DNA from: Vermamoeba vermiformis | Taxonomy: Eukaryota | Reading direction: 5' to 3' | Assembly: GCA_045837725.1 (NCBI GenBank) | Contig: JBEWZL010000093.1 | Span: 1-64,000 of the forward strand | DNA length: 64,000 nt | Part shown: positions 1-64,000 of the stretch, piece by piece | How positions within the stretch are numbered: the first letter of the stretch is position 1 | How the letters are laid out: each line of letters starts with the position of its first letter | Notes under the pieces: model-generated | The model's input: the letters and a program-made list of their open reading frames with translations, nothing else | Database searches by the model: none | What the model was told of the DNA's origin: nothing | Made by a program: the position numbers and the translations under genes

Positions 1-1903
1 GACACGTACTCTTCGCGGCTTCCAACCAGTCTTTAGCAACTCTCCGTAACTGCGTGCAACTTCGAGCATAACAGAGCTAGACGAGCATTTAATAATTAAT
101 GCTGACCTGTAGAACAATCGAGCACGAGACTTACGTTCCACTGTTGGGATCAACTGCGCCAAATACCCACGCATCTACAACAAAGTTGAGTTATTTTCAC
201 GTGCTTATTGATTCGTATAATCAAATACCTCGATGATTTCCAAGCAACACAACTTGATCTTTGTCTTCTGATTGCGGATCCGCTGGCACTTTACCGAACA
301 CATTCCAGCTAATAAAAACAACATAAATAATACATATGTAGCATATAATGATGACTTACATCGTCGTGACGTTGAAGCGCATGTTCGTAACCAAATTGAC
401 CTTGGCAGGACCGGGGCCTGAAGCACGTGTCAACTAGCTGCTTTAAACAATTACAGTGCGATTACATACCGATATTGTAAGTAATATTCAATGCACCTTG
501 CCAGCCCTCAGGAGCTGCAGTGCCTTGAAGACCTTCCAATAATGGCAAGGCGTCAAGCCAGCTGATTGGTTGAACAGGAATGCTCGGGATCTGAAACAAA
601 AAAGTGTTTAGAACTACGCCGGATTATACTCCAAAATTCAACTTACCATTTGGTTTGTTTTTAATTGACATTCTTTCTCGCGTCTAATCAGAATAATGTA
701 CAATTAAAAAGTGGTTCAATATTCTTTAAGCAGATCTGCCTTTACCTCGGATCTCCAGGACACAAAGACAAAAACTAAGATTGAAATACGTTAGTTCAGC
801 ACCACTATTACCATATTAGGCTTATAAACATACCTGAACTGAACCTCGTTGAACAGCCACAGCGTTTCTCCAAGGACCTTCAGGAAATACAGTGCCTTTG
901 GTGAAACCGTCGTCAGCGGGGTCAGAGTAGATGATCAAACCGATCATTCCATATTCTTGCGCGAATTTAGCCTTAAGACCACGGAAAATCTTGCCGTAAC
1001 GAACGAGACCAATTTTGTTCGTCAGATCGATGCCCATTGCCTTTAAAATTAGAGCGTAAGGACTTGGTCTAGAAATAGGATATTATAGCTTACTTTAGCG
1101 GCTTTAAAGTCTTCTTCAAGACCATAGTTAATATAGACCTATCAGAATGAAGTTAAGAAATTATTCGGTAATTTGCAAAATGTCTCGTACAAGCTCTCCA
1201 GTAACATTGCCGGAAGGTGAGTAACCATTGAAAGGAGGCACTATTCTCGAGTCTTTTGAAGTCCAATCTTCTTTGATATAAGGCTCTTCCATACTCGCAG
1301 TAAAGCTAAATTTGGATCCGCGATAAGAAAATTTTCGTGCACAAGAATTTTCGCAAGAATATCTTACCGCATATTAGGAGGGTCCACTATCGATAATGAT
1401 GATTTGGTATTTGGATAATTTAGTAGTACTTGTTCTTCCTCGATCCAAGCTTCTAATCCGTATTCTTTAAACTTTTGCAACGTGTAATGCGCCGTTTCAA
1501 AATCCTCAGCAGTGCCTAATTATTTTCAGTATTATTTTAGTATAGTGATAAGCGTTATAAAGATTGTGTTGTAGGACGCGTTCGAGTTTTTTTATTGGGG
1601 GGTGGGGTTTTTTTTTTTTTTTTTTTTTTTAAAGGCCCTTTCTCTTTGCATTTTTTAAGGGGCCCATTGACATGTAATTTAATTGTTTTTTTATTAATTT
1701 CGATTATTTTTCGTAATTGCGGTTATATTATATTATAATATCTTACCAGCAATATGTGGCATTGATGTATAATAAGCCAAATGCTCATAAATACGCGATG
1801 GATTGGGAATTTCTAAATATCTATCCGCGATCTCCACACCGGACCCGCTACTGATCCACACCAGAATCACGAGGCCTAAAAGACTTCTTATGCAACCCTT
1901 CAT
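1..1903 (-). CDS. Glutamate carboxypeptidase II / NAALADase-like M28B peptidase with PA domain (multi-exon; 3' end lies beyond the left edge)
   Basis: ATG at 1903 gives a hydrophobic N-terminus (MKGCIRSLLGLVILVW). Exons encode 'YYTSMPHIAG', 'PPFNGYSPSGNVTG', 'IGLVRYGKIFRGLK...IIYSDPADDG...P.GPWR...VQRGSV', 'IPSIPVQPISW' and a 'DAWVFGAVDPNSG' zinc-ligand region, all typical of the PSMA/GCPII family. Confidence 0.9.
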
Positions 1904-1965
1904 ATTACACAAATTATAGTGACACTTGTTGCATCCCGCGTTGCATAAATTATCAAACTATTAAT

Positions 1966-3345
1966 TTATTTTTTGACCAGGGCTAAAGCATCTGCTTCTG
2001 AAATCACGTGAGTGGCGCCAGAGGACTTATCCAACGTGGTACACTCGCTGTATATATCTCCGTTAGCGTATATAGTAATAAGATATCGATATACATACGT
2101 TTTAAAATCTTCTGAAGTTCCCTTCGTCGAGATCAACTTTTTCCATTCCATGTGCGATTCTTCAATAACGCGCATGGCATATTCCTATAATACAATCAAT
2201 ATACACGTATATTAATAAAATGTATCATTACGTACTTTGTTTAAAAGCTTTCCACCGAAGGCAAATTGATTGGCGGGTTTTCCATCGGGGATCTTGTAAT
2301 CGCGAAGAAACTCGAAATACTTGGCGAGTTTACCAGGCAATACTTTCTCAATATCCCCAGCATCTAATACGATTGATAAGCATTTAAAATCAAGTTAAAT
2401 TTACAAGATCTCGTACCGTTCAGTTGATTGGCCAGAGGATCGTTTACATTAATAGCCAAAATCTTGTAATCAGTCTCGCCTAGTCAATTCATATTAACGA
2501 ACTATATTCATAGTATATTACAGCATAGCAATTACCTCCATCAATCATCGCGTAACCACCGAGCACTTTCACTTGCACGACATCGCCAGTATTTAACGTT
2601 GTAGAGCCAATCTCACATAAATCAACGGGGTCATTATCACCTACAAGTATCTTAGTATTAATATACATATGAAGCGGAAGAAGAGAAGGTTCAATAAGCG
2701 AGATCTTGTTTACCTTTAGCTTGAGTATCGGGATAAACTACGTGAGGGTTCTCCCATGTTTGAGGCAATGCACCGTAGTTATAAGGGAAGGGGTATTTAT
2801 CGGCAATAGACCGAACTTTGTTGCCCTAAATTGAAATAGTTCGTAAAGCGTTGGATCCAATCGCACGTGTCTGAAACTTACTTTTCTGTCTTGCCAGATG
2901 GGGTTTAATGCCTCTTCTTTGCATATTTCGAGCTTGGCGTGAGTTCCTTGAGGAATTTCAATAACAGCATTCAATACACCCTTCGCCTTGTCAGCCCAAA
3001 GAGGAACGTCATGCGCGGCTGAGATTGGCTTCGAGCCCTTGACTTGAAAATAATTTTAACTACTATTATATCAACCAAAAAATACGCTCATTATTTTTAT
3101 ATCGCTCTATAACGTTGAGAGAGCGAATTAAAAATAAATATCGAAATTGAAATCACTGGATCTAAATATCTTGTCATATGAATTAAATTGCGGTAATTGC
3201 TGCTAATAAACTTACATAAATATACGCGGTAGTCTAGCGTTCCTACTTTTCCGACGTGTTTTGCCGTAATACCAGATCCAGCGTTTTTCGTCGTGGTAGA
3301 AGAATACTTTCGAATGAATACTTTTGCAACTTGTAATGAAGTCAT
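1966..3345 (-). CDS. ppa: Family I soluble inorganic pyrophosphatase, probably with a mitochondrial presequence
   Basis: Exons encode 'GTLDYRVY', 'ISAAHDVPL', '[26 protein letters not shown]', '[12 protein letters not shown]', '[12 protein letters not shown]', '[18 protein letters not shown]' and '[15 protein letters not shown]'. The N-terminus [16 protein letters not shown] is basic and hydroxylated, like a presequence. Confidence 0.93.
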
Positions 3346-3673
3346 GTTGATGATGTATTCTGAATAATAAGAATAACAAAAAAGGGGCACGTGCCAAGTA
3401 GCCTTTGCATGAAAAAATTTATCAAACTTGGTGTGCCAAGGCTGAACTCAACAATACACCGAAATATAAACTGTAGAACTAATATTTGATCACATTGTAT
3501 TCAGAATATGAATATTGTGCAACAGTGGGAGGGAGATGTCACGTCGTTTCCGGATTTGCGCAACCTATTCTGCAGCTATTCCCAAAACTAAATCAACCAA
3601 AAAATATAAACTATTATAAAATAATTTCTGCCTAATAACTGCACTATTAATAATATCTTTCAATCAAACACGG

Positions 3674-4480
3674 ATGGACAGAATACTAAAAATTATTGCC
3701 AATACACCTACTCCGCGAACAGTATCAACACTACTGCACGATATAAGAGCACTTGGAGTACTCCCTGGCGACACAGTTGTTGTGCACTCGAGTCTCTCTG
3801 CCATTGGATTTGTTGTCGGAGATGAAGTGGCCGTAATTCAAGCTCTGCAACAAGCAGTCACCGAGCAGGGCTCGATAGTCATGCCTGCATATTCATCTGC
3901 CATTAGCGATCCTGCGCTGTGGGAGAACCCTCCTGTGCCTGAAGCATGGTGGGACACTATTCGTAACGAGATGCCGTTGTTCGACCCGAGCTCTACTCCG
4001 CTTTACGGTCTCGGCGTAATACCAGAAGGTTTTGAATTTTTGTTAATGAGAAAAAATATCACTTGGTGCGCGTGGGGAGCACATGCCTCGAAGATCACGC
4101 AACATCATTCCCTGAGCTACTCGTACGGACCTAACACACCCTTGGGCACATTATACAACCACCCTAATACGAAGATTTTACTGCTTGGCGTTGATTTTGC
4201 GAGTTGTAGTGCCTTGCATTTGTCTGAAATTCTATCCGGAGTCGGGGCTGAGCGTCAGTGTGGAGCACCTGGATTGGACGACCAAGGCAAGAAGACCTGG
4301 ATTCAATACACTGACTTGGACTACGGTGGCGATGACTTTGCGCAGATAGGTCTAGATCTAGAAGCACAAACAAGTAGCGTGAGCACGGGTCCGATCGGAT
4401 CAGCAACTTGCAAGCTCGTGGATTTTCGTTCCTGCGTCGATTTTGCGACCGAATGGATCAAAAAGAATGGTAGTAAATAA
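3674..4480 (+). CDS. Aminoglycoside N(3)-acetyltransferase / YokD-like (Antibiotic_NAT family), apparently intronless
   Basis: 268-aa ORF with 'LGVLPGDTVVVHSSLSAIGFVVG', 'GSIVMPAYS', 'DPALWENPPVPEAWWDTIRNEMPLFDP' and 'ILLLGVDFASCSALHLSE', which follow the AAC(3)/YokD consensus. Confidence 0.88.
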   Translation: MDRILKIIANTPTPRTVSTLLHDIRALGVLPGDTVVVHSSLSAIGFVVGDEVAVIQALQQAVTEQGSIVMPAYSSAISDPALWENPPVPEAWWDTIRNEMPLFDPSSTPLYGLGVIPEGFEFLLMRKNITWCAWGAHASKITQHHSLSYSYGPNTPLGTLYNHPNTKILLLGVDFASCSALHLSEILSGVGAERQCGAPGLDDQGKKTWIQYTDLDYGGDDFAQIGLDLEAQTSSVSTGPIGSATCKLVDFRSCVDFATEWIKKNGSK

Positions 4481-4686
4481 CACAATTTATTAGTTTATGA
4501 ATAAACTTCTGCTTTCTATATCCTTTCCAGCCCTGAAAGACTCTATCATCATATGCTCCTTCCGGTGCACACTAGGACAGTTTACCCATAGTTACATTAA
4601 TCAAAATATTGAACACTAGAAGCTTCTAATGAATTCACTGATGCGTAAGTAATCGCGCTGCTTCATTTACATAGGATTTACAACAA

Positions 4687-6438
4687 TTAATTTTTGGCCT
4701 TGTTCTTTTTATCCTCCACCACACCCTCAGGCGTTACTCGGGTTACTTTTTCATCGTTCGGTAGCTGCTTTTGTTGTTCAGCCATATCATCTGCTTGCAA
4801 CTTGACCAGCTGCTTGATCTGCTCGTTCACTACCTCCAGTGTCTCGTTGTGCGCCACGGCCTCGTGCATCGTGATCTTCGGCATGACGTTGTGCTTATGC
4901 ACGTTCAGTAGGACATTCTCGCCAGTCACGCGTCGCATTGCCATCACGTACCACTGTGCTTCTGACTCACCATCGACAACTTGCATGGGTATGAGGAAGC
5001 ACTTTACGGCCTAAGATGGTACGTTAGAAATAGGTTGAAATTTGATCGAAGCGTTATCCAATACCTCTGCTTGACCTTCTAATACTCGCTTGATTGAGGC
5101 AGCGGGATAGCTCATCTTAATTTGTTTGAACAGCTCTTCCAAGTTACGGTAGACCTCGTCGTTGATAGGTATCTCCAACTCAATCAACGATGACTGCGCA
5201 CTATTGGCGGCATCCTCTGGCTTCTTGCTGTCCTTTTCACTCAAAATTACTTCATCGTGAGACTTTCTTCGCACTTTAAGCGCTGTTTCAGATTCGAGAT
5301 GAAGGTCGTTGTCATCGAAATTCAACGAACCGAACTGAACAGGAGAAGGCTTTCGAGCCCCTAAGAACCAGAATTAGAGCCCACTCGGGATGTTTAATCG
5401 TTAACTAGTTACCGTCAATGAAATTTTTGATTCTGTTCTGCAAGTCATGTTCGTTCGAGAGTTGCAAGTGGGGCACGTTACGTGTCGATAACACTAGCTT
5501 ATGTGTCGGCTTATTCTGGACTTGCCCGAAGATATCGAGACCTGCAAGCTGCTGAAGTGCTGCAGGATCTGTAACTCCATTCACTAGTGCTAATTTATTG
5601 AGCGTAACTGGCTGGTGTAACGAGATCTCTATGAAACCGCTTGCATTAACTGCCGCGTTCTAGAGTGATACCATTAATATTATATTATGGCGTTATATAT
5701 TTACGATAGAGTTTAATACCTTATCTAAAATAATTTTCTTCAGGCTGCCCGTATCAACGGATCGAGGTACTTTCATGTTCACTTCCCGACTCGCGGGTAA
5801 GTGCAATTCGAGAGGGCCTTTAAACTCCATGCGCGGGAATACAGGCTTAAGCTCGGATAATACATGCAAATCTGGGTCATTGCTGTAGCGAAGTAAGCAA
5901 AAAAAGGGATCGTAAACTTGCGCCAAGTACGACTTACCTCTCGAGCCACATGTAGTGGGGACGGCCAAAGTCTAACATTGAAAATTCTATTTGCTGTCCT
6001 TTATCGAGCTCTATTTTAACTCGATAGTAGACTCCATTTGCGACCTGTGTAATATTTAGAGAATTCACAATAATGACGTCATCACCGGATCAAGTCTTAC
6101 CTGAGCGTTATCTTTGTCAACATTCAATAGCTCGACCTTTTTATTGGTCTTCTTTAATTGCTCGAACATGACCTAAATTATTCCAGTTTAGTGAAAAGAT
6201 CCAGTAATTTTAAAAATTTTAAAAAAATGGCCGTATGATAATGGAGCTTTACCTGTGCAACCTCGGCAATTTCTGGCTCCCAAATTTCATAAATAAATTT
6301 CATGTCGACTACATCTACTGCACCAAAAGAATTTTGAGTTTCTGCAGATGCCGCGTCCTCCGGCCCAGCTTCCTTAACCTCGCTCGAGGCTAACAATATA
6401 CATGATAATAATATAAATACAACAGTAATGCGCTTCAT
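4687..6438 (-). CDS. Hypothetical multi-exon protein with N-terminal signal peptide
   Basis: ATG 6438 gives MKRITVVFILLSCILLASS. Co-oriented ORF pieces (6178-6543, 5693-5968, 5011-5325, 4687-4986) are separated by GT-AG-bounded AT-rich gaps. No family recognised. Confidence 0.6.
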
Positions 6439-6797
6439 GACGACGTGTGTTGTTTTCAAAACAAATTTGCTCATTTCTGTTCGCTCTCTCCGGAGAAGAA
6501 GTAGCACAAGAAGGACACGTGTTTGGCTATAAGAAAATGGCAATATTTAAAATTTCATCGATCTGTACAAATTAATCTGTTTGGTTTTTGATTTTTTGTA
6601 TTTTTTTGCGAATCTGACTTCACTTCTTCATCATCCCAGGCACGTGGTATTTTGGTGTATGGACTTGGTCCTCTGGCACTCCCTTTAATCGATAGCCATG
6701 TCCTTCAGGTGTACTTCAGGACACGTGCTTTTTTTGACGCATGATACGTTTGAACTTTCCGTTGTGCATAATTTTAAACATAACTCAATTAACCACA

Positions 6798-7340
6798 ATG
6801 AAAGCCGATATTGTTTGCGCCGTTGTCTTGGCCTTTGTTGCCACTCTTGCCTTCGCTGCTGATCCTCAATCAACCCGTTGCGTTTGCAACGACAAGGACA
6901 ACAACAAATTCACAACTACCTATGAAGAAATGGCTCGTGCCTTTAACTTGACTCAAATGGGTTGCTCTATCCTCGATGGTATCAAGTGGTAAGTAATTAG
7001 CGTTTCAGTGTTTCCAATCCTCTGGATGTCAGAAAATGTCTATTTATAAATCAGTAATTAATCGAGCCAATTACTCGTCATTGTATTAATTTATAATCGT
7101 AAAATCGTAGTGGCAATAGTTGTAATTTAAACAAGATATTTTTCGTAACTGCCTCTTTGATCGAATCTGCCGAAATGTTCAACCAGCTAATTTACCTCTC
7201 TTATTAGCGCTGAAGTTATTGCTGAATGTGTCGGTCAATGCCACGCTGTCGAGCCTTGCCTCACTTGCATTGGTTCTTCGTGGGGTCAATGCTGCCCTTG
7301 CATCAACAAGATCCTCCACCAGAGCTGGGCTTGCAACTAA
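6798..7340 (+). CDS. Small secreted cysteine-rich protein (signal peptide, pro-like region, disulfide-rich C-terminal peptide)
   Basis: Exon 1 is 6798-6988, intron 6989-7207 (GTAAGT...TTAG), exon 2 is 7208-7340. Spliced product: MKADIVCAVVLAFVATLAFAADPQSTRCVCNDKDNNKFTTTYEEMARAFNLTQMGCSILDGIKCAEVIAECVGQCHAVEPCLTCIGSSWGQCCPCINKILHQSWACN*. Confidence 0.8.
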
Positions 7341-7583
7341 GCATCTGATGGTACGGTTATTACCTTCTTGTATGCTACACCATATTGTTCATTAGTATCA
7401 CATAAAATACGCTTTGGAAGCTTCTAGTGAGCCTTGCGCGCCTTCTTGTGGATTCAACGCTGTCGTTACTTTCAATAACAAGAACGTTTATTCCTATTAT
7501 AATATCTTTGTACAACTTCAAGCACGCTCTTCAATCAATATAGACAGACGAAGAGACGAAACGGGCAACGAAACAAGCGCAAT

Positions 7584-9654
7584 TTACTTTTGATCCTTCT
7601 CCTTCCAGTTCTTCATCTCCATACCTTCAATCTTGATATTAGTACGTATTTTTACTAAATATGACGTCGCTAAGCAACTACTAACCCTTCGGAGCACTTC
7701 CTTCGACCTTGCCTTTGCCGACCTCATCCCAGTTCGTGGACAAGACGGTGCCGCCTGATTCGATCTTAATGATAACAATTAGTCAAGGTGCACGTGCTAC
7801 ATGATTTAATACGACTAGTAATGTACTTTAGAACAGAGAAAGTGATTTTGTGGATCTGATCGCGATCAGTTACTTACGAAAGATTTCATCATAGCTCTTC
7901 GTTGTTCGTCAGAGCCGTTAGCGTAGATAGATTGGAACACTTTCTGCAAAGCCTCTTCACCCTCGGGCTTCTCATCAGCTTCAGCCTCCTTAATAATGGC
8001 ATCCCAGTTCTTCTTCGGCTTGGGTGGGATCGGATTTGGTGAAGGTACAAGAGGTACGCTAGTTGTAGGCTTGGGCACGGTGGTAGGAGCCGTTGTTGTC
8101 GTTGTGCTAGTGTTGCTAGTGGGCGTGTTCATGGCGTTAATGGGCTTGGTCATCACTGTTGTCGCGGGACCCTTGGGCAACACAACGCTGTCCCACGGTG
8201 TAATGTTGGTGATGCCTATAAGACCATCACTTGTAAGTAACAGGCATTATGTATGCTCAAATACAATATTTCGAATGGTATTAACAAGATTGCGTTTGGC
8301 AACAGTTGGTTGAAACTGCAGGTCCGCATCCAGATTGAGCACGTACCTTCTACGCGTTCAAGATTGGCCCATCGGCAAGACTTGTCCTTCTTCAATGTGA
8401 TGTCGAGACGAGCGGGCAAGAACTTGACGCTGCTCTGTTCTGGAATGATAGTGCCGCAAAGGTCCAGATCTAATTGGTATTCAGTGCCTTCGGGCAACTT
8501 AATGGTAACTAGCAGCTATACGTACAATAGTTAGCACGGTCATATATTCAATATTTAGTCCTTAGTTAAGCAAGAAAGAAATATTTGAAAGTGTTTTGGA
8601 TCGTGTCAAGTACGTACTGAATCAGGCTTCATATCAATAGTGGTGTCTTCTTGTTTTAAATTCTTAGCGAGAATGCCGACGCTGACATTGTGTTCAGTTT
8701 GGAACCACTCGTGGCTGCCACAGATCCGTTAGCATGTCACGTATAGATCGCGTTCAGGCTCAAAAGTACGTACCGAATTCTAGGTTCAGGTTTATAATCA
8801 GCGACTGTTCGTTTAACAGGTGCCGCGGGGACAGCAGTGTTAGTGTTTTGAGGTGGTGCAGTAGTAGTCGGAGCGGATGGAGCGGATGGAGCAACACTGG
8901 AAGTGGCAGGTTTGGAAGGTTGAGCATCGCCGCCAGCTAATATCAAATAGGTAATTAAGCTACTATAATAACGCAAATATATTAAGAGGGAGATTTGGCT
9001 TAATTAGTTATTTATTGGTAGCAAATTACAAAGACATCTGAAGGTTTTTTTTTTTAATTTTGTTGCGAAGAAAGTTCTCTCTCCCTCTCTAATTAATTAA
9101 AATAATTTAATAATAGAACAATAGAAATTTAACGGTTTTTCATGAAGCAGATCGAATCTAACTTACCCTCTTCAAGTTCAGCGTCGCATTTTCGGCTCCA
9201 AGTCTTCAAGGTGCTATTGGTAGGTTCATATTCAAGACCCTTTTCGAACGAGGCCTTTGCGCTTTCAAATTCTTCTAAAGCAAAAGCGGCCATGCTAAAT
9301 TAATTTCATTAAATTAGAAAATATTTCTTATTTAATTCTTTATAATTAGAGAGGCTTACCCTTTTCGCAAATAAGCTTGTGGTAATTTAGGATTTAATTT
9401 AATAGCATTATTAGCGTCCGAAATGGCGTCTAAAACCAAAAGTCAATACGGGACAAGATCAAATCCAAATCCTGCTTACCTGTGAAATTCTTCAATTTAT
9501 AATGGCAAGCAGACCGCTTAATATAAAATTCGGCATTATCGCCTTCTAATTGAATAGCAGAATTATAGTGCTCCAAGGCAGTTGAAAAGTCTTCATCAAC
9601 GAATGCAGCGTTGGCCTTGTTGAAGATACTCTCGGCAGTCTCGAATTTGGACAT
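7584..9654 (-). CDS. SGT1: SGT1 HSP90 co-chaperone (TPR, CS and SGS domains)
   Basis: N-terminal TPR ('[22 protein letters not shown]...YIKRSACH'), CS domain ('RHEWFQT', '[17 protein letters not shown]...LDITLKK...WANLE') and SGS domain ('KKNWDAII...[43 protein letters not shown]...GMEMKNW'). Confidence 0.96.
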
Positions 9655-10005
9655 TACTGACTTGTTAGTGAAGGGAGTTGTGGACAGGTATTCAACACAA
9701 ACAGAACAAATCAACAACTAACGCAGAAAAATGACGTCATCACGCCGAACGAAATCTACAAACAGATCCTGGGACGCGAGATTAACGGCCCTTAAAGCCT
9801 TGAACTGAAAAGCTCAATATTTTTTGTTGAGTTGACAGCCAAATTTCTTCCTTTTGAAGCTAAAAGCTTCGCTGGTAAAGTACCTCAGCCGTATCCGCTA
9901 CCGGAGTCCCACATCCACCCACAGGCAGCGCTCCAAAACATGCAACCGATTCACGTTTTGAAATTCTCACAGGGCTATGGATCCACAGCGCAGTTCTTAC
10001 TATAA

Positions 10006-13000
10006 ATGGCAAGTAAGTTTTGGCAAGTCGCGCGCGGCTAAAGATAAATTTAAAACTGCATTCAAAGGCACTACCACACTAGGCCATAGTTATATAGTTA
10101 TATCATTTATTATTAAGGCCTAATACGGAGTCGCTGATGGAAAAAGAGAAGGTGGAAACAAATCCACGGTCTCCACCGGACCAGCGGCTTGCAGAAGTAA
10201 GTTAATACTACCGAATCGCATCATTTAAATTATTTAGCTCATTATACTGTATTAGAAACTGCTCAATGAGACGGAGGCGACTTTAAATCTGATTTTCGAT
10301 GATCTTCCCGACAAGAACATGGAGTCTATGCTCGTAGATAGCTTGTATCAGGTAATAATGATTCACAGATCAAAGCTCTATTTGAGTGATAGCCTAACTG
10401 CTGCGTGTAGTTTTACGAGACGCGTAAATCCGGAACTAAATTTCTGAACTGGGCTGTTCGAAGCGAAGTCGTTAACCGAGGTATGATGTCGATGATATAT
10501 ATCGATGCTCTAAGTTTGCCATTATATATATTAATATTGCCTTGATTCTAGAATTGCCCGAGGAACTGTTCAAACTGGCCACACCGACTACGCAAGTGAT
10601 GATGCATTTCATGTTTGACGAGCGCGGCGTTAATTTCATGAAGGTGCGTATCTCAATTTTCACCACCTATATTTAAAATCTCCTTATTCAAGTACAATAA
10701 TTAAAAATTGTCCGACCTAACGGAGTTATTATTTGGCACGAGGAAAATTAAATTTCAAATTTTGCAGGAGGTCCTAGTCCCTGTTATAAATAAAATACGT
10801 CGTATTGTCGACCGAGAACGAGAAAAAGAGCGAGATCTGCTAACGGCTTCGAGCTCATCTCGATCCTCAACTTCAACTTGGGACACGAGCGATTATTCGA
10901 TATCGGAGCGAGAAAGAGATGGCGATAGTATCTCGCAGTCTATGGAAGCCTTGGATATAATGAGCGAGATGAGCACTACTCCCGTAAGTTTTGATTAAAA
11001 AAAGATCTGCCGACAAAAAAACCCAAATTAATTATTTCCTTATTAGGAATCTTCTGTCAAAGAGGCTGAAGCAGTGCCTAACCCTGTCTTATTACTGGCA
11101 TGCGATGAGATCATTGATAACTTGCAAGAGAATTTGGCCTCGTTCCCATTGTACGTAACGTACCATTTCCATTTAAGGAAATTTCGCACCAGTGTCACGT
11201 GCTCTAACTCATTCATTTTTGCAGATTCATGCGCGAAGGATTGCTCACGTTGCACGAAGAGTGCATGAAGAAGCATCCCAAAGTCGACAACATTGTGCCC
11301 GTGGTGTTGTTTTTGCGCTTTATTTGTCCGACTTTGGTGCAACCGACCGTGTTTGGCCTATTAGAAGGTAAATATAACTTAATGACACTATATTTAGCCT
11401 GTTATCCACATACTTTAACTTATTTCAAATTATTTCAAATTGTGTTCGGATCAAGCTCCAGAGAGAAATTTTAGGCAAAACTTACATTTATATTAATTAT
11501 AATTGATTTTTGACGTATTAAATCTTCTTGCCAATTTTGGAAAGTTTTCAATAGTTCTTTCAGAATCGAGTACTAACGTCTTGTGTGCGGTGTGCGCAGA
11601 AACGTTGAGCCCAGCTGCGTTCCAAACGACGCTGTTAGTGACGCGCATCGTGCAACACATCGCGCTGTCGTGCTCATCAGAACTGAAGAAGAAGTTGGAC
11701 CCGAAACTGCCCAACAGACTCGACGACAAGGACGTCAAGAAGTACATTGAGAACAACACCGCTAAAGTCAAAGATTTTGCCGACAAAGTCATCGTAAGTA
11801 ACAAAGATATTACGGCTTATAGTCCTCGAAAATCATTAATTTAATTATTTCCTTTTTAGGACGGAGATAATATTGCGTTTTGTCGCAAGATGATTAACGC
11901 TTCAGTGAAACGAGTGGATCCGCCAAAAGAATTGCTCGACGAGACCTTGCAACGAGTGCACGATGTACTAGTGCACATTGACAAGGTGAAGCGACAAAAC
12001 AGGGCTGAGAGGAATAACAACGGCAAGTACTTGTCGGATCTGATTCCGCTCAACGTAGAAATTGCGGAATTATTGTCGCCGAGAGGCTCTAATGATCCCA
12101 CTGAGGTAATTACACTAAATAATTATGACCCAAAGCGCCTTTAAAATGAAATTTTTATCAAGTTTATTTTTGTACTTCCGCAACTTATAACTGCAGACGT
12201 TACTTTCCTTTATATGGTAATACTGGGTTCAGGAGTGAGTGCTAATTGTCCTATTTTTGTGCAGAAAAAGCCGTCAGCCTCAGATCGCGATGTGGTCGGT
12301 TGGATCCCGCCTTGGGTCCGTCGTCGTACACTACAAGACATTGACGGCGTGCAATACACATTTGGCGATGTGATGGCCGAAAATGGCAAGACCTGTCTCG
12401 TGCTCCTGCGTCACTTTGGGTGGTACGTTCACTGAAAACACGTGTCAAAAGTGTCATCCTCACGATACCTTTGCATTTTCAGAGTGACGTGTCGGAGATC
12501 AGCGGACAGGCTGACTCAGATCCACAGCTATTTTCAAAGGCTGTAAGTACCGTTAGATTTCCTAGTAAGGCAAAAAAAAACTGATCTGCTCGATTTTCAT
12601 GAACAGCGAAAATTCATTGTTATTTCGAGTGGAACGATACTAATTTGGTTATTTTCCTCTTACAGTGGTGTGCATCTTGTAGCGATTGGTTCAGGAACTG
12701 CAAAGATGGCGATGGATTTCAAACAACGACAAAATTTTGCTGGTCAGATCTACGTCGATCCGTCGAGGACAATCTACGACGATTTGAACTGCAAACGCGG
12801 CTGGAAAGCTGTACGTAGAATTAATGGACGGACTATATCATTTTTTTTACTGATTCGTTTTTTAGGCACTGTTCAATATGAAAGTTCTCAAGTCCGTTAA
12901 AACAGCGTTCAAAGAGGGCTACAGACAAGGCAAGACGCAAGGTGACATGACGTAAGTACTCAACAATGGCACGTGCTTGCCAAATAAGGAAATATGCAAG

Positions 13001-13533
13001 ACATGCCTTCTCGAGATCTCATTCTTACAGTTGGTTTTGACAGTCAAAACGGCGGTCTGTTCGTGATTGAAGGCGGAGATCGCGTGCTGTACGAACACGT
13101 GGAGGCATTTGCAGGCGATCATCCAGACCTCAAACACGTGTTGACGGCGTGTGGGGCCAGCGAGGACATGTTGAGCGAGTATCAGCGTACGTATTCTAAA
13201 TAAGGATACTCATTCAATAAGCGAACATTGAACATAACCTCGTTCATGAAATCACGTTCATTTTCCAAATTTAGTAAAGAACAATCGTGCTGGAATTAAA
13301 TCCCATCGCACCTTCATTATGAACTGCTAATTTTTTCACGTGGAGATGTGGACAGATATTAATGTTATTTTTGCCTTGTAGTGAACATCGTGACGCCAAA
13401 ACAAGTGAAGCGTGAAGCGAAGAAGAAAATGAAAGATCAAAAACGACTCGAGAAAGAGGCGCACAAACAGCGCATGAAAGAGTACAAAGAGCGCAAGAAC
13501 GCGTTGAAGAAACAGCTCGACATTAAGAACTAG
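10006..13533 (+). CDS. RasGAP-like domain fused to an AhpC/TSA-2 (SelU/SelL/PRXL2-like) thioredoxin-fold domain with in-frame UGA (probable selenocysteine), then a Lys/Glu-rich tail
   Basis: RasGAP-like exons: 'FLNWAVRSEV..ELPEELFKLATPTTQVMMHF...GVNFMKEVLVPVINKI' and 'VLFLRFICPTLVQPTVFGL'. A phase-0 intron 12106-12264 joins these to 'KKPS...TCLVLLRHFG'. Intron 12423-12482 yields TG|A, giving RHFG-U-VTCRR. Later exons encode 'GVHLVAIGSG', 'IYVDPSRTIYDDL', 'GDMTQNGGLFVI' and 'AGDHPD'. Last exon is 13382-13533. Confidence 0.8.
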
Positions 13534-13794
13534 ACACTATTAGTATTTATTTATTATCAATATCGATATTATTATACTTGTATTATATAGAGGTGAAGCA
13601 CAAGTGGAGGTTTCGCAAGATGGAAAAGAAGAATTGAAATTTTTGCAAAGTCTCGCATCCATCGCTACGCACACAAATGAGACTTTGCAAGAATTCTATT
13701 CGTGATCTTACCGAAGATTTTGCTACGAACAGCGTTGGATTGCCTTTTATGGCAACTCGAGCGGTCTGATCTTTTCAACCTTTGAGGTCGGATC

Positions 13795-13862
13795 TGCTCG
13801 AGCGATAATTTCGTGAATGACCGAGACTGAATTAACTCACCCCTCATCGGGATCATTGAGCT
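13795..13862 (+). promoter_or_regulatory. Candidate eukaryotic SECIS element in the 3' UTR of the UGA-containing gene
   Basis: ATGA at 13817-13820 and GA at 13851-13852 form the AUGA/GA core. Flanking GTGA/TCAT, CGA/TCG and TGA/TCA can pair, with apical unpaired AA (13830-31 or 13834-35). It lies about 280 nt after the stop codon and before AATAAA at 13955-13960. Helix II is imperfect by eye. Confidence 0.5.
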
Positions 13863-14019
13863 TCAGTACTCGCGACAACATCACCCAAATTTGGAATTAT
13901 CTCTGACGCTCTTGTCGCGGATTTTTGTAAGAAAAACATCCGTGCGAGATCTCCAATAAAAGCTTCTTACGATAAGTGATTCTTATTAATATTGAAAATG
14001 CATTTTACAGTTGACATCG

Positions 14020-14235
14020 GGGAGAGCAAAAAGAGGAACCGAAGAGGAAAGAAGGAGCCAAAAGGAAAAACACCGCGAAAAAAAAGAGAAAAAAAAAGGG
14101 AAAGAGAAAAAAGAACAAAAGAAGAAGAAGACGAAGTGGAAAAAAAAGGGAGAGAAGAAGAGAGACGAAAGAGAGGGGAGGGAGAGTAAGGAGCGAAAAG
14201 TTATAAGAAAAGTCTTTTTGAGGGAATTGGGGGGT
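14020..14235. repeat. Low-complexity purine (A/G)-rich tract
   Basis: Almost only A and G on the + strand with long A runs. The Lys/Glu/Arg-rich ORFs in two frames are compositional. It may be low-quality sequence. Confidence 0.6.
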
Positions 14236-14354
14236 TGCAAGTTGCTTGTTAGGAACATTCTAACATGACTGCGTAATAATAAAAGAAAGACGGTACTGCG
14301 AGTTTGTTTTCAAATGTACATGTTATTTTAGTTTAATTAATTACAACAAACGAT

Positions 14355-17122
<2,768 letters not shown>

Positions 17123-17288
17123 TTTTGCAAATTATGAATTACTCGTCTAATTGTGTTCTAGAGTTTAACTGAGCAAGAAAGTTGAGAAAAAATTCCATTT
17201 TTGAAATTTAATTTCTCCTATGAGGTCACTGTGCACAAACTATGTACCACCTGCACCATTGAAATTTTTTTTAAATAAGACTACATGT

Positions 17289-19720
17289 TTAATAGATTAC
17301 TAATAATAAAGTACAACAGATCAGGGCTTGCAATTGTCCGACAGTGATTTGGATCGAGTCGCTCGTAGCTTTTTTACCAGGAGATGCTGCTGGAGTGCCA
17401 CCATTGTTCGGCGTAGTACCATCAGACCCCTGTAACGCTTGTTGCAAAGCATCAAAGTCCACACCTGGATCCGATCCGTCCGAAGCTTGACCTTTGTACG
17501 GCGAATCATCAGCCAATCTATAATCATCACCATTATAGTCCTTAAACTTCACGACACTAACGCCAGTGCTATTATCTCCCGGCCAGAAATTTCCACTTGG
17601 AAATCCAGGCTCGTACATCGCCTTATCGCCATCGAGGGTCGTAATAATTACATTGTGCGTAAATTCGTAACTCGGATTCGGAATTTCCAAAGCAAAGTTA
17701 TTCAATAAGTCAATAGCAGTAGTTAGTGTATTAGACTGGACTTGTGTCGGAAGATAATCAGGCTCTGACCAACGGATCCCCGCACCTCCTCCAGCATCGC
17801 CCTTATTAAGCCACAAAATATTGTCGCGCATAACTAACCCATTTTGTGCGGCATAAGAGCCGTGCAAAAAAGCAGGGCCAGTGCCTTTCGGATAAATAAT
17901 AGTGTTGTGTATGAACTGAATGTCTTCGCCTCCCAGAGCCAACGCCAATATTTGACCGCGAGTAGGACCGTATATATTATCAGCCCAGTGCAGTGCATTG
18001 ATGTCATAGAACAAATTGTTTGCAATCAAATACCGAGCTGAAACTTTGGTACTGCGATAACCTAAAACAATTTTAATGAGTATTTTTACTAATAAATTTG
18101 AACAATTGTCTGCTTACCGACATCGTCTTGACCAGTGATTTGAATGCCACCACTACCGTGTCTGAATATATTATGGCGAATAGTAACGTCGGAAATTTCG
18201 GCTTCGTTCGTCAACGGAAGATTTTCTGGAGCTCGGGGAGTAATAATAATTGCTTGACCGCCTGATAACGTCGACCAATAGCTCTCGATGATATTTCCTT
18301 CGAAAAGAACTCTTCTGCCGCGCTTCAACTCAATTGGTCCTCTAACATCACGAGATCCTGCTCCATCGTAGGTATCAGATCCAGGTCGGTGCAGTTCATC
18401 GTAGGAAAAGATATTCCGTCGAATCTCAAAGTCGTCACGTGGGAGAGTAGGATCATCGTCATTAGCAAACAATAATATTCCGCTGCCACGAATAAAATTG
18501 TCGGTAACTTTGAACGGGCCTGCGCGACCAATGATGTTGATGGCTTGAGACGTCGTAGCGCCAGCTCGAAAATCAATAAGTGACCCAACCACAGCCATGT
18601 AGTTGCCACTCATTGACAATGTTGACCTAAGTTCGGCGGTATTGACTTTAGGGTTCCTAAGTATGCATCGATCAAAAGTGATCCGCTCATTTTCTCCTTC
18701 GGCAAAAACTAAACCGCTAATATAAAATATGTGCTTAGCAGGCGTAGTAAATTCGATGCCTAAGAAGTACAAGCCGACTTGACCGGTCATATAAACGGCT
18801 GTTCCGCCCAATCCGCCAAAATTAGGTTTTCGAGCCAACCAGATTCCACCATTGACGTCATAGCAATAGTAAAGTCCATTCGATTCATAAGGGATGTAGA
18901 AATAATAGTCGCCGATATTGCACTGACCTGTTGGAATGGTCTCTCCCTTGTTTTGGGTGATTTCAGTTAGGGATCCGCCGTTACAAATAACGTAGTATTT
19001 GTTATTCGTATCATAATAAACCTTGCCTTCTTCGCAAGTTGATCCAGGTGCGCCAAAGGTAGCGGGAAGTACCGTATTGTAGATCTTGGCCATGTTGGAC
19101 GCGTAAATATCTTGATCTGCTGGATCCATTCGAGTTTTGGGAGGAGGCAACGAACTAACGTCTGATGATCGAATTAAGATAGTACCGCTACGATTTTGGG
19201 GCGTAATAAATTCTACGGCAGCGCAAATAGCACCAGAAGGAATGACGATCTCGTGGTTCAAGTTTGGATCTTCTTGCAATACCAACGAGTACTTCGCTTC
19301 GAGATCGGTGCAGAAATCATTGACCTGAAAGGTCTTGCCAGTTATGGTAGGAACTTCTACTTCAAACATTTTCGGCAAAGTTGGCGTTGACGACGAAGAT
19401 TCGGATGTGGTCAGCTGTTGTTGGTCGGAACAAGCCGATTGATCGAGACATATTCTAAAATACGTTACTGAGTTCGGAGCCATGCCAGTGATAACAAGAG
19501 CACCCGTAGTTTTGCCGCCGGGCACTGATTTGGGTAATGATTTGAATCCGTAACTTGTTGTGGGTCCATATTCGACGTAATATGTGCCAGGTGTGTCTGT
19601 TGTCCAACCAATTCTAGCAGAGGAATGGGAGATGCCGTTGACTAACACATCTGAGATTACAAGAGCAGCGGAAAGATTGGCCAAACATAACAACAGTCCA
19701 AATAGTAAATTTCTCTCCAT
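17289..19720 (-). CDS. Secreted or surface protein: N-terminal Fn3-like domain, right-handed parallel beta-helix, C-terminal hydrophobic (GPI-like) tail
   Basis: Two long ORFs are joined by one 56-nt intron (18062-18117). Signal peptide MERNLLFGLLLCLANLSAA; 'SARIGWTTD..GTYYVEYGPTTSYG'; beta-helix turns 'IRRNIF', 'IELKRGRRVLFEGNIIE', 'DVTIRHNIFRH', 'IANNLF', 'FIHNTI'; 'DYRLADDSPYKGQASDGSDPGVD'; ends 'LICCTLLLVIY'. Confidence 0.8.
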
Positions 19721-20111
19721 ATTTTATGAATTAATCTTGCTCGCTGTAATTTAAATTATTTTAATACAGATCTAATTTTGGATAATTTTGGAAGGGTTCG
19801 ATGAATCGGGCACGTGGTGCATAACAAATTTAGATTACAACGAAGTTAGTACGTTTTGTAATGCGTTCTTATTATTGAATTTAAATCTAAAATTCGAAAT
19901 CAAGTTACTTTGGCTTGGATGGACCACAAAAACTGCTCTTGTGCTGGATCTACTTTTGATGGATGAGTGACTTCGATCACTGGTGATCAATGTAATACCT
20001 ATGAAGATTTGGTTTGGTGGTGTCCAGAACTGCCTGGTCAAAAAATAATGAGAAAACCCATTCCGCTCAGTTAACTATTTTGCATTATCTTTTGCACAAA
20101 TACGACAACAA

Positions 20112-21275
20112 ATGTCAATAAGAGTTTTATTGCTGATTGCTTTCGCTGCAGTCCTGGCAGTTGGCTATTGTTCAGTTATGCCCGAGTATTCGAGCATCTT
20201 GCTTACTGACGTTAAAGCCCTTACCTTATATAAGGATAAATATACTACCGCTCGTAGAGTCGAGCCGATCCTACAGGTACGACGTTTAAGTCAAGATCAA
20301 CAAATTTAAAAATTGGAATTCGCTTCAAAAATTCTGAAAATTGAAAATACAAATACTCAAAAATAGTGCATAATGAGGCACAGATATTAAAATTATAAAG
20401 AGGTCTGAAGAGTGAAATTGAAATGCTATTTACTAACGGTCGATGAAATTTAGTTACAATGCCTTGGTGGAGCCGCACAATACGCCACGCAATATCAGCC
20501 TGACGTAGTTCAATGTCGAAATGTTGGAACTGATGATAAAGGAGGTAAGCGAAGCCCGGATCGGAATTGTACACGTCACCAAAAACTCCTAATTTTCTGT
20601 GAACGACCCTTTCTAATGCTGTTATTACTGTAGAGGTCCAATGGGAGTGTACCGCTGAATTAGAGCCTGAAGTTAAATTTGGTCGATTGGAGGTGAACTG
20701 CGAAGGCTACGACTACGCTGACGATCCGTAAGAAACCTTAGAGTTCCGTTGCACTTCTTTTTGTGTTGTTAACTATTTATTAGGTATATCTTGCAAGGTA
20801 GTTGCGGCATGGCGTACACGCTTGGAATACACAGGGTACTATTACCAACAACATCCGACCGCAGCGAAGTCAAAGGGCTTGTCAGTTGCTGCTATTTTGG
20901 GCTTTATAGGAATTTTCATTGCCATTGGCATTGTTTGCTCGGATAGTACGTGCACGCTACTGCCACTGTTGTTAAACCTTCAGGAATTTTATTAACTTAA
21001 CTTCCTTATTTTCAGAGCGTCGATCTGTAAACACGTACGGCTCTAACAATGGATTTTGGTCTGGTTTTATTGCAGGCGCTGCGAGCAGAAGGTAAGAACG
21101 ATGTTTGCTGAATGGATGTGCCACACGTTACATCCGTGCACCAAAAGCGCTACAAAGAATTTGCATTAACATAGCTTGGATGTACAGTGGTGGATATCGC
21201 AGTTCAAGTGTAAGAACTTCATCTAGAAGCTCGTCACGCAGTTCTTCGGGCTTTGGTGGCACTAAACGCCGATAA
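20112..21275 (+). CDS. SARAF: Store-operated calcium entry-associated regulatory factor (SARAF/TMEM66 family)
   Basis: Signal peptide, then 'LLTDVKALTLYKDKYTTARRVEPILQLQC.GG', 'PDVVQCRN.G', 'VQWECTAEL...VKFGRLEVNCEGYDYADDPYILQGSCG', a transmembrane segment, 'GFWSGF' and the family C-terminus 'SSGFGGTKRR*'. Confidence 0.93.
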
Positions 21276-21504
21276 AAGTGATGGCCATTCTATTGTACGA
21301 GAAGAAAATATTGCGCTATTTTACTGATGTCCCCACTAATGTATATATAATATCTTTGTAATTACACGGCAAGCTTTCTTTTAAAAATCCAATGTCGCCC
21401 GAGAACGAAGGCTCGTCTCCTTTTTTGGATGTGGTTACATGAATTCGGCCTCGTGGTTTTAGCTAAAACATATATTTTTGCATTTAGATACGTTGAATAC
21501 AACA

Positions 21505-23450
21505 ATGGTGCGCCGTAGCATCATATTCCTCGCTATATTTTGTCTTGCGAATGTTGTAACCGCATCTGTTTGTGTACCCGAACCTTTCAACTTTATTGAC
21601 TACCAATATGGGGGATCATGCGAAGACAATATTCCTATCAAAATAGCAGCTGACTCCAGAGGAATGCAATTCACTACCACCTTGGCAAATTGCACCGACA
21701 ATAAATTCGACATCTACCAAAGTAACCTCGGTAAAATCCCTGAGCTAACGCTTGGGGATTATTTCGAGTACACCATATGGTGGTCTGAATATAACACGCA
21801 ATGCATTGCAGATTTATATTATTACAATGGAACAAGCATAAATATGCGAGATAAAGCAGTAGTCGACCAAAATGGTATCCCACAGCATCCTCTAGTTACA
21901 GTAAGTTACAATATTATTTCTAGCGGCCTATTAAAAATACACAGTTATGAATTGTACCCTGTAATTTCGAGACAGAAATTAAGTAATTATTGTTGTACAG
22001 GCTGTTGGTCAATACGCCTACGGTCAATGGTATACGCGTAGAATACTCTTGCCATGGGACATTTTCGGGTAAGTTCAACATCTCTATTTGAAAGACCTGT
22101 CGATCTCAAAACTTTTTAGGGATACCGCAATTAGCATTCAGCTTCTTTGTAACGCTTTTATGGCCGCTGGTACTGCGGGCACTAAAACTGCTTGGGTTAA
22201 ATCGATTAGGTAACTACTCTGTCCACTGAGTGGTAGTGGTATTAACGGATGCACATCAGATTTATAGATTCGAACCTTAACCTGCGCAAATCAATCATGG
22301 ATTCGTCGGTTCTGCCCGCTGGATGTCCTACAATCGGTAAGTCTTATTATCTTTACACGGCGTTGCTGACCATCTGACAGACATGTGTGCCTCGAGCTGC
22401 ACAGATGTGTGCCAAGTAATTTCAGACTGCACGTGCAACTCGCCAGCGTACAATGAATGTGCTGCGAACATCACCTGCAATGAAGTTCCAACGTGCTCAT
22501 GTGCTCGAGGCTACTCTGGAGCCAGCTGCGATGAACGTAAGATTAGAGGTGACCTTCGTTTTCGGTGCGTACTAACCTTGTTCATGAATAGCTGTGTGCT
22601 CCAATGGCTGTGCTGCAGGTGAATACTGCGCAGCTCCAGAGGTGTGTAAGTGTGTTGAGACCATTCCAGGCCAGTGTGGTCAAGGTACGTACCCTCAAAC
22701 AGGACTACTCAAACGATACGACTCGTTCTGACGGAACTCTTCTTAATCCGCAGAGTGTGCCTTGCCCAAGCCTACTGAAGAGTCTCTTTGCCGCGTCATT
22801 GATGGCAACCCTACTTGGGTCTACAATCAGACCGTGCAAGTCGCCAACGAGACCATCTCAGTCAACGATAATGTGCTCGTGGTCGGTGACATCGTGTTGG
22901 CCGGGGACAGTGTCGTAGTCGTTAGTAACGGCGCTGTGATTACTGTGACTGGGTGCCCAACCATCAATGGATCTTTGTTGCTGAATCTGAGCTCGGAAGA
23001 AATCTCGGAGATCAATAATAGCGGTGCTATAAATAGAACCGTCTTGTTCTACGATGCCACGTGCAAAGATACTGGCGAGTTCTTGTCAGTTGGAGTCCAA
23101 AACGCACCTGGTAAGCGAAGCAGGATCACGCGAATCTAAATCTCTTGTTGAGACTTACCAATTACTTCTTAGACGATTGCTCGCTGTACACGGGTAGCCA
23201 GCAAAACACGCCGGGAGCAATTGTTATCTTAGTAACCAAGAAGAGCGTGTCTTGCAACTATGTTTCTGATCCGAATGCGCTGCTCCTGCCAGATTGGGCC
23301 ATTGCAGTTCTCGTCGTTGGCTGCGTTGTGCTAGCTGGTGTAGCTATAGCGATTGGTCTTGTGTTAAGAAAGCGAGAGATCGACGCACATCACAGCAATC
23401 TCGAAAAGCGATCTGTGTCGAATTCTAAAAGCACTGCCCAGAGACAATAA
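21505..23450 (+). CDS. Type I membrane protein with Cys-rich/EGF-like repeats and a beta-rich stalk
   Basis: Signal peptide MVRRSIIFLAIFCLANVVTA; EGF-like 'CSCARGYSGASC' and 'C..GEYCAAPEVCKC'; transmembrane 'WAIAVLVVGCVVLAGVAIAIGLVL' followed by RKR; multiple GT-AG introns. Confidence 0.75.
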
Positions 23451-24269
23451 TCCTTGATATTGCCTCGACTAATTGTGTACAGAATTGTGGATGTAAAATA
23501 AAGAGAAATGCTTGCGCAACTCAGGCAAAGGTTTCGAAAAGACAAAGATGAGACGACATCTCTGATGACTTACCACGTAAACTAGCTCCTCCTCGACCTT
23601 GCACTTTAGTAGTACGTAAGTCATCAATGTACCGCGAATAGCAGTGTTACACTAACGGCGGTCAGATCGTGTGTGTCTGGTTGGTAACGGTAACTTTTAC
23701 TCATCGAAGAGTCGACGTGTTGGTTGAGGTATTCTATCTCCTAAATAATTTAGTAATATTGGGATAATTATCTTAATAATTAATAAGAAGAACTGGGCTT
23801 TGGAGGCTTCAGAATTAATATTACTTGTAGTAATTTAAAATTCGGATTAACGCTGGGTTATTTCAAAATAGAGCAGAGTTACTTGAGGACTAGTGGGTTT
23901 CCGTTATGCAGTACCTCGAGTAACGTTGAGGGGCACTGCTGCTTAAAGAACAAGCACAAGCTTCTTTCTGTTGCGTGCGTCGATGTGCTTGTACACCCAC
24001 TCACGCGAAAAGTAATTGCTAATGTTTGTGTGCTTGTAAGTGAATGAGTGTGGTTTAGGACGATTTTGGGAGGCGGTGGTTGTGCACGTTCGACTTGCTA
24101 AGAAATTAAAAGAAGCCCAGCCAAACCTAGGTTTTTTTGTGCTGCCTTCGTGGAAATTGGGTGAAAAGAGTTCGTTGCCAGCACCTAGATGACGATTGTT
24201 ATATAAAGTTAAAGGTATGGTGGCAATAAGCAAGGGAGTAAGAAACAAGAGACCACATATCTACAGAAA

Positions 24270-25516
24270 ATGAATCAAAGCAACTACAAGCTGTTCAACG
24301 GTCAGATCAACAACGCAGTGTACCAGATCGCCGTTCCAACACATGTTAAACCAGAGAACATCATCATTTATTGCCACGGATATCGACCTGAGGGCATAGA
24401 ACTTCGCGCTTCATTCATTGATCGCTTTGAGCTGCATCCAAGCTTGATCGAGCGTGGATGGATCTTCGCTGCCACCAGCTACAGACGAGAGGGCTATATC
24501 CTTCAAGACGCCATTGAAGACGTTGTCAATCTTCGTAATCACATCGTGGAGAACTACTGCGCAAGCCCCAAGAATGTCATTGCTTACGGTAAGTTTGCGC
24601 ACGACCCACGATCTTTCGTGCTTCGTTGAGTCTAATAATAAGTTGTTGCAGGTGTGTCTATGGGCGGTGCTATTGTGACTCTCATCAGCGAGAGACATCC
24701 TGCTCTTTTCACTGGAATGATCGCAGTTGGTGCTGCCTTGCTCATTCGCAAGGACCCGATCGACAATCCCATTCAATTCTTGCACAAGTGTCAGATGCCT
24801 TCGTTGTACTTGAGCAACTATACTGAGGTAATATTAGTACACTAGTAATGATATTTGAATCGTATTAACGATATTCCTATTAGTCAAGTTGCATTTACGA
24901 TTACAAAGAACAATGCGTGAAAAAGAACGCACCTGTCGAGCCTGTATTGTACCAAATTGGTCGTCCTGGCCACGGTGTGCTGAACCTCACCGAGTACATG
25001 TATGCCTTTGATATGTTGATGAATTGGATCGAGACCAAAGAACGACCACAAGAAGAAGAGTGCTTCATGATCGAAGTTGAACCTGAGCGAAATGCAGTCC
25101 TGGATGAACGAGGCGTTAATTTTAGCGTCACTAAAATCGATCGATCATATGGTGATATTGATTTGGACCTCCACGCCCTTGGTAAGTCAATGCAACTGAC
25201 TAGATCCACGCGAACACAGTGGCTAACTTTTCTTACCTTAGACTTGGAAGAGCTTGGTTATCGTCCTGGCAATTCTATTCCATTCCACACGCCCAACAAG
25301 GGCACTGTCAATGTCCTGTACTCGTATTATCCATTCGCTGGTGTTGAACACGGAGCTTGGGTCGCAGCCACTGATGCTTACGGCAAGGTGTCAGTATGGC
25401 GCCACGTTACTCATACTAGTATCGAGTACAGATACGCTAACAAGGACCTGGGTGTCGAAGAAGATGATAAGATTTTTGTTCCAAAACGATCCGTTGCACG
25501 CACTCGTGTGATGTAA
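24270..25516 (+). CDS. Alpha/beta-hydrolase-fold protein with a C-terminal domain resembling the SAM hydroxide adenosyltransferase (DUF62) C-terminal barrel
   Basis: 'IIYCHGYRP' and 'GWIFAATSYRREG'; nucleophile elbow 'AYG|VSMGG' across an intron; His in 'RPGHG'. C-terminal 'VTKIDRSYGDIDLD...LEELG...F.GVEHGAWVA..DAYG...ANKDLGVEEDDKIFV'. Confidence 0.7.
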
Positions 25517-25617
25517 ATAACTACTCGTGTAAATATTTTAATAATTATCGAGCTCAATTTTGTCATTATAGAGCATTTGTTAATAAAATAAAAGTATTTA
25601 AACGTACCTAGTGTTCT

Positions 25618-27610
25618 TCATGAAACTACGAAAAGTCCGGATCGAGTCGTTCCAACGAGCTGTTGAGAGTACTTATCGATGAAGAGCGACGTCAGCGGAG
25701 TGTCGCTAGGCAAGGTGAATCTATTTTTATCTTCCACTAAGTAGCCGTTACTTCTAGCTACGAGCTGAATGTGGTTGTCAATCGAGTACGCCAACACAGA
25801 ACTGCTGTCGTCTCTAGCGATGTGTCCAACTTCTCGGACCTCGTGATGCTAAAAATATATTAAGGCCGGGTCCTATTATCAAATGAAACGATCGGACTTA
25901 CCAGAGTATGAGAAGCTGTATTTGAAAGCTTTCGTAGATCCAGCTGGTAGAACGATTTTGTCGTCAAGACATACATATAATATCTGCAGTTGCAACGGTT
26001 AATTAAAGGTAAAAAACATTAATTTTGATTATTAATTACCCATTGATAGAATAAGAACTGTCAACGATCGGATCAGGGTACTTGGAATTAGTCAAGATCC
26101 GGTTATCGGTCACTTGAAATAGCTCAAGCTTGCCTATGGAGAAGAGTTAGTACTTACGTGGCATTTTTAGCTTTAACGTACTTGGATTGGCTGAGGATGT
26201 AAAACTGGCCAATTTTCCATCGTGGTGTACGTGCAAGTTTGTAATGTTTTCTTTCGGACCTAATTAATTTATTGTTATTAAAAATAGTCTCGTGAAAGTG
26301 TACAACTGACACCTACCAGTCACTAACGAGGTGCTTTTCATTGTCACTAATCCTGTGTTTATATCGTGATACACCAGAGATCCGTTGTTGTATGCACTGA
26401 CAATTCCGACAGCTGGTTCAAAATATCAACAAACCATTAGCTATGGTAGGTACACATACCGGTAGGCAATACGATCGTTTTCAATACGGTATCTCGGGTT
26501 TCAAAAGGTCGTTCAAAAAAGTTAGATCTGCATTCATCATCTAAAGGTACAATAATTAATCAATGTCACTCAGCGGGACTGAATAACATTAGCGTACCTT
26601 TAACATATGATATTCTAATATCTCCATCATCAGAGCTCGTAATCAAAGCATTTCCGAACGAGTGTACTGGCTTGCCTAATGTTGCATTATTATAATCCCA
26701 CAAGAACTGCATTGAATTGATCTTCTTCGAGTGAATGGGAAATACTTGTCTGTCGCACAGTGCATCGCTTTTCATTCTAATAATTTCGCCCATTGAATTT
26801 CCTACGTACTGAAGAATTGAATCAAAATTTTGAATCGAAACGAGTGACATATACGGAAAAATCAATTTAAAGGCAATCCAATATTCCACGTAAACTATGA
26901 TACTGAAAATATAGGAAATCCTTACGTAGGCGTTTGTGTCGTAGTTGTTGAAAGCGGATGCAGTGACGGAGTGCTTGAAAACATTGTTGTAGGATCGAAC
27001 TGTCCAGTCTGTAGTTCTTGATAGTGATATGGTTGGCTCTTGTCTGTAAAGCACTTTCTTTCGTTGCGTAACTAGGTCTTCAGTCGGATCTGGGCGTCCA
27101 TCCGGACTATTTCTTGCTGTTAACTCGTTAAATGACATTTCTTTGCGATCAAACAACGCGTTCCTATTCGTTAACATCGTTAGAGTAATTTCTCCATAAG
27201 TCTATTACGAATTTATCATTTAACGGTCGTATTTAATTTGTGTGTCAAAAAGTAATCTCCCGGTTTGACGAGATAATCGAAATGGACGGATAAAATAATA
27301 ATTCATTTACGTTACTGCAATTATATAATTTAATATTACCAGTATTGACGGCGCCAGGCAAGGTTATCAATTGTCCATTCCGCATCCAGCCTTCCTTTCT
27401 GTTTAATTTTATTTTTCCAAAATAATTGATCAAATACGATGGAGTTCCATTCTCTACGATGTAAAGCGTTAGTAAAAGAATGGAAAATATATTTTGGAGC
27501 CTTACCTGCAAACAAGTGGAACAACCAACAAACAGATCGCGCTCGTCCACCATGTTCAAAATTGACCAGAGCAATTCTCTGGGGATAATTGTAAATAAAC
27601 TATGTTGCAT
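25618..27610 (-). CDS. F-box protein with WD40-like beta-propeller repeats
   Basis: N-terminal 'IIPRELLWSILNMVDERDLFVGCSTC..W' is F-box-like. 'HSKKINSMQF...LITSSDDGDIRI' is WD-like. Many GT-AG introns; stop at 25618. Confidence 0.7.
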
Positions 27611-27779
27611 AGAGTATTGTGTTCGTGTTCGAGAGTAAAAGTTTTTGAATTTTTGGCTTGACCCGAAATGTCACCAATTTCAATTCGTTATTTAATTTTT
27701 GTTCTTTTTTTGTCTTGTCGGTAACTTTACCACGAAAGGCAGTATTGATAATTCCGTAGATAATTTGGAGTTTTCAATC

Positions 27780-29177
27780 ATGTTGCAGATTCAAAAAGTT
27801 TCGATCGTTGCAGTTACGATCGTGTTGCTCGGCACCTTCTTCGTATCCACGAGCGAAGCATATTTGCCTGTAGTATTGATGCATGGAATATTAGGTAAAC
27901 AAGTTGTTACTAAACAAAGCAAGCTTTAATTTTTAAGCACCCGCCCAAATTTCAGGTTGGATATTTTCAAAAATTTAATATATTGGTGTAAGGCGCGTCA
28001 AAATAATAACTAAGACATAAAATAGCAAAATAATACAATAATAAATTTGTAGCGATTCTGCAACGCGAAAAAGATTTTTCTGATCTTACCATTTTGTTAT
28101 TTAAGGCGAGCATACAGATTGGAGCTCTTATGTCTCATGGATTAATGACATGCATCCAAGTAAGTTCATAATCACGATTTTTAAAGTGTGTTGTTGACCT
28201 TTGGATCGAGATACTCCGGTTTATGCGCTGGACATGTTTGAAGGGTTCTATTCACTCGCACCTATGTGGGTGCAAGTTGAAGCTATTATACAGAGGATTA
28301 AGAACTATAATATTCAAGGCCCATTTATTTTGATTGGTCATTCTCAGGTACGCAATATGATCGACAAAAACTGAAACTTGTCTAATGCCTTATAATTGAT
28401 TATAGGGAGCTCTATTGGCTCGTACCATAGTTCAAGCATGGGACAATCATCCTATTCATACATTAATCTCGTTGTCTGGCCCACAAATGGGCCAGTACGG
28501 CTTAGTGCCAGGCATGTTCTCTTGGATCCCAGACAATATGACTGCAGCAGACGTGTATTCGTTGGTGTATAATACACTTGCTCAAGATACCCTCAGTTTT
28601 GCGAATTATTGGCATGATCCGTTCCACGAGCAACGTAAGTAGCCATCCGCTTCTCAGTCATTCTAGAGGCTAATTCTTGCGTATTATTCGTAGAATTCTT
28701 AAGCACCGTTAATTTCTTGCCAATCATTAACAGCTTAACGATCAACCCCGACGCCCAGCGCTACAAAGAGAACGTTCTGCGTTTGAAGAACTGCGTGTTC
28801 GTTGGTGGCCCGTCTGATGACGTCATTGCACCATGGCAATCGGCTTTATTTGGATTTTGGAATAGTGATCAGTCTAAAATTAGTAAGGACCTTCTTTTAA
28901 TCGAGCAGATTCGGATCGAAAATATTAATCAGCTTTGGTTACAGTTAATATGACCCAATTTGATTTCTATAAGAATGACCTCCTTGGATTGAAGACTTTG
29001 AATGATACCGGCAGATTGCACATGATTTCAAAGAGCGGCGTTAATCACATGGGCGTAAGTTTACTACAAACAGCCGATCTTATTTCAGTTCTTTAAAGCT
29101 AAACTAACCTCCTTATCACACAGTGGATATTCGATCCCATTGTATTTAAGAGCATAGTCTTGCCATTGTTAATCTGA
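27780..29177 (+). CDS. Lysosomal palmitoyl-protein thioesterase (PPT2-like)
   Basis: Signal peptide; 'YLPVVLMHGILG'; 'LIGHSQG' nucleophile; 'LISLSGPQMGQYG'; 'ANYWHDP'; 'GGPSDDVIAPWQSALFGF'; 'DLLGLKTL...GV.H'. Confidence 0.92.
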
Positions 29178-29413
29178 GCAGTGTGGCTGTACAATAGAAA
29201 AACGAATTTTATTTTACCAAAGTACGGTAACATCACCACAGGTTATTTTGCGAAAGTGCAGCAGTCCTATTAATTGCATGACGTTATATCTGTGGTATTA
29301 TTATAGGTAGTAATGTAAACGACGCAGAGTTGTGATCAGATCCTTTTTAAAAAACTCTGACTACCAAAATTTTAGAAAATTATAGAGTTGACACAATTTG
29401 CTAAGGTCACAAT

Positions 29414-30184
29414 ATGGGAAGCAAAGAAGCAGCGTTAAAAATATTTTTAATATTTTCTGTAATTTATTCGTGTTCTTGTGCCGGATGGTGCCCAGATGTT
29501 CCTCCAAACACTCTGTCAGACTTAGAAATGGATGCAGGTTGTGTTTTATTATTTAATGGTGTTAACCTGGATGGTTGGAAGTATTTACGACCGTTAGATT
29601 CAAACTGGACGGTACGAGACGGAGTTTTGACCACATCTCACTTGCCACCGAACAGAAAACCAGGAGCTTTAACAGACATAGCTACGACAACTAACTTTAC
29701 TGAAGGTATATTTAAATTCGATTGGCGATTGGATCCTGCAGGTAATAGTGGTGTAAAATTCTTTTGCGATCTGGATGCGTTGTACCACGAAACCCCGAAT
29801 CGCAAGCGTAGCGCTGTGTGCCCTGAATATCAAGTACTCGATGACAATGGCTTCTTTCCTGACGCCTGGTACCCTAATCGAACAGCTGGAGCGTTGTACG
29901 AGTTGATCCCGCCGTTCAAACACAAACCACTGAATCCGATCAGCGATTGGAACTGCGGTGAAATTCATACTGATGGCGTATACACGGAATTTTGGATGAA
30001 TGGAGAGTTAGTGGTCACTTTTGATCGTTATTCTGACCACTTCAGAAAATTGGTCGCGAGATCCAAGTACAACCCGAAGACTTTTGGCTTAACCGCTTTA
30101 TCTCCACTCGTATTGCAGGATCATGGCCAGGCTGCTTATTTTAGATCTGTTAAATATTGTCCTGTAACCCAGAAAAGACGCTGA
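29414..30184 (+). CDS. Secreted DUF1080 (3-keto-disaccharide hydrolase-like) protein, intronless
   Basis: 256-aa ORF with signal peptide and 'LLFNGVNLDGW', 'WTVRDGVL', 'GNSGVKF', 'EYQVLD', 'AGALYEL', 'WN.GEI', 'LQDHG...YFRSVK'. Confidence 0.88.
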   Translation: MGSKEAALKIFLIFSVIYSCSCAGWCPDVPPNTLSDLEMDAGCVLLFNGVNLDGWKYLRPLDSNWTVRDGVLTTSHLPPNRKPGALTDIATTTNFTEGIFKFDWRLDPAGNSGVKFFCDLDALYHETPNRKRSAVCPEYQVLDDNGFFPDAWYPNRTAGALYELIPPFKHKPLNPISDWNCGEIHTDGVYTEFWMNGELVVTFDRYSDHFRKLVARSKYNPKTFGLTALSPLVLQDHGQAAYFRSVKYCPVTQKRR

Positions 30185-30402
30185 GGCCTCACCAAGATAA
30201 CTGTAAAGATAACTTCAAAGCTGTAATTAGTGTTATTATAATCGTTCAGTAATCTTCAGGAGGTAATCATTATTACCAATTTGAAGCTTCTATTCCCTCG
30301 CATTGGTTTGGTCCTGCCAGTATGGTTCCGGAAATTTAATGCCAAGTGATTGGTTTTGGTCGGCTACATAATCTTGCACCTTCTTCCAACATTAACCCAA
30401 CA

Positions 30403-32721
30403 ATGGATGCATCATATAGATTATTTAAAAAGAAAAAAGAGCAGTCTACAATTAAAACTAATCGAAACAAAGCGGAAGGACCGAGAGTACTGCCTAGGCC
30501 TATTGTTGGAGAAGCGAGTTTACCACACGAAATTATTATAAAAATATTTGAATATTTGGGGCCAGTGAACGTGTTCAAGGTTAGCCGTACTTGTCGTTTC
30601 TGGCACGAGACAAGGTAAATCCAAGAAAATTTAGTCAAAATAGATTAATAAGTCATAAAAGCGATTTCTTATAGCAAAGTGTCATTATTTTAGCATTATT
30701 TATTTTTTTGAATTCGATCTAACGGAGATCTTTTCTTCAGTAATGACGCAGGCCTTTGGAGAGATTTTTGTCGTTTGGCTATATACAAATCATTAGTTGA
30801 TAACTACGAAGATGGCACATTGGGACCTAAGGAAGCAATTTATCAACGATTCTGTGAAAAGCAAATGAAACTTCTGACACGAGTCAAAGAATCCGCTGCA
30901 TCTGCTACCTCAAGCAATTTTTGGAAAGAAAAGTACCTAACAATGCTAATAGATGATATTCGAGCGTTGTATTCTTGCAAAGAAGCCATGTAAGCAAAAT
31001 CATAGAAAAATCAAGAAGTGCATCTGACAAACTTAATCTGATGACAAGACAACGGGTTACAAATGGACCTGCGAAAGCGTGGAAAAATATCGGAGAAATT
31101 ATCACATTTCATCCTGATGGGAAAGCCACGTATGGAACATAATATTGCAAGCTAAAGCTCTGCCTAACCAGATCTACCTCGTCTAGCGAAGAAGAATTAT
31201 TTCCTGAAACAATTTACAAAGTCGTGGCATTGGTTAATACAAATAAGGTACGCAAATTAATCATTCTAGCGCGAATTTTATTTACTTAGCTGTTTATAGC
31301 AAGCATCTGAGTTGAGCGGCATTTTCCAAACAACTGACGGCTATTATTTGCTGATAAGTTATGCGGAACAACAGATGGTGAAACATTGGGACTTGGAAAT
31401 ACTATTAAGGTACGAACTATTCTATATTAGATTATCACCAATTTCCTAATTTGGAACTGTTCACCAGGCGTTTTACTGGCCCGTACATGCGCGAAATGTG
31501 GCACTTACCGACATTGCACGAATTTGGCAAGTTTTGGTCAAGCAGCGCTATATTAAGTCGTTGCATGCCTGCCGAATTGGTACGTCACTCTTTTGCAACT
31601 ATAACTTGTGCTTAATTATCTAATCTACTGTCATTATTTTAGCGATGGTATTTGATCAAAGCAGGATTAAAGTTGATAAAATCATGTGACACGTGCTACA
31701 ACAATTCAAGGTACAAAAAATCAAAGCCTATACTCGGAGGGATCGCTGCAACTGGCTCGTTGGCCGAGGAAGCAGGTAAGACTAGGCATTCATACATGAC
31801 AAATTTAGTTAAATCCGCAGATATTTATTTTAAATAAATTATTGAATTTATTGAATCGCTAACGTTTGGCAGGACTTTCAGATTTGCCGAACATTTGCGA
31901 AGTATGCAGCGGTGCCGGTGACGTGTGGCTATTTGAAGCAATTGACCCGCCTTCGAGCACCACCGAGATCAGCAACAAGAAAATTGACCGTGAAGTTTAT
32001 TCCGCACAACAAGTGCTGCTCAGAATTTCAACGCAGTGGCGCAAACACAAAGAACAAATGATTGACAGACACATCAGTGCCGTGTTGGAAAAAAGCAAAC
32101 AAATTCAAGAAGAACAAAAAAATGCAGATGAAGCGAGACAAGAACGAAAACGCAAATTTGACGAGTTAGTCTTTGATTATGACAATATTTTTGAATACGA
32201 TCCGTTGCGCATTCTTCGAAAAAGTTCAAATTGCTTGAAAGCAGCGAAGAAATCGAAAATTTGCAGACGAGTGGCGGATGGAACACGTGGCTTGCCAAAA
32301 AAGGCTACGCAGGCATCGAAAACTTTGCACTCCGATTAAAAAGTCACAGACCATTGCCTTATTTGGCAGACGTGCTGTACCCGACCGACATCAAGAGCAC
32401 TCGCTATTGAGAATAGCGAATGGACATTATCCGACACGCTACAAGCCAGTTTCATGCTCATTTTCAACAACGAATTCTTTGCGCCACATCAGCTCGAGTA
32501 CGACAATGTTCCGCAGTACGTGGCACTGCATCAAATTCTGCCACGAGCATCCATGTGTTCCAGTAAGACGCTGTTTAGCATTCATTTGCCATCGATACCA
32601 AAGATTAATAACATTCTCATCTGCAGGTGGAGTGCGTAATTTGGCGTTGTGGAAACGAACAGTGTTGTTGGGCCACACAGGACTGCACATGAACATTTAC
32701 TGCACAGATCATTACAATTAA
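30403..32721 (+). CDS. F-box protein with CxxC motifs and a coiled-coil; reading frame interrupted near 32220-32410
   Basis: F-box 'SLPHEIIIKIFEYLGPVNVFKVSRTCRFW'; 'CAKC', 'CDTC', 'CEVC'. ORFs 31866-32339 and 32454-32639 are in the same frame, separated by TAA at 32337-32339. The last intron (about 32563-32626) leads to a stop at 32721. Confidence 0.55.
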
Positions 32722-33068
32722 ATTATATAGTAACACTATCAATCCTTCAAGATAAAACAGCATTGTTTTTGCATATTCAGTGACTTCGCTTTAGTGAGCC
32801 TGGTCGGATTAAAGTGTGCACGGGTAAATACCATGTGCCACTCTCGACGTCAGTGTATGTTAGTGCTGCCTTCTGAGGCGAGAACTTACAAGCTTGCTTG
32901 AGTTAGGGGACATCAATGCGTGTATAGGTAGAGCGATTGAGCGAGCGCCAACCTTCAAGAACATAAAAGGTGCGAGTTCTTGAAGTGACAAAAATCGAAA
33001 CAATAAAGAAGCGCAGGTAGCTTGTGGAATCATCACAATATGGTCTTTGCACCGATAGCACGCCCAAA

Positions 33069-34583
33069 TTAATTTTTACATCCACCTTTACATTTTTTAG
33101 ATTTCTTTTCGTCGTTCAAATCCACTTGCAACATGCTGCCAGTCAAAATATTGTCGTTTGAGCCTTTGCGCGTAGTTGGATCACTTGCCGGTCCAAATTC
33201 TCCTTTTTGCATCGCGTAGTCTATTAGTAGACGCACTCCTTTGTCTATATTTTCAACAAGTTCTTCATTTTTCGCCGAAGTTTCTGTCCAGCCAAGAAAT
33301 CCGTTCTCTTTGCAATAGTCGTCCATTTTCGGTCGTAGGTCGGCATAAAATCCGTCCATTTTGAATAAATCAAACTAAGTAAATATATTTTAGAATAAAA
33401 TAAGTTAAATGGAGGATCATAAGCGGAAATTAATTGGTTTTAAAGAACAACAATAAATTGTCGGATCTATTTTGAGATAAAATTACCTTATTAGCCAATA
33501 CCACTACCGGAATAGGATCATTTGACTGTTTTAGAAATACTTTTGAATCAATATCTTGCTTCCATTTAACAACATTTTGAAATGAAGTTTCGCTGTCGAA
33601 TAATTAGATCCGTTAGTACTCGGTTGTGTAGAATCACATTGCGAATATTAAATGAGATATATACAACAATTAATTAGCTGTGAATAATAATATTGCGGAA
33701 TTTCTGCGTGCATACCTATTTGTATCGAATAATAATAATGCGCCTTTTGATTCTTTATAGTAAACTCGTGTCATGTGTCCATATCGCTCTTGGCCTATTA
33801 AAATAATATATTATATTAATAAGCGATAATTTAGCTGCGAAACATTTGCGTGCAAATGCAGATCTAGCTATTGCCAAATAGATTTTAAATTAACTAAAAT
33901 TGCGTACCTGCTATATCCCAAAGTTGTATTCGTACTGATGTATTTTCATCGTAATTAAATACTTTTACTGCAAAGTCAACGCCAATCTAAATACAAATTT
34001 TAGTCGGGATTGCGGAAAGGAAAGGATCTAGATCCTTCTGTAGATATTTCTAAATATTATTATATAGTTTATCAATCTATCCAATAATATTAAGACATTA
34101 ATTATTGCCTTAATTTCATTTAAACTAGGGCTCGTAATCATAAAAAGAAATTTAGATCTGATCGCTTACTGTTGGCCTTGACGAGGCTGAGAATTTTCCA
34201 TATACATATCGCTTTATTAAACTGCTCTTGCCAACGCCGCTATAGAATAAAATAACTGTTAACAAGATGGAAATTGCCTCCAAATTTTCGTATTTTTTTG
34301 CGCGATGGAAAGGGAATTAGATATTTGCTTTAGAAAATAGATTAAAATTAAATACCTGTCTCCTACTACTAGCATTTTCATTACTACCACTCTTTTGCCT
34401 CCGTCATCAATTTTTCCTTGCTGCCAAGTTGACTCCCTTCGCGAATCTCGTGAAGCCGAGTCGTGGGACTAAAGATAAATCATTAGATGCTAATTTTAAA
34501 TATATTATGCTTAATTATAACAGTTAAATTCCATAGAATCATCAATGTAAATTAAGATCATCACTTACAGATGCGACTGACAT
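33069..34583 (-). CDS. Rab32/38/29-subfamily small GTPase
   Basis: 'KMLVVGDSGVGKSS', 'IGVDFAVK', the subfamily signature 'WDIAGQERYGHMTRVYYK', 'WKQDIDSKV', 'LANK', 'WTETSAK' and C-terminal cysteines 'CKGGCKN'. Confidence 0.9.
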
Positions 34584-34874
34584 TTCTGTTTACCAAATAA
34601 ATGTGTTGTATATACAATTTAACCAATAGCACAAGACTAGTGGTCTTTTATAATACAAACATCGATAACTAAAAAATGGTGACAGTTACGTGAAAGAAAT
34701 TTGACACGTCTTTCAGTGAACCTAAAGTATCACTAACATGCGCATAAAATTCGGGGCACTATGCAATTCTCCAATATTATCGAGGTATTACGTCTAAATT
34801 ATTATTTTGGAATTGTTCAATAACGTAGTTTTAATCGTCAATAGTTTTGAATACAAAAAAATCAGATCGAGCGC

Positions 34875-37839
<2,965 letters not shown>

Positions 37840-38148
37840 CGTGTGTTTAGCTGTGAAAATAAATGAAAATATCTTCCGAAAACCATCCAGACGAACAACC
37901 TCCCAGAGTCAAGCTACACAAGACTTAGCATGCTACATTGGTGCTGAAGTATGAGCGTCGAAACCGATATTAAGCAAGAATGCAAAAAAAGTGCGACTTC
38001 GATCCGAGTCAATGTTGGTGAAAATGACAGTTAATCGCGTAATATAATTAGGTGAGAATGCTAATATTGTTGATAAATATCTATGTTACTAAATTGAGCG
38101 TCTATTACCTTTAAAAAGTAAATCGGCTTTAATTATTTTTGGTTTCAG

Positions 38149-38646
38149 ATGGCAACAACACGAGGCAAGTCAGTCCGAGTTAAGCAAGTCCAATTAGGCA
38201 GTCAAAATACTCTTGGTGATATAGAGGACATTTCTAGAGCTCTCTGTTTCGAAACCACCAACGAATCGGCCGATCACCAACCTGATTCACCCGAAAAGAA
38301 AAACACAAATGACTCCCAAGAATATATGCTGCCTCCATTGACGAATACTAATGCGTACTCTGGTGAACAAATAAGTGCGCAAGCAGAGAGCTTTGCAGAT
38401 GAACTTAGCCTGTTCGCTAAACAAACAGATTTCAGTCAATTCGAGTGTCTTGCAGTGGAGTTGGAATATCTTAATCCATTCCTCGAGGATTTAATGCTCG
38501 AATTGTCTCATAAATTGAAGAATAAGGAAGAACTCTCAAAAGAGGATGAAAGCGTACTACGAACGATCAGACGGTCGAGACTGACTGTCTTGGGGTCATG
38601 GGAAGACTACCTGGAGAAGAAAGAAGAGCCTGTCCCGTTAAAATAG
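38149..38646 (+). CDS. Hypothetical protein (may continue in small exons to about 39180)
   Basis: 165-aa ORF with a plausible composition. Downstream GT-AG-bounded segments at about 38925-39135 may be further exons. No family recognised. Confidence 0.45.
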   Translation: MATTRGKSVRVKQVQLGSQNTLGDIEDISRALCFETTNESADHQPDSPEKKNTNDSQEYMLPPLTNTNAYSGEQISAQAESFADELSLFAKQTDFSQFECLAVELEYLNPFLEDLMLELSHKLKNKEELSKEDESVLRTIRRSRLTVLGSWEDYLEKKEEPVPLK

Positions 38647-39191
38647 AGAAGAGTAAAAGAATTAGAGGGACGATTCCTCTGCGAATAAAAATTTATATAG
38701 CAATCACTACAAAGAGCAAAGGACAAGCCAGGACGCACAACAGATTCCTGGGCACCATGCTTAGATATCGGCAAAAATGAAATTCGGCACTCCAATTGGA
38801 CGCATCGCCGACCAAATCCAACCAACTTTGGTTCTAAAATTTAAATTATTTAATATGATAGCAGTGATTATTTTTTAGAGAAATGTAATTGCGTCAGGCG
38901 TGAGACTCTTACTTGCTGTTTTTAGGCGGGCATTTGCGGACGACAAATGTTTAACTCGCAGAGTGAGACGAAGCATCGGAAAACAAACCAATTAAGGTAC
39001 GCTTTAATAATGTACTTCTTCCTATGAAATATTCAGTTGTGGTCTTCGTGAACGTTTGCAAAATTTTTTTACTAACTTGGATTTAAACGACGAAGCCGTT
39101 CCACCCGGCAAGAAGAAGGCCAAGCTCATCCTTGGTAAGAACTTAAGTTCTTCGACCTTTAGCTAGCTTTGGGTGAATTTGTGAAGTTTAA

Positions 39192-42100
39192 TTAATCTGC
39201 TGGTATTGCCCGAATAGCAGAATCGAATAAGTTTACAAAAAATGACAATATATTTGTCAGAGGAAAGATTCTACGATAAGTTAGTCAACTTACTATATAG
39301 CACTTTGATAAAGACTTACCTCCATTTAGTCTCGAGAATGGTGCTGAATTCTTGCTCGATCCAGCCATCCACGACTCTTCGCAAAGTAGCTTCGGAAATA
39401 TTGCGTCCTTCAGCGGATTCATTTCTTTGCAAATAATACGACACCAAGAAGCGAATTCTGCGGACAAGACTTTCGTACAACGAGTAACTCGGTGCCTCTT
39501 TTCGAACCACAACTGCTGCTTTGTGTAGTGGCTTGAAAAATATTGTTTGATATTCTCTATCGTTGCGACTGAGCACTAGCTTGGACATGGCATCGAGAGA
39601 TTCCTTCGAATTTAAGAGTAAGGTTTAACGGATTCGGATCGAGTTCAAAAGTTACCTGCAGAGTAATCATTCCGCCGTCGAATATATCCTTGTATTCGTA
39701 CTTGTTCATGGTATTTTCGTATTTATTCTTGATCTTAACGCTCTTCTCGGCGATAAGTACCTCCAGTTCTTCAATCAAATACGGAATTTTAGATTCGAGA
39801 GCGATCTGATCTTGCAAAATTTCGTCGTTCAATTGTTTCAGCAGATCCTTCTTCTCTCCTTCGATGACGTCCATATTATGAGCTTCGATTTTATTAAATT
39901 CACTAGAACTTTGTTCTATTGGCTGCAATACCATTGAAACTTTAAATTCAGCTTGCAGTCGATCCTAAGAGTCCGATCGTCAGAACGAAAAAAAAACTTG
40001 ATAAAATCATTGTTTAGAGTTTACCTTCAAGTTCTGCAGATATTCTTTATAGAGGTTTTCTTCGCTGAAGTTCTTAGTCTTCGAGTCAAATGCGTTAATG
40101 GCCTCTTTCACCAATTTTTGGTGGTGCGTTGAGAGTGCCGATTGTGAGGCCGGTAGGTCGTATTTAACGGATTTGTATTGCGTCACTGCTTCTTCCATTG
40201 CAGTAGATAACAAGGTCGAGATCAGCTCGTTGTTTGAATTGTCGAGGATTTTGTATTGGTCTTGGACTTGGCCCTAAGAAATAATGAAGGGTTACTAGCT
40301 ATCCTTAAATCTGCGTGTACTTATGATAACATATATGCTAAACCATATTACAATTCACGCACCTCTAATGTTGATTTCATCGCTTCAATTTCCGCAATTT
40401 CTTCTTTCGAGTCGTACGTAGTTAATTCTTTCATGAACTCGCCGCGAACGAATTTGAGGACCTCATTAGCTACAATATAATATTAACACCGTTTGCATGC
40501 GTAAACAGTCAATGGTCATAAATGTACATTTTCTGGCAAGTACGACACTGCTGATCGGCAAATTAATTGTTTTGAAAAGATGAACGGCCTTGTCGAACTG
40601 CGTATCTTTCACGCTAATTATGTGCTGTTTGAATCGGTCTTTCGTCAATTGCAAATGTTTCGTTGCAACGTCGCTCAAGTGCGTCTAGAAAACAATGAAT
40701 AAAAAATTATTTAAGAAAAGTGCTGTTGACACGTACCAACAATACTTTGTTATTCTTCTCCTTAATATTCATATCTTTCAAATAATTCTCGTATATTTTG
40801 ACGTATTTAGCGGTCAATTGTTCGATCAGCTTGTTCCATTCTTTGCGCGGCATCGGGATCTGCGCGACTAAGAACAGAGTGTTTGAAAACTGATCGGCGC
40901 AGTACTCGCTCAATTGACTGTGACTCGTGTTCACAAAGAGGTCCCATATTGACGCTACTTGAGGGAACGAGTTCGTGTTGGATGCGTTTACCAAAGATCT
41001 GATCAGCCACGAAAACTCTGCACGAAATCCCGTTAGCCATATAAATTTCGTTTAAATACTACTATATTATGCACGATATATCTTACTTGGACCGCTAATG
41101 GGCTCATCAAAAACTTTTTTCGGCTTAATGTTCGAGAAGATCTGGATGACGCAGCGTTATTACGTAACTGACAAAAATAGTGCTATTGTAATCTTACGTC
41201 GGTTTTTAATTGCTGCATATCGTGCTTGAAGTCCTCTGCCAATCCGTCTGCCGGAGTTTTGCTCAGATCTTTCAGTGCCGCGAGACTTTTATGGGGAATA
41301 GGCAATGTTTTGCAGTTAATGGAGCTGAATAAATTCTCTACGATATTTTTAGGCGAATTTTCACTGCGCTTGCCGCTCAAATACTGTTCGAGCCAATCTT
41401 GAGGTGTCTTTCCGTTCAGATCTTGATAAAAATCTCTGACAAGCCACAAAAAGTCTGGAAAATCGATAAAATTGTTCTTGGAGCTGGAGAAGTCCCTATA
41501 ATCAATAATTATTCGGTTAAATTAAACTGCCAACGAAATAATAATGCACGTACTTTTCATCGGCTTGCAATGCAGTTCTTAACTGAAACAATTGCGTTCG
41601 TTGCGCTAATAAAGTATTCAATATTAAGGAATAAATATTTAAAGTAAATTTTGTAATGACTAGTCATCGTTTTTTTTAAAAAGGATATTTGATGTATTCC
41701 GCAGAGGCCTGATCGATGATTTTGATGGTATTAAATATCAAATAGCTGCTCAACTGCGTCGTGATTGAAAATAGCTTGGCGTCGTAGTTCTCTGAAGCTC
41801 CCAAACCGAAAAATCCTTCGCAGTCTAACAAAAGAATTGATTTGCCGTTCACTTTCATCGGCTCTTTCCACGCCCATATGCCCTATAATATTTATTAATG
41901 TATTATTATTGAAATACACGATTAAGATCGTCTTACCATCGTTTGTGGATCAATCGTATCGCCCACACAAAATCCATCGTTTTGACCGTGCAATTGGTTC
42001 AATAAAAAGCTCTTGCCAGTGTGATACGGGCCAATGACTATTAAAATAAAAATATGTAAATAAAATTACTGGTATTCCTGGCTATTTAGAGATTTTGTCA

Positions 42101-42348
42101 TTAATCGAATTGAATTTCAGTTTGTGCCGTCAAAATAAATCCGAATAATTACCTCCAATTACATATAAATTATCTTCAATCAATTCTATGTGTGAAAGTG
42201 CCTCCTCGTTAACTTCTAACAAAGATCGATCTTCGAGTGAAGGCCGAACAAGCTGCAGTGATGAAGCAGATGTGCACGTACAACTGACATAATTAAATAA
42301 ATATATAAATAAATAAAAAATCGATAAATAGCGAGTGCTCTTGCTCAT
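39192..42348 (-). CDS. Guanylate-binding protein / atlastin-family large GTPase with hydrophobic N-terminus and long helical region (copy A)
   Basis: 'SLQLVRP...LEVNEEALSHI', P-loop 'IGPYHTGKSFLLNQL', 'T.GIWAW', 'LLDCEGF', 'YDAKLFSITTQLSSYLIFN', 'FPDFLWLVRDF', 'LPIP', followed by many helical exons. Confidence 0.85.
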
Positions 42349-42450
42349 GGTGTAAGATGACAAAATTTTACTCTTTTTCTTTCGATTTTTGTGCTTGTTT
42401 TTCTTCAGCTCTTGGTCAATGAGGCACCAGAAATAATATTTTATACAAAG

Positions 42451-45400
42451 ATGTCGAGGAGAGGAGTATTGTGCCTGCTTATTATTGGCACGATAATTCT
42501 TCAAGCGGCATCTCAGAATATCGCCACAGCTGTTCAATTAGTGCGGCCTGACAGCTTGCACTTTCAATTGGAATTGGTGCCCGAGTCCCTACAGACATTA
42601 CAGAATATTAATACCGAAGTAGCTGTGCTGGGAGGTACGAATTGAATTTATTTTTGATTTTAGAATTCAATCACAAATCTTTTTAATGTCTAGTATTCAC
42701 TTATTACGCACTTATTAATTGCAATAATAAATATTTAAATTATTTTAAAATATTTTTGTCAAACAAGTGATTTTTGTGCTGGATTGAAAAATATCTTTTC
42801 TGATCTTGGTTTCTTTTGCTAGTGGTTGGTCCGTATCACTCAGGAAAGAGTTATTTGCTCAATCAATTGTTACAAAGACAAAATGCCTTCGATATTGGCT
42901 CGTCAGTCGATCCAAAAACACGCGTAAGTCGATCTAGCCACCAAAAGCCTTTATTAATTATTCTACTAGGGAATATGGATGTGGACCGAGCCAATAATAT
43001 ATGGTGGCAAGACTATAATATTATTGGACACCGAAGGATTTTTTGGTTCGAACGTGTCGGAAGTTTACGACGCGAAAATATTCTCAGTGACAGCGCTGCT
43101 GAGTAGCTACATGATTTATAATACGGTTAGGACGGTAGATCAGGCCACGATAGATTATATAGAGTACGTATTATCCTAATCAATACTTTAAAATTCAAGA
43201 TCTGATCGTGGATTTGTTTTTAGATTATTGGCTCGACGCACGCAGTTATTTAAATTGAAATCTAGCGACACAAAAACATCGAGTAACAGCGCTCCTATTA
43301 AATTCGACTTTCCCTTCTTTCATTGGGTGATCCAAGACTTTGTGCACAACATGTCCGCGGAACAAGCCACGAAGTGGTTATTGAACTCCATGAAATGTAA
43401 GCTGGTACCAAAGACTATTATTTTACGAAATTATCAATATTTAAATCGTGTTTAATCAACTAACAATTTTCGTGCTTTAGCCAAGCACACGGATGCAGAA
43501 AACTACGAAGAGGGATTGCTCGAAATATTCGAAGAAGATAACTTGGAGTGCACGACATTAGTGTATCCACAAACTGACTCGGAGAAGTTGAAAGACTTGA
43601 GCCGAATCACTGACGAAGAACTGCTCGTTGAATACCGCGAGCAAATGGCTCAACTGCGCAAACGAGTAAGTACGAAGTAGTAATAATAACGTGCATATTC
43701 CACGGATTGATTTTGCTAATTTTTTGCGTCAGATCTTGGACCGGATCGGCTTCAAAAAAGAAAGTCAAAAAGCGTTGTCAGGCCCTGCCTTCGTCGTGCT
43801 ATTGCAAACACTCGTTGAAGCGGCTAATTCGGACAAATTCCCGTCGATGCCGTCAGTGTGGAACTCGTTTATTGAAAGCAGCAGAAAAGACGCGAGAGAA
43901 TTTGGCGTGCTCAAATACAAAGAGAACTTGGCTGAATTGTTGCAGGTACGTTATAGGACTTCATCCATATGATGATGCAATCGTGGCAATATATTCTTAT
44001 GGCTGATCATTAATCCTATTCTATCTGAAGGCAATCGGTCTGGCCAATCAAGAAGAGTTCGAGCAAATTCATCTCAAAGCAGTAAAAACAGCGCAGGAAT
44101 TAATGGCCAAACAACTGTACGGACTCGTGGATTCAATTGATGAAGATTGGCAGGACGTGCAGGTACGCTGGCAATATTTTTTGAACTACGACAATGAACT
44201 AATACTGTTTTTTTCGTAGGTTAAAATCAGACTCGAATACGAGTACCACAAACTGATCAATCAAAATGACATTGAACGGCATTTGATTGCACAAAAATCG
44301 AGTATTGTGCACGACGAACAAAGAACAGATTAAAGCCATCCAATTGCCCAGATCATCGAACGACCTCAAAAAGATGGGTACGGCGAGTAGCTCTATCTGG
44401 CGAGTCACGTGCTCTTACTTACTCATAATTTCCTTTTGTAGAGTTGTCGACCGTTGCTCGCGCACAAGACGAATTCAAAAAATCGACGAAAAAGTTCAGC
44501 ACGGCAACCAGATATCAAAATCTAATCGAGGAGTTAGAGGTACGTAGCTGTTACTAACGACTATACTAGGCACTAACGGCGCTAACTTCATTGTGTTAAA
44601 GCATGAAATTCGAGGTCAATTTGCACAAGTCTCAATGGAGAACTCGAATTTGATCCAACTGTACTTAAAAGACAATGTCGATGCAGTCGAACAACAGTTC
44701 AAAGCTGAACAGGCTGCTAGAGCCATTGATCGTGCTATTACCCCGCAACAGCTCGAGAGTGAACTCAGCGCTAAAAAAACCAAGTATTTGAACGAGTTTA
44801 AGGCGAGGACGGAGGTTTATAAAGAAGAGACTGTATACAAGCTATTCGAAAATAATATCGAGGTACGTATTAGTGTAGAACAATTTGTCTCGAGATCTCA
44901 ACGGCAAACTAATAATTTGCCTTATTTAGACACAACTCGACAACGCGATCAAGATGATCAAAGACAAGAACAATGAACTGATCGAAAAGAGTGTTGCAGA
45001 GCTTCACTCGCGTTTAGAATCACGTGCCTTACAACAGATGAGCGACATTGACGCTTTCGACGTCGACGATCTAGCGCGCGACTTAGAGCAAGTTAGAGAT
45101 ACTGCCATTAACGAGTACAAGAACACTATGAAAGATTTCTCCGGAACTAATTCGTACAAACTGCATCTGTACGAGCTGAACGTAAGATCTTGCTTTTATT
45201 TCTTCTTTTTCACAGTACTTAATCGTGATTCTTAGGATATTTTAAATGGAAAGAAAGATCAGTTAATTAAGCATCGCATTGCAGAACTCCAAGACAAGTA
45301 TGAGGCACATCTAAGGAAAGCCCACGACGAGATCGAGGCAAATTTCGTTTGTGGAGATTGGCAAACAACGCGCAGCAAGGCAATTAAAATCCTGCAGCGA

Positions 45401-45697
45401 CAGCTTTCCGATTTGGGCGGTATGAAAGTCTTTTAGAGTCCTTAATCCACCGCGAAATTATTTTTAGTAACCGTTTTTTGATAGTGAGCAAATCCTCGGG
45501 GCTAAAATTATCAGAAAAATACGTTGATAAGGCGATCAAGGACCTATTCGATAAGTAAGTACTAAGTTTGGTGGATGCTTCGACTTACCGTAACTAAATT
45601 TTTGCAAAGCAAATGCCCGACCGGAGGATCTTGGCTGTGGATTGTGATCGTCGTTGTAGTCATCGTCGGACTCTTATTTGTCTTCCGAAGAAAATAA
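42451..45697 (+). CDS. Guanylate-binding protein / atlastin-family large GTPase with signal-like N-terminus and C-terminal transmembrane anchor (copy B)
   Basis: MSRRGVLCLLIIGTIILQAAS; 'VQLVRP'; 'VVGPYHSGKSYLLNQL'; 'GIWMW'; 'LLDTEGF'; 'YDAKIFSVTALLSSYMIYN'; 'FPFFHWVIQDF'; helical exons; ends 'GSWLWIVIVVVVIVGLLFVFRRK*'. Confidence 0.87.
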
Positions 45698-46111
45698 AGG
45701 AGCATTAAAGAGGACGAACAAGACCAATTTTCGATGTCTTCTCGGATGATGCTCCTTCAGCGCTAAATTAAGCCGCCGAATATGGTTAAGAAGATTGCCT
45801 AGCAGTAAGTCATCATATTCAATTTACCCGCTATACTTTAATGAGAGATTAAAGCGAAATACCGCGCGTCCAGATTTTAGATCTAAAACGTGATAATTGA
45901 ATCACTTTTATAACTAATTTTATTTAAACCTAGTTTTCCTAAGATAAGCATCGGATAATACTTTTTAGTTATAGGATTGCCTGCCCCGCGTCTCTTCGTT
46001 GAACAAGGCGAGAGATTTGGAAATTATTGCAATAATTGCCGTGGGAGGAAATCGGTGATTGATTCGTTCATTAAACAAAAGTGAATTCAGTCTATACATA
46101 ACTTCGACACG

Positions 46112-48520
46112 ATGGCCACACCTGTCACTAACTCCACCGCAGCTCCGATCGTCTACACAGCTGACGGCGCTGACAATGCTTGGGTGCTCGTAAGCTCCGC
46201 GCTTGTATTTCAGATGATTCCTGCGCTTGGCTTGTTCTACGGTGGCTTGACTAACTCTAAGAACATTTTGAATACTATCATGTTGTCTATGGTCTGCGCC
46301 GGCATCATTTCCATTCAGGTAACTCAATAATTTCGGAGCTCGATCCACCATTTGATTTTCATCAAATTAATTGCAAATAAGATGATGTGATGTTTTAGAC
46401 CACCGTTAACAATATGACGGGCCTATCCGTTGCACGGATGCGGTTCCGTTAAGCTGACGATCTCGTAACATTATTTTAACGATAATTTTATTATTAGTGG
46501 CTCTGCTGGGGTTACACCTTCGCTTTCGGTCCAGGTAAGCAGTGATAACAATATTGCATTCCTAGGTCCTTTTATTTTATGCATAATTTTGGATGTCTCT
46601 TTCAGTTAAGGAAATTAACTTTTATCACTAAAAATGGATGTAGCTTCGCTGCGACGTCCGAAGTGCAACTTGTTTCGTGCCCTTGGTTAATTGAATATTA
46701 CTCATAATTTTCCGAGCTGTTTTATTGTTTAGACCTCGTGTCAAAGCTTCCAAATCACTCCGAGCTAAATCCGGAGCAGATGCGACAAATACTTGCAAAT
46801 ACCATTGAAATCACACTACAGTGCTTATTACATAATACTAATATCGATCAACATTAAGGTTTAATTTTAAATTTTTTTATCACTAAAAAGATTCTCTGGT
46901 TGCAAGCATTGCTCATCCGGAAATATTTTATTAATACAATTATTATTTTTAGGCAACAGCGTATGGGGTGATTTCACTTACGGTGGCTTGAAGGGTGTTG
47001 GAGCAGATCCCAATCCGGATTACGCTCCAACGGTATCACATCTCAACTTTTGCTTGTTCCAAATGATGTTCGCGGCCATTACTCCAGCGCTTATTTCTGG
47101 TGCTGTTTTGGAGCGCATGAAGTTCTCTTCGTACGTTATCTTCATCTTTGTGTGGTCTACTTGCGTCTACGATCCCATCGCGCACTGGATTTGGTCTGCT
47201 TCGAACGTGACTCACCCTGATGACCCCATGAATGTCGTAAGTACCTTAAGTGCATATCTAGTACATATATTAATGCGCTACAGGGCTGGTTGCGCCAATT
47301 GGGCGTGGTTGATTTTGCGGGAGGCATTGTGATCCACTTGACGGCTGGATTCAGCTCAATTATTGCCACACTTATCATTGGCAAGCGTCGCAACACTCCT
47401 CAAGAGAAGATTCACGCGCACAACATTCCGTTCGTGCTCATCGGCGCTGGCTTGTTGTGGTTCGGCTGGTTCGGTTTCAACGGAGGTTCAGCTGGTGCAT
47501 CCAGCAGTGTTGCCGTGCAGGCCGCGTTCAACACTCAAATTGGAGGTACGTTTTTAATTCCCAGTATTCATAGTGTTAATATTCACCTTTGCTATCGTCA
47601 CAGCTGCCATGGGCATGTGTGTTTGGATGTTGCTCGAAGTCATTTTTACGCCGCACCACAAAGTCACCACAGTCGGTGCTGCCACTGGCGCTATTGTCGG
47701 TCTCGCGACGATCACACCTGGTGCTGGCTACGTCACCTCTCAGGCTGCTCTCGCGTTCGGCTTCCTCGGTCCTGCTTTGACTTTCTTGACCACTCGATTC
47801 AAGCACAAATTGGCCTACGACGACGCTTTGGTAAGCTGAGAACGCCGTCGATGAACAACAAATCACGTACTAACCATTCTGTTCTCAATTAGGACGTGTT
47901 CGCTGCTCACGGTATCGGTGGTGCTACTGGTGCAGTGTTGACCGGTGTCTTCGCGACCACTGAGGTTAACACCGTCAGCGGTGCTGTCGACGGCAATGGC
48001 ATGTTGATTGGTGAGTATTTATTGCTAGTGCCTGTAGTTATTCAATCTAATGTGACCTCGTTCAGTCTGGCAAATCGTTGCTTGTGGTGTGGCTATGGCA
48101 TTGAGTGGCTTGATCACTGCGGTCACTTTGTTGATTTTGAAGGCTACTTTGGGCTTGCAAGTCAGCGAGAACACCGAAGATCACGGTCTCGACAGCAAAT
48201 ACCACGAAGAAGAGGCTTATCACCTCGGTGAGCCCTTGGTCGAATTGCACTCGGAGTCTTCATCCACCACGCCTTCGCATAGTGGTACCAGCCCCACTCT
48301 CGTCAACTCGCAAGATCATTTGTTGAAGAACAACGTGCAGGCTCAACAAAGCAACAGCCGTCCTGTGGTTAACGCTGGCACGAAACAGGTCACCCAACCG
48401 GTCGAGTCTAGCAGCCAAGAGCAAAGCGAAGAGCAGTCGAGTTCACAACAACAAAGCAGCTCACAACAATCTTCGAGCAATCAAAGCTCTGAAGAGGCTT
48501 CTGATTCCTCAGACTCGTAA
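46112..48520 (+). CDS. amt: Ammonium transporter (Amt/Mep family) with Ser/Gln-rich C-terminal tail
   Basis: 'DNAWVLVSSALVFQMIPALGLFYGGL', 'FQMMFAAITPALISGAVLER', 'YDPIAHWIW', 'DFAGGIVIH', 'LLWFGWFGFNGGS', 'GLATITP' and 'DDAL.VFAAHGIGG', with both pore histidines present. Confidence 0.97.
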
Positions 48521-48615
48521 AGTCAAACAAACTCATCACATTGTAATTTTTTAGCCCTGTAGTAAATTTTGTCCATAGTTCGAAATAACTTCATGATCTT
48601 ATTTATTCTTGCAAT

Positions 48616-51600
48616 CTAATTCAACACAGGAGCTAATTTCGGGTGCTTCTTCGCTGCGGTCATGAGTTTATCAAACAGCTTGTCCAGCGTTGCAATACGA
48701 TTGTCAATCGCGTTCTCAAGCTCCGCAACTGCGAGTTGCTTCATGCCTGGAGAGCCATGACGATTGCCAGCTTCTTCAATCTTCTTCTCGATGGCCTCGT
48801 TCTGCGTGTCGAGAATTTGTTGGTATTTGACGAAGTGTTGGCGGATCTGTGCGGTGTACTTCGTCACTTCCTCCGCGACTTCCTTGATTTTCTTTTCTTC
48901 TTCGAATTTAAGATCGAGACACAAAGCCTTCATCACAGGCACAAAGTTGAAGTCTTTCTGTGCGATCTAACATCAAAAGGTAAATATTAGACAATCGCAC
49001 ACCGAGATCGATCAACGCACCTTATCAGCTACGTATTGTTCTGGTCCCGTGTATTCAGTACGATCTTTTCTTCGCAGGTACATGTTGAAGTTCAAGTAAT
49101 GCCATAAATTGTGATCGTGGAAGATGTGTTGTTCAAAGTCATAGCCTTGTCGCTCAAACACGTCGCGTTGAATGCCACACATGAAGCAACGGTTTTGGTT
49201 GTCTTCATCAAGCATTTGATTCTCCGCGCGTAACTCTTGGAACGTGTCAATGATAATACCAAAGATCAACTTCAGCAGGATGACAATGATCAAAATGAAG
49301 AACGACAGATCGTAGACGAGACGCCACGAGTACTGCGGACTAGCAAATGAATGGGGCGATAATAGACCACCAAGACCTCCGCCAGTACGAAGTCCATAAT
49401 TGAACACGGTCACGAGGCACATGGCCAGTGATTGGCAGATTAGCTGGTCGTCTTGAATGAAATCTTCACGGAAGAACAAGAAGCCCATGATGGCGTAGAT
49501 GTACAGTACCACGGCAGAGAGTAACAACTAATCCAGGTCAGTGGAGTACTTCAATTGGGGCAGGACTTACCGTGAGAATGATCGACTTGATGTTGACTGT
49601 CACGGATCTGATGACTTCTTTGAGTAGAGCATTGCGTACCACGAGATCAAGTAAGTGGAATGCGAAGAAATAAGGATTGCCTGCGGGCAACAAGAAGACG
49701 CCTAACACGGCACACAGCACGTAGCAGAAGTAAAACGGCACTCGTCCCGCGCTGAGGAAGTGAGCGGCAGTGAAAATCACGTTCTTTGTGTTCTTTGCGT
49801 CCAGTTCCTCCCACGAGGCCTGGTGAATGTTAATACGGGACTTAACAACAAATGAGTTCTACTTACTCCTCGCTCTCGCCATCGCTTTCTCTGCTCCAAT
49901 TGTCCATCGCTCATTACATTGACGTAAAAGATTAACACGGCGCCGGCTATTTGAAGCAAGCCAAGTAATAGCAAGCCAAAGAATGCCAAGTAAGACGTAT
50001 TAAATGCATCCGAGAAGGTGATCGATAAGTTGATGATGATCGAGAGCAACAGCGATGCGTTCAGAATATTTTGTTCTTCTTTTGCAACGCGCGAGAAAAG
50101 ACTGTTTTGTGCGAGCTTTTCTCGGTGGGTCATTTCTTCGAGCAAATCTTCTGACCGTTCGTAGAAATCCTGAATCTTAGTCTTCTGTGATTCGCGATTG
50201 ACTTGACGAATGAGATCCTCTTTTGACTTGAGCGGCAAGTTGTGGCATACAGGAAGAACTCTGAAATAGACTCGCTCGATGTTGTTGTTGCGTACAATTT
50301 CAACGCTTGCTGAACTTTTCACAAAGAAATTATCGTGGGGAATGGATTGCACCAGCTTTTCCAACTACGAGCGAAACGTTAGAATAGGTAAACGGCGTTA
50401 ACTAGCAAACTTACTTTGCTGTCCGAGTCGTAGGACTCTAACGTCTTGAACAAGAAGTAGAGCAAAAACCCTTCGTTGATGATTGTTTCAGTATGCTCGT
50501 CAACCTCGGTGTCTTCAGTGAGATTAGACTCCACGAATCCGCTGACGAGTTTGAAGTCTTTGAGTAGCTCATCAAAGTTCAGCGAGTTCAGTATGTGCCG
50601 AGGGATGGCAGGGCTTGTATTGCCTTCCAGTAAACTCAACAGAGTGATGAGCATCGACTCTTTCAGCTTGTTAATCTTCGCGTGCTCTACATTCAACGTC
50701 TTCAATCTCCAAATGTAGTTGATGGACTCGCAGAGCTTTGTGCGACTCAGCGTGATTTGATTCTCCGCTGAAGGTCCTTGGCAGTATTCAGTCAATGTCG
50801 CGAAGAGCTGAATGGCGATGTCGATGTTGTTCTTATCGATGCCGCCTTCCAATGACTCCAAGCAGGCTGCTGTCTCGCTGATCAAATCGACGCTCTTTGC
50901 CGAGTACGGTTGCAAGCGCAACAAACTCTGCAGCTCAAGATTGTGACCTTCGCAGAGCAGCTGCAAGAATCTGAGAATTTGCTTGATGAAACCGCTATCT
51001 TTCATTTGCTTCTCTTCAGTCTGCTGTTCAAGTGCGGCTTCAGCGATGGACTTTCCAGTGAGTGAAAAACCAAGGCTAAAAGCGGAAACGAGCGCATTCT
51101 TTCGTTCTCGTTTCTGAGAATGAATTTTGCGCTCTTCAAGGTCTTCCAGCAGCTTTCGCATCCTGGTTCGAATTTCTACGAACAAGTCGCAATTAGGATT
51201 GCTTTTGAACGTGATGAGTATCTCGGTTTGCACATGTTTGTTGCCACCATGCAGGAGCGCTATGCCGAACGAAAGAACTTCGTGAACTATGTTGCTATTG
51301 GGTACGTTGATCAACCGGAAGATTAATTGCGTCGCTCCGAGATCGTTGAGTTGGCTCTGATATTTCTCTAGAGCCTCATTTGATGCGTCGATTAGGCCTT
51401 CTAACATAGTGCGTAGTGCTCTCACGGTCATGAGAATGCTCGAGTTGAAGTCTCCGCTCTTAATAACATCTTCTGAGCACACGACTTCAATCAACTTGCG
51501 CAAGAACGCAGTGTCATTGGAGTCGAGATTATGCTTAAACAATTCGACTAAACGAGCTGATTCTTTTTCGTTGGTGAGAGTTGAAGAGCTGAGCAACAGT

Positions 51601-54600
51601 TAGTTATGACTTCTTGAAGGAATGGTTGGCTTACCAAAAGGCATGGAAATTCTTTAAACTAGCGTGCAAGTACTGTTCCTTGCTGAGTAATTTCTTTGCC
51701 GAGAAGCTACTGAGAAAAGCTGCCACTCGATCCTCTTGCTTTTCGTTTTCACGAGGAGTTGCTTGGATCTCGTGCGCAAGAGCTTCAATTGCTTTGACAT
51801 CGCCTTTAGCAGTCAAATTCTTGCTTTTCATTGCCTCGAAGCAAGTCTTCAAAGTGAAGGCCTCTTTGCTCGCGAACTCTCCTTGCAGCGAAGATGCTAA
51901 CTCCACCAGATGATGCGAGATATTGTGGCAGATATCCTGGCGAATGGCATCCAGTTTTGACTTCGTGGAGTAGAACGAGTCAAAATAAACGCGAAGGAAA
52001 GGCAACAGCTTGGTAAAAATGAACGGTCGAAGTTGCTTCTCCAGGCGCCTACAAAAGCATTAGTGTAAGCTATTCGTTTCGAATTATTTAATAATCGGTA
52101 CCTTTCAAGCAAAGCTTTGATCTTTTCTTGCTTTTCTTTCTCTTTTTGTTCCCGTTTGCGTTGCTTTTCCTCGTGTTTTTGTTGCTTCAGCAACTCTTTT
52201 TCTTCTTTTTTCTTTTCTTTGGCCAACCGCTTCTCTTCTTTCTGGTGCTCCTTTTCTTCTTGTTTTCGTTTTTTGGCTTCATCTTTATCTTTTTTAAGCT
52301 TTTCTTTCTCCGCTTTAGCGATTGGTTTCTTTACTTTCTTTTCCGGCTTTTCCTCATCGTCGCTTTCGGATGCCGAGCCAGACTTTGACTTGGAACTAGA
52401 TTTGGACGAGGCACTCTTAGCGTCTTCGCTATCACTTTCGGACTTCGATTCATTGTCGGATTCCTTTTCTGAGTCACTTTGGTCACTTTCTGACTTACTT
52501 TCTGATTCGCTCTCTGATTCGCTCGAGCTACTCTCCGATTCACTTTCAGATTCGCTTTCGCTTTCGCTGTCACTGTAACTGGCCGACTCATCCGAGGAAA
52601 ATTCCTCTTCCGAGCTGCTGACGTCATAAACATCTTCTGCTAGTTCGGCATCTTTGTTGGCACCTCGTGGTCCGTATTCTTTCACTCGCTCGATAAACAA
52701 ACGCAGAGACTCCTCAGCACTTTGAAGGATTCTCCATAACTGGCTAGAATTGTCGATGTGCTTGATCTTTCGTTCTGTTTCTAAGAATCCTTCAAGAAAC
52801 AGGGACAGAAACGCGCCGCGAATAGGCGCCCAATTGCTCATGTCTGAGATTTGTTCCACAATCGTGTTGACGTCAAAAATGCTCTGGCACTTAATTTCAG
52901 CTTCGTAGATCTTTCCTTGACAAATTATTGCGAAGAGCTCGATAAGCTTGACGCAGTACTGCATTTCTGAGTTTGTTTCTCGATAAATACGCTCATGCAT
53001 CATTTTAGATCTGCAGTTATTAGAAATGTTTAACACAATTTAAAGTGTGTTTACCTTTTGCTAACGAGTTCAGGATTGTCGTAAATTATAAGCACCGATT
53101 TTTGTTTTTCTGCAAGCAAGTTTGCGAGCAGTATTTGGTTGCGACGCAATGGAATATTGTTGATAGTCAGAATAGTCTGATAAAGATTAGAAAACAAGCG
53201 TTAATTAGTAGCAACTGCTGTAACTCACATGCAACACTTCAACATAGATCGGTAGTTTGACCTTAGCCATTTGATTCAACACTTTGCGGACGTGTGCTTC
53301 CGTTATTTGCAAGCAAATATCGCGATTATTGTGAATTATTGCGATGAGCAGCTCGGAGACTTTGATTGTCAAATCAATATCGTCGATATTCTCGAGCAGG
53401 AAATCAATGTGATTGAACATCCTTTCTTGATTTTCCGCATTGTTGCGACAAAACTAAGATAACAATTAGTACCAGTTGCGGTGACTTAAAAGTTCAGCTT
53501 ACTCTTTTCAAGAATTCAAGGCATGAATTGAGCACTTCCGTTCGATCAGAAATCTTTTTCACCTTCATGATCTTAATGACAGCGTCGTAGACCTTCAAGT
53601 GATTGAAGATTTTTTGATTCTCGAGGTGTGACCGATACACATCACCAGCAAGACTCGTCATTTGTTTGAGAATGTCTTTGAGGTCGTAGAGTTGCCGCTT
53701 GAACTCCGTAGCCATTTGCTTTCGAATGAAGCTCATGTATTGCCGTACTTGGGTGTACGTTGCCACAAACTTCTCGTCGGCAAGTATTTGAATCTTGGAC
53801 TGCGCCTTCAGCAACTCTTTTTCTTGTCTACTTTTTGATTAGTACCAAACACTGATTTAGAACGGAACTTACGTAAAATTTCTGATAAGTAAGTTGGCTG
53901 CAGCACAAGACAAACGCGTGTTCGAGTTCGATACTAAACTCATCAACAACGCTAAGTACTCTGGTGTCATTAAGTGGTATTCTTTCATCACCGCCTTGAC
54001 CTGGGGCGCAGTACTTTCATCGAACTGCGTGGAGTCTTCGTAGTACTTCTTCGTCTTGATATCAATGTCCGATATCTTTGACTTCGCTGTTTCCAATAAA
54101 TAGGTCAAGCGTCGGTCGATGCGGTAATCGTAAAAGTAATCCAACATGGTGCAAACGGTTTCTTTTGATTCTTCGTCATTATTAGGATCACTGAGGATTG
54201 ATAGAAGGAACGGCAGCAGTTTGGCTACGTCGTCGTGTGTAAATAAGCCGATACTGAAGACTTGCTGGCATAAAAGCAAGACCGTAGACAATAGCTTGTC
54301 TTGCCCACTGTGCAAGTACTCAAATACAAACGTCTTCAGCTTTTCGAGGTCGAATTGCATGAAAGCTAAGCATGCTTAGTAAAAAGCGACAGCTAAGGTC
54401 GAAACTTACATGATATAGAGCTTTGCGACAAAATAGTATCGCCGCCCGTTGACCTGATGTTTTGTTGCAAGTTGGACCAGAGCTAAAATATATTAGCCTT
54501 CGAAATTTCAAATATTGTTTTTAATGCTTACTCGAGTATAGTTAATGAAGCTGACTTGTTTAACGGTGCCTTGTTTGATGCTAACTTCAATTGCCGCGAA

Positions 54601-57600
54601 TATAAGCTTGCCCATCGAAATTCTAAAAATAGGTTAGAATTTGTCGTTTAAGAGTAGTTGGGCGAACCTGACGGGTCCAGGTAACTGATTGTCTGCCAAT
54701 CCAGCCAAGGCCAGTAATAGATTGTACTTGCGAAGTACCAGCGCACCCGTAGTTACATTACCACCGTAACAAAGGTGTGCGAGCAGGTTGATGAAGTTTG
54801 TCATGTAGTCAAGCAGCTTAGGGTTATCAGTCAAGTAGGTGGCCAATTCAGTCCATTCCTTGTTTGCGGTCATCACTTTTAAGTAAACTCCGGACACACT
54901 CTTTTCATGTTGCGGAACAGTCGGCTGAAGGAAAATGAGTTACACGAGCAGCATGTACTAAACAAACACTTACTCTCGGAGAAAACAGGTTGCTGCGTGT
55001 CAAAAACGAAGTTGCACCCAAGCGATCGGTCAAAGAATCTTCGTTTGAGAGTTTTAACATTATGACCGCATCGTTGTTGTCAAGGAGCATTCGCGCAATC
55101 ATAATTTGATTACGTGGTATTGATTTTCCCAAGCACGTGCACATCGAAGATAGCAGTGTGAAGTACCTATCTAATGGTAAAACGATTGTAAAAGCGCACT
55201 GATGACGTACCTGTTGGACTTGGCTTTGTTTTCTGCTATTTTGTTTATCAAATTTCGTATTTGGATTTCGGAAATGCGTTTCAACAAGTTTTTGTTGTCT
55301 TTGATCAATTCGATGTACGTTGATGTGCCTTTAATCGACAATGCGATCTGTAATAGGTCAGTTTTGATTTTATGAACGAAATGACTTACGTTTCCTTGAA
55401 TAAGCATAGCGTACTTCGAGGCATAGTTCTTGTTTAATTGGTTGTCGACAAAGATCAATCGCAGCAGAATGTTAATGTAACGGCACAATGCCAGCAGCGC
55501 ATGATTTTCCGGTCTCTTAATTTCTTCGAGTTTGACTTTGTCATTGGCGAGCGTAAGATAGAGGTATTGAATAAGTACATCAATGATCTACGAATAAATG
55601 GTTATGAATGGCCTAAATTCGGTTGCATGAGTTACTTACTCCTTGTTCGCGGAACAAGTGCTGAATTTCCTGAACGGGAGAATTTAAATTTTTCAGAGTT
55701 TCGTACGCTACTGTGCCCAAATCCGTGTGCTTCACAGGGTTAACTTGTAAAATCAATTGTTGCAGTATCTTATCGATTGATTTGGCTTGTACTGCCATTG
55801 GTGCAATCTCCTCGCCTGCACTGGACACGAGCCTCTTCGCCTACTCAAATTAGCATTATTGTCAACGCAATCCTGACTTACTTGCTCAAGGTGCACTTTC
55901 AACTCCCGCAGCCTTCCGTGTAGCGTATGGAGCGCGGCAACTTCACTATGTTTCACTTTTATGACAGCAAATACATCTTTGTCCTCGAATGTCGACACGC
56001 CAGTGATCTAACCGACCTATTAGACATTATGACCATAAGACTCTGAACTTACGCTGAGACTTTCTTCTTCTCCTTTCCGCGTGCACAAGATTTCTTGTTC
56101 GGCGTGTAGCCAACACTGAGACTTGTGATGCCTAATACGAACAAATGAACCGAATTTGACGTTTTCTGCTACCGAGGATCCCAGAGTAATCGGATGAAAA
56201 GTGAACAGAGTATTGGGTGAATTAGGCCCATCGCACGTGGTTAGCTTGATGGTTTTGCTGCTCGACTCCTCCATAATAGTTGCAAGAGAAAGTTGAGGTA
56301 CTGACGTGCTCATCTTTGGTTGAGTACGTGCCATTGTGGACCGAGATTGACTAATACTGTCGTCTTCCTCAGCCGTTAAATATTTGCCAGTAGCAACGTG
56401 GCGCAGGCGATATAATTTTTCAAACGTGGCAATACCACCTAAATAGTGTGCGTTAGTCACGTACAAAACCATAGTTGCACTACTTGCCTCGAGTATTGTT
56501 ATCGAATTCTACCTCCCAAAGCGAGTTTGAGTTCGTGTAGTTCGTGCGCCGCTTGGCACTTTCGAGGCAAACTGTGTGGAACACTTAATAACATACTAGT
56601 ATTAACGAAAGCACTTACCTTTTTCGAACGACTGCGCGTTTGAGTCAAAAAATCTGTCCAAATTGAACACGGAGTCGTTTCTTATTAACGAGCTGCTCGT
56701 GTCAGTTCTAAGGGACTTGGCTGACGAAGACAAATCAAATGAGGAACCACTTCGTGACAAACTGCCTTGTGAGCTGTCGCCGTCACTGTTATCATCCGAC
56801 GACTGATCAGACTCTTCATCGGTTTCTCTTTTTGCCGAAGAAGTCAGTCGCGCATTCTTCTCGAAGAGTTGTCGCTCTTCGCTGTCATTCAAAAGATACG
56901 CCTCGATTTCTTGGTGAAACAATCTTATGGTGTCTCCAGCCTTCAAAAACTCTTCCTCAAGCGGTGAGTAATGGCTGTAAGGTACGACACGCCAACCAAC
57001 GCCAGATGGATTGCTTGAGGCATTAATTTCGCTCGCATTTTCCGCTATTAATTATTAGCTCCAACTACTTGAGTGGCTATATCGCAACTTACTTCGCGTG
57101 AGATGAACGCCCAAGTTTGGAAATCGTTTGCTCTCCAGCACAATTTGATCACCCATAGCAACGGGCTCGCCTTCAGACCTCATCTTAAAGCGAGGAGACA
57201 CAACGAACCTATTTTATCTGTCAACAATAGCTCGAGCAATTCCTACGGATACTTACCAAGACCCTTCAGTTCCATCGGGCTCTAGTACCACCTTCAAGCA
57301 ATCTTTCTCGAGGTTTGCCATTTCTTTGACGGATATAGTCACAAAGTGGCCGCTTTTCACGTGTTGGAGCTGCACAATTTGACCGTACACCACTGGCTGG
57401 CCGGCGACATTTTGACATTCGTGAATATTTTCGTCCATTTCTGTTAGTGCTGCGTCACGCAACTTCTGCAAGTCATTGCTGGCGTGTATTTCACTACTCA
57501 CTCCGAGCAGTGTAGCGTTATTGTGAACCTCGTTAAACTGCTTCTGAGCATCGTATTTAAAGCGAGGGCAAACACGAAATACGCAAGCTGTGAAGTATTA

Positions 57601-57972
57601 GAAAGGCTGTAATTTTGATACACTTTGCGCAACATATTTACCGTAAAAATCTGGAATAAGCGACCGCGTGGATGCCTCGAGTTTGCAATCTCGATCTGAA
57701 AATCTTAAAATAGCGTTAAAAAAATTAAAATCAAGAAATATTATTTGTAAAAATACCCTGCAATAATATAACCATTTCCTTCTCCAGAATACAGAGAAAT
57801 TCTAATAAAGATAGATTAGCTTGTGCGTATGTCACTAAGCACTGTCACTGTTCAAGGCTTAAACTTACGCATCGCCAAATTTTAACTGATTCTCATATTC
57901 GTCGCTTTTGAGTGGCGCGCGCTCTGGCAGTCCGCTTTTAAATCTGGAAATTGCTTGCGCGGCTAACCACAT
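48616..57972 (-). CDS. ITPR: Inositol 1,4,5-trisphosphate receptor / ryanodine-receptor-like Ca2+ release channel
   Basis: N-terminal 'CVFRVCPRFKYDAQKQF' and 'VVYGQIVQLQHVKSG'; MIR repeats ('GDTIRLFHQE', 'YRLRHVATGKYL', 'FVRIRH'); RIH-associated 'ILRFLQLLCEGHNLELQ' and 'TLTEYCQGP..ENQ'; pore 'GLRTGGGLG'; 'IFGIIIDTFQELR', 'CFMCG' and 'HNLWHY...RTEYTGPEQYV'. Confidence 0.95.
52100..52625 (-). repeat. In-frame low-complexity insert in the IP3R: acidic (SE)n tract followed by a Lys/Glu-rich charged helix
   Basis: Translation 'SSSEEEFSSDESASYSDSESESESESESESSSSESESESESK...KEKKKEEKELLKQQKHEEKQRKREQKEKEKQEK'. Confidence 0.85.
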
Positions 57973-58280
57973 TTCTATTACACGATAAATATTATTTACA
58001 AATTATGTACATTGGTGATGTATAGATTGTTAGAAAATAATATACACAGCACAAAAAGTTGGCATTAGGCTCCTTTTTTGTATTTCTTTTGTCACAATAA
58101 CGCTCCACACATATTTCTATTATCGTCAATAGTAACCACACCACTATAGTTAAAAAAACCGATTGAGTTCGCCTATTAAGCTCATTTCCCGGAAGTTAGG
58201 AGAAGAGATCGAAGGATTATTATTTAATCTCGGGCACTTGCAAAACGAATAATCAATTCAACGCCTTCAAATCACCACAA

Positions 58281-59812
58281 ATGACCGAAAATACAGTTTT
58301 GATTCTTGGTAAGTAATAATGTTGTTGCTAACGGATGAAAGATTTTATTTCCTATTATTGACTTCTAATATTTATTTAATCGCAGGTAGATATATTTTTC
58401 CGTTTCATGAATGGATTGGCTCAGAATTTAAAAAGATTTTATTTACATCCAGCGAGTTCAAAAAATCAATTCCGCAGTATCAAGCAAGGCAGTTTGTGCA
58501 CATCGAGTATTTCGATAACTACGAGACCAATATGTGCATTGAGCTCAAAGCAGTCGAATTACACAAAAAATATGGCTTTTCGCGCGTCGTTTATCAAGCT
58601 GAACAAGATGTGTTGCGAGCAGCGCAGATTCGCGAGTTGCTCGGGTTGGTAGGCCAATCTGTAGCAAGCGCACTTCAGTTTAGAGACAAGTTAATCATGA
58701 AGGAGACTCTTTTAGCTCGACCAGATGTAGTGCAGACCATACTGATTCCAACATTCGCACGTGTTGTCGGAGTTAAATCAATCCTCGATTTCATCGCGCA
58801 ACATGACTACCCTGTCGTGTAAGTTACGATGATAATAGATAGGGGATTACTAACAGTGGAGTAGCATCAAGCCGATCCGTGGAATGGGGTCGATGAATAC
58901 GGCCATCGTGCACAATGTAGAGGAGCTTCAGTCCTTCCTTCGACTTGGTCTCTCGCATGACGTTGACGGTCCAATTGACTACGAAATAGAGAAGTTCATT
59001 CATGGTGAAATGTATCATATTGACGGATTATTTTACGATGGCAAAGTGAAGCTGTGCTGGCCTTCGAAATACGTCAACACCTGCGTGGGTTTTAAATCAA
59101 ATGCCTTCCTTGGTAGCTATGCCTTGCATAAAGACAATCCAATGACCGAGGCGTTGCAATCCCTGGCAGAGCCAATTTTAATGGCCTTGGACCGATCGAG
59201 CTCCTACTCGTTCCACATCGAAGTCTGGGATTTGCAACCAAATGTACCCTTCACCAAAGATGAGAATATACCACGCTCAGAGGTAAGAGAAAGGGTAACA
59301 ATGTGAAGTCTAATTAGTTGTAGCGATTCGCTTTCTGTGAGGCCGCATGCCGCACGGGTGGTGCAGGAGTAGCAGCTGCTACTGTACAGCTGTTGGGCGT
59401 AGATTTGAACAAAGCATGCGTGCAATCGCAGCTTCTTGATGTTCCTTTAACTAGTCCTATTCCACTTGGCGACTTGGACTGGCGCAATCAGATCCGACAC
59501 TCGAACAATGAAGTCGTTCCTCTGCACGTAAGTCGATAGCTTGTAATAAACGTAATTAACCATGATTAGTGTCGAGAGGGATGTACTGGATGGATGGTCG
59601 TGTATGGCGACCCTAACGACTACGTTCTACCGAACCCCGATAGCGAGTGCCCAGTGAAAGGCGTGTGCTCGTGGGGTTTGATGGATCAAGGTGAAGATCG
59701 AGCTCATTGCACGGCAGGCTTTGCACAGTTTATATTTGCCTCCACGAGTGAAGAGCAAGTGCAAAAAGACATGTCAGCAGCAATTTCGTGGTTGACCAAG
59801 AATAGAAAATAA
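58281..59812 (+). CDS. ATP-grasp carboxylate-amine ligase (L-amino-acid-ligase-like, bacterial biosynthetic type)
   Basis: 'EQDVLRAAQIRELLGL.GQ...AL.FRDKLIMKE', 'YPVV|IKP..GMGS', 'EKFIHGEMYHIDG', 'FHIEVW' and 'FCEAACRTGGAG'; four short GT-AG introns. Confidence 0.85.
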
Positions 59813-59977
59813 CCGCGAGAAATTCTTGCGGAAATTGATTGCCGTTTCGTGTGAGAGTCGCGTAAGTACGCCCAAGTTGCTTTAAAATAACTTAGCTAAT
59901 GCGAGTTAAGTAGTCAAACACAAACAGAGCCCTAACTAGCAAAAAACTCACGATCTTTGGCCAAAACAACCCCAAAA

Positions 59978-60912
59978 ATGAATGATGCGAGCAACAGTGC
60001 CGAGCAAGTTGATTTTATATATAAGGTAACAAAAAAATTATTGTAAATATTCATTCGGTAATTGTAGGCCGGATTCGTTTTTTCGGATCGGCGCGATCTT
60101 AGATCCGTCGAAAATTGAAACAATATTTTTTATACAATTTAATATCAATGCTAATGCTTTTGGCACCGTTACAAATTTATCATTATAAGTTTTTCGTTTT
60201 TTCGTCAGGTGATCTTCATCGGAAGTTGCAAGAGCGGCAAAACAAGCTATCTGCAGCGCTTGATAAAGAACAAATATTCAGATAAATATAACGAAACGAT
60301 TGGAATCGATTTCGTAAGTAAATTTATTTGTTGCGTTTGCCTCGATGTAACATCCTTTCCTAGGGCAACAAAATAGTAGTATTACCGCGGGGTATTAAAG
60401 TGGGCGTAGAAATATTCGATCTTTCGGGTAACACGCGGTTTTCAGCGGTTACCAGTTCTTACATCCGCAGTGCCGTTGGTGCACTGCTTATGTGCGACGT
60501 TACAGACAAGAGCTCATGGGGTGAAATTCCAAGTATAGTCAAGACTATGAAGGAGCATAAGGGTGAAGACTTGCCCGTAGTTATTGTCGGTACAAAAGCG
60601 GATCTCGATCACGAGCGCCAAATCTCACGAATAGACGCGTACCTCGCGGCCGGAGAATACGAATTTCCGTACATAGAAACGAGTGCTAAAGAAGGCACAA
60701 ATATTGAAGACGCACTCACAAGGTTGGTGCAGTTCATTTATGACAGGTACGTAGCATCTTCATTCTCGAAATAAAAATTAACGTTATTTTGCAGTAACAA
60801 CGTAGAAATAGACGACGATTTGACCATCGAAGAAGACGTTCCTCTCGCACAACCGCGCGTGGGATTTTTAGGTCGGATGAGCTGTTGTTGGCGAAGCGAT
60901 AGCCTTGTATAA
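59978..60912 (+). CDS. Divergent Rab-family small GTPase
   Basis: 'YKVIFIGSCKSGKTS', 'TIGIDF', 'FDLSGNTRFSAVTSSYIR', 'VGTKADL', 'YIETSAK' and C-terminal 'SCCWRSDSLV*'. Confidence 0.88.
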
Positions 60913-61059
60913 TAGTGTTAATAAAGCGAAATATGAATACATAAACATGAGCTTAGTTACAAGCAGAGGGATCGTGTCATGTTCCAATTTAGCGATGGGC
61001 TAAAAATGGAAGTAGAAAACAAATCTTTGCTAGATCAAACATTTTAAAAGTTAACGTAA

Positions 61060-62333
61060 ATGGAAAACACATGGACGTCGCAACGAGATTTTTTTTCGAG
61101 CGGCGGCGTTCCTTTGCCACCAATATTAAACAATAATATTAAGATCTTCGAAGGTCTATTTTATGCATTGCTCAGTTTGTTTGGAATTGTATTTTTAATA
61201 TCTCTGTCATTTTGTATCAAAGCATGGATGTGCTCTGTCGACAAACGGCGAATTACAATCGTCAAAATAATTTATGGTAAGTTCCATCTAATTTTCTCTC
61301 AATTAAATCGCGCAAATTTTACTATAATATGCTGGAGTTATATAAAAAATATTTATTAACATACACGATTTTATTTATTTAAGTTTTAATCGCATCTGGT
61401 GCCGTTCTCAATTAGACACGTAAACTAATTAATTATTTCTCAGCGTTGCTTCCTTGGGCGATGTTAGGCAAGTTAATTACGCCGGTATAATTTGCAATTT
61501 TTCGCAGCTAATATTTGATCAGCTCGCATGATAGAATTCGTAACTAACATCGCATCTGGTGCCGAGAATTTTCTGGTAGCTGGAATTATGACGCAAACTA
61601 AAGCTCAAATATTCTTTGGCAGTCTCCCTGGCTACATTTTCTTTTCGTCATATATACTGCTCGTGTTATTTTGGTACGATTCGTGCACGCCGTTTCGTTA
61701 AAATAACTAACTTATGTTTCCAGGATCATTTTGTATTACAGATCGCGCGATCAAGACGTGCAATTCTTAAATAAGCTAAGCAAGATCTACTTGTTGCTTA
61801 ATTTGGCCGTGTATTCAATTTATTTTGGCCTTTTGACGCTGTTGTTCACCTTACCAACGGACGACGTCGCGAGGATTGTTCACCCAGTCGAGGTAATTAG
61901 CTTACTCCTTCACTGATGATTACTAAGAGTGCGAACTGTAGGCGTGCTATGCAGGAAGTTTAAGTATCGCGGCAGCTCTTGGCTTCGTCATTTACGGACG
62001 GCGTGTGTACGCGCGATTAAATTACATGGTCGTGGCATCAAAAACAAGACAGCAAATGTGTCGCAAAGTAAGCTGGCGCTATACACTTTACCAGATGCTA
62101 ATTGTATCCAGATTGGTTATCTGACCATTGTGTGCTCAATTGTCTTCAGTCTGCGATCAGTCATCATTTTTTTGTCAATATTTGTCTTGAGACCTGACAT
62201 GGTGGTTCTAAATCTGCTATCAAAGTTAGTTTTCCATTTGTTATGTGAACTAGGTCCTACTCTGACTATAATATGGTTTTTGAACAAGTCACGATCTAAT
62301 ATTAATGACTCTCAGCAGCCCTTGCTTTTGTAA
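61060..62333 (+). CDS. Multi-pass membrane protein of TOM1/THH1 (DUF1084) / GPR137-like type
   Basis: About seven hydrophobic segments across exons; 'SLPGYIFFSSYILLVLFW', 'ICSIVFSLRS'-like helix, 'LCELGPTL', and a C-terminal dileucine-like 'QQPLLL'. Confidence 0.7.
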
Positions 62334-62339
62334 ATAAAA

Positions 62340-63700
62340 CTTTAGTTCTGATGATTTACTATGCAAATTGCTGGAACTTGAAGGTGATTGCCACAAGACA
62401 CAATCATTCTTGCATACTGATGGTTACTATGTCCCATACAGTGCAAGCTATGATTTTGAGAGTTAAAAATATTGCACCTTTTTCACTTGAAGCTGCAAAA
62501 TAAAGCTGGAAAAATTGTAAATAGAATATTCATAGTAATTTATCAATTAAATCTACAATCTGTCGAAAAGAGCTTCTTCACACCAATGCTCCAATGAACA
62601 TCACTTTGCATGTATTACCTTTGCCAACTGAGTCCTTAGAGTGGCATGCAACCAGCAGCCAAAGTCAATCAGCTCTGAAACTAAGACGTCTGAGCTCCCT
62701 GCCAAGTTGGAGTTATCCAATGCTGTTGTTATTCATGTATCCTTTACACAATAACTGACATCTAATTCAATTATATATTAATTTTCAAAATGGCTAATAA
62801 CTTACCTTATCATACTTACATACTACAGCACTTGGCCAAACAGGGCTACCCCTCAAAACTACTGATGCTGCGCAATTGACAGTGCATTAGAAAATTGTCC
62901 ACCAGATTAGATCAAGCCAGAGCCACAAAGATTCATTTGTGTGCTGGACGAATGAATTAGAACAAGCAGGAAAAGACCAGTTGCAGACACTCTGTTGGCA
63001 AAATGGCTGCAGAATGTGATGCCAGAGAACCTTCAAACTGTGGCAATCAAAGCTAACTTTATCCTCCAAAACTTTGCAGTAAGCCAGATTCACCCAGAAG
63101 TTGCTAAGTATCTCCCCTTGTTGGTGTTCCTGTAAGAAACATTTATTTAAAATTTGCCTAACATTGCTGTTGCAAGATAATACCTGAAAGTCTTCAGTAA
63201 ACTTGCTCCATGGGGGCTCCAGAAATTTTGATACATTGAGTTTACATCACAATACAGGACATGTCACAATGGATTTTTGGGCAAAAATGCAGTATCAACT
63301 GGCTGACTATGTTGAAAAGTTAATAGCAGCAAATTGCATTACATACCCCAAGTCTTCATCTTTCCTGATTTGATTGAGCACATCATAAATCTTTCTTTTA
63401 AAGTTGATGTCCTTCTTGTGATGCTTCATCCATTTGTGCCAATCCTCATAGTTGCTCTCTCAACTACATAATCATCAACATTGTATTTTATTGAATAAAT
63501 CTTTCAACCAGCACCACAGTCCTGAACATTGGGTCTGATTCCACGACTTTGGCAACCTGGCTGCTGCTGGCAACACGTCACTGAGAGGACTATAATGCAA
63601 CAACTTTTAGAAGTGGATCCTCTTTGCAACGTGAGAGCAGTGTATGTATTTAGTTAGTACTTGCACAGGTTTTACTCAGCAAAGAAAGATAAAATACAGC
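62340..63700 (-). pseudogene. Degenerate, CpG-depleted coding remnant (possible silenced transposon, viral insert or pseudogene)
   Basis: Minus-strand protein-like fragments (for example NYEDWHKWMKHHKKDINFKEKIYDVLNQIRKDEDLG) are broken by stops, with residual splice-like signals. I count only about 4 CG dinucleotides in 62341-63540. Confidence 0.45.
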
Positions 63701-64000
63701 CGGATCATGACAATCAACTGCTGTTATGTACCGTAAAAGGCAAGCTGATTTAACTGCAGTGAACTATCGGCATTAGGTGAGCCTTCCCACAGTATTCTTC
63801 CAGTCAAATACACATCACTTACCATCTATTGTTGATAAGCAGAGCCTGTGATCTGTTGGGGTGGGATTGGAGAGATTTTAGTACGCCGTGCGTAACATTT
63901 TTGCTAGAGCACCGATAGAACACCACAGAGAGAGGTCCTCTCCAGAGAAAAAGTGTTATACTTGTTGTTGTTTGCATGGTGTTAGTGGTGCGAAGGAATA

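Follow-up and report, generated by a model that had tools for sequence, protein, structure and literature searches.

A 64,000-nt stretch of DNA (the window) carries on its forward (+) strand a predicted gene whose fourteen exons, all with GT..AG borders, join into one frame; the single internal stop in this frame is a TGA codon that an intron cuts in two. The exon at 12265–12422 encodes ...LVLLRHFG and ends with CGT CAC TTT GGG (12409–12420) followed by TG (12421–12422), the first two bases of a putative selenocysteine (Sec) codon. A phase-2 intron of 60 nt (GTACGT...TTTTCAG, 12423–12482) comes next, and the exon at 12483–12542 opens with the third base, A, before continuing with VTCRRSADRLTQIHSYFQR. 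Beyond a second intron (GTAAGT...TTACAG, 12543–12665), the frame passes through exons 12666–12810 (GVHLVAIGSG...IYVDP...GWKA), 12866–12951 (ALFNMKVLKSVKTAFKEGYRQGKTQGDMT), and 13044–13186 (QNGGLFVIEGG...GDHPD...SEYQ) into the last coding exon, 13382–13533, which encodes a Lys/Glu-rich tail and stops at TAG 13531–13533. The same tail is found in the relatives P0003 and P0152. The spliced window sequence reads LRHFG-TGA-VTCRR, with the TGA composed of TG (12421–12422) and A (12483). An earlier note, made from the letters alone, had described these exon ends and the first two introns; its coordinates are exact, and the translation runs past the second intron into GVHLVAIGSG, IYVDP, QNGG, and GDHP as it had said.

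The transcript evidence for the split codon comes from a spliced contig of 671 nt assembled from run X1, which represents a close relative. This contig joins 12421/12422 to 12482/12483 with GT..AG borders and 60 nt skipped, and it also joins 12542/12666, 12810/12866, 12951/13044, and 13186/13382, removing four further predicted introns. It covers 12331–12421 with 0 differences and lists none at 12421–12483, and since its positions 95–155 (61 letters) match 12482–12542 exactly, nothing is inserted at the 12422/12483 joint. Because the contig joins 12422 to 12483, the mRNA has an in-frame UGA. The transcript-level check proposed in the earlier note thus came out in favor of the junction, which is known from one assembled contig; that its run, X1, is RNA is itself a guess. 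The raw reads of X9 and X11 are 90 to 95% alike to the window and leave a read-free interval at 12079–12466, which affects both 12422/12483 and the more upstream 12105/12265; with zero X9 or X11 reads across it, the 12422/12483 junction depends on the single X1 contig. A second, independent, and partly spliced contig, the JGI contig of a relative behind protein P0002 (96% identity with the window across the exon-3 query), has RHFG-W-VTCRR at this junction. Farther downstream, the joints that border exon 12666–12810, among them 12810/12866, and the joint 12951/13044 are present in X3 contigs as well as in X1; raw reads of X9 and X11 contain 12951/13044 too. The depth of the X1 contigs was 11.8 over the exons after the UGA and 5.3 over the upstream exons. 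An acceptor 2 nt downstream of the one used would give TGT, as the earlier note pointed out, and the frame that follows it is indeed wrong, with a non-homologous translation (CDVSEISGQ...).

The exons flanking and following the UGA encode a thioredoxin-fold redox domain of the AhpC/TSA_2 group, the family to which the earlier note had assigned them. PF13911 (AhpC/TSA_2) matched the third exon of the domain (12667–12810) significantly, with an E value of 2.3e-9 and a score of 38 bits (cut-off 27), and the end of the domain (exon 13045–13185) matched PF13911 positions 93–112 with an E value of 0.027; the relatives P0001 to P0003 carry PF13911 too. NF040769, a model of SelL-related redox proteins, was the sole NCBIfam match for P0002, P0003, P0005, and P0269 (E values from 7.5e-11 to 4e-25). 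The scores, which were obtained for these relatives and not for the window protein, were 42 bits for P0002, 57.2 for P0003, 79.5 for P0005, and 88.5 for the bacterial Sec homologue P0269, all below the cut-off of 120; by this 120-bit rule, and as far as scores of relatives can tell, the gene would be related to NF040769 and would not be a member. The structure nearest to the Cys homologue P0005 is a prostamide/PGF synthase (9us9, E value 7.4e-10), in which RRFGCVVCR aligned to the motif. By its motifs (RHF-x-C-x-x-C, IYVDP) the domain may be PRXL2C-like; the placement by profile matches covers the group and no SelU subfamily within it.

Alignment of homologues places the UGA in the column of the first Cys of LRHFG-C-x-x-C-R, a motif that is nearly invariant in the AhpC/TSA_2 (PRXL2/SelU/SelL-related) family. 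Together with the X1 junction, this puts the spliced TGA at the first CxxC position, where the earlier note had it. Among the best 149 matches to P0002, 126 cover the column, 117 of them with C, 7 with W, and 2 with a gap; the remainder comprise 10 ORFs that start 1 to 4 residues past the column and 13 matches that fall short of it. At the column of the second Cys, 118/126 have C. Protein P0004, at 63% identity, keeps LLCRRSASELTQ... immediately after the UGA column. A homologue in a Chloroflexi metagenome-assembled genome (L004) has TGA in the same column (LLRHFG-U-IFCRK) of an otherwise open 179-codon frame, with a 7-bp hairpin 21 nt downstream, and the same genome encodes selB (302 bits, cut-off 242) and a selD with its own in-frame TGA. 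This homologue bears out the statement that SelU/SelL/PRXL2-type proteins carry Sec in this motif. Since the TGA in the DNA of L004 appears as W in P0045, a W in this protein database can stand for TGA, as judged from the one case that could be checked. Three matches from a metagenome scan with P0002 were set aside as chance, among them L001, where RHFGWVTC sits in an unrelated frame.

Upstream of the redox domain, eight RasGAP-like exons probably belong to the same gene (10256–12105): 10256–10351, 10411–10480, 10552–10643, 10768–10983, 11047–11150, 11225–11367, 11600–11793, and 11860–12105. All have GT..AG borders and lead in one frame into the exon that starts at 12265. The junction 11793/11860 is present in an X1 contig, and loose ends of X1 and X3 contigs at 11598 match the end of exon 11225–11367. 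The RasGAP model PF00616 scored 23.2 bits (E value 6.9e-5) on ORF 11208–11471, below its cut-off of 28.3, and the FLRFICPTLVQP stretch (FLRFICP) of this ORF aligned to SynGAP (3bxj) with an E value of 5.7e-4; single scans of the other exons brought no match. The putative intron that links the two parts (12106–12264, GTAATT...CTAAT...TTTTTGTGCAG) shows a splice donor, CTAAT as a branch-like site, and CAG preceded by a pyrimidine tract. Joining 12105/12265 preserves the frame; this junction is predicted from sequence, with 0 reads or contigs across it, and an in-frame ATG at 12214 within the intron would serve as an alternative start if there were two separate genes. A search with exon 12265–12420, intended as a test of the RasGAP link, found no longer proteins. 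Among 24 long homologues chosen from 150 listed, AhpC/TSA_2 stands beside a RapGAP domain in 15 and beside a RhoGAP domain in 1. The RasGAP-like protein of the eight upstream exons probably has the redox domain as its C-terminal module, an arrangement that agrees with the closest Cys homologues being fused to RapGAP, RhoGAP, PH, kinase, or DEP/RGS domains.

The 3′ untranslated region (UTR) spans 439 nt (13534–13972) and includes AATAAA at 13955–13960; X1 contigs cover it to 13596 and an unspliced X3 contig covers 13619–13972, terminating 12 nt past AATAAA. No gene-like frame was found 3′ of the stop in 13540–14400. Folding combined with a core search yielded a candidate form-2 SECIS element at 13804–13901, located 283 nt beyond the TAG stop and 871 nt beyond the UGA in the mRNA. 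The predicted structure has AUGA at 13817–13820, a 10-bp helix II (13822–13831/13862–13872, A13868 bulged), unpaired UUAA at 13832–13835, a mini-helix (13836–13842/13849–13860), and GA at 13874–13875. The fold of 13805–13892 has a free energy of −20 kcal/mol (z = −3.07), and 1/200 shuffles was as good. The candidate was the sole strict match among 604 AUGA cores on both strands (128 kb), under rules written after the candidate had been seen, and under relaxed rules it ranked best of 6 matches. In the X3 contig, which differs from the window at 13 positions, none of the 12 listed differences falls within 13799–13906. Of the five differences listed for X9 in the hairpin, three agree with the predicted structure, since 13853 and 13854 lie in unpaired positions and 13859 A>G leaves a U-G pair in place; the other two, 13813 and 13814, disrupt the predicted helix I.

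The candidate resembles eukaryotic type II SECIS elements in its AUGA...GA core, its 10-bp helix II, its 3′ UTR location, and the unpaired AA 13 to 14 nt past the core followed by a mini-helix. It departs from them in a poorly defined helix I, the lack of an Rfam match, and a 3′ core of CGAC, whereas the consensus is UGAN/KGAW, with KGAW on that side (PMC3753652). A C-C mismatch adjoining the core also counts against the candidate. A mismatch beside the core and long mini-stems occur in the SECIS elements of Dictyostelium and Ostreococcus, and every Dictyostelium element is of type II with such a mismatch (PMC2375036). The Rfam SECIS models gave no match on the whole window at the gathering score, nor at E values up to 10 on 13100–15600, 13534–13980, or 13800–13895 (96 nt); a CRISPR-DR25 match on 13100–15600 at E values up to 10 is due to chance. 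Three other configurations were rejected. Pairing AUGA 13817 with GGAU 13850–13853 gives a perfect KGAW core, yet helix II would have only 4+2 bp at −3.2 kcal/mol, and X9 alters U13853; an 18-bp hairpin at 13638–13695 lacks a core in register; and an 8-bp stem at 13871–13878/13912–13919 has AUCA in place of AUGA.

The most serious competitor to Sec decoding, itself improbable, is that the UGA acts as a plain stop, so that translation of a RasGAP-like or short protein finishes with ...LRHFG, the exons beyond it are a remnant that is never translated, and the mRNA may undergo nonsense-mediated decay. UGA does end 4/13 long frames in the window, and no Rfam SECIS match was obtained; a tRNA search of the 64,000-nt window found no tRNA genes. 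The downstream exons, however, encode the remainder of a Pfam-significant domain, whose fold would be lost and whose redox center would be gone if translation ended at the UGA, and P0004 conserves the sequence directly past the column. Among the listed differences, the changed codons after the UGA are synonymous in 7/7 cases for X1, 4/4 for X3, and 10/12 for X9, for a combined 21/23 with shared sites counted once per run; these counts are partial because only the best-supported differences are listed and 40 others are not. On this codon evidence the exons after the UGA are under purifying selection; the earlier note had named its absence, together with decay of the mRNA, as grounds for rejecting a selenoprotein. 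The X1 depth, which is not lower downstream of the UGA than upstream, argues weakly in the same direction.

Slightly less probable still is read-through without Sec machinery, by a near-cognate Trp, Cys, or Arg tRNA, or the use of UGA as a sense codon in this organism. Database proteins with W at the column would fit such decoding, as would the candidate status of the SECIS, but the W stood for TGA in the checkable P0045/L004 pair. Trp or Arg would be inactive at the attacking redox position, a column that is C in 117/126 homologues. Against a sense codon, TGA does not occur within the 13 long open frames of the window, which have 50 TGG and 69 Cys codons, and it terminates four of them; frames gain no more length when TGA is opened than when TAG or TAA is (58 frames of at least 150 codons for TGA versus 41 for TAG and 77 for TAA). 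Judged by these frames, TGA does not serve generally as a sense codon in this DNA.

A functional product from another splice form, with the UGA form as a by-product, is very unlikely. A donor 3 nt upstream (12419/12483, GG/GTGGTA), absent from the earlier note, would keep the frame and give RHFG-VTC without the codon, but this form is absent from the sole contig that crosses the junction and from P0002, and it would remove the attacking residue of the motif. The GTACGT donor used instead occurs four times in the gene model, and the three instances inside the X1 contig (12423, 12811, and 13187) are confirmed by its joints. Least credible is a recent pseudogene or assembly error, for although one base decides between TGA and TGT, TGC, or TGG, no difference at 12421–12483 is listed for the related strain behind the X1 contig, a TGN codon translated as W stands at this position in the P0002 lineage, and the downstream exons show purifying selection.

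We therefore favor, with a probability of roughly three in four, a eukaryotic (protist) selenoprotein gene of the AhpC/TSA_2 group (SelU/SelL type) with an intron-split Sec codon and a probable RasGAP fusion. This reading, which is that of the earlier note as far as the selenoprotein is concerned and goes beyond it in the fusion, draws on the junction, the homologue column, the bacterial Sec homologue, the downstream selection, and the SECIS-like hairpin. Loss of the 60-nt intron at 12423–12482 brings TG and A together to form UGA in the mRNA; the UGA would be read as selenocysteine under the direction of the form-2 SECIS-like hairpin in the 3′ UTR; and the product would be a thioredoxin-fold domain whose UxxC center could form a selenenylsulfide. 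Its likely role would be that of a redox or peroxide sensor, or of a thiol-disulfide oxidoreductase, coupled to small-GTPase signaling.

Among known systems, SelU/PRXL2 proteins (SelU1 to SelU3; PRXL2A, PRXL2B, and PRXL2C; prostamide/prostaglandin F synthase) share the thioredoxin-fold AhpC/TSA_2 domain PF13911 and the G-[C/U]-x-x-C-R redox motif with Sec at its first position. The gene described here differs from them in its probable N-terminal RasGAP-like fusion, its Lys/Glu-rich tail, and its intron-split Sec codon. SelL proper carries a UxxU motif. SelL and prokaryotic Prx-like UxxC selenoproteins are similar in that a bacterial homologue has Sec in the same column and that NF040769 is matched, whereas the present gene is UxxC, eukaryotic, and intron-bearing and would use a 3′ UTR SECIS. 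Marine prokaryotes are rich in Prx-like UxxC selenoproteins, and SelL has been described as a Prx-like protein of prokaryotes and eukaryotes (PMC2398784). The PH-AhpC/TSA_2-RapGAP proteins of Amoebozoa (EukProt: Soliformovum irregulare, Cavostelium apophysatum, and Protostelium nocturnum) are, at 39 to 41% identity to P0002, among its closest full-length domain homologues. They share LRHFGCxxCR and the fusion to a small-GTPase GAP but have Cys instead of Sec, and their RapGAP domain is C-terminal to the redox domain, where the RasGAP-like part here is N-terminal. The literature matches listed contained no paper on an AhpC/TSA_2-GAP architecture, and none on intron-split Sec codons was found in open-access text.

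Since the codon is absent from genomic DNA as a contiguous triplet, scans based on ORFs or TGA codons cannot find it, and the gene marks a blind spot of annotation; in databases it appears truncated, fragmentary, or with W at the site. The earlier expectation that the gene would be missed holds for ORF finders and scans for a contiguous TGA. Selenoprofiles works with spliced profile aligners, which score UGA against Sec (PMC2958745). Such aligners also cope with codons that are split by introns. The gene would extend the SelU/SelL-like group into an unsampled protist lineage. An IP3R/RyR-like exon has its best matches at only 43% and, in Papus ankaliazontas, 30% identity, and the Atlas clusters are broadly eukaryotic. 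Its CGAC 3′ core and the mismatch beside it are missed by standard models and, if validated, may help to tune SECIS models for protists.

The fusion of the closest domain relatives to RapGAP, RhoGAP, kinase, or DEP/RGS domains suggests an unstudied redox input to small-GTPase signaling, and a Sec version would be the most reactive member of the GAP-fused redox domains. A further and more tentative possibility, which we consider rather less likely than not to hold in full, is that one gene encodes both a catalytic RasGAP-like part and, after it, a PRXL2/SelL-like redox domain that contains Sec (UxxC), and that the spliced-in UGA acts as a selenium-dependent switch. Sec decoding would then equip the GAP with a selenol redox sensor of high reactivity; in its absence, the GAP would be truncated at ...LRHFG or the mRNA degraded. 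If such a RasGAP selenoprotein exists, it would be the Sec form of a large and apparently undescribed group of GAP-fused AhpC/TSA_2 domains, and Ras signaling in an amoeboid protist would be tied to peroxide and selenium status.

Splicing creates a UGA codon in the mRNA of the AhpC/TSA_2 redox-domain gene. Rereading of the sequence confirmed, to the base, both introns and the flanking codons as the earlier note had placed them: on the + strand, CGT CAC TTT GGG (12409-12420) precedes TG (12421-12422), the first two bases of the split codon; the first intron, GTACGT...TTTTCAG, spans 12423-12482; the next exon starts at 12483 with A GTG ACG TGT CGG; and the second intron occupies 12543-12665. Translation of the six redox exons, delimited by GT..AG (12265-12422, 12483-12542, 12666-12810, 12866-12951, 13044-13186, and 13382-13533), yields the frame ...LVLLRHFG-TGA-VTCRRSADRLTQIHSYFQRLGVHLVAIGSG...IYVDP...QNGGLFVIEGG...GDHPD..., and then a tail rich in Lys and Glu before the TAG stop. 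Use of the acceptor 2 nt downstream would give TGT and then an unrelated frame, as had also been claimed. Splicing from a donor at 12419, 3 nt upstream, would lose the codon in frame.

The stretch was found in no run recorded as RNA. Use of the junction was examined in relatives, namely, in assembled contigs from two runs guessed to be RNA (X1 and X3) and in raw RNA reads (X9 and X11) bearing the species label common to the best-matching runs. A single 671-nt X1 contig, with no differences over 12331-12421, skips exactly five predicted introns and joins 12421/12422 to 12482/12483, a GT..AG intron once one ambiguous G is shifted. Because 61 contig letters account for 12482-12542, nothing is inserted at the joint, and the mRNA reads GGG UGA GUG. 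Three later junctions are also present in an X3 contig, and 12951|13044 is seen in the X9 and X11 reads (90 to 95% alike), whose coverage misses the split codon. A relative that shares 96% identity over exon 3 is represented by a separate JGI contig, whose protein, P0002, has RHFG-W-VTCRR spanning the junction, with the third intron retained. The W at the split-codon site most likely arose when a gene caller translated TGA as Trp.

The exon at 12667-12810 matched Pfam AhpC/TSA_2 (PF13911) with 38 bits (cut-off, 27), and the sole NCBIfam match, "SelL-related redox protein," lay below the family cut-off. Among solved structures, prostamide/prostaglandin F synthase 9us9, a PRXL2 protein, is nearest to a Cys homologue (P0005). 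When 1.84 billion representative proteins were scanned with P0002, 235 matches were obtained at E <= 0.001; among the 149 best of these, with the query left out, LRHFG-C-x-x-C-R is almost invariant. The TGA column in these 149 held 117 C, 7 W, and 2 gaps, in agreement with the proposal that the TGA falls on the first CxxC position, while 10 matches were ORFs starting 1 to 4 residues past the column and 13 stopped short of it. W or truncation at an otherwise invariant Cys is what automated annotation would produce from an in-frame TGA. For W, this was verified in one case, that of the bacterial homologue P0045, whose cluster comprises 179-residue W forms and 125-residue truncated forms: in the Chloroflexi MAG DNA that encodes it (L004), TGA occupies this column (LLRHFG-U-IFCRK), and the 179-codon frame is otherwise open, with a 7-bp hairpin 21 nt 3′ of the TGA. 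The MAG carries selB above cut-off and a selD (G001:C1:134206-135126) with one in-frame TGA, so SelD there is itself a selenoprotein. The TGA at the column, together with selB and selD, thus indicates that Sec at exactly this position is natural in the AhpC/TSA_2 family, which agrees with published work on selenoproteins of the SelU, SelL, and Prx-like UxxC types (PMC2375036, PMC3316567, PMC2398784).

In the window, TGA does not serve as a general sense codon. It is absent from 13 long open frames that contain 50 TGG and 69 Cys codons; four of the 13 terminate in TGA, and frames gained no more length when TGA was opened than when TAG or TAA was. Differences from relatives were placed on the gene model using the best-supported ones listed (40 more are unlisted), so that the counts are partial: after the UGA, changes were synonymous in 7/7 changed codons in X1, 4/4 in X3, and 10/12 in X9. 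A 63%-identical relative from another lineage (P0004) keeps LLCRRSASELTQ...GVELVAIGSG directly after the TGA column.

Eight more GT..AG exons lie upstream (10256-12105) in one frame with the redox exons, and the split TGA is the sole internal stop. One contains a RasGAP FLRFICPTLVQP stretch (Pfam, 23.2 bits, below cut-off), to which SynGAP 3bxj was aligned with an E value of 5.7e-4. The 159-nt gap between the last RasGAP-like exon and the exon at 12265 resembles an intron: it contains GTAATT, CTAAT, and a pyrimidine tract that leads into CAG. No read or contig in the runs examined covered 12105|12265, and a database search for an upstream ORF returned none; the RasGAP fusion is thus a probable inference. 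Among 24 long homologues selected by hand from 150 listed, AhpC/TSA_2 accompanies RapGAP in 15 and RhoGAP in 1, and additional PH, kinase, or DEP/RGS domains occur in some; the named homologues are Amoebozoa (Soliformovum, Cavostelium, and Protostelium). The closest full-length relatives (P0008-P0080) are multidomain signalling proteins, mostly PH-AhpC/TSA_2-RapGAP, others with RhoGAP, protein kinase, or DEP+RGS. A literature search on the GAP-fused architecture found no "AhpC" among the matches listed.

The 3′UTR extends from 13534 to ∼13972 (X1 contigs to 13596, an X3 contig over 13619-13972, AATAAA at 13955). No Rfam SECIS family matched it at any setting tried; manual and scripted searching yielded one good candidate, a 3′UTR hairpin that is plausibly a SECIS element. 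In its predicted fold, AUGA (13817-13820) is adjoined by a C-C mismatch; helix II comprises 10 bp (13822-13831 paired to 13862-13872, with a single A bulged), UUAA (13832-13835) is left unpaired, 13836-13842 and 13849-13860 form a mini-helix, and GA lies at 13874-13875. The folding energy of the 88-nt stretch, -20 kcal/mol (z, -3.07), was equaled by 1/200 shuffles. Generic rules, set after the candidate had been seen, specified AUGA...GA, a helix II with 8 or more bp and no more than one irregularity, -10 kcal/mol or better, and AA unpaired within the first unpaired 5′ letters, 9 to 14 nt from the core. Under these post hoc rules, the candidate was the only match when 604 AUGA cores from the two strands of the 64-kb window were screened, and under likewise post hoc relaxed rules it ranked first of 6 matches in 2395 cores. 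With 12 of 13 differences listed, the X3 contig has none in 13799-13906, nine and a 1-nt deletion in 13669-13798, and three in 13907-13940. X9 is unalignable right after the stop, yet it is at least 90% alike over 13791-13921; five listed differences fall in the candidate, two at unpaired positions, one that still allows a U-G pair, and two that disrupt the predicted helix I. This apparent conservation fits a SECIS element. Two points count against it: a 3′ core of CGAC rather than the UGAN/KGAW consensus of the SECISearch3 authors, and the core-adjacent mismatch, which lowers their grade (PMC3753652). There is precedent, in that every Dictyostelium SECIS element described in PMC2375036 is type II and has a U-U mismatch adjoining the core; the same paper records long mini-stems in Dictyostelium and Ostreococcus. 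Upstream in the 3′UTR, 13631-13701 forms a nearly perfect long hairpin, whose 17 bp (13638-13654 paired to 13679-13695) are extended by 5 outer pairs and which lacks an in-register SECIS core. Between the 3′ ends of the redox gene and a convergent bromodomain gene (14355-14603, - strand, PF00439) lies a low-complexity tract rich in purines (GA/AAG; 13990-14210).

Elsewhere in the window, an intronless 286-codon frame (3620-4480, +) matches aminoglycoside 3-N-acetyltransferase (PF02522, E 1.7e-62); it resembles a gene of bacterial type within a eukaryotic contig, a possible case of horizontal transfer. Further long intronless frames lie at 29405-30184 (+) and 17289-19723 (-): one is a 3-keto-disaccharide hydrolase domain (PF06439, E 1.1e-30), and two adjacent ones of 274 and 544 codons had no Pfam match. 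A large IP3-receptor/ryanodine-receptor-like gene (49012-53039, -) has RIH_assoc and a long insert rich in Ser, Glu, Asp, and Lys; even its best database match shares only 43% identity, which places the organism in a poorly sampled lineage.

In the proposed mechanism, a Sec-specific elongation factor with Sec-tRNA, brought by SBP2 on the 3′UTR hairpin, would insert Sec, and the UxxC centre would alternate between selenol/thiol and selenenylsulfide, by analogy with CxxC thioredoxin-fold proteins. Speculatively, its redox state might modulate the attached GAP. SelU/SelL-type selenoproteins are already known in unicellular eukaryotes. What seems new is a SECIS candidate off consensus, a Sec version of the family's GAP-fused branch, and a Sec codon existing only after splicing. 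A phrase search of the open-access literature found no mention of a split Sec codon, and comparable ones may be sitting unremarked in annotations.

Follow-up and report, generated by a model that had tools for sequence, protein, structure and literature searches.

The window, the whole 64,000-nucleotide stretch of Vermamoeba vermiformis contig JBEWZL010000093.1 that was analysed, carries on its forward strand a coding sequence running from 10137 to 13533. It consists of 15 coding exons and 654 codons, as defined by the spliced contigs of a relative that is about 97% identical to the window. These contigs, referred to as X1, are Logan contigs labelled 'RNA?' and have zero depth in the intron and intergenic bins. 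They were taken to be RNA because their introns are missing; the label is otherwise a guess. All 15 introns, 14 within the coding sequence and one in the 5'UTR, are spliced out in X1. The features of the gene are as follows.

9898..10012, forward strand: 5'UTR exon, 5' end unmapped (X1 joint 10012/10068, loose end at 9930)
ATG 9940, 9977 and 10006, forward strand: three short uORFs in the 5'UTR exon (uORF translations)
10068..10196, forward strand: exon containing the CDS start (joints 10012/10068 and 10196/10256)
10137-10196, forward strand: coding exon 1; ATG 10137 is the first in-frame ATG past the stop at 10095-97
10256..10351, forward strand: coding exon 2, N-terminal part of the RasGAP-like domain (X1 joints, translation)
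10411..10480, forward strand: coding exon 3 (X1 joints, translation)
10552..10643, forward strand: coding exon 4 with the motif LFK, K83 (splice joints; motif found by eye in the translation)
10768..10983, forward strand: coding exon 5, a Ser/Asp/Glu-rich insert in the RasGAP-like domain (X1 joints; no Pfam match)
11047..11150, forward strand: coding exon 6 (X1 joints, translation)
11225..11367, forward strand: coding exon 7 with the RasGAP signature FLRFICPTLVQP, R244 (Pfam PF00616, SynGAP 3bxj, RASA1 chains)
11600..11793, forward strand: coding exon 8, C-terminal part of the RasGAP-like domain (joint in X1 record 2)
11860..12105, forward strand: coding exon 9, linker, ending in NDPTE (X1 joints, translation)
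12106..12264, forward strand: intron 9 (phase 0, 159 nt), where the two halves join (X1 joint skipping 159 nt, GT..AG)
12265..12422, forward strand: coding exon 10, in which the SelU/PRXL2 domain begins, its last bases being the TG of the putative Sec codon (X1 joints)
12421-22 (TG) and 12483 (A), forward strand: putative Sec codon UGA, interrupted by intron 10 (residue 460, motif HFGUVTCRR)
12483..12542, forward strand: coding exon 11 (X1 joints, translation)
12666..12810, forward strand: coding exon 12, AhpC-TSA_2 core (Pfam PF13911)
12866..12951, forward strand: coding exon 13 (X1 joints; spliced in the relative P0003)
13044..13186, forward strand: coding exon 14, end of AhpC-TSA_2 (Pfam, X1 joints, P0003)
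13382..13533, forward strand: coding exon 15, which encodes the Lys-rich tail and ends in the stop TAG (joint 13186/13382; tail also in P0003)
13813..13884, forward strand: candidate type-II-like SECIS (MFE fold, pattern scan)
13955..13960, forward strand: AATAAA, probable poly(A) signal (read coverage ends before 13947)

The spliced frame is open except for a single TGA in the 654 codons; TGA also terminates other long ORFs within the window. An earlier reading made from the sequence alone had started the gene at ATG 10006. That ATG is not the start of the coding sequence; after the observed 10012/10068 splice it opens a uORF of 20 codons, and the long frame begins at ATG 10137. The 3'UTR extends to about 13980.

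The two halves of the protein meet at intron 9. One X1 contig (record 3, 775 nt, word depth 7.33) spans exons 8-9-10-11-12-13, and from it exactly 159 nt with GT..AG ends are absent. As predicted, the donor is GAG/GT, with 12105 as the last exon base, GT at 12106-7 and NDPTE as the exon end, and the acceptor side has the branch site GCTAAT at 12241-46 and CAG at 12262-64. The sequence-only reading that the RasGAP-like and redox halves form one spliced ORF is thus confirmed by the joint 12105/12265 in this contig. Spliced in this way, the frame is open apart from one TGA. Support for the junction comes from one contig of one run (X1), and 12105/12265 is left uncovered by the raw RNA reads (46, 11 and 30) from a more distant relative (X8-X10).

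Two adjacent genes could also produce such a contig if the fused mRNA were a minor read-through product of a conjoined gene. The RasGAP-like gene would then end at TAA 12142-44, which is in frame and is met 12 codons past the donor (159 nt is a multiple of 3), and a stand-alone SelU gene would begin at ATG 12214 inside the intron, which is also in frame and encodes a hydrophobic 17-residue leader continuing into exon 10. The genome is compact, an upstream divergent gene beginning about 270 nt away, and many of the homologues stand alone, with lengths of about 130-240 aa. Homologue searches for longer relatives, with exon 9 or exon 10 as the query, returned none, and no relative of at least 145 aa containing exon 9 was found. 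The Logan/JGI gene calls of close relatives hold ORFs of the SelU part only; this is weak evidence because ORF calls on short contigs end at the UGA or at the contig ends. Yet the sole transcript evidence over the interval is spliced, the stop and the ATG are just 69 nt apart, and neither AATAAA nor ATTAAA occurs in intron 9. In addition, the homologues that come nearest in sequence and in the tree have several domains and a long N-terminal part. Two separate genes are considered unlikely. Alongside the fused mRNA of a single gene, an extra SelU-only transcript with its start in intron 9 is possible.

In line with what had been proposed, the downstream half has a thioredoxin-fold domain of the SelU/PRXL2 type (AhpC-TSA_2), and the UGA stands at the position of its catalytic Cys. 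Exon 12 matches Pfam PF13911 AhpC-TSA_2 with E=2.3e-9 and 38 bits against a cut-off of 27, and two relatives of 96-97% identity score 54.6 bits (P0003) and 40.8 bits (P0002). The family to which it belongs (SelU/PRXL2 or FAM213) includes the human prostamide/prostaglandin F synthase (PGFS; 9us9, 9usa), which is the closest relative with a solved structure. When aligned via P0002, the redox motif occupies the same place as in human PGFS (9us9), with UGA 460 on Cys44 and the next Cys, C463, on Cys47. Among the 51 aligned proteins of the collection that cover the UGA column, 48 have Cys and two have W, and the W may be TGA read by an alternative code. Of the best 150 representatives, 22 begin 1-7 columns past the UGA column with five or fewer leading residues, and these late starts resemble gene calls cut at a UGA. 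A thioredoxin-like fold is predicted from the homologue P0027, whose model over residues 311-480 has block-mean pLDDT values of 88-97 and finds 9usa as its top Foldseek match (E=4.8e-10, TM 0.82, target-normalised).

Past the UGA the frame remains open for 194 codons over five exons, of which exons 12-15 are also spliced in P0003. In two relatives the great majority of the substitutions listed for this region leave the amino acid unchanged: the six codons listed as changed in exons 10-14 against X1 are all synonymous, as are 10 of the 12 in codons 501-636 against X8-X10. The near-invariant residues of the family are kept. These features, and the exact placement of the UGA on the catalytic Cys column, argue against a true stop, which would leave a 459-residue RasGAP-like product and make the SelU exons untranslated remnants of a decayed gene. 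What speaks for a true stop comes from the SECIS, as none is recognised by Rfam and the 3' core of the candidate is non-canonical. A true stop is rated highly improbable, and the reading of UGA 460 as a selenocysteine codon is kept below.

The candidate SECIS lies about 280 nt past the stop codon. Its parts are helix I (13813-16/13881-84), AUGA (13817-20), helix II, an unpaired UUAA (13832-35), helix III and GA (13874-75). Helices I-III are present in the MFE fold, and an unpaired AA stands 13 nt past the AUGA. The element is one of three matches of the pattern scan in 128 kb, and it falls within the sole stretch of the 3'UTR that is covered by reads of a 90-95% identical relative, that is, in a conserved and expressed island. 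The SECISearch3 paper describes a SECIS as having a UGAN/KGAW core, apical A's, helix 2 and an optional helix 3 (PMC3753652). The 3' core of the candidate is CGAC, not KGAW; its fold has a z-score of -0.92, and two substitutions of the relative fall in helix I. Rfam found no SECIS at E<=10 over 9000-15500 and over 13534-14000, nor at gathering scores over the whole window. Other foldings were rejected. A model using the GA at 13851-52 has a perfect core (AUGAC/GGAU), but its helix 2 is only about 6 bp with -3.2 kcal/mol, and three of the relative's substitutions lie on its core or helix I. A candidate at AUGA 13677 was set aside because its fold is multibranched.

The upstream half is RasGAP-related, as had been suggested, and its clearest block is exon 7. 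This exon (47 aa) matches the Pfam RasGAP profile PF00616 with E=1.1e-4 at profile positions 144-183 of 207. SynGAP 3bxj is its best match among solved structures (E=5.7e-4), followed by RASA1 chains, and 27 residues are aligned over the FLR signature block. The published RasGAP signature is FLRXXXPAXXXP (PMC12871552), with which the exon 7 sequence agrees at five of the six fixed positions, A being replaced by T. The score of exon 7 alone, 22.6 bits, is under the Pfam gathering score of 28.3; it is a lower bound, as it comes from a single exon rather than from the joined domain. Exons 2, 3, 4, 6 and 8, each searched singly against Pfam at E<=10, gave no match, nor did exon 4 against the PDB. 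In exons 8-9, six of the eight codons changed against X1 are non-synonymous.

Inspection by eye assigned two more collinear RasGAP blocks, LF[R/K] and, in exon 8, Q-x-[LI]-A, both against what we take to be the family consensus. The first is LFK in exon 4, presumably equivalent to the LFR of the RasGAP finger. Its Lys, K83, is 161 residues ahead of R244 and by eye stands at the expected arginine-finger site; two arginines, Arg 69 and Arg 75, are close to it. Residues ~20-330 would form a divergent RasGAP-related domain, roughly of the size of a minimal GAP domain, that keeps the FLR block and contains a Ser-rich insert. Because a Lys appears, by eye, at the expected finger position, this domain may bind a GTPase rather than activate it.

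It could be argued that there is no functional RasGAP homologue here at all. The N-terminal half would then be a helical extension in which an FLR-like motif was retained or arose by convergence, and the protein a long SelU with a lineage-specific N-terminus like P0012 and P0122. Exon 7 is the sole RasGAP match and stays below the gathering score, a Lys occupies the expected finger site, and the N-terminal regions of other proteins of the SelU subfamily are unrelated or undetectable. Against this stand, for a piece of 47 residues, E-values below 1e-3 in two independent libraries, with 27 residues aligned over the signature, and the two further blocks that by eye are collinear. This account appears quite improbable, and a RasGAP-related N-terminal half is preferred.

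With these assignments the preferred reading is a single gene encoding a 654-residue, two-domain selenoprotein, RasGAP-like plus SelU/PRXL2, with UGA 460 read as Sec; its probability is put at about 0.7. The predicted layout is a RasGAP-like domain (~20-330), a linker of ~80 residues, a PRXL2/SelU thioredoxin fold with U460-x-x-C463, and the Lys-rich tail.

The combination seems to be undescribed. No description of a RasGAP + SelU/AhpC-TSA_2 architecture was found in the literature searched and none of the 28 related proteins scanned combines RasGAP with AhpC-TSA_2, so that the earlier claim of novelty holds within this scope. To our knowledge, described SelU/PRXL2 members are single-domain proteins of ~200 aa; unlike these, the domain here makes up the C-terminal third of a protein of 654 aa, with a RasGAP-like domain ahead of it and the Lys-rich tail after it. 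Among algae, SELENOU is widely found in Sec form (PMC7539508). Fusions by which selenoproteins gained extra domains also have precedents in algae, namely SELENOM-pVHL, SELENOM-ShKT and GST-MSRA, which are EST-supported (PMC7539508), but none of the fusions named there involves SELENOU or a GTPase regulator.

On the GAP side, the FLR block is shared with RASA1/p120GAP, SynGAP and NF1. The protein differs from this family in the sub-threshold Pfam score of its single matching exon, and from the usual RasGAPs in that the C2, PH, CH and Sec14 partners are replaced by a Sec redox domain. The IQGAPs have Thr at the finger position (PMC12871552). Like them, the protein seemingly lacks the catalytic Arg, judged by eye; unlike them, it has FLR where IQGAPs have YYR, and its presumed finger position holds Lys instead of Thr.

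A different GAP is joined to the same redox subfamily in other proteins. AhpC-TSA_2 occurs together with Rap_GAP in seven of the best 150 representatives and in one cluster member. These are PH + AhpC-TSA_2 + Rap_GAP proteins, to which a KHA or kinase domain is added in some cases (P0034, P0056, P0104, P0024/P0162, P0026, P0110, P0142), and come from EukProt Soliformovum irregulare and Cavostelium apophysatum, one MMETSP transcript and JGI contigs. The literature search found no paper on Rap_GAP + AhpC proteins. All multidomain forms fall in one tree group of 24 rows that includes the window's domain (FastTree, SH-like support 86), and the highest identity of the window's redox domain, 47%, is to P0162. 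Like the present protein, they tie the redox subfamily to a GAP for a Ras-family GTPase. Their GAP, however, is of another fold and family (PF02145, not RasGAP), their redox domain is N-terminal to it, and all are Cys forms. Judged from these domain matches, the GAP-redox link is a recurrent one, the redox subfamily being fused to Rap_GAP in Amoebozoa.

The RasGAP-like fusion itself may be lineage-specific because the N-terminal extensions of its relatives (P0012, P0017, P0019, P0027, P0099, P0122) are not demonstrably RasGAP. Pfam and PDB searches with P0027, P0099, P0017, P0019 and P0012 gave no RasGAP match. The N-terminal half of the window's protein matches P0027 with just 12.5 bits, which is suggestive, not proof. 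In the AlphaFold models of P0027 and P0099 the N-terminal half is all-helical but of low confidence (block-mean pLDDT mostly <70, range 31-74), and the ESM Atlas gave no usable match to the P0027 N-terminus. Scans of genome contigs and viral contigs found no relatives, and a metagenome scan yielded only L001, a distant SelU-like gene that runs off its contig.

A mechanism can be outlined for the fused protein. UGA 460 would be decoded as selenocysteine with the aid of the SECIS-like stem-loop. The RasGAP-like module would dock on a GTP-bound GTPase of the Ras/Rap type, probably with little or no GAP activity. The Sec oxidoreductase tethered to it may then sense the peroxide or thiol redox state and control the GTPase interaction; alternatively, it may act on the GTPase or its neighbours. 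More broadly, the PRXL2/SelU redox domain could be a recurrent regulatory module of Ras-family GAPs by which redox state, and here also selenium supply, directly gates Ras/Rap inactivation. This is a tentative idea and on balance a doubtful one, but if it is true, small-GTPase signalling would receive redox input through the GAP itself, a route not yet described.

The cellular roles of SelU/PRXL2 proteins are poorly defined, and the fusion suggests a connection between redox or selenium state and small-GTPase signalling. Read as a 'Rosetta stone', it leads one to expect that the oxidoreductase acts on, or is co-controlled with, a Ras/Rap-type GTPase pathway. A chance fusion is less likely because the same redox subfamily is fused independently to RapGAP in Amoebozoa, and these RapGAP fusions supply testable partners. 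The protein would, moreover, belong to the few selenoproteins that carry a signalling domain.

A selenium-dependent switch between a GAP-only and a full-length isoform is speculation. Termination upstream of introns exposes an mRNA to nonsense-mediated decay. Since four introns are located downstream of the UGA, stopping there would more probably lead to mRNA decay than to a stable GAP-only isoform. Through UGA recoding together with mRNA decay, selenium availability could set the level of the GTPase regulator.

A single fused gene encoding a RasGAP-like/SelU selenoprotein is the best explanation of the locus (probability roughly 0.7). Sequence inspection showed a eukaryotic gene on the + strand whose short introns have GT..AG ends. 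The gene model has the following coding exons.

10137-10196, + strand, coding exon 1
10256-10351, + strand, coding exon 2
10411-10480, + strand, coding exon 3
10552-10643, + strand, coding exon 4
10768-10983, + strand, coding exon 5
11047-11150, + strand, coding exon 6
11225-11367, + strand, coding exon 7
11600-11793, + strand, coding exon 8
11860-12105, + strand, coding exon 9
12265-12422, + strand, coding exon 10
12483-12542, + strand, coding exon 11
12666-12810, + strand, coding exon 12
12866-12951, + strand, coding exon 13
13044-13186, + strand, coding exon 14
13382-13533, + strand, coding exon 15

The spliced coding sequence has 654 codons and ends with TAG. The sequence-only reading had described the spliced path as free of stops; translation of the model showed it to be open across the fusion and to contain one in-frame TGA at codon 460. 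The start previously placed at ATG 10006 was abandoned. After the 10012|10068 splice, a 5'UTR intron seen in X1 (a sequencing run of a relative), this ATG opens only a 20-codon uORF and the long frame runs from ATG 10137. ATG 9940 and ATG 9977 are two more uORF starts, giving three short uORFs (21, 16 and 20 codons) at 9940-10127 (+) in the spliced 5'UTR, and these could affect translation. A divergent neighbour, TPR/SGT1-like by eye at its N-terminus, lies upstream (9500-9655, - strand, start ~9655); the gap between its start and the transcript's mapped 5' part is only ~270 nt and points to a short bidirectional promoter.

The two halves meet at intron 9 (159 nt). The junction features named earlier are all in place: the GAG|GT donor with last exon base 12105, GCTAAT at 12241-46, CAG at 12262-64 and an in-frame ATG at 12214. 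Read unspliced, the frame reaches a TAA 12 codons on, and a scan of the intron found neither AATAAA nor ATTAAA. Transcript evidence came from four runs, X1, X8, X9 and X10. X1 consists of Logan contigs with ~97% identity to the window, labelled merely "RNA?". Its depth is zero in the wholly intron/intergenic bins 9761-9921 and 11371-11531 and its contigs splice out all model introns at GT..AG (14 joints and a fifteenth at about 11367|11600, in record 2). The predicted 12105|12265 joint is present in X1 record 3, a 775-nt contig of word depth 7.33 that spans exons 8-13 and skips exactly 159 nt. We therefore take X1 to come from spliced RNA and count the fusion junction as observed. X8, X9 and X10 consist of raw RNA reads from a relative with 90-95% identity, of which 46, 11 and 30 matched. 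They confirmed four or five other junctions of the gene and have zero depth across 12176-12336, which leaves a single X1 contig as the support for the fusion junction. The chief alternative, a pair of genes conjoined now and then, is considered improbable beside a single fused gene.

Of the N-terminal exons, exon 7 (47 aa) has a RasGAP hit in Pfam, E=1.1e-4 over profile positions 144-183 of 207, its 22.6 bits, scored for a single exon rather than the joined domain, falling below the 28.3-bit cut-off. Against the PDB it matches SynGAP (E=5.7e-4) and, weakly, three RASA1 chains, all alignments spanning the signature block. This block reads FLRFICPTLVQP; PMC12871552 gives the RasGAP signature as FLRXXXPAXXXP. 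The remaining N-terminal exons, scanned one by one, gave no match in Pfam, nor did exon 4 in the PDB. Exon 4 contains, as read by eye, an LFK 161 residues N-terminal of the FLR arginine. The RasGAP consensus at the arginine-finger block is LFR, with R the arginine finger, and LFK presumably marks the finger position; a block in exon 8 resembles, again by eye, the third RasGAP signature. Should Lys indeed occupy the finger position, the domain would resemble finger-less GAP-related domains such as those of IQGAPs, which have Thr there (PMC12871552), and it may act by binding a GTPase without activating it.

In the C-terminal half, exon 12 matches AhpC-TSA_2 (PF13911) with 38 bits, above the 27-bit cut-off, and a word-indexed search with it returned three gene calls from 96-97% relatives. 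P0003 is a Logan ORF in which exons 12-15 stand spliced together, Lys-rich tail included, and P0002 is a JGI call of spliced exons 10-12 with W at the TGA position. Among solved structures, P0002 matches human prostamide/prostaglandin F synthase. Through this alignment the TGA position falls on Cys44 and the following Cys on Cys47, the residues mutated in PDB entry 9usa according to its title. In a model of the homologue P0027 the C-terminal domain is confident, and its top Foldseek match is the same human enzyme (TM 0.82 normalised to target).

The TGA is very probably decoded as selenocysteine. The catalytic column is Cys in 48, W in 2 and S in 1 of the 51 proteins covering it among 164 aligned from the collection. 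As query in a full HMMER search, P0003 had 580 matches at E<=1e-3. Among the best 150, which were used, 22 start 1-7 columns past the catalytic column with <=5 leading residues, typically "MFCRE...", as would be expected for gene calls restarting after a UGA. TGA is just one of the 654 codons and terminates other long ORFs of the window. Among the differences listed, X1 departs from the window in 6 codons of exons 10-14, every one a synonymous change, and X8-X10 in 12 codons between 501 and 636, 10 of them synonymous; in exons 8-9, however, 6 of the 8 codons changed in X1 are non-synonymous. In P0002 and P0080 the catalytic Cys/Sec column holds Trp, probably because an alternative-code gene call translated a TGA as W; both would then be hidden Sec forms.

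A SECIS candidate lies 284 nt 3' of the stop codon, with these elements in the MFE fold.

13817-20, + strand, AUGA
13832-35, + strand, unpaired UUAA
13874-75, + strand, GA

The fold has a helix II of 10 bp with one bulge, a third helix and a helix I of 4 bp. In 128 kb an ad hoc SECIS pattern matched at only 3 places, this one, 60443-60517 (-) and 48190-48263 (-); the last two are antisense within coding exons of + strand genes and therefore probably chance matches. Reads of the 90-95% relative cover a single part of the 3'UTR, and the candidate sits there; these reads diverge just 5' of 13791. Three listed substitutions agree with the fold, two in a loop and one changing U-A to U-G. Against it count two possibly uncompensated substitutions in helix I, a fold z-score of -0.92, the absence of a SECIS hit at the locus in Rfam at E<=10, and a 3' core of CGAC, where SECISearch3 describes KGAW (PMC3753652). 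On balance we lean towards this particular SECIS model being correct.

The Pfam scan covered 28 proteins (26 longer matches or cluster members, P0002 and P0003). RasGAP was found in 0/28, and AhpC-TSA_2 with Rap_GAP in 8/28, most of them also with an N-terminal PH and some with a KHA or kinase domain.

Rap_GAP + AhpC-TSA_2 proteins by Pfam scan, outside the window
P0034
P0056
P0104
P0024/P0162
P0026
P0110
P0142

Their sources are the amoebozoans Soliformovum and Cavostelium (EukProt), MMETSP and metagenomes. Six other relatives (P0012, P0017, P0019, P0027, P0099, P0122) carry the redox domain C-terminally behind 270-500 residues without a Pfam family, plainly low-complexity in two; PDB, Atlas and AlphaFold gave no fold assignment for such extensions. 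Window residues 21-116 are collinear with the P0027 N-terminus, at 12.5 bits only. A FastTree of 68 domain sequences places the window's domain together with all the other multidomain forms in one 24-row group (SH-like support 86), separate from a 35-row group of short proteins (support 95). The top identity of the window's domain is 47%, to the RapGAP protein P0162. RapGAP, too, has been independently fused to the same redox subfamily, which adds to the interest of the RasGAP-SelU fusion.

The earlier remark that no described RasGAP plus SelU/SelL-type architecture was known agrees with the scan and with full-text literature searches, supplements aside. Among the papers listed, none relevant was found for RasGAP with selenoprotein (judged by title/abstract) or for "Selenoprotein U" or "domain fusion", and there was none for RapGAP with AhpC together; RasGAP with AhpC and SELENOU with GTPase-activating gave only irrelevant papers, and PRXL2/FAM213 with RapGAP/RasGAP, among those listed, none carrying PRXL2 or FAM213. 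The algal selenoproteome fusions listed in PMC7539508 (SELENOM-pVHL, SELENOM-ShKT, GST-MSRA) include no RasGAP/SelU-type fusion.

In the proposed mechanism the GAP-like module would probably dock on a Ras/Rap-type GTPase, where it may be catalytically weak, and the tethered U-x-x-C oxidoreductase would sense or transmit redox state. The stable "GAP-only" isoform suggested to arise by termination at the UGA is doubtful, since four introns lie 3' of the UGA and introns downstream of a termination site favour mRNA degradation by nonsense-mediated decay.

Elsewhere in the window, long single-exon ORFs of bacterial look are possibly horizontally acquired genes.

3620-4480, + strand, bacterial-looking ORF
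17289-19723, - strand, bacterial-looking ORF
29405-30184, + strand, bacterial-looking ORF

By eye these were labelled aminoglycoside-3-N-acetyltransferase-like, secreted FN3/beta-helix-like, and DUF1080-like with signal peptide. A large RyR/IP3R-type calcium-channel gene occupies ~49012-57051 (-); its 406-aa exon groups with RIH_assoc clusters (Atlas), and it carries a long acidic insert rich in Ser/Glu/Asp.

What the first reader, a model, noticed from the sequence alone, without database searches (positions are those of the whole stretch)
39192..45697. Head-to-head pair of GBP/atlastin-family GTPases with signal-peptide-like N-termini
Seen: two paralogues with start codons about 100 bp apart (42348 minus, 42451 plus). 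They share 'QLVRP', 'GPYH[TS]GKS.LLNQL', 'D[CT]EGF' and 'YDAK[LI]FS', with similar intron positions. Both begin with a hydrophobic leader. Copy B ends in a single transmembrane helix plus RRK; copy A has only a weakly hydrophobic end. Established: GBPs and atlastins have cytosolic GTPase domains without signal peptides and act as dimers in membrane fusion or cell-autonomous immunity. Inference: a co-regulated pair, possibly an anchored plus soluble heterodimer, with a lumenal or extracellular GTPase domain. That topology would be unusual and could relate to phagosomal or antimicrobial function.
Basis: partly seen in the sequence, partly recalled or inferred. Interest (0 to 1): 0.7.

Follow-up and report, generated by a model that had tools for sequence, protein, structure and literature searches.

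The report
Signal-peptide GBP GTPase gene pair
Two neighbouring genes of a single-celled eukaryote encode large GTPases of the same kind as the Dictyostelium guanylate-binding protein, and sequence comparison suggests that this widespread kind points its enzyme domain into the endoplasmic reticulum rather than the cytosol, against the one published test.

Summary
In detail: two spliced, divergently transcribed GBP-family genes (ATGs 102 bp apart, 30% identical, 9 shared intron positions), each with a signal-peptide-like leader. B ends in a TM helix plus RRK; A ends in an amphipathic helix.

The premise that GBPs lack signal peptides is wrong. A and B belong to a wide clade with Dictyostelium DdGBP (amoebozoans, holozoans, a malawimonad, many invertebrates); plant GBPL2 is built alike. 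In this clade 64 of 78 complete N-termini have the leader and 74 of 78 have His in place of the catalytic Arg finger. Leader charge, TM charge bias, odd TM counts and a RING domain behind the TMs of one member all point to type I topology, with a lumenal G domain on a four-repeat helical stalk (about 0.7). The published DdGBP protease assay says cytosolic, but read only GFP tags and cannot separate the models. An A/B heterodimer and phagosomal function are unsupported here. Known architecture; the lumenal, His-finger reading was not found in print.

The parts
39192..42348 (-). Gene A: leader, GBP G domain, four-repeat helical stalk, amphipathic C-terminal helix. Exons 42348-42153, 42037-41937, 41882-41689, 41613-41554, 41495-41198, 41141-41087, 41017-40737, 40684-40528, 40469-40363, 40273-40025, 39964-39656, 39603(or 39579)-39320, 39270-39192
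   Evidence: 7 of 12 introns among displayed joints
42451..45697 (+). Gene B: leader, GBP G domain, four-repeat helical stalk, TM helix, RRK. Exons 42451-42634, 42823-42923, 42970-43163, 43224-43396, 43481-43665, 43733-43945, 44031-44162, 44220-44377, 44442-44539, 44602-44862, 44930-45181, 45236-45419, 45485-45554, 45610-45697
   Evidence: 7 of 13 introns among displayed joints
42349..42450 (.). 102-bp spacer between the two start codons; must hold both 5' UTRs and the promoter(s) if the starts are right
   Evidence: start sites of transcription not mapped (one search shows none)
42280..42348 (-). Leader of A (aa 1-23): basic n-region, 12-residue h-region, small-residue c-region; 23% GC
   Evidence: not covered by RNA contigs
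42451..42513 (+). Leader of B (aa 1-21): MSRRG, 12-residue h-region, QAAS
   Evidence: not covered by RNA contigs
42009..42032 (-). P-loop of A, GPYHTGKS, His (42023-42021) at the site of the GBP1 Arg48 finger
42828..42851 (+). P-loop of B, GPYHSGKS, His (42837-42839) at the Arg48 site
41614..41688 (-). AT-AC intron of A with minor-spliceosome-type 5' site and branch-like sequence; spliced in contig X2
   Evidence: the U12 consensus itself is recalled
43164..43223 (+). GT-AG intron of B at the same codon and phase as the AT-AC intron of A
43859..45383 (+). Helical stalk of B, about four 85-90 aa repeats, with phase-0 introns at aa 395, 480, 567, 651
   Evidence: helical in the DdGBP model
39558..40928 (-). 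Helical stalk of A (about aa 332-685), same repeat pattern
44310..44319 (+). Frame break in B: one base more than spliced contig X2; stop at codon 432 as assembled. Assembly error or strain-specific null/truncation
45629..45694 (+). C-terminal TM helix of B and RRK tail
39213..39266 (-). C-terminal amphipathic helix of A; last junction spliced in X2
39903..39950 (-). In-frame 48-nt insert in exon 11 of A, absent from X1 and X2; a fragment of a dispersed repeat flanked by a 9-bp direct repeat

Best explanation
A and B are old duplicates of the DdGBP-like branch of the GBP family. SHOWN: GBP-type G domain with P-loop Lys/Ser, switch Thr, DxEG and the G4 Asp kept; His instead of the Arg finger; a long helical stalk of about four repeats; both genes spliced in related strains. 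INFERRED (about 0.7): the leader is a cleaved signal peptide, so G domain and stalk enter the ER lumen; B is a type I membrane protein with RRK in the cytosol, and A sits on the lumenal leaflet through its amphipathic helix. INFERRED (about 0.35-0.4 on its own): as in GBP1 and atlastin, nucleotide binding dimerises the G domains head to head, here slowly because the Arg finger is gone, so that two membrane-rooted rods link up inside the lumen and act as a tether or spacer that shapes ER cisternae and ER-vacuole contacts: an inside-out atlastin that does not fuse membranes. The two genes probably share a promoter and work mainly as homodimers with different anchors.
For: Clade assignment with the P-loop masked and two trees put A and B with DdGBP (27 rows, SH-aLRT 99). 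Leader in 64 of 78 clade members with complete N-termini against 1 of 13 others. Leaders are short (median uncharged span 14.5; 2 of 64 reach 20) and more positive on the N side in 50 of 64, equal in 9, reversed in 5: cleaved signal or N-in anchor, both of which put the body in the lumen. C-terminal TM in 42 of 61 full-length members, net charge higher after than before it in 33, equal in 8, lower in 1. Of 57 full-length members, 36 have one C-terminal segment, 3 have three, 1 has two, 17 none; atlastin-type hairpins of two are all but absent. P0131 has a RING-H2 domain behind three TM segments. Plant GBPL2 is reported with SP plus three TMs and a C-terminal NES that acts (PMC12489281, PMC12034427). 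DdGBP-GFP is ER-located and functional with a C-terminal tag (PMC12040241). The genome has a separate Sey1/RHD3 for ER fusion and two leaderless Arg-finger GBPs. Human SLC35B1 moves GTP and GDP at a lower rate in liposomes (PMC9010763), so a lumenal supply is possible.
Against: PMC12040241 concludes from protease treatment that the DdGBP G domain is cytosolic; I could not see the blot. No SignalP or DeepTMHMM was available; my tests use Kyte-Doolittle windows and charge counts, and rows are related, not independent. By K+R count alone the TM bias is weaker (27 up, 8 equal, 7 down). Sequon enrichment is inconclusive (NxT O/E 1.22, z 2.1; 1.15, z 1.4 without the switch-II site; NxS below expectation) and Cys content is lower than in canonical GBPs. 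14 of 78 clade members lack a leader by my cut-off. The two starts are not covered by RNA. No GTP binding, hydrolysis or dimerisation is shown for any member, and the Arg of the RD motif is mostly Gln or Glu. B is frameshifted as assembled.
Confidence: 0.6

Rival explanations
1. The G domain is cytosolic, as published for DdGBP: the protein is anchored by its C-terminal helix (the leader unused, or an uncleaved reverse anchor) and works on the ER surface like an atlastin or GBP.
For: PMC12040241: N- and C-terminal GFP fusions were both degraded in intact membranes while PDI was protected. DdGBP was listed as a putative partner of a Sec7 GEF (PMC8565484). GTP is abundant in the cytosol (established knowledge). 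Reviews treat GBPL2 as cytosolic and atlastin-like.
Against: With one TM the two ends cannot both be cytosolic. Loss of the C-terminal GFP is what a type I protein gives, as for the CnxA-GFP control. The N-terminal GFP sits before the leader, and that fusion 'appeared to produce unspecific aggregates'. Only anti-GFP was read. A leader kept in 64 of 78 members with signal-peptide anatomy and the charge biases are unexplained by this model.
Confidence: 0.2
2. The body is lumenal or extracellular but acts as a receptor-like sensor: a nearly inactive or acid-switched G domain binds guanine nucleotides or bacterial lipids in the endosome, phagosome or at the surface and signals through the anchor.
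For: His at the finger site in 74 of 78; Arg48Ala abolishes hydrolysis in GBP1/2 (PMC11846989). Some members have cytosolic RING or Cys-rich tails. DdGBP was found in macropinosome and pathogen-vacuole proteomes and restricts one intracellular bacterium (PMC12040241); GBPL2 was also seen at the tonoplast (PMC12489281).
Against: DdGBP-GFP co-localised with ER, not the vacuole membrane. Most tails are a few residues long, B's three; A and the animal members have no TM, so no direct path for signalling. The pH switch is my inference with no data.
Confidence: 0.2
3. A and B form an obligate heterodimer from a shared promoter, B anchoring A.
For: 102-bp head-to-head spacing; both spliced in the same two runs; different anchors; A departs more from the family consensus (Cys where 75 of 75 have Thr or Ser in DxEG). 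Heterodimers occur among human GBPs (title of PMC2998424 in a listing).
Against: D. discoideum has one GBP only (PMC12040241). A has its own membrane helix, like animal members. A nearby unrelated divergent pair is about 310 bp apart. 30% identity; no conserved synteny could be examined (one search found no close loci).
Confidence: 0.15
4. In this strain B is broken: the frameshift is real and yields a null or a 431-aa secreted form without anchor, so only A works. This is a separate question from topology.
For: Stop at codon 432 in the assembly; the extra base is not in a homopolymer run; A also has a strain-specific insert, so this strain differs from X1/X2.
Against: All downstream exons and splice sites are intact, and displayed differences from X2 in B are 8 synonymous to 1 non-synonymous (39 of 114 differences classified). 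It is the only small indel listed for any of the four runs.
Confidence: 0.3

Closest known systems
Dictyostelium discoideum DdGBP (gnbp, DDB_G0281639; P0242)
   Same: Same clade; leader, His-finger P-loop (GTFHSGKS), repeat stalk, single C-terminal TM with basic tail, similar length (796 aa).
   Different: Single gene there, two divergent paralogues here; A has an amphipathic helix instead of a TM. Published as cytosol-facing; my reading is lumen-facing.
Invertebrate and holozoan DdGBP-like proteins (sponges, Nematostella, Lingula, echinoderms, amphioxus, chelicerates, myriapods, Chromosphaera)
   Same: 37 of 40 named homologues with a P-loop match have a leader and 40 of 40 have His (hand-picked named records); animal members end in an amphipathic helix like A.
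   Different: Annotated only as GBP-like; A is not shown to group with them, so its helix may be convergent.
Plant GBPL2 clade (At2g38840)
   Same: Predicted signal peptide, GBP domains, C-terminal TMs, ER location (PMC12489281, PMC12034427). P0133, which I take to be of this type from its leader, Arg-type P-loop and length, is sister to the clade.
   Different: About 600 aa, three TMs, shorter stalk; P0133 keeps the Arg finger. No named plant sequence was in my alignments.
Vertebrate GBP1-7
   Same: Closest solved structures: GBP1 E 7e-27 for P0026; DdGBP model matches the GBP5 G domain at TM 0.89, rmsd 2.7.
   Different: No leader, Arg48 finger, RD motif, CaaX prenylation, cytosolic; GBP1 secretion is linked to caspases (PMC5571548, listing and abstract start only).
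Atlastin, RNF112, Sey1/RHD3
   Same: Same GB1/RHD3 fold; membrane-anchored at the C-terminus; weaker matches, E 2e-10 to 2e-5.
   Different: Cytosolic G domain on a two-helix hairpin, one three-helix bundle, Arg finger (recalled for atlastin; R77A structures are listed). The genome has its own Sey1/RHD3.

Membership tests
GB1/RHD3 (GBP-atlastin) GTPases | PF02263 G domain with G1, G2 Thr, G3 DxEG | tested here: met
   A has Cys in DxEG where 75 of 75 have Thr or Ser
GB1/RHD3 (GBP-atlastin) GTPases | Helical domain after the G domain; GBP-like fold | tested here: met
   for A and B; model and fold search on DdGBP as stand-in
DdGBP-like (signal peptide) subfamily | Groups with DdGBP apart from canonical GBPs | tested here: met
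   SH-aLRT 99; P-loop masked: A 196 vs 146, B 201 vs 163 bits
DdGBP-like (signal peptide) subfamily | N-terminal signal-like leader | tested here: met
   heuristic, no SignalP; starts not covered by RNA
DdGBP-like (signal peptide) subfamily | C-terminal membrane helix | tested here: met
   B: TM (behind the frame break); A: amphipathic helix as in animal members
DdGBP-like (signal peptide) subfamily | ER location and side of the membrane | not testable with these tools
   only indirect sequence tests
Canonical GBP1-7 type | Arg48 finger in the P-loop | tested here: not met
   His in A and B
Canonical GBP1-7 type | RD motif in G4 | tested here: inconclusive
   A has RD, B has QD; clade Q32, E26, R10, K5 of 75
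Canonical GBP1-7 type | Soluble, no leader, CaaX or no anchor | tested here: not met
Canonical GBP1-7 type | GTP to GDP/GMP hydrolysis and nucleotide-driven dimers | not testable with these tools
   no assay; no complex prediction run
Atlastin / Sey1 ER fusogens | Two-helix TM hairpin, both ends cytosolic | tested here: not met
   B has one TM, A none; clade 39 of 40 with an odd count
Atlastin / Sey1 ER fusogens | Phylogenetic grouping with atlastin, RNF112 or Sey1 | not tested
   no such rows in the trees; similarity to GBP1 is far higher for P0026
Minor (U12-type) intron, A intron 3 | AT-AC ends, ATATCCTT 5' site, branch-like sequence near the 3' end, spliced | tested here: met
   consensus recalled; U11/U12 RNAs not searched

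The most novel reading that the evidence does not exclude
DdGBP, A, B and their relatives in amoebozoans, holozoans, malawimonads and many invertebrates form an ancient, unrecognised subfamily of lumen-facing large GTPases: signal-cleaved, with a His in place of the Arg finger (possibly gated by lumenal pH), on an exon-repeat stalk, tethering or spacing membranes from inside the ER or vacuole. The published cytosolic topology of DdGBP would then be wrong, and GTP-driven machinery would exist inside the secretory pathway.
Probability: 0.4. Interest if true: 0.85.

Novelty: new variant of a known kind. Interest (0 to 1): 0.6.

Why it matters
Signal-peptide-targeted GTPases in the ER lumen are not an established class (recalled; one search listed none), so a conserved lumen-facing GBP would imply a lumenal GTP cycle and a new way to shape or sense from inside the ER. 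It would change how the antibacterial and migration phenotypes of the DdGBP mutant and the immune role of plant GBPL2 are read. The question is cheap to settle in Dictyostelium, where the knockout and a functional C-tagged protein exist. The pair itself adds a natural contrast of TM and amphipathic anchors, and a minor/major intron switch at one site. If the G domain proves cytosolic, these are ordinary new members of a described architecture.

Tried and rejected
Short-exon homologue searches were weak: 2 hits among 16 candidates, none among 98 for A exon 5, so no close orthologue could confirm the A leader. The metagenome scan gave 3 distant loci and no synteny. No RNA holder was listed on record; raw reads X14 and X16 came from a more distant organism, 18 and 24 reads, too few for starts or levels. 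Contig depth was not used as a measure of co-expression. Sequon and Cys tests were inconclusive. A+B as sisters: not found in free trees, not rejected (p-AU 0.456). No complex prediction was run: spliced A and B cannot be given by reference, and a DdGBP homodimer would pass by likeness to GBP1. The idea that A's leader is intron sequence was rejected: no upstream Met and the candidate donor is out of phase. The idea that the 48-nt insert is an intron was rejected: no canonical ends keep the frame, and it is part of a dispersed repeat. An unusually high minor-intron load was rejected: 167 against 89 control matches genome-wide, 3 against 1.3 in the window. Earlier findings of the scan: none. 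Supplement S2 of PMC12040241 gave only its legend; supplement 13 part 1 was chemistry.
Full report
Observation. The region holds two intron-rich genes read away from each other. A runs from ATG 42348 on the minus strand to a stop ending at 39192 (13 exons, 781 or 789 aa). B runs from ATG 42451 to a stop ending at 45697 (14 exons). 102 bases separate the ATGs. Five of 14 exon pieces scanned hit Pfam GBP above cut-off. The proteins are 30% identical over 668 aa and share 9 intron positions in the same phase, of 12 in A and 13 in B, whereas the two other GBPs of the genome share one or two with A. Free trees do not join A and B, but the data do not reject it (p-AU 0.456); I read them as old duplicates.

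RNA. No run on record as RNA held the stretch, but contigs of X1 and X2 from related strains are spliced. 14 of my 25 introns are among the 15 joints displayed; 9 joints were not displayed. Of 114 letter differences 40 were displayed and I classed 39: A 19 synonymous to 11 not, B 8 to 1. Neither run covers 42033-42755, so the starts and leaders are not shown by RNA. X2 lacks one base near 44314; with it, B as assembled stops at codon 432. This is an assembly error or a recent strain-specific break; I cannot tell which. A's third intron is AT-AC, spliced in X2, at the same codon and phase as a GT-AG intron in B.

Leaders and ends. Each gene has one possible Met before the P-loop. Both leaders have a basic n-region, a 12-residue h-region and small residues after it. 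Such a start arises at 169 of 42604 window positions and 4 of 3055 AT-rich ones, which matters because A's leader is only 23% GC. B ends in a TM helix and RRK. A ends in an amphipathic helix (hydrophobicity 0.54, moment 0.38) like ten homologues tested, mostly animal (moment 0.24-0.42), against 0.05 for B and 0.09 for DdGBP.

Family. A search with B exon 3 found 946 cluster representatives and listed the best 150. 44 lacked a P-loop match and 15 lacked a complete N-terminus; of the other 91, 78 scored closer to DdGBP-like references and 13 to canonical GBPs with the P-loop masked. A leader is present in 64 of 78 against 1 of 13, and His stands at the Arg-finger site in 74 of 78 against 1 of 13. 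These rows are related, so the counts describe a clade and are not independent trials. Named members include dictyostelids, Balamuthia, Pelomyxa, Phalansterium, Chromosphaera, Gefionella, sponges, Nematostella, Lingula, echinoderms, amphioxus, chelicerates and myriapods; no vertebrate was named among the 120 rows listed, which does not prove absence. DdGBP itself (P0242) has the His. A and B fall in a 27-row clade with DdGBP at SH-aLRT 99 in a 39-row tree without atlastin or Sey1 rows (one search agrees). The genome also has two leaderless Arg-finger GBPs and a separate Sey1/RHD3. I did not determine the host lineage.

Active site and stalk. In 75 clade members (17 rows set aside by hand as canonical or doubtful) the P-loop Gly, Lys, Ser and the DxEG residues are invariant, the switch Thr is kept in 74, the G4 Asp in 71 and the His in 71; the Arg of the RD motif is mostly Gln or Glu. 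The His aligns with GBP1 Arg48, whose loss abolishes hydrolysis in GBP1 and GBP2 (PMC11846989, passages). So nucleotide binding is likely and fast self-activated hydrolysis is doubtful. Profiles of stalk segments cross-match at about 87-residue steps, and B has phase-0 introns at aa 395, 480, 567 and 651 with partners in A: the stalk looks built by repeat of an exon module. A model of DdGBP (pLDDT 85.9, pTM 0.55) is helical from residue 287 on and matches GBP5/GBP1 best.

Topology. Four sequence tests agree. Leaders are short and more positive on the N side (50 of 64, 9 equal, 5 reversed, without the terminal amine). The C-terminal TM, found in 42 of 61 full-length members, has more positive net charge after it in 33, equal in 8, less in 1; by Lys+Arg alone 27, 8, 7. 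Segment counts are one in 36, three in 3, two in 1 and none in 17 of 57. One member of 17 scanned has a RING-H2 domain behind three segments. A signal peptide plus an odd number of TMs with a basic tail is type I topology (established). A fifth test, sequon enrichment, was inconclusive, and Cys content is low.

What is known. DdGBP is described with a predicted signal peptide and one C-terminal TM (PMC8565484, passages; PMC12040241, abstract, passages, Discussion and S2 legend; PMC5758549, passages). The plant GBPL2 clade is described with a signal peptide and three TMs, at ER and tonoplast (PMC12489281, passages and section 6; PMC12034427, passages). PMC12040241 concludes that the DdGBP G domain is cytosolic because N- and C-terminal GFP fusions were both digested. 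My objection is inference: only GFP was read; a C-terminal tag is lost in a type I protein exactly as in their calnexin control; the N-terminal tag precedes the leader and that fusion was said to aggregate; and one TM cannot leave both ends in the cytosol. The blot is a picture that I could not see; a protected GFP fragment on it would count against me. Lumenal GTP is possible: human SLC35B1 exchanges GTP and GDP at lower rates (PMC9010763, passages). Searches listed no paper that defines this clade, notes the His, or argues for a lumenal GBP; I read passages of only the papers named here, the library lacks most subscription journals, and I did not see Reimann 2023 or Huang 2019/2021, which may bear on it.

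How it most likely works. Shown: paired genes, GBP fold, His finger, repeat stalk, leaders and anchors. Inferred at about 0.7: signal cleavage and a lumenal body, B type I and A on the inner leaflet. Inferred at about 0.35-0.4: slow nucleotide-dependent head-to-head dimers link membrane-rooted rods inside the lumen as a tether or spacer, which would fit the ER location and the vacuole-remodelling phenotype of DdGBP. Rivals: cytosolic G domain (0.2), lumenal sensor, perhaps acid-gated by the His (0.2), obligate A/B heterodimer (0.15), and, on a separate axis, B broken in this strain (0.3). A shared promoter is likely from spacing, but an unrelated divergent pair nearby has about 310 bp between ATGs (one comparison only).

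Verdict. The pair is real and belongs to the DdGBP-like branch, so as genes they are new members of a described architecture. The clade-wide signal peptide, His finger and likely lumenal topology make a variant of the GBP family that I did not find in print and that contradicts the one direct experiment in a testable way. Interest 0.6.

Noticed in passing
window 41688-41614 (-) and 43164-43223 (+); L004 1605-1650: Same intron position and phase is AT-AC (minor type) in A and GT-AG in B and in the C218 paralogue: a minor/major switch at one site.
   Followed up: partly
L003 1508-1435 (-), G000:C300: A second AT-AC intron in the canonical GBP paralogue, 8 codons from the site in A. The 10-base 5' motif occurs 167 times against 89 for the reversed control, so about 80 such introns; two lie in GBP genes.
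   Followed up: partly
window 39902-39950: A 42-bp internal piece of a dispersed repeat (37 other matches, 90-100% identical) sits in frame in exon 11 of A between 9-bp direct repeats; absent from X1 and X2. On C238 and C7 the repeat occurs as inverted pairs about 0.8 and 1.4 kb apart, like the ends of a small DNA transposon.
   Followed up: partly
window 44310-44319: One-base frame break in B relative to spliced contig X2; assembly error or strain allele.
   Followed up: partly
window 39021-39076 (-): A spliced GT-AG intron on the minus strand 115 bp past the stop of A (run X1): 3' UTR of A or a next gene.
   Followed up: no
window 3620-4480 (+): Long uninterrupted ORF matching aminoglycoside 3-N-acetyltransferase (PF02522, E 1.7e-62): a bacterial-type gene in a eukaryote, possibly transferred.
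   Followed up: no
window 29405-30184 (+): ORF matching 3-keto-disaccharide hydrolase (PF06439, E 1.1e-30), also bacterial-type.
   Followed up: no
window about 49000-57000 (-): IP3-receptor/ryanodine-receptor-like channel gene (MIR, RIH_assoc, Ion_trans), next to an ammonium transporter gene at 46112-48520 (+).
   Followed up: no
P0131, P0269, P0064: Family members fused to a C-terminal RING-H2 or Cys-rich domain behind the membrane segments, like lumenal-sensor E3 ligases.
   Followed up: partly
P0026: A record labelled as archaeal falls inside the eukaryotic clade with leader and TM; probably a mis-binned eukaryotic contig.
   Followed up: no
B aa 123-125 (exon 3, window 42970-43163): An N-glycosylation sequon just after DTEG is present in 32 of 75 clade members, B and DdGBP among them, but not A: a ready site for testing lumenal exposure.
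   Followed up: partly
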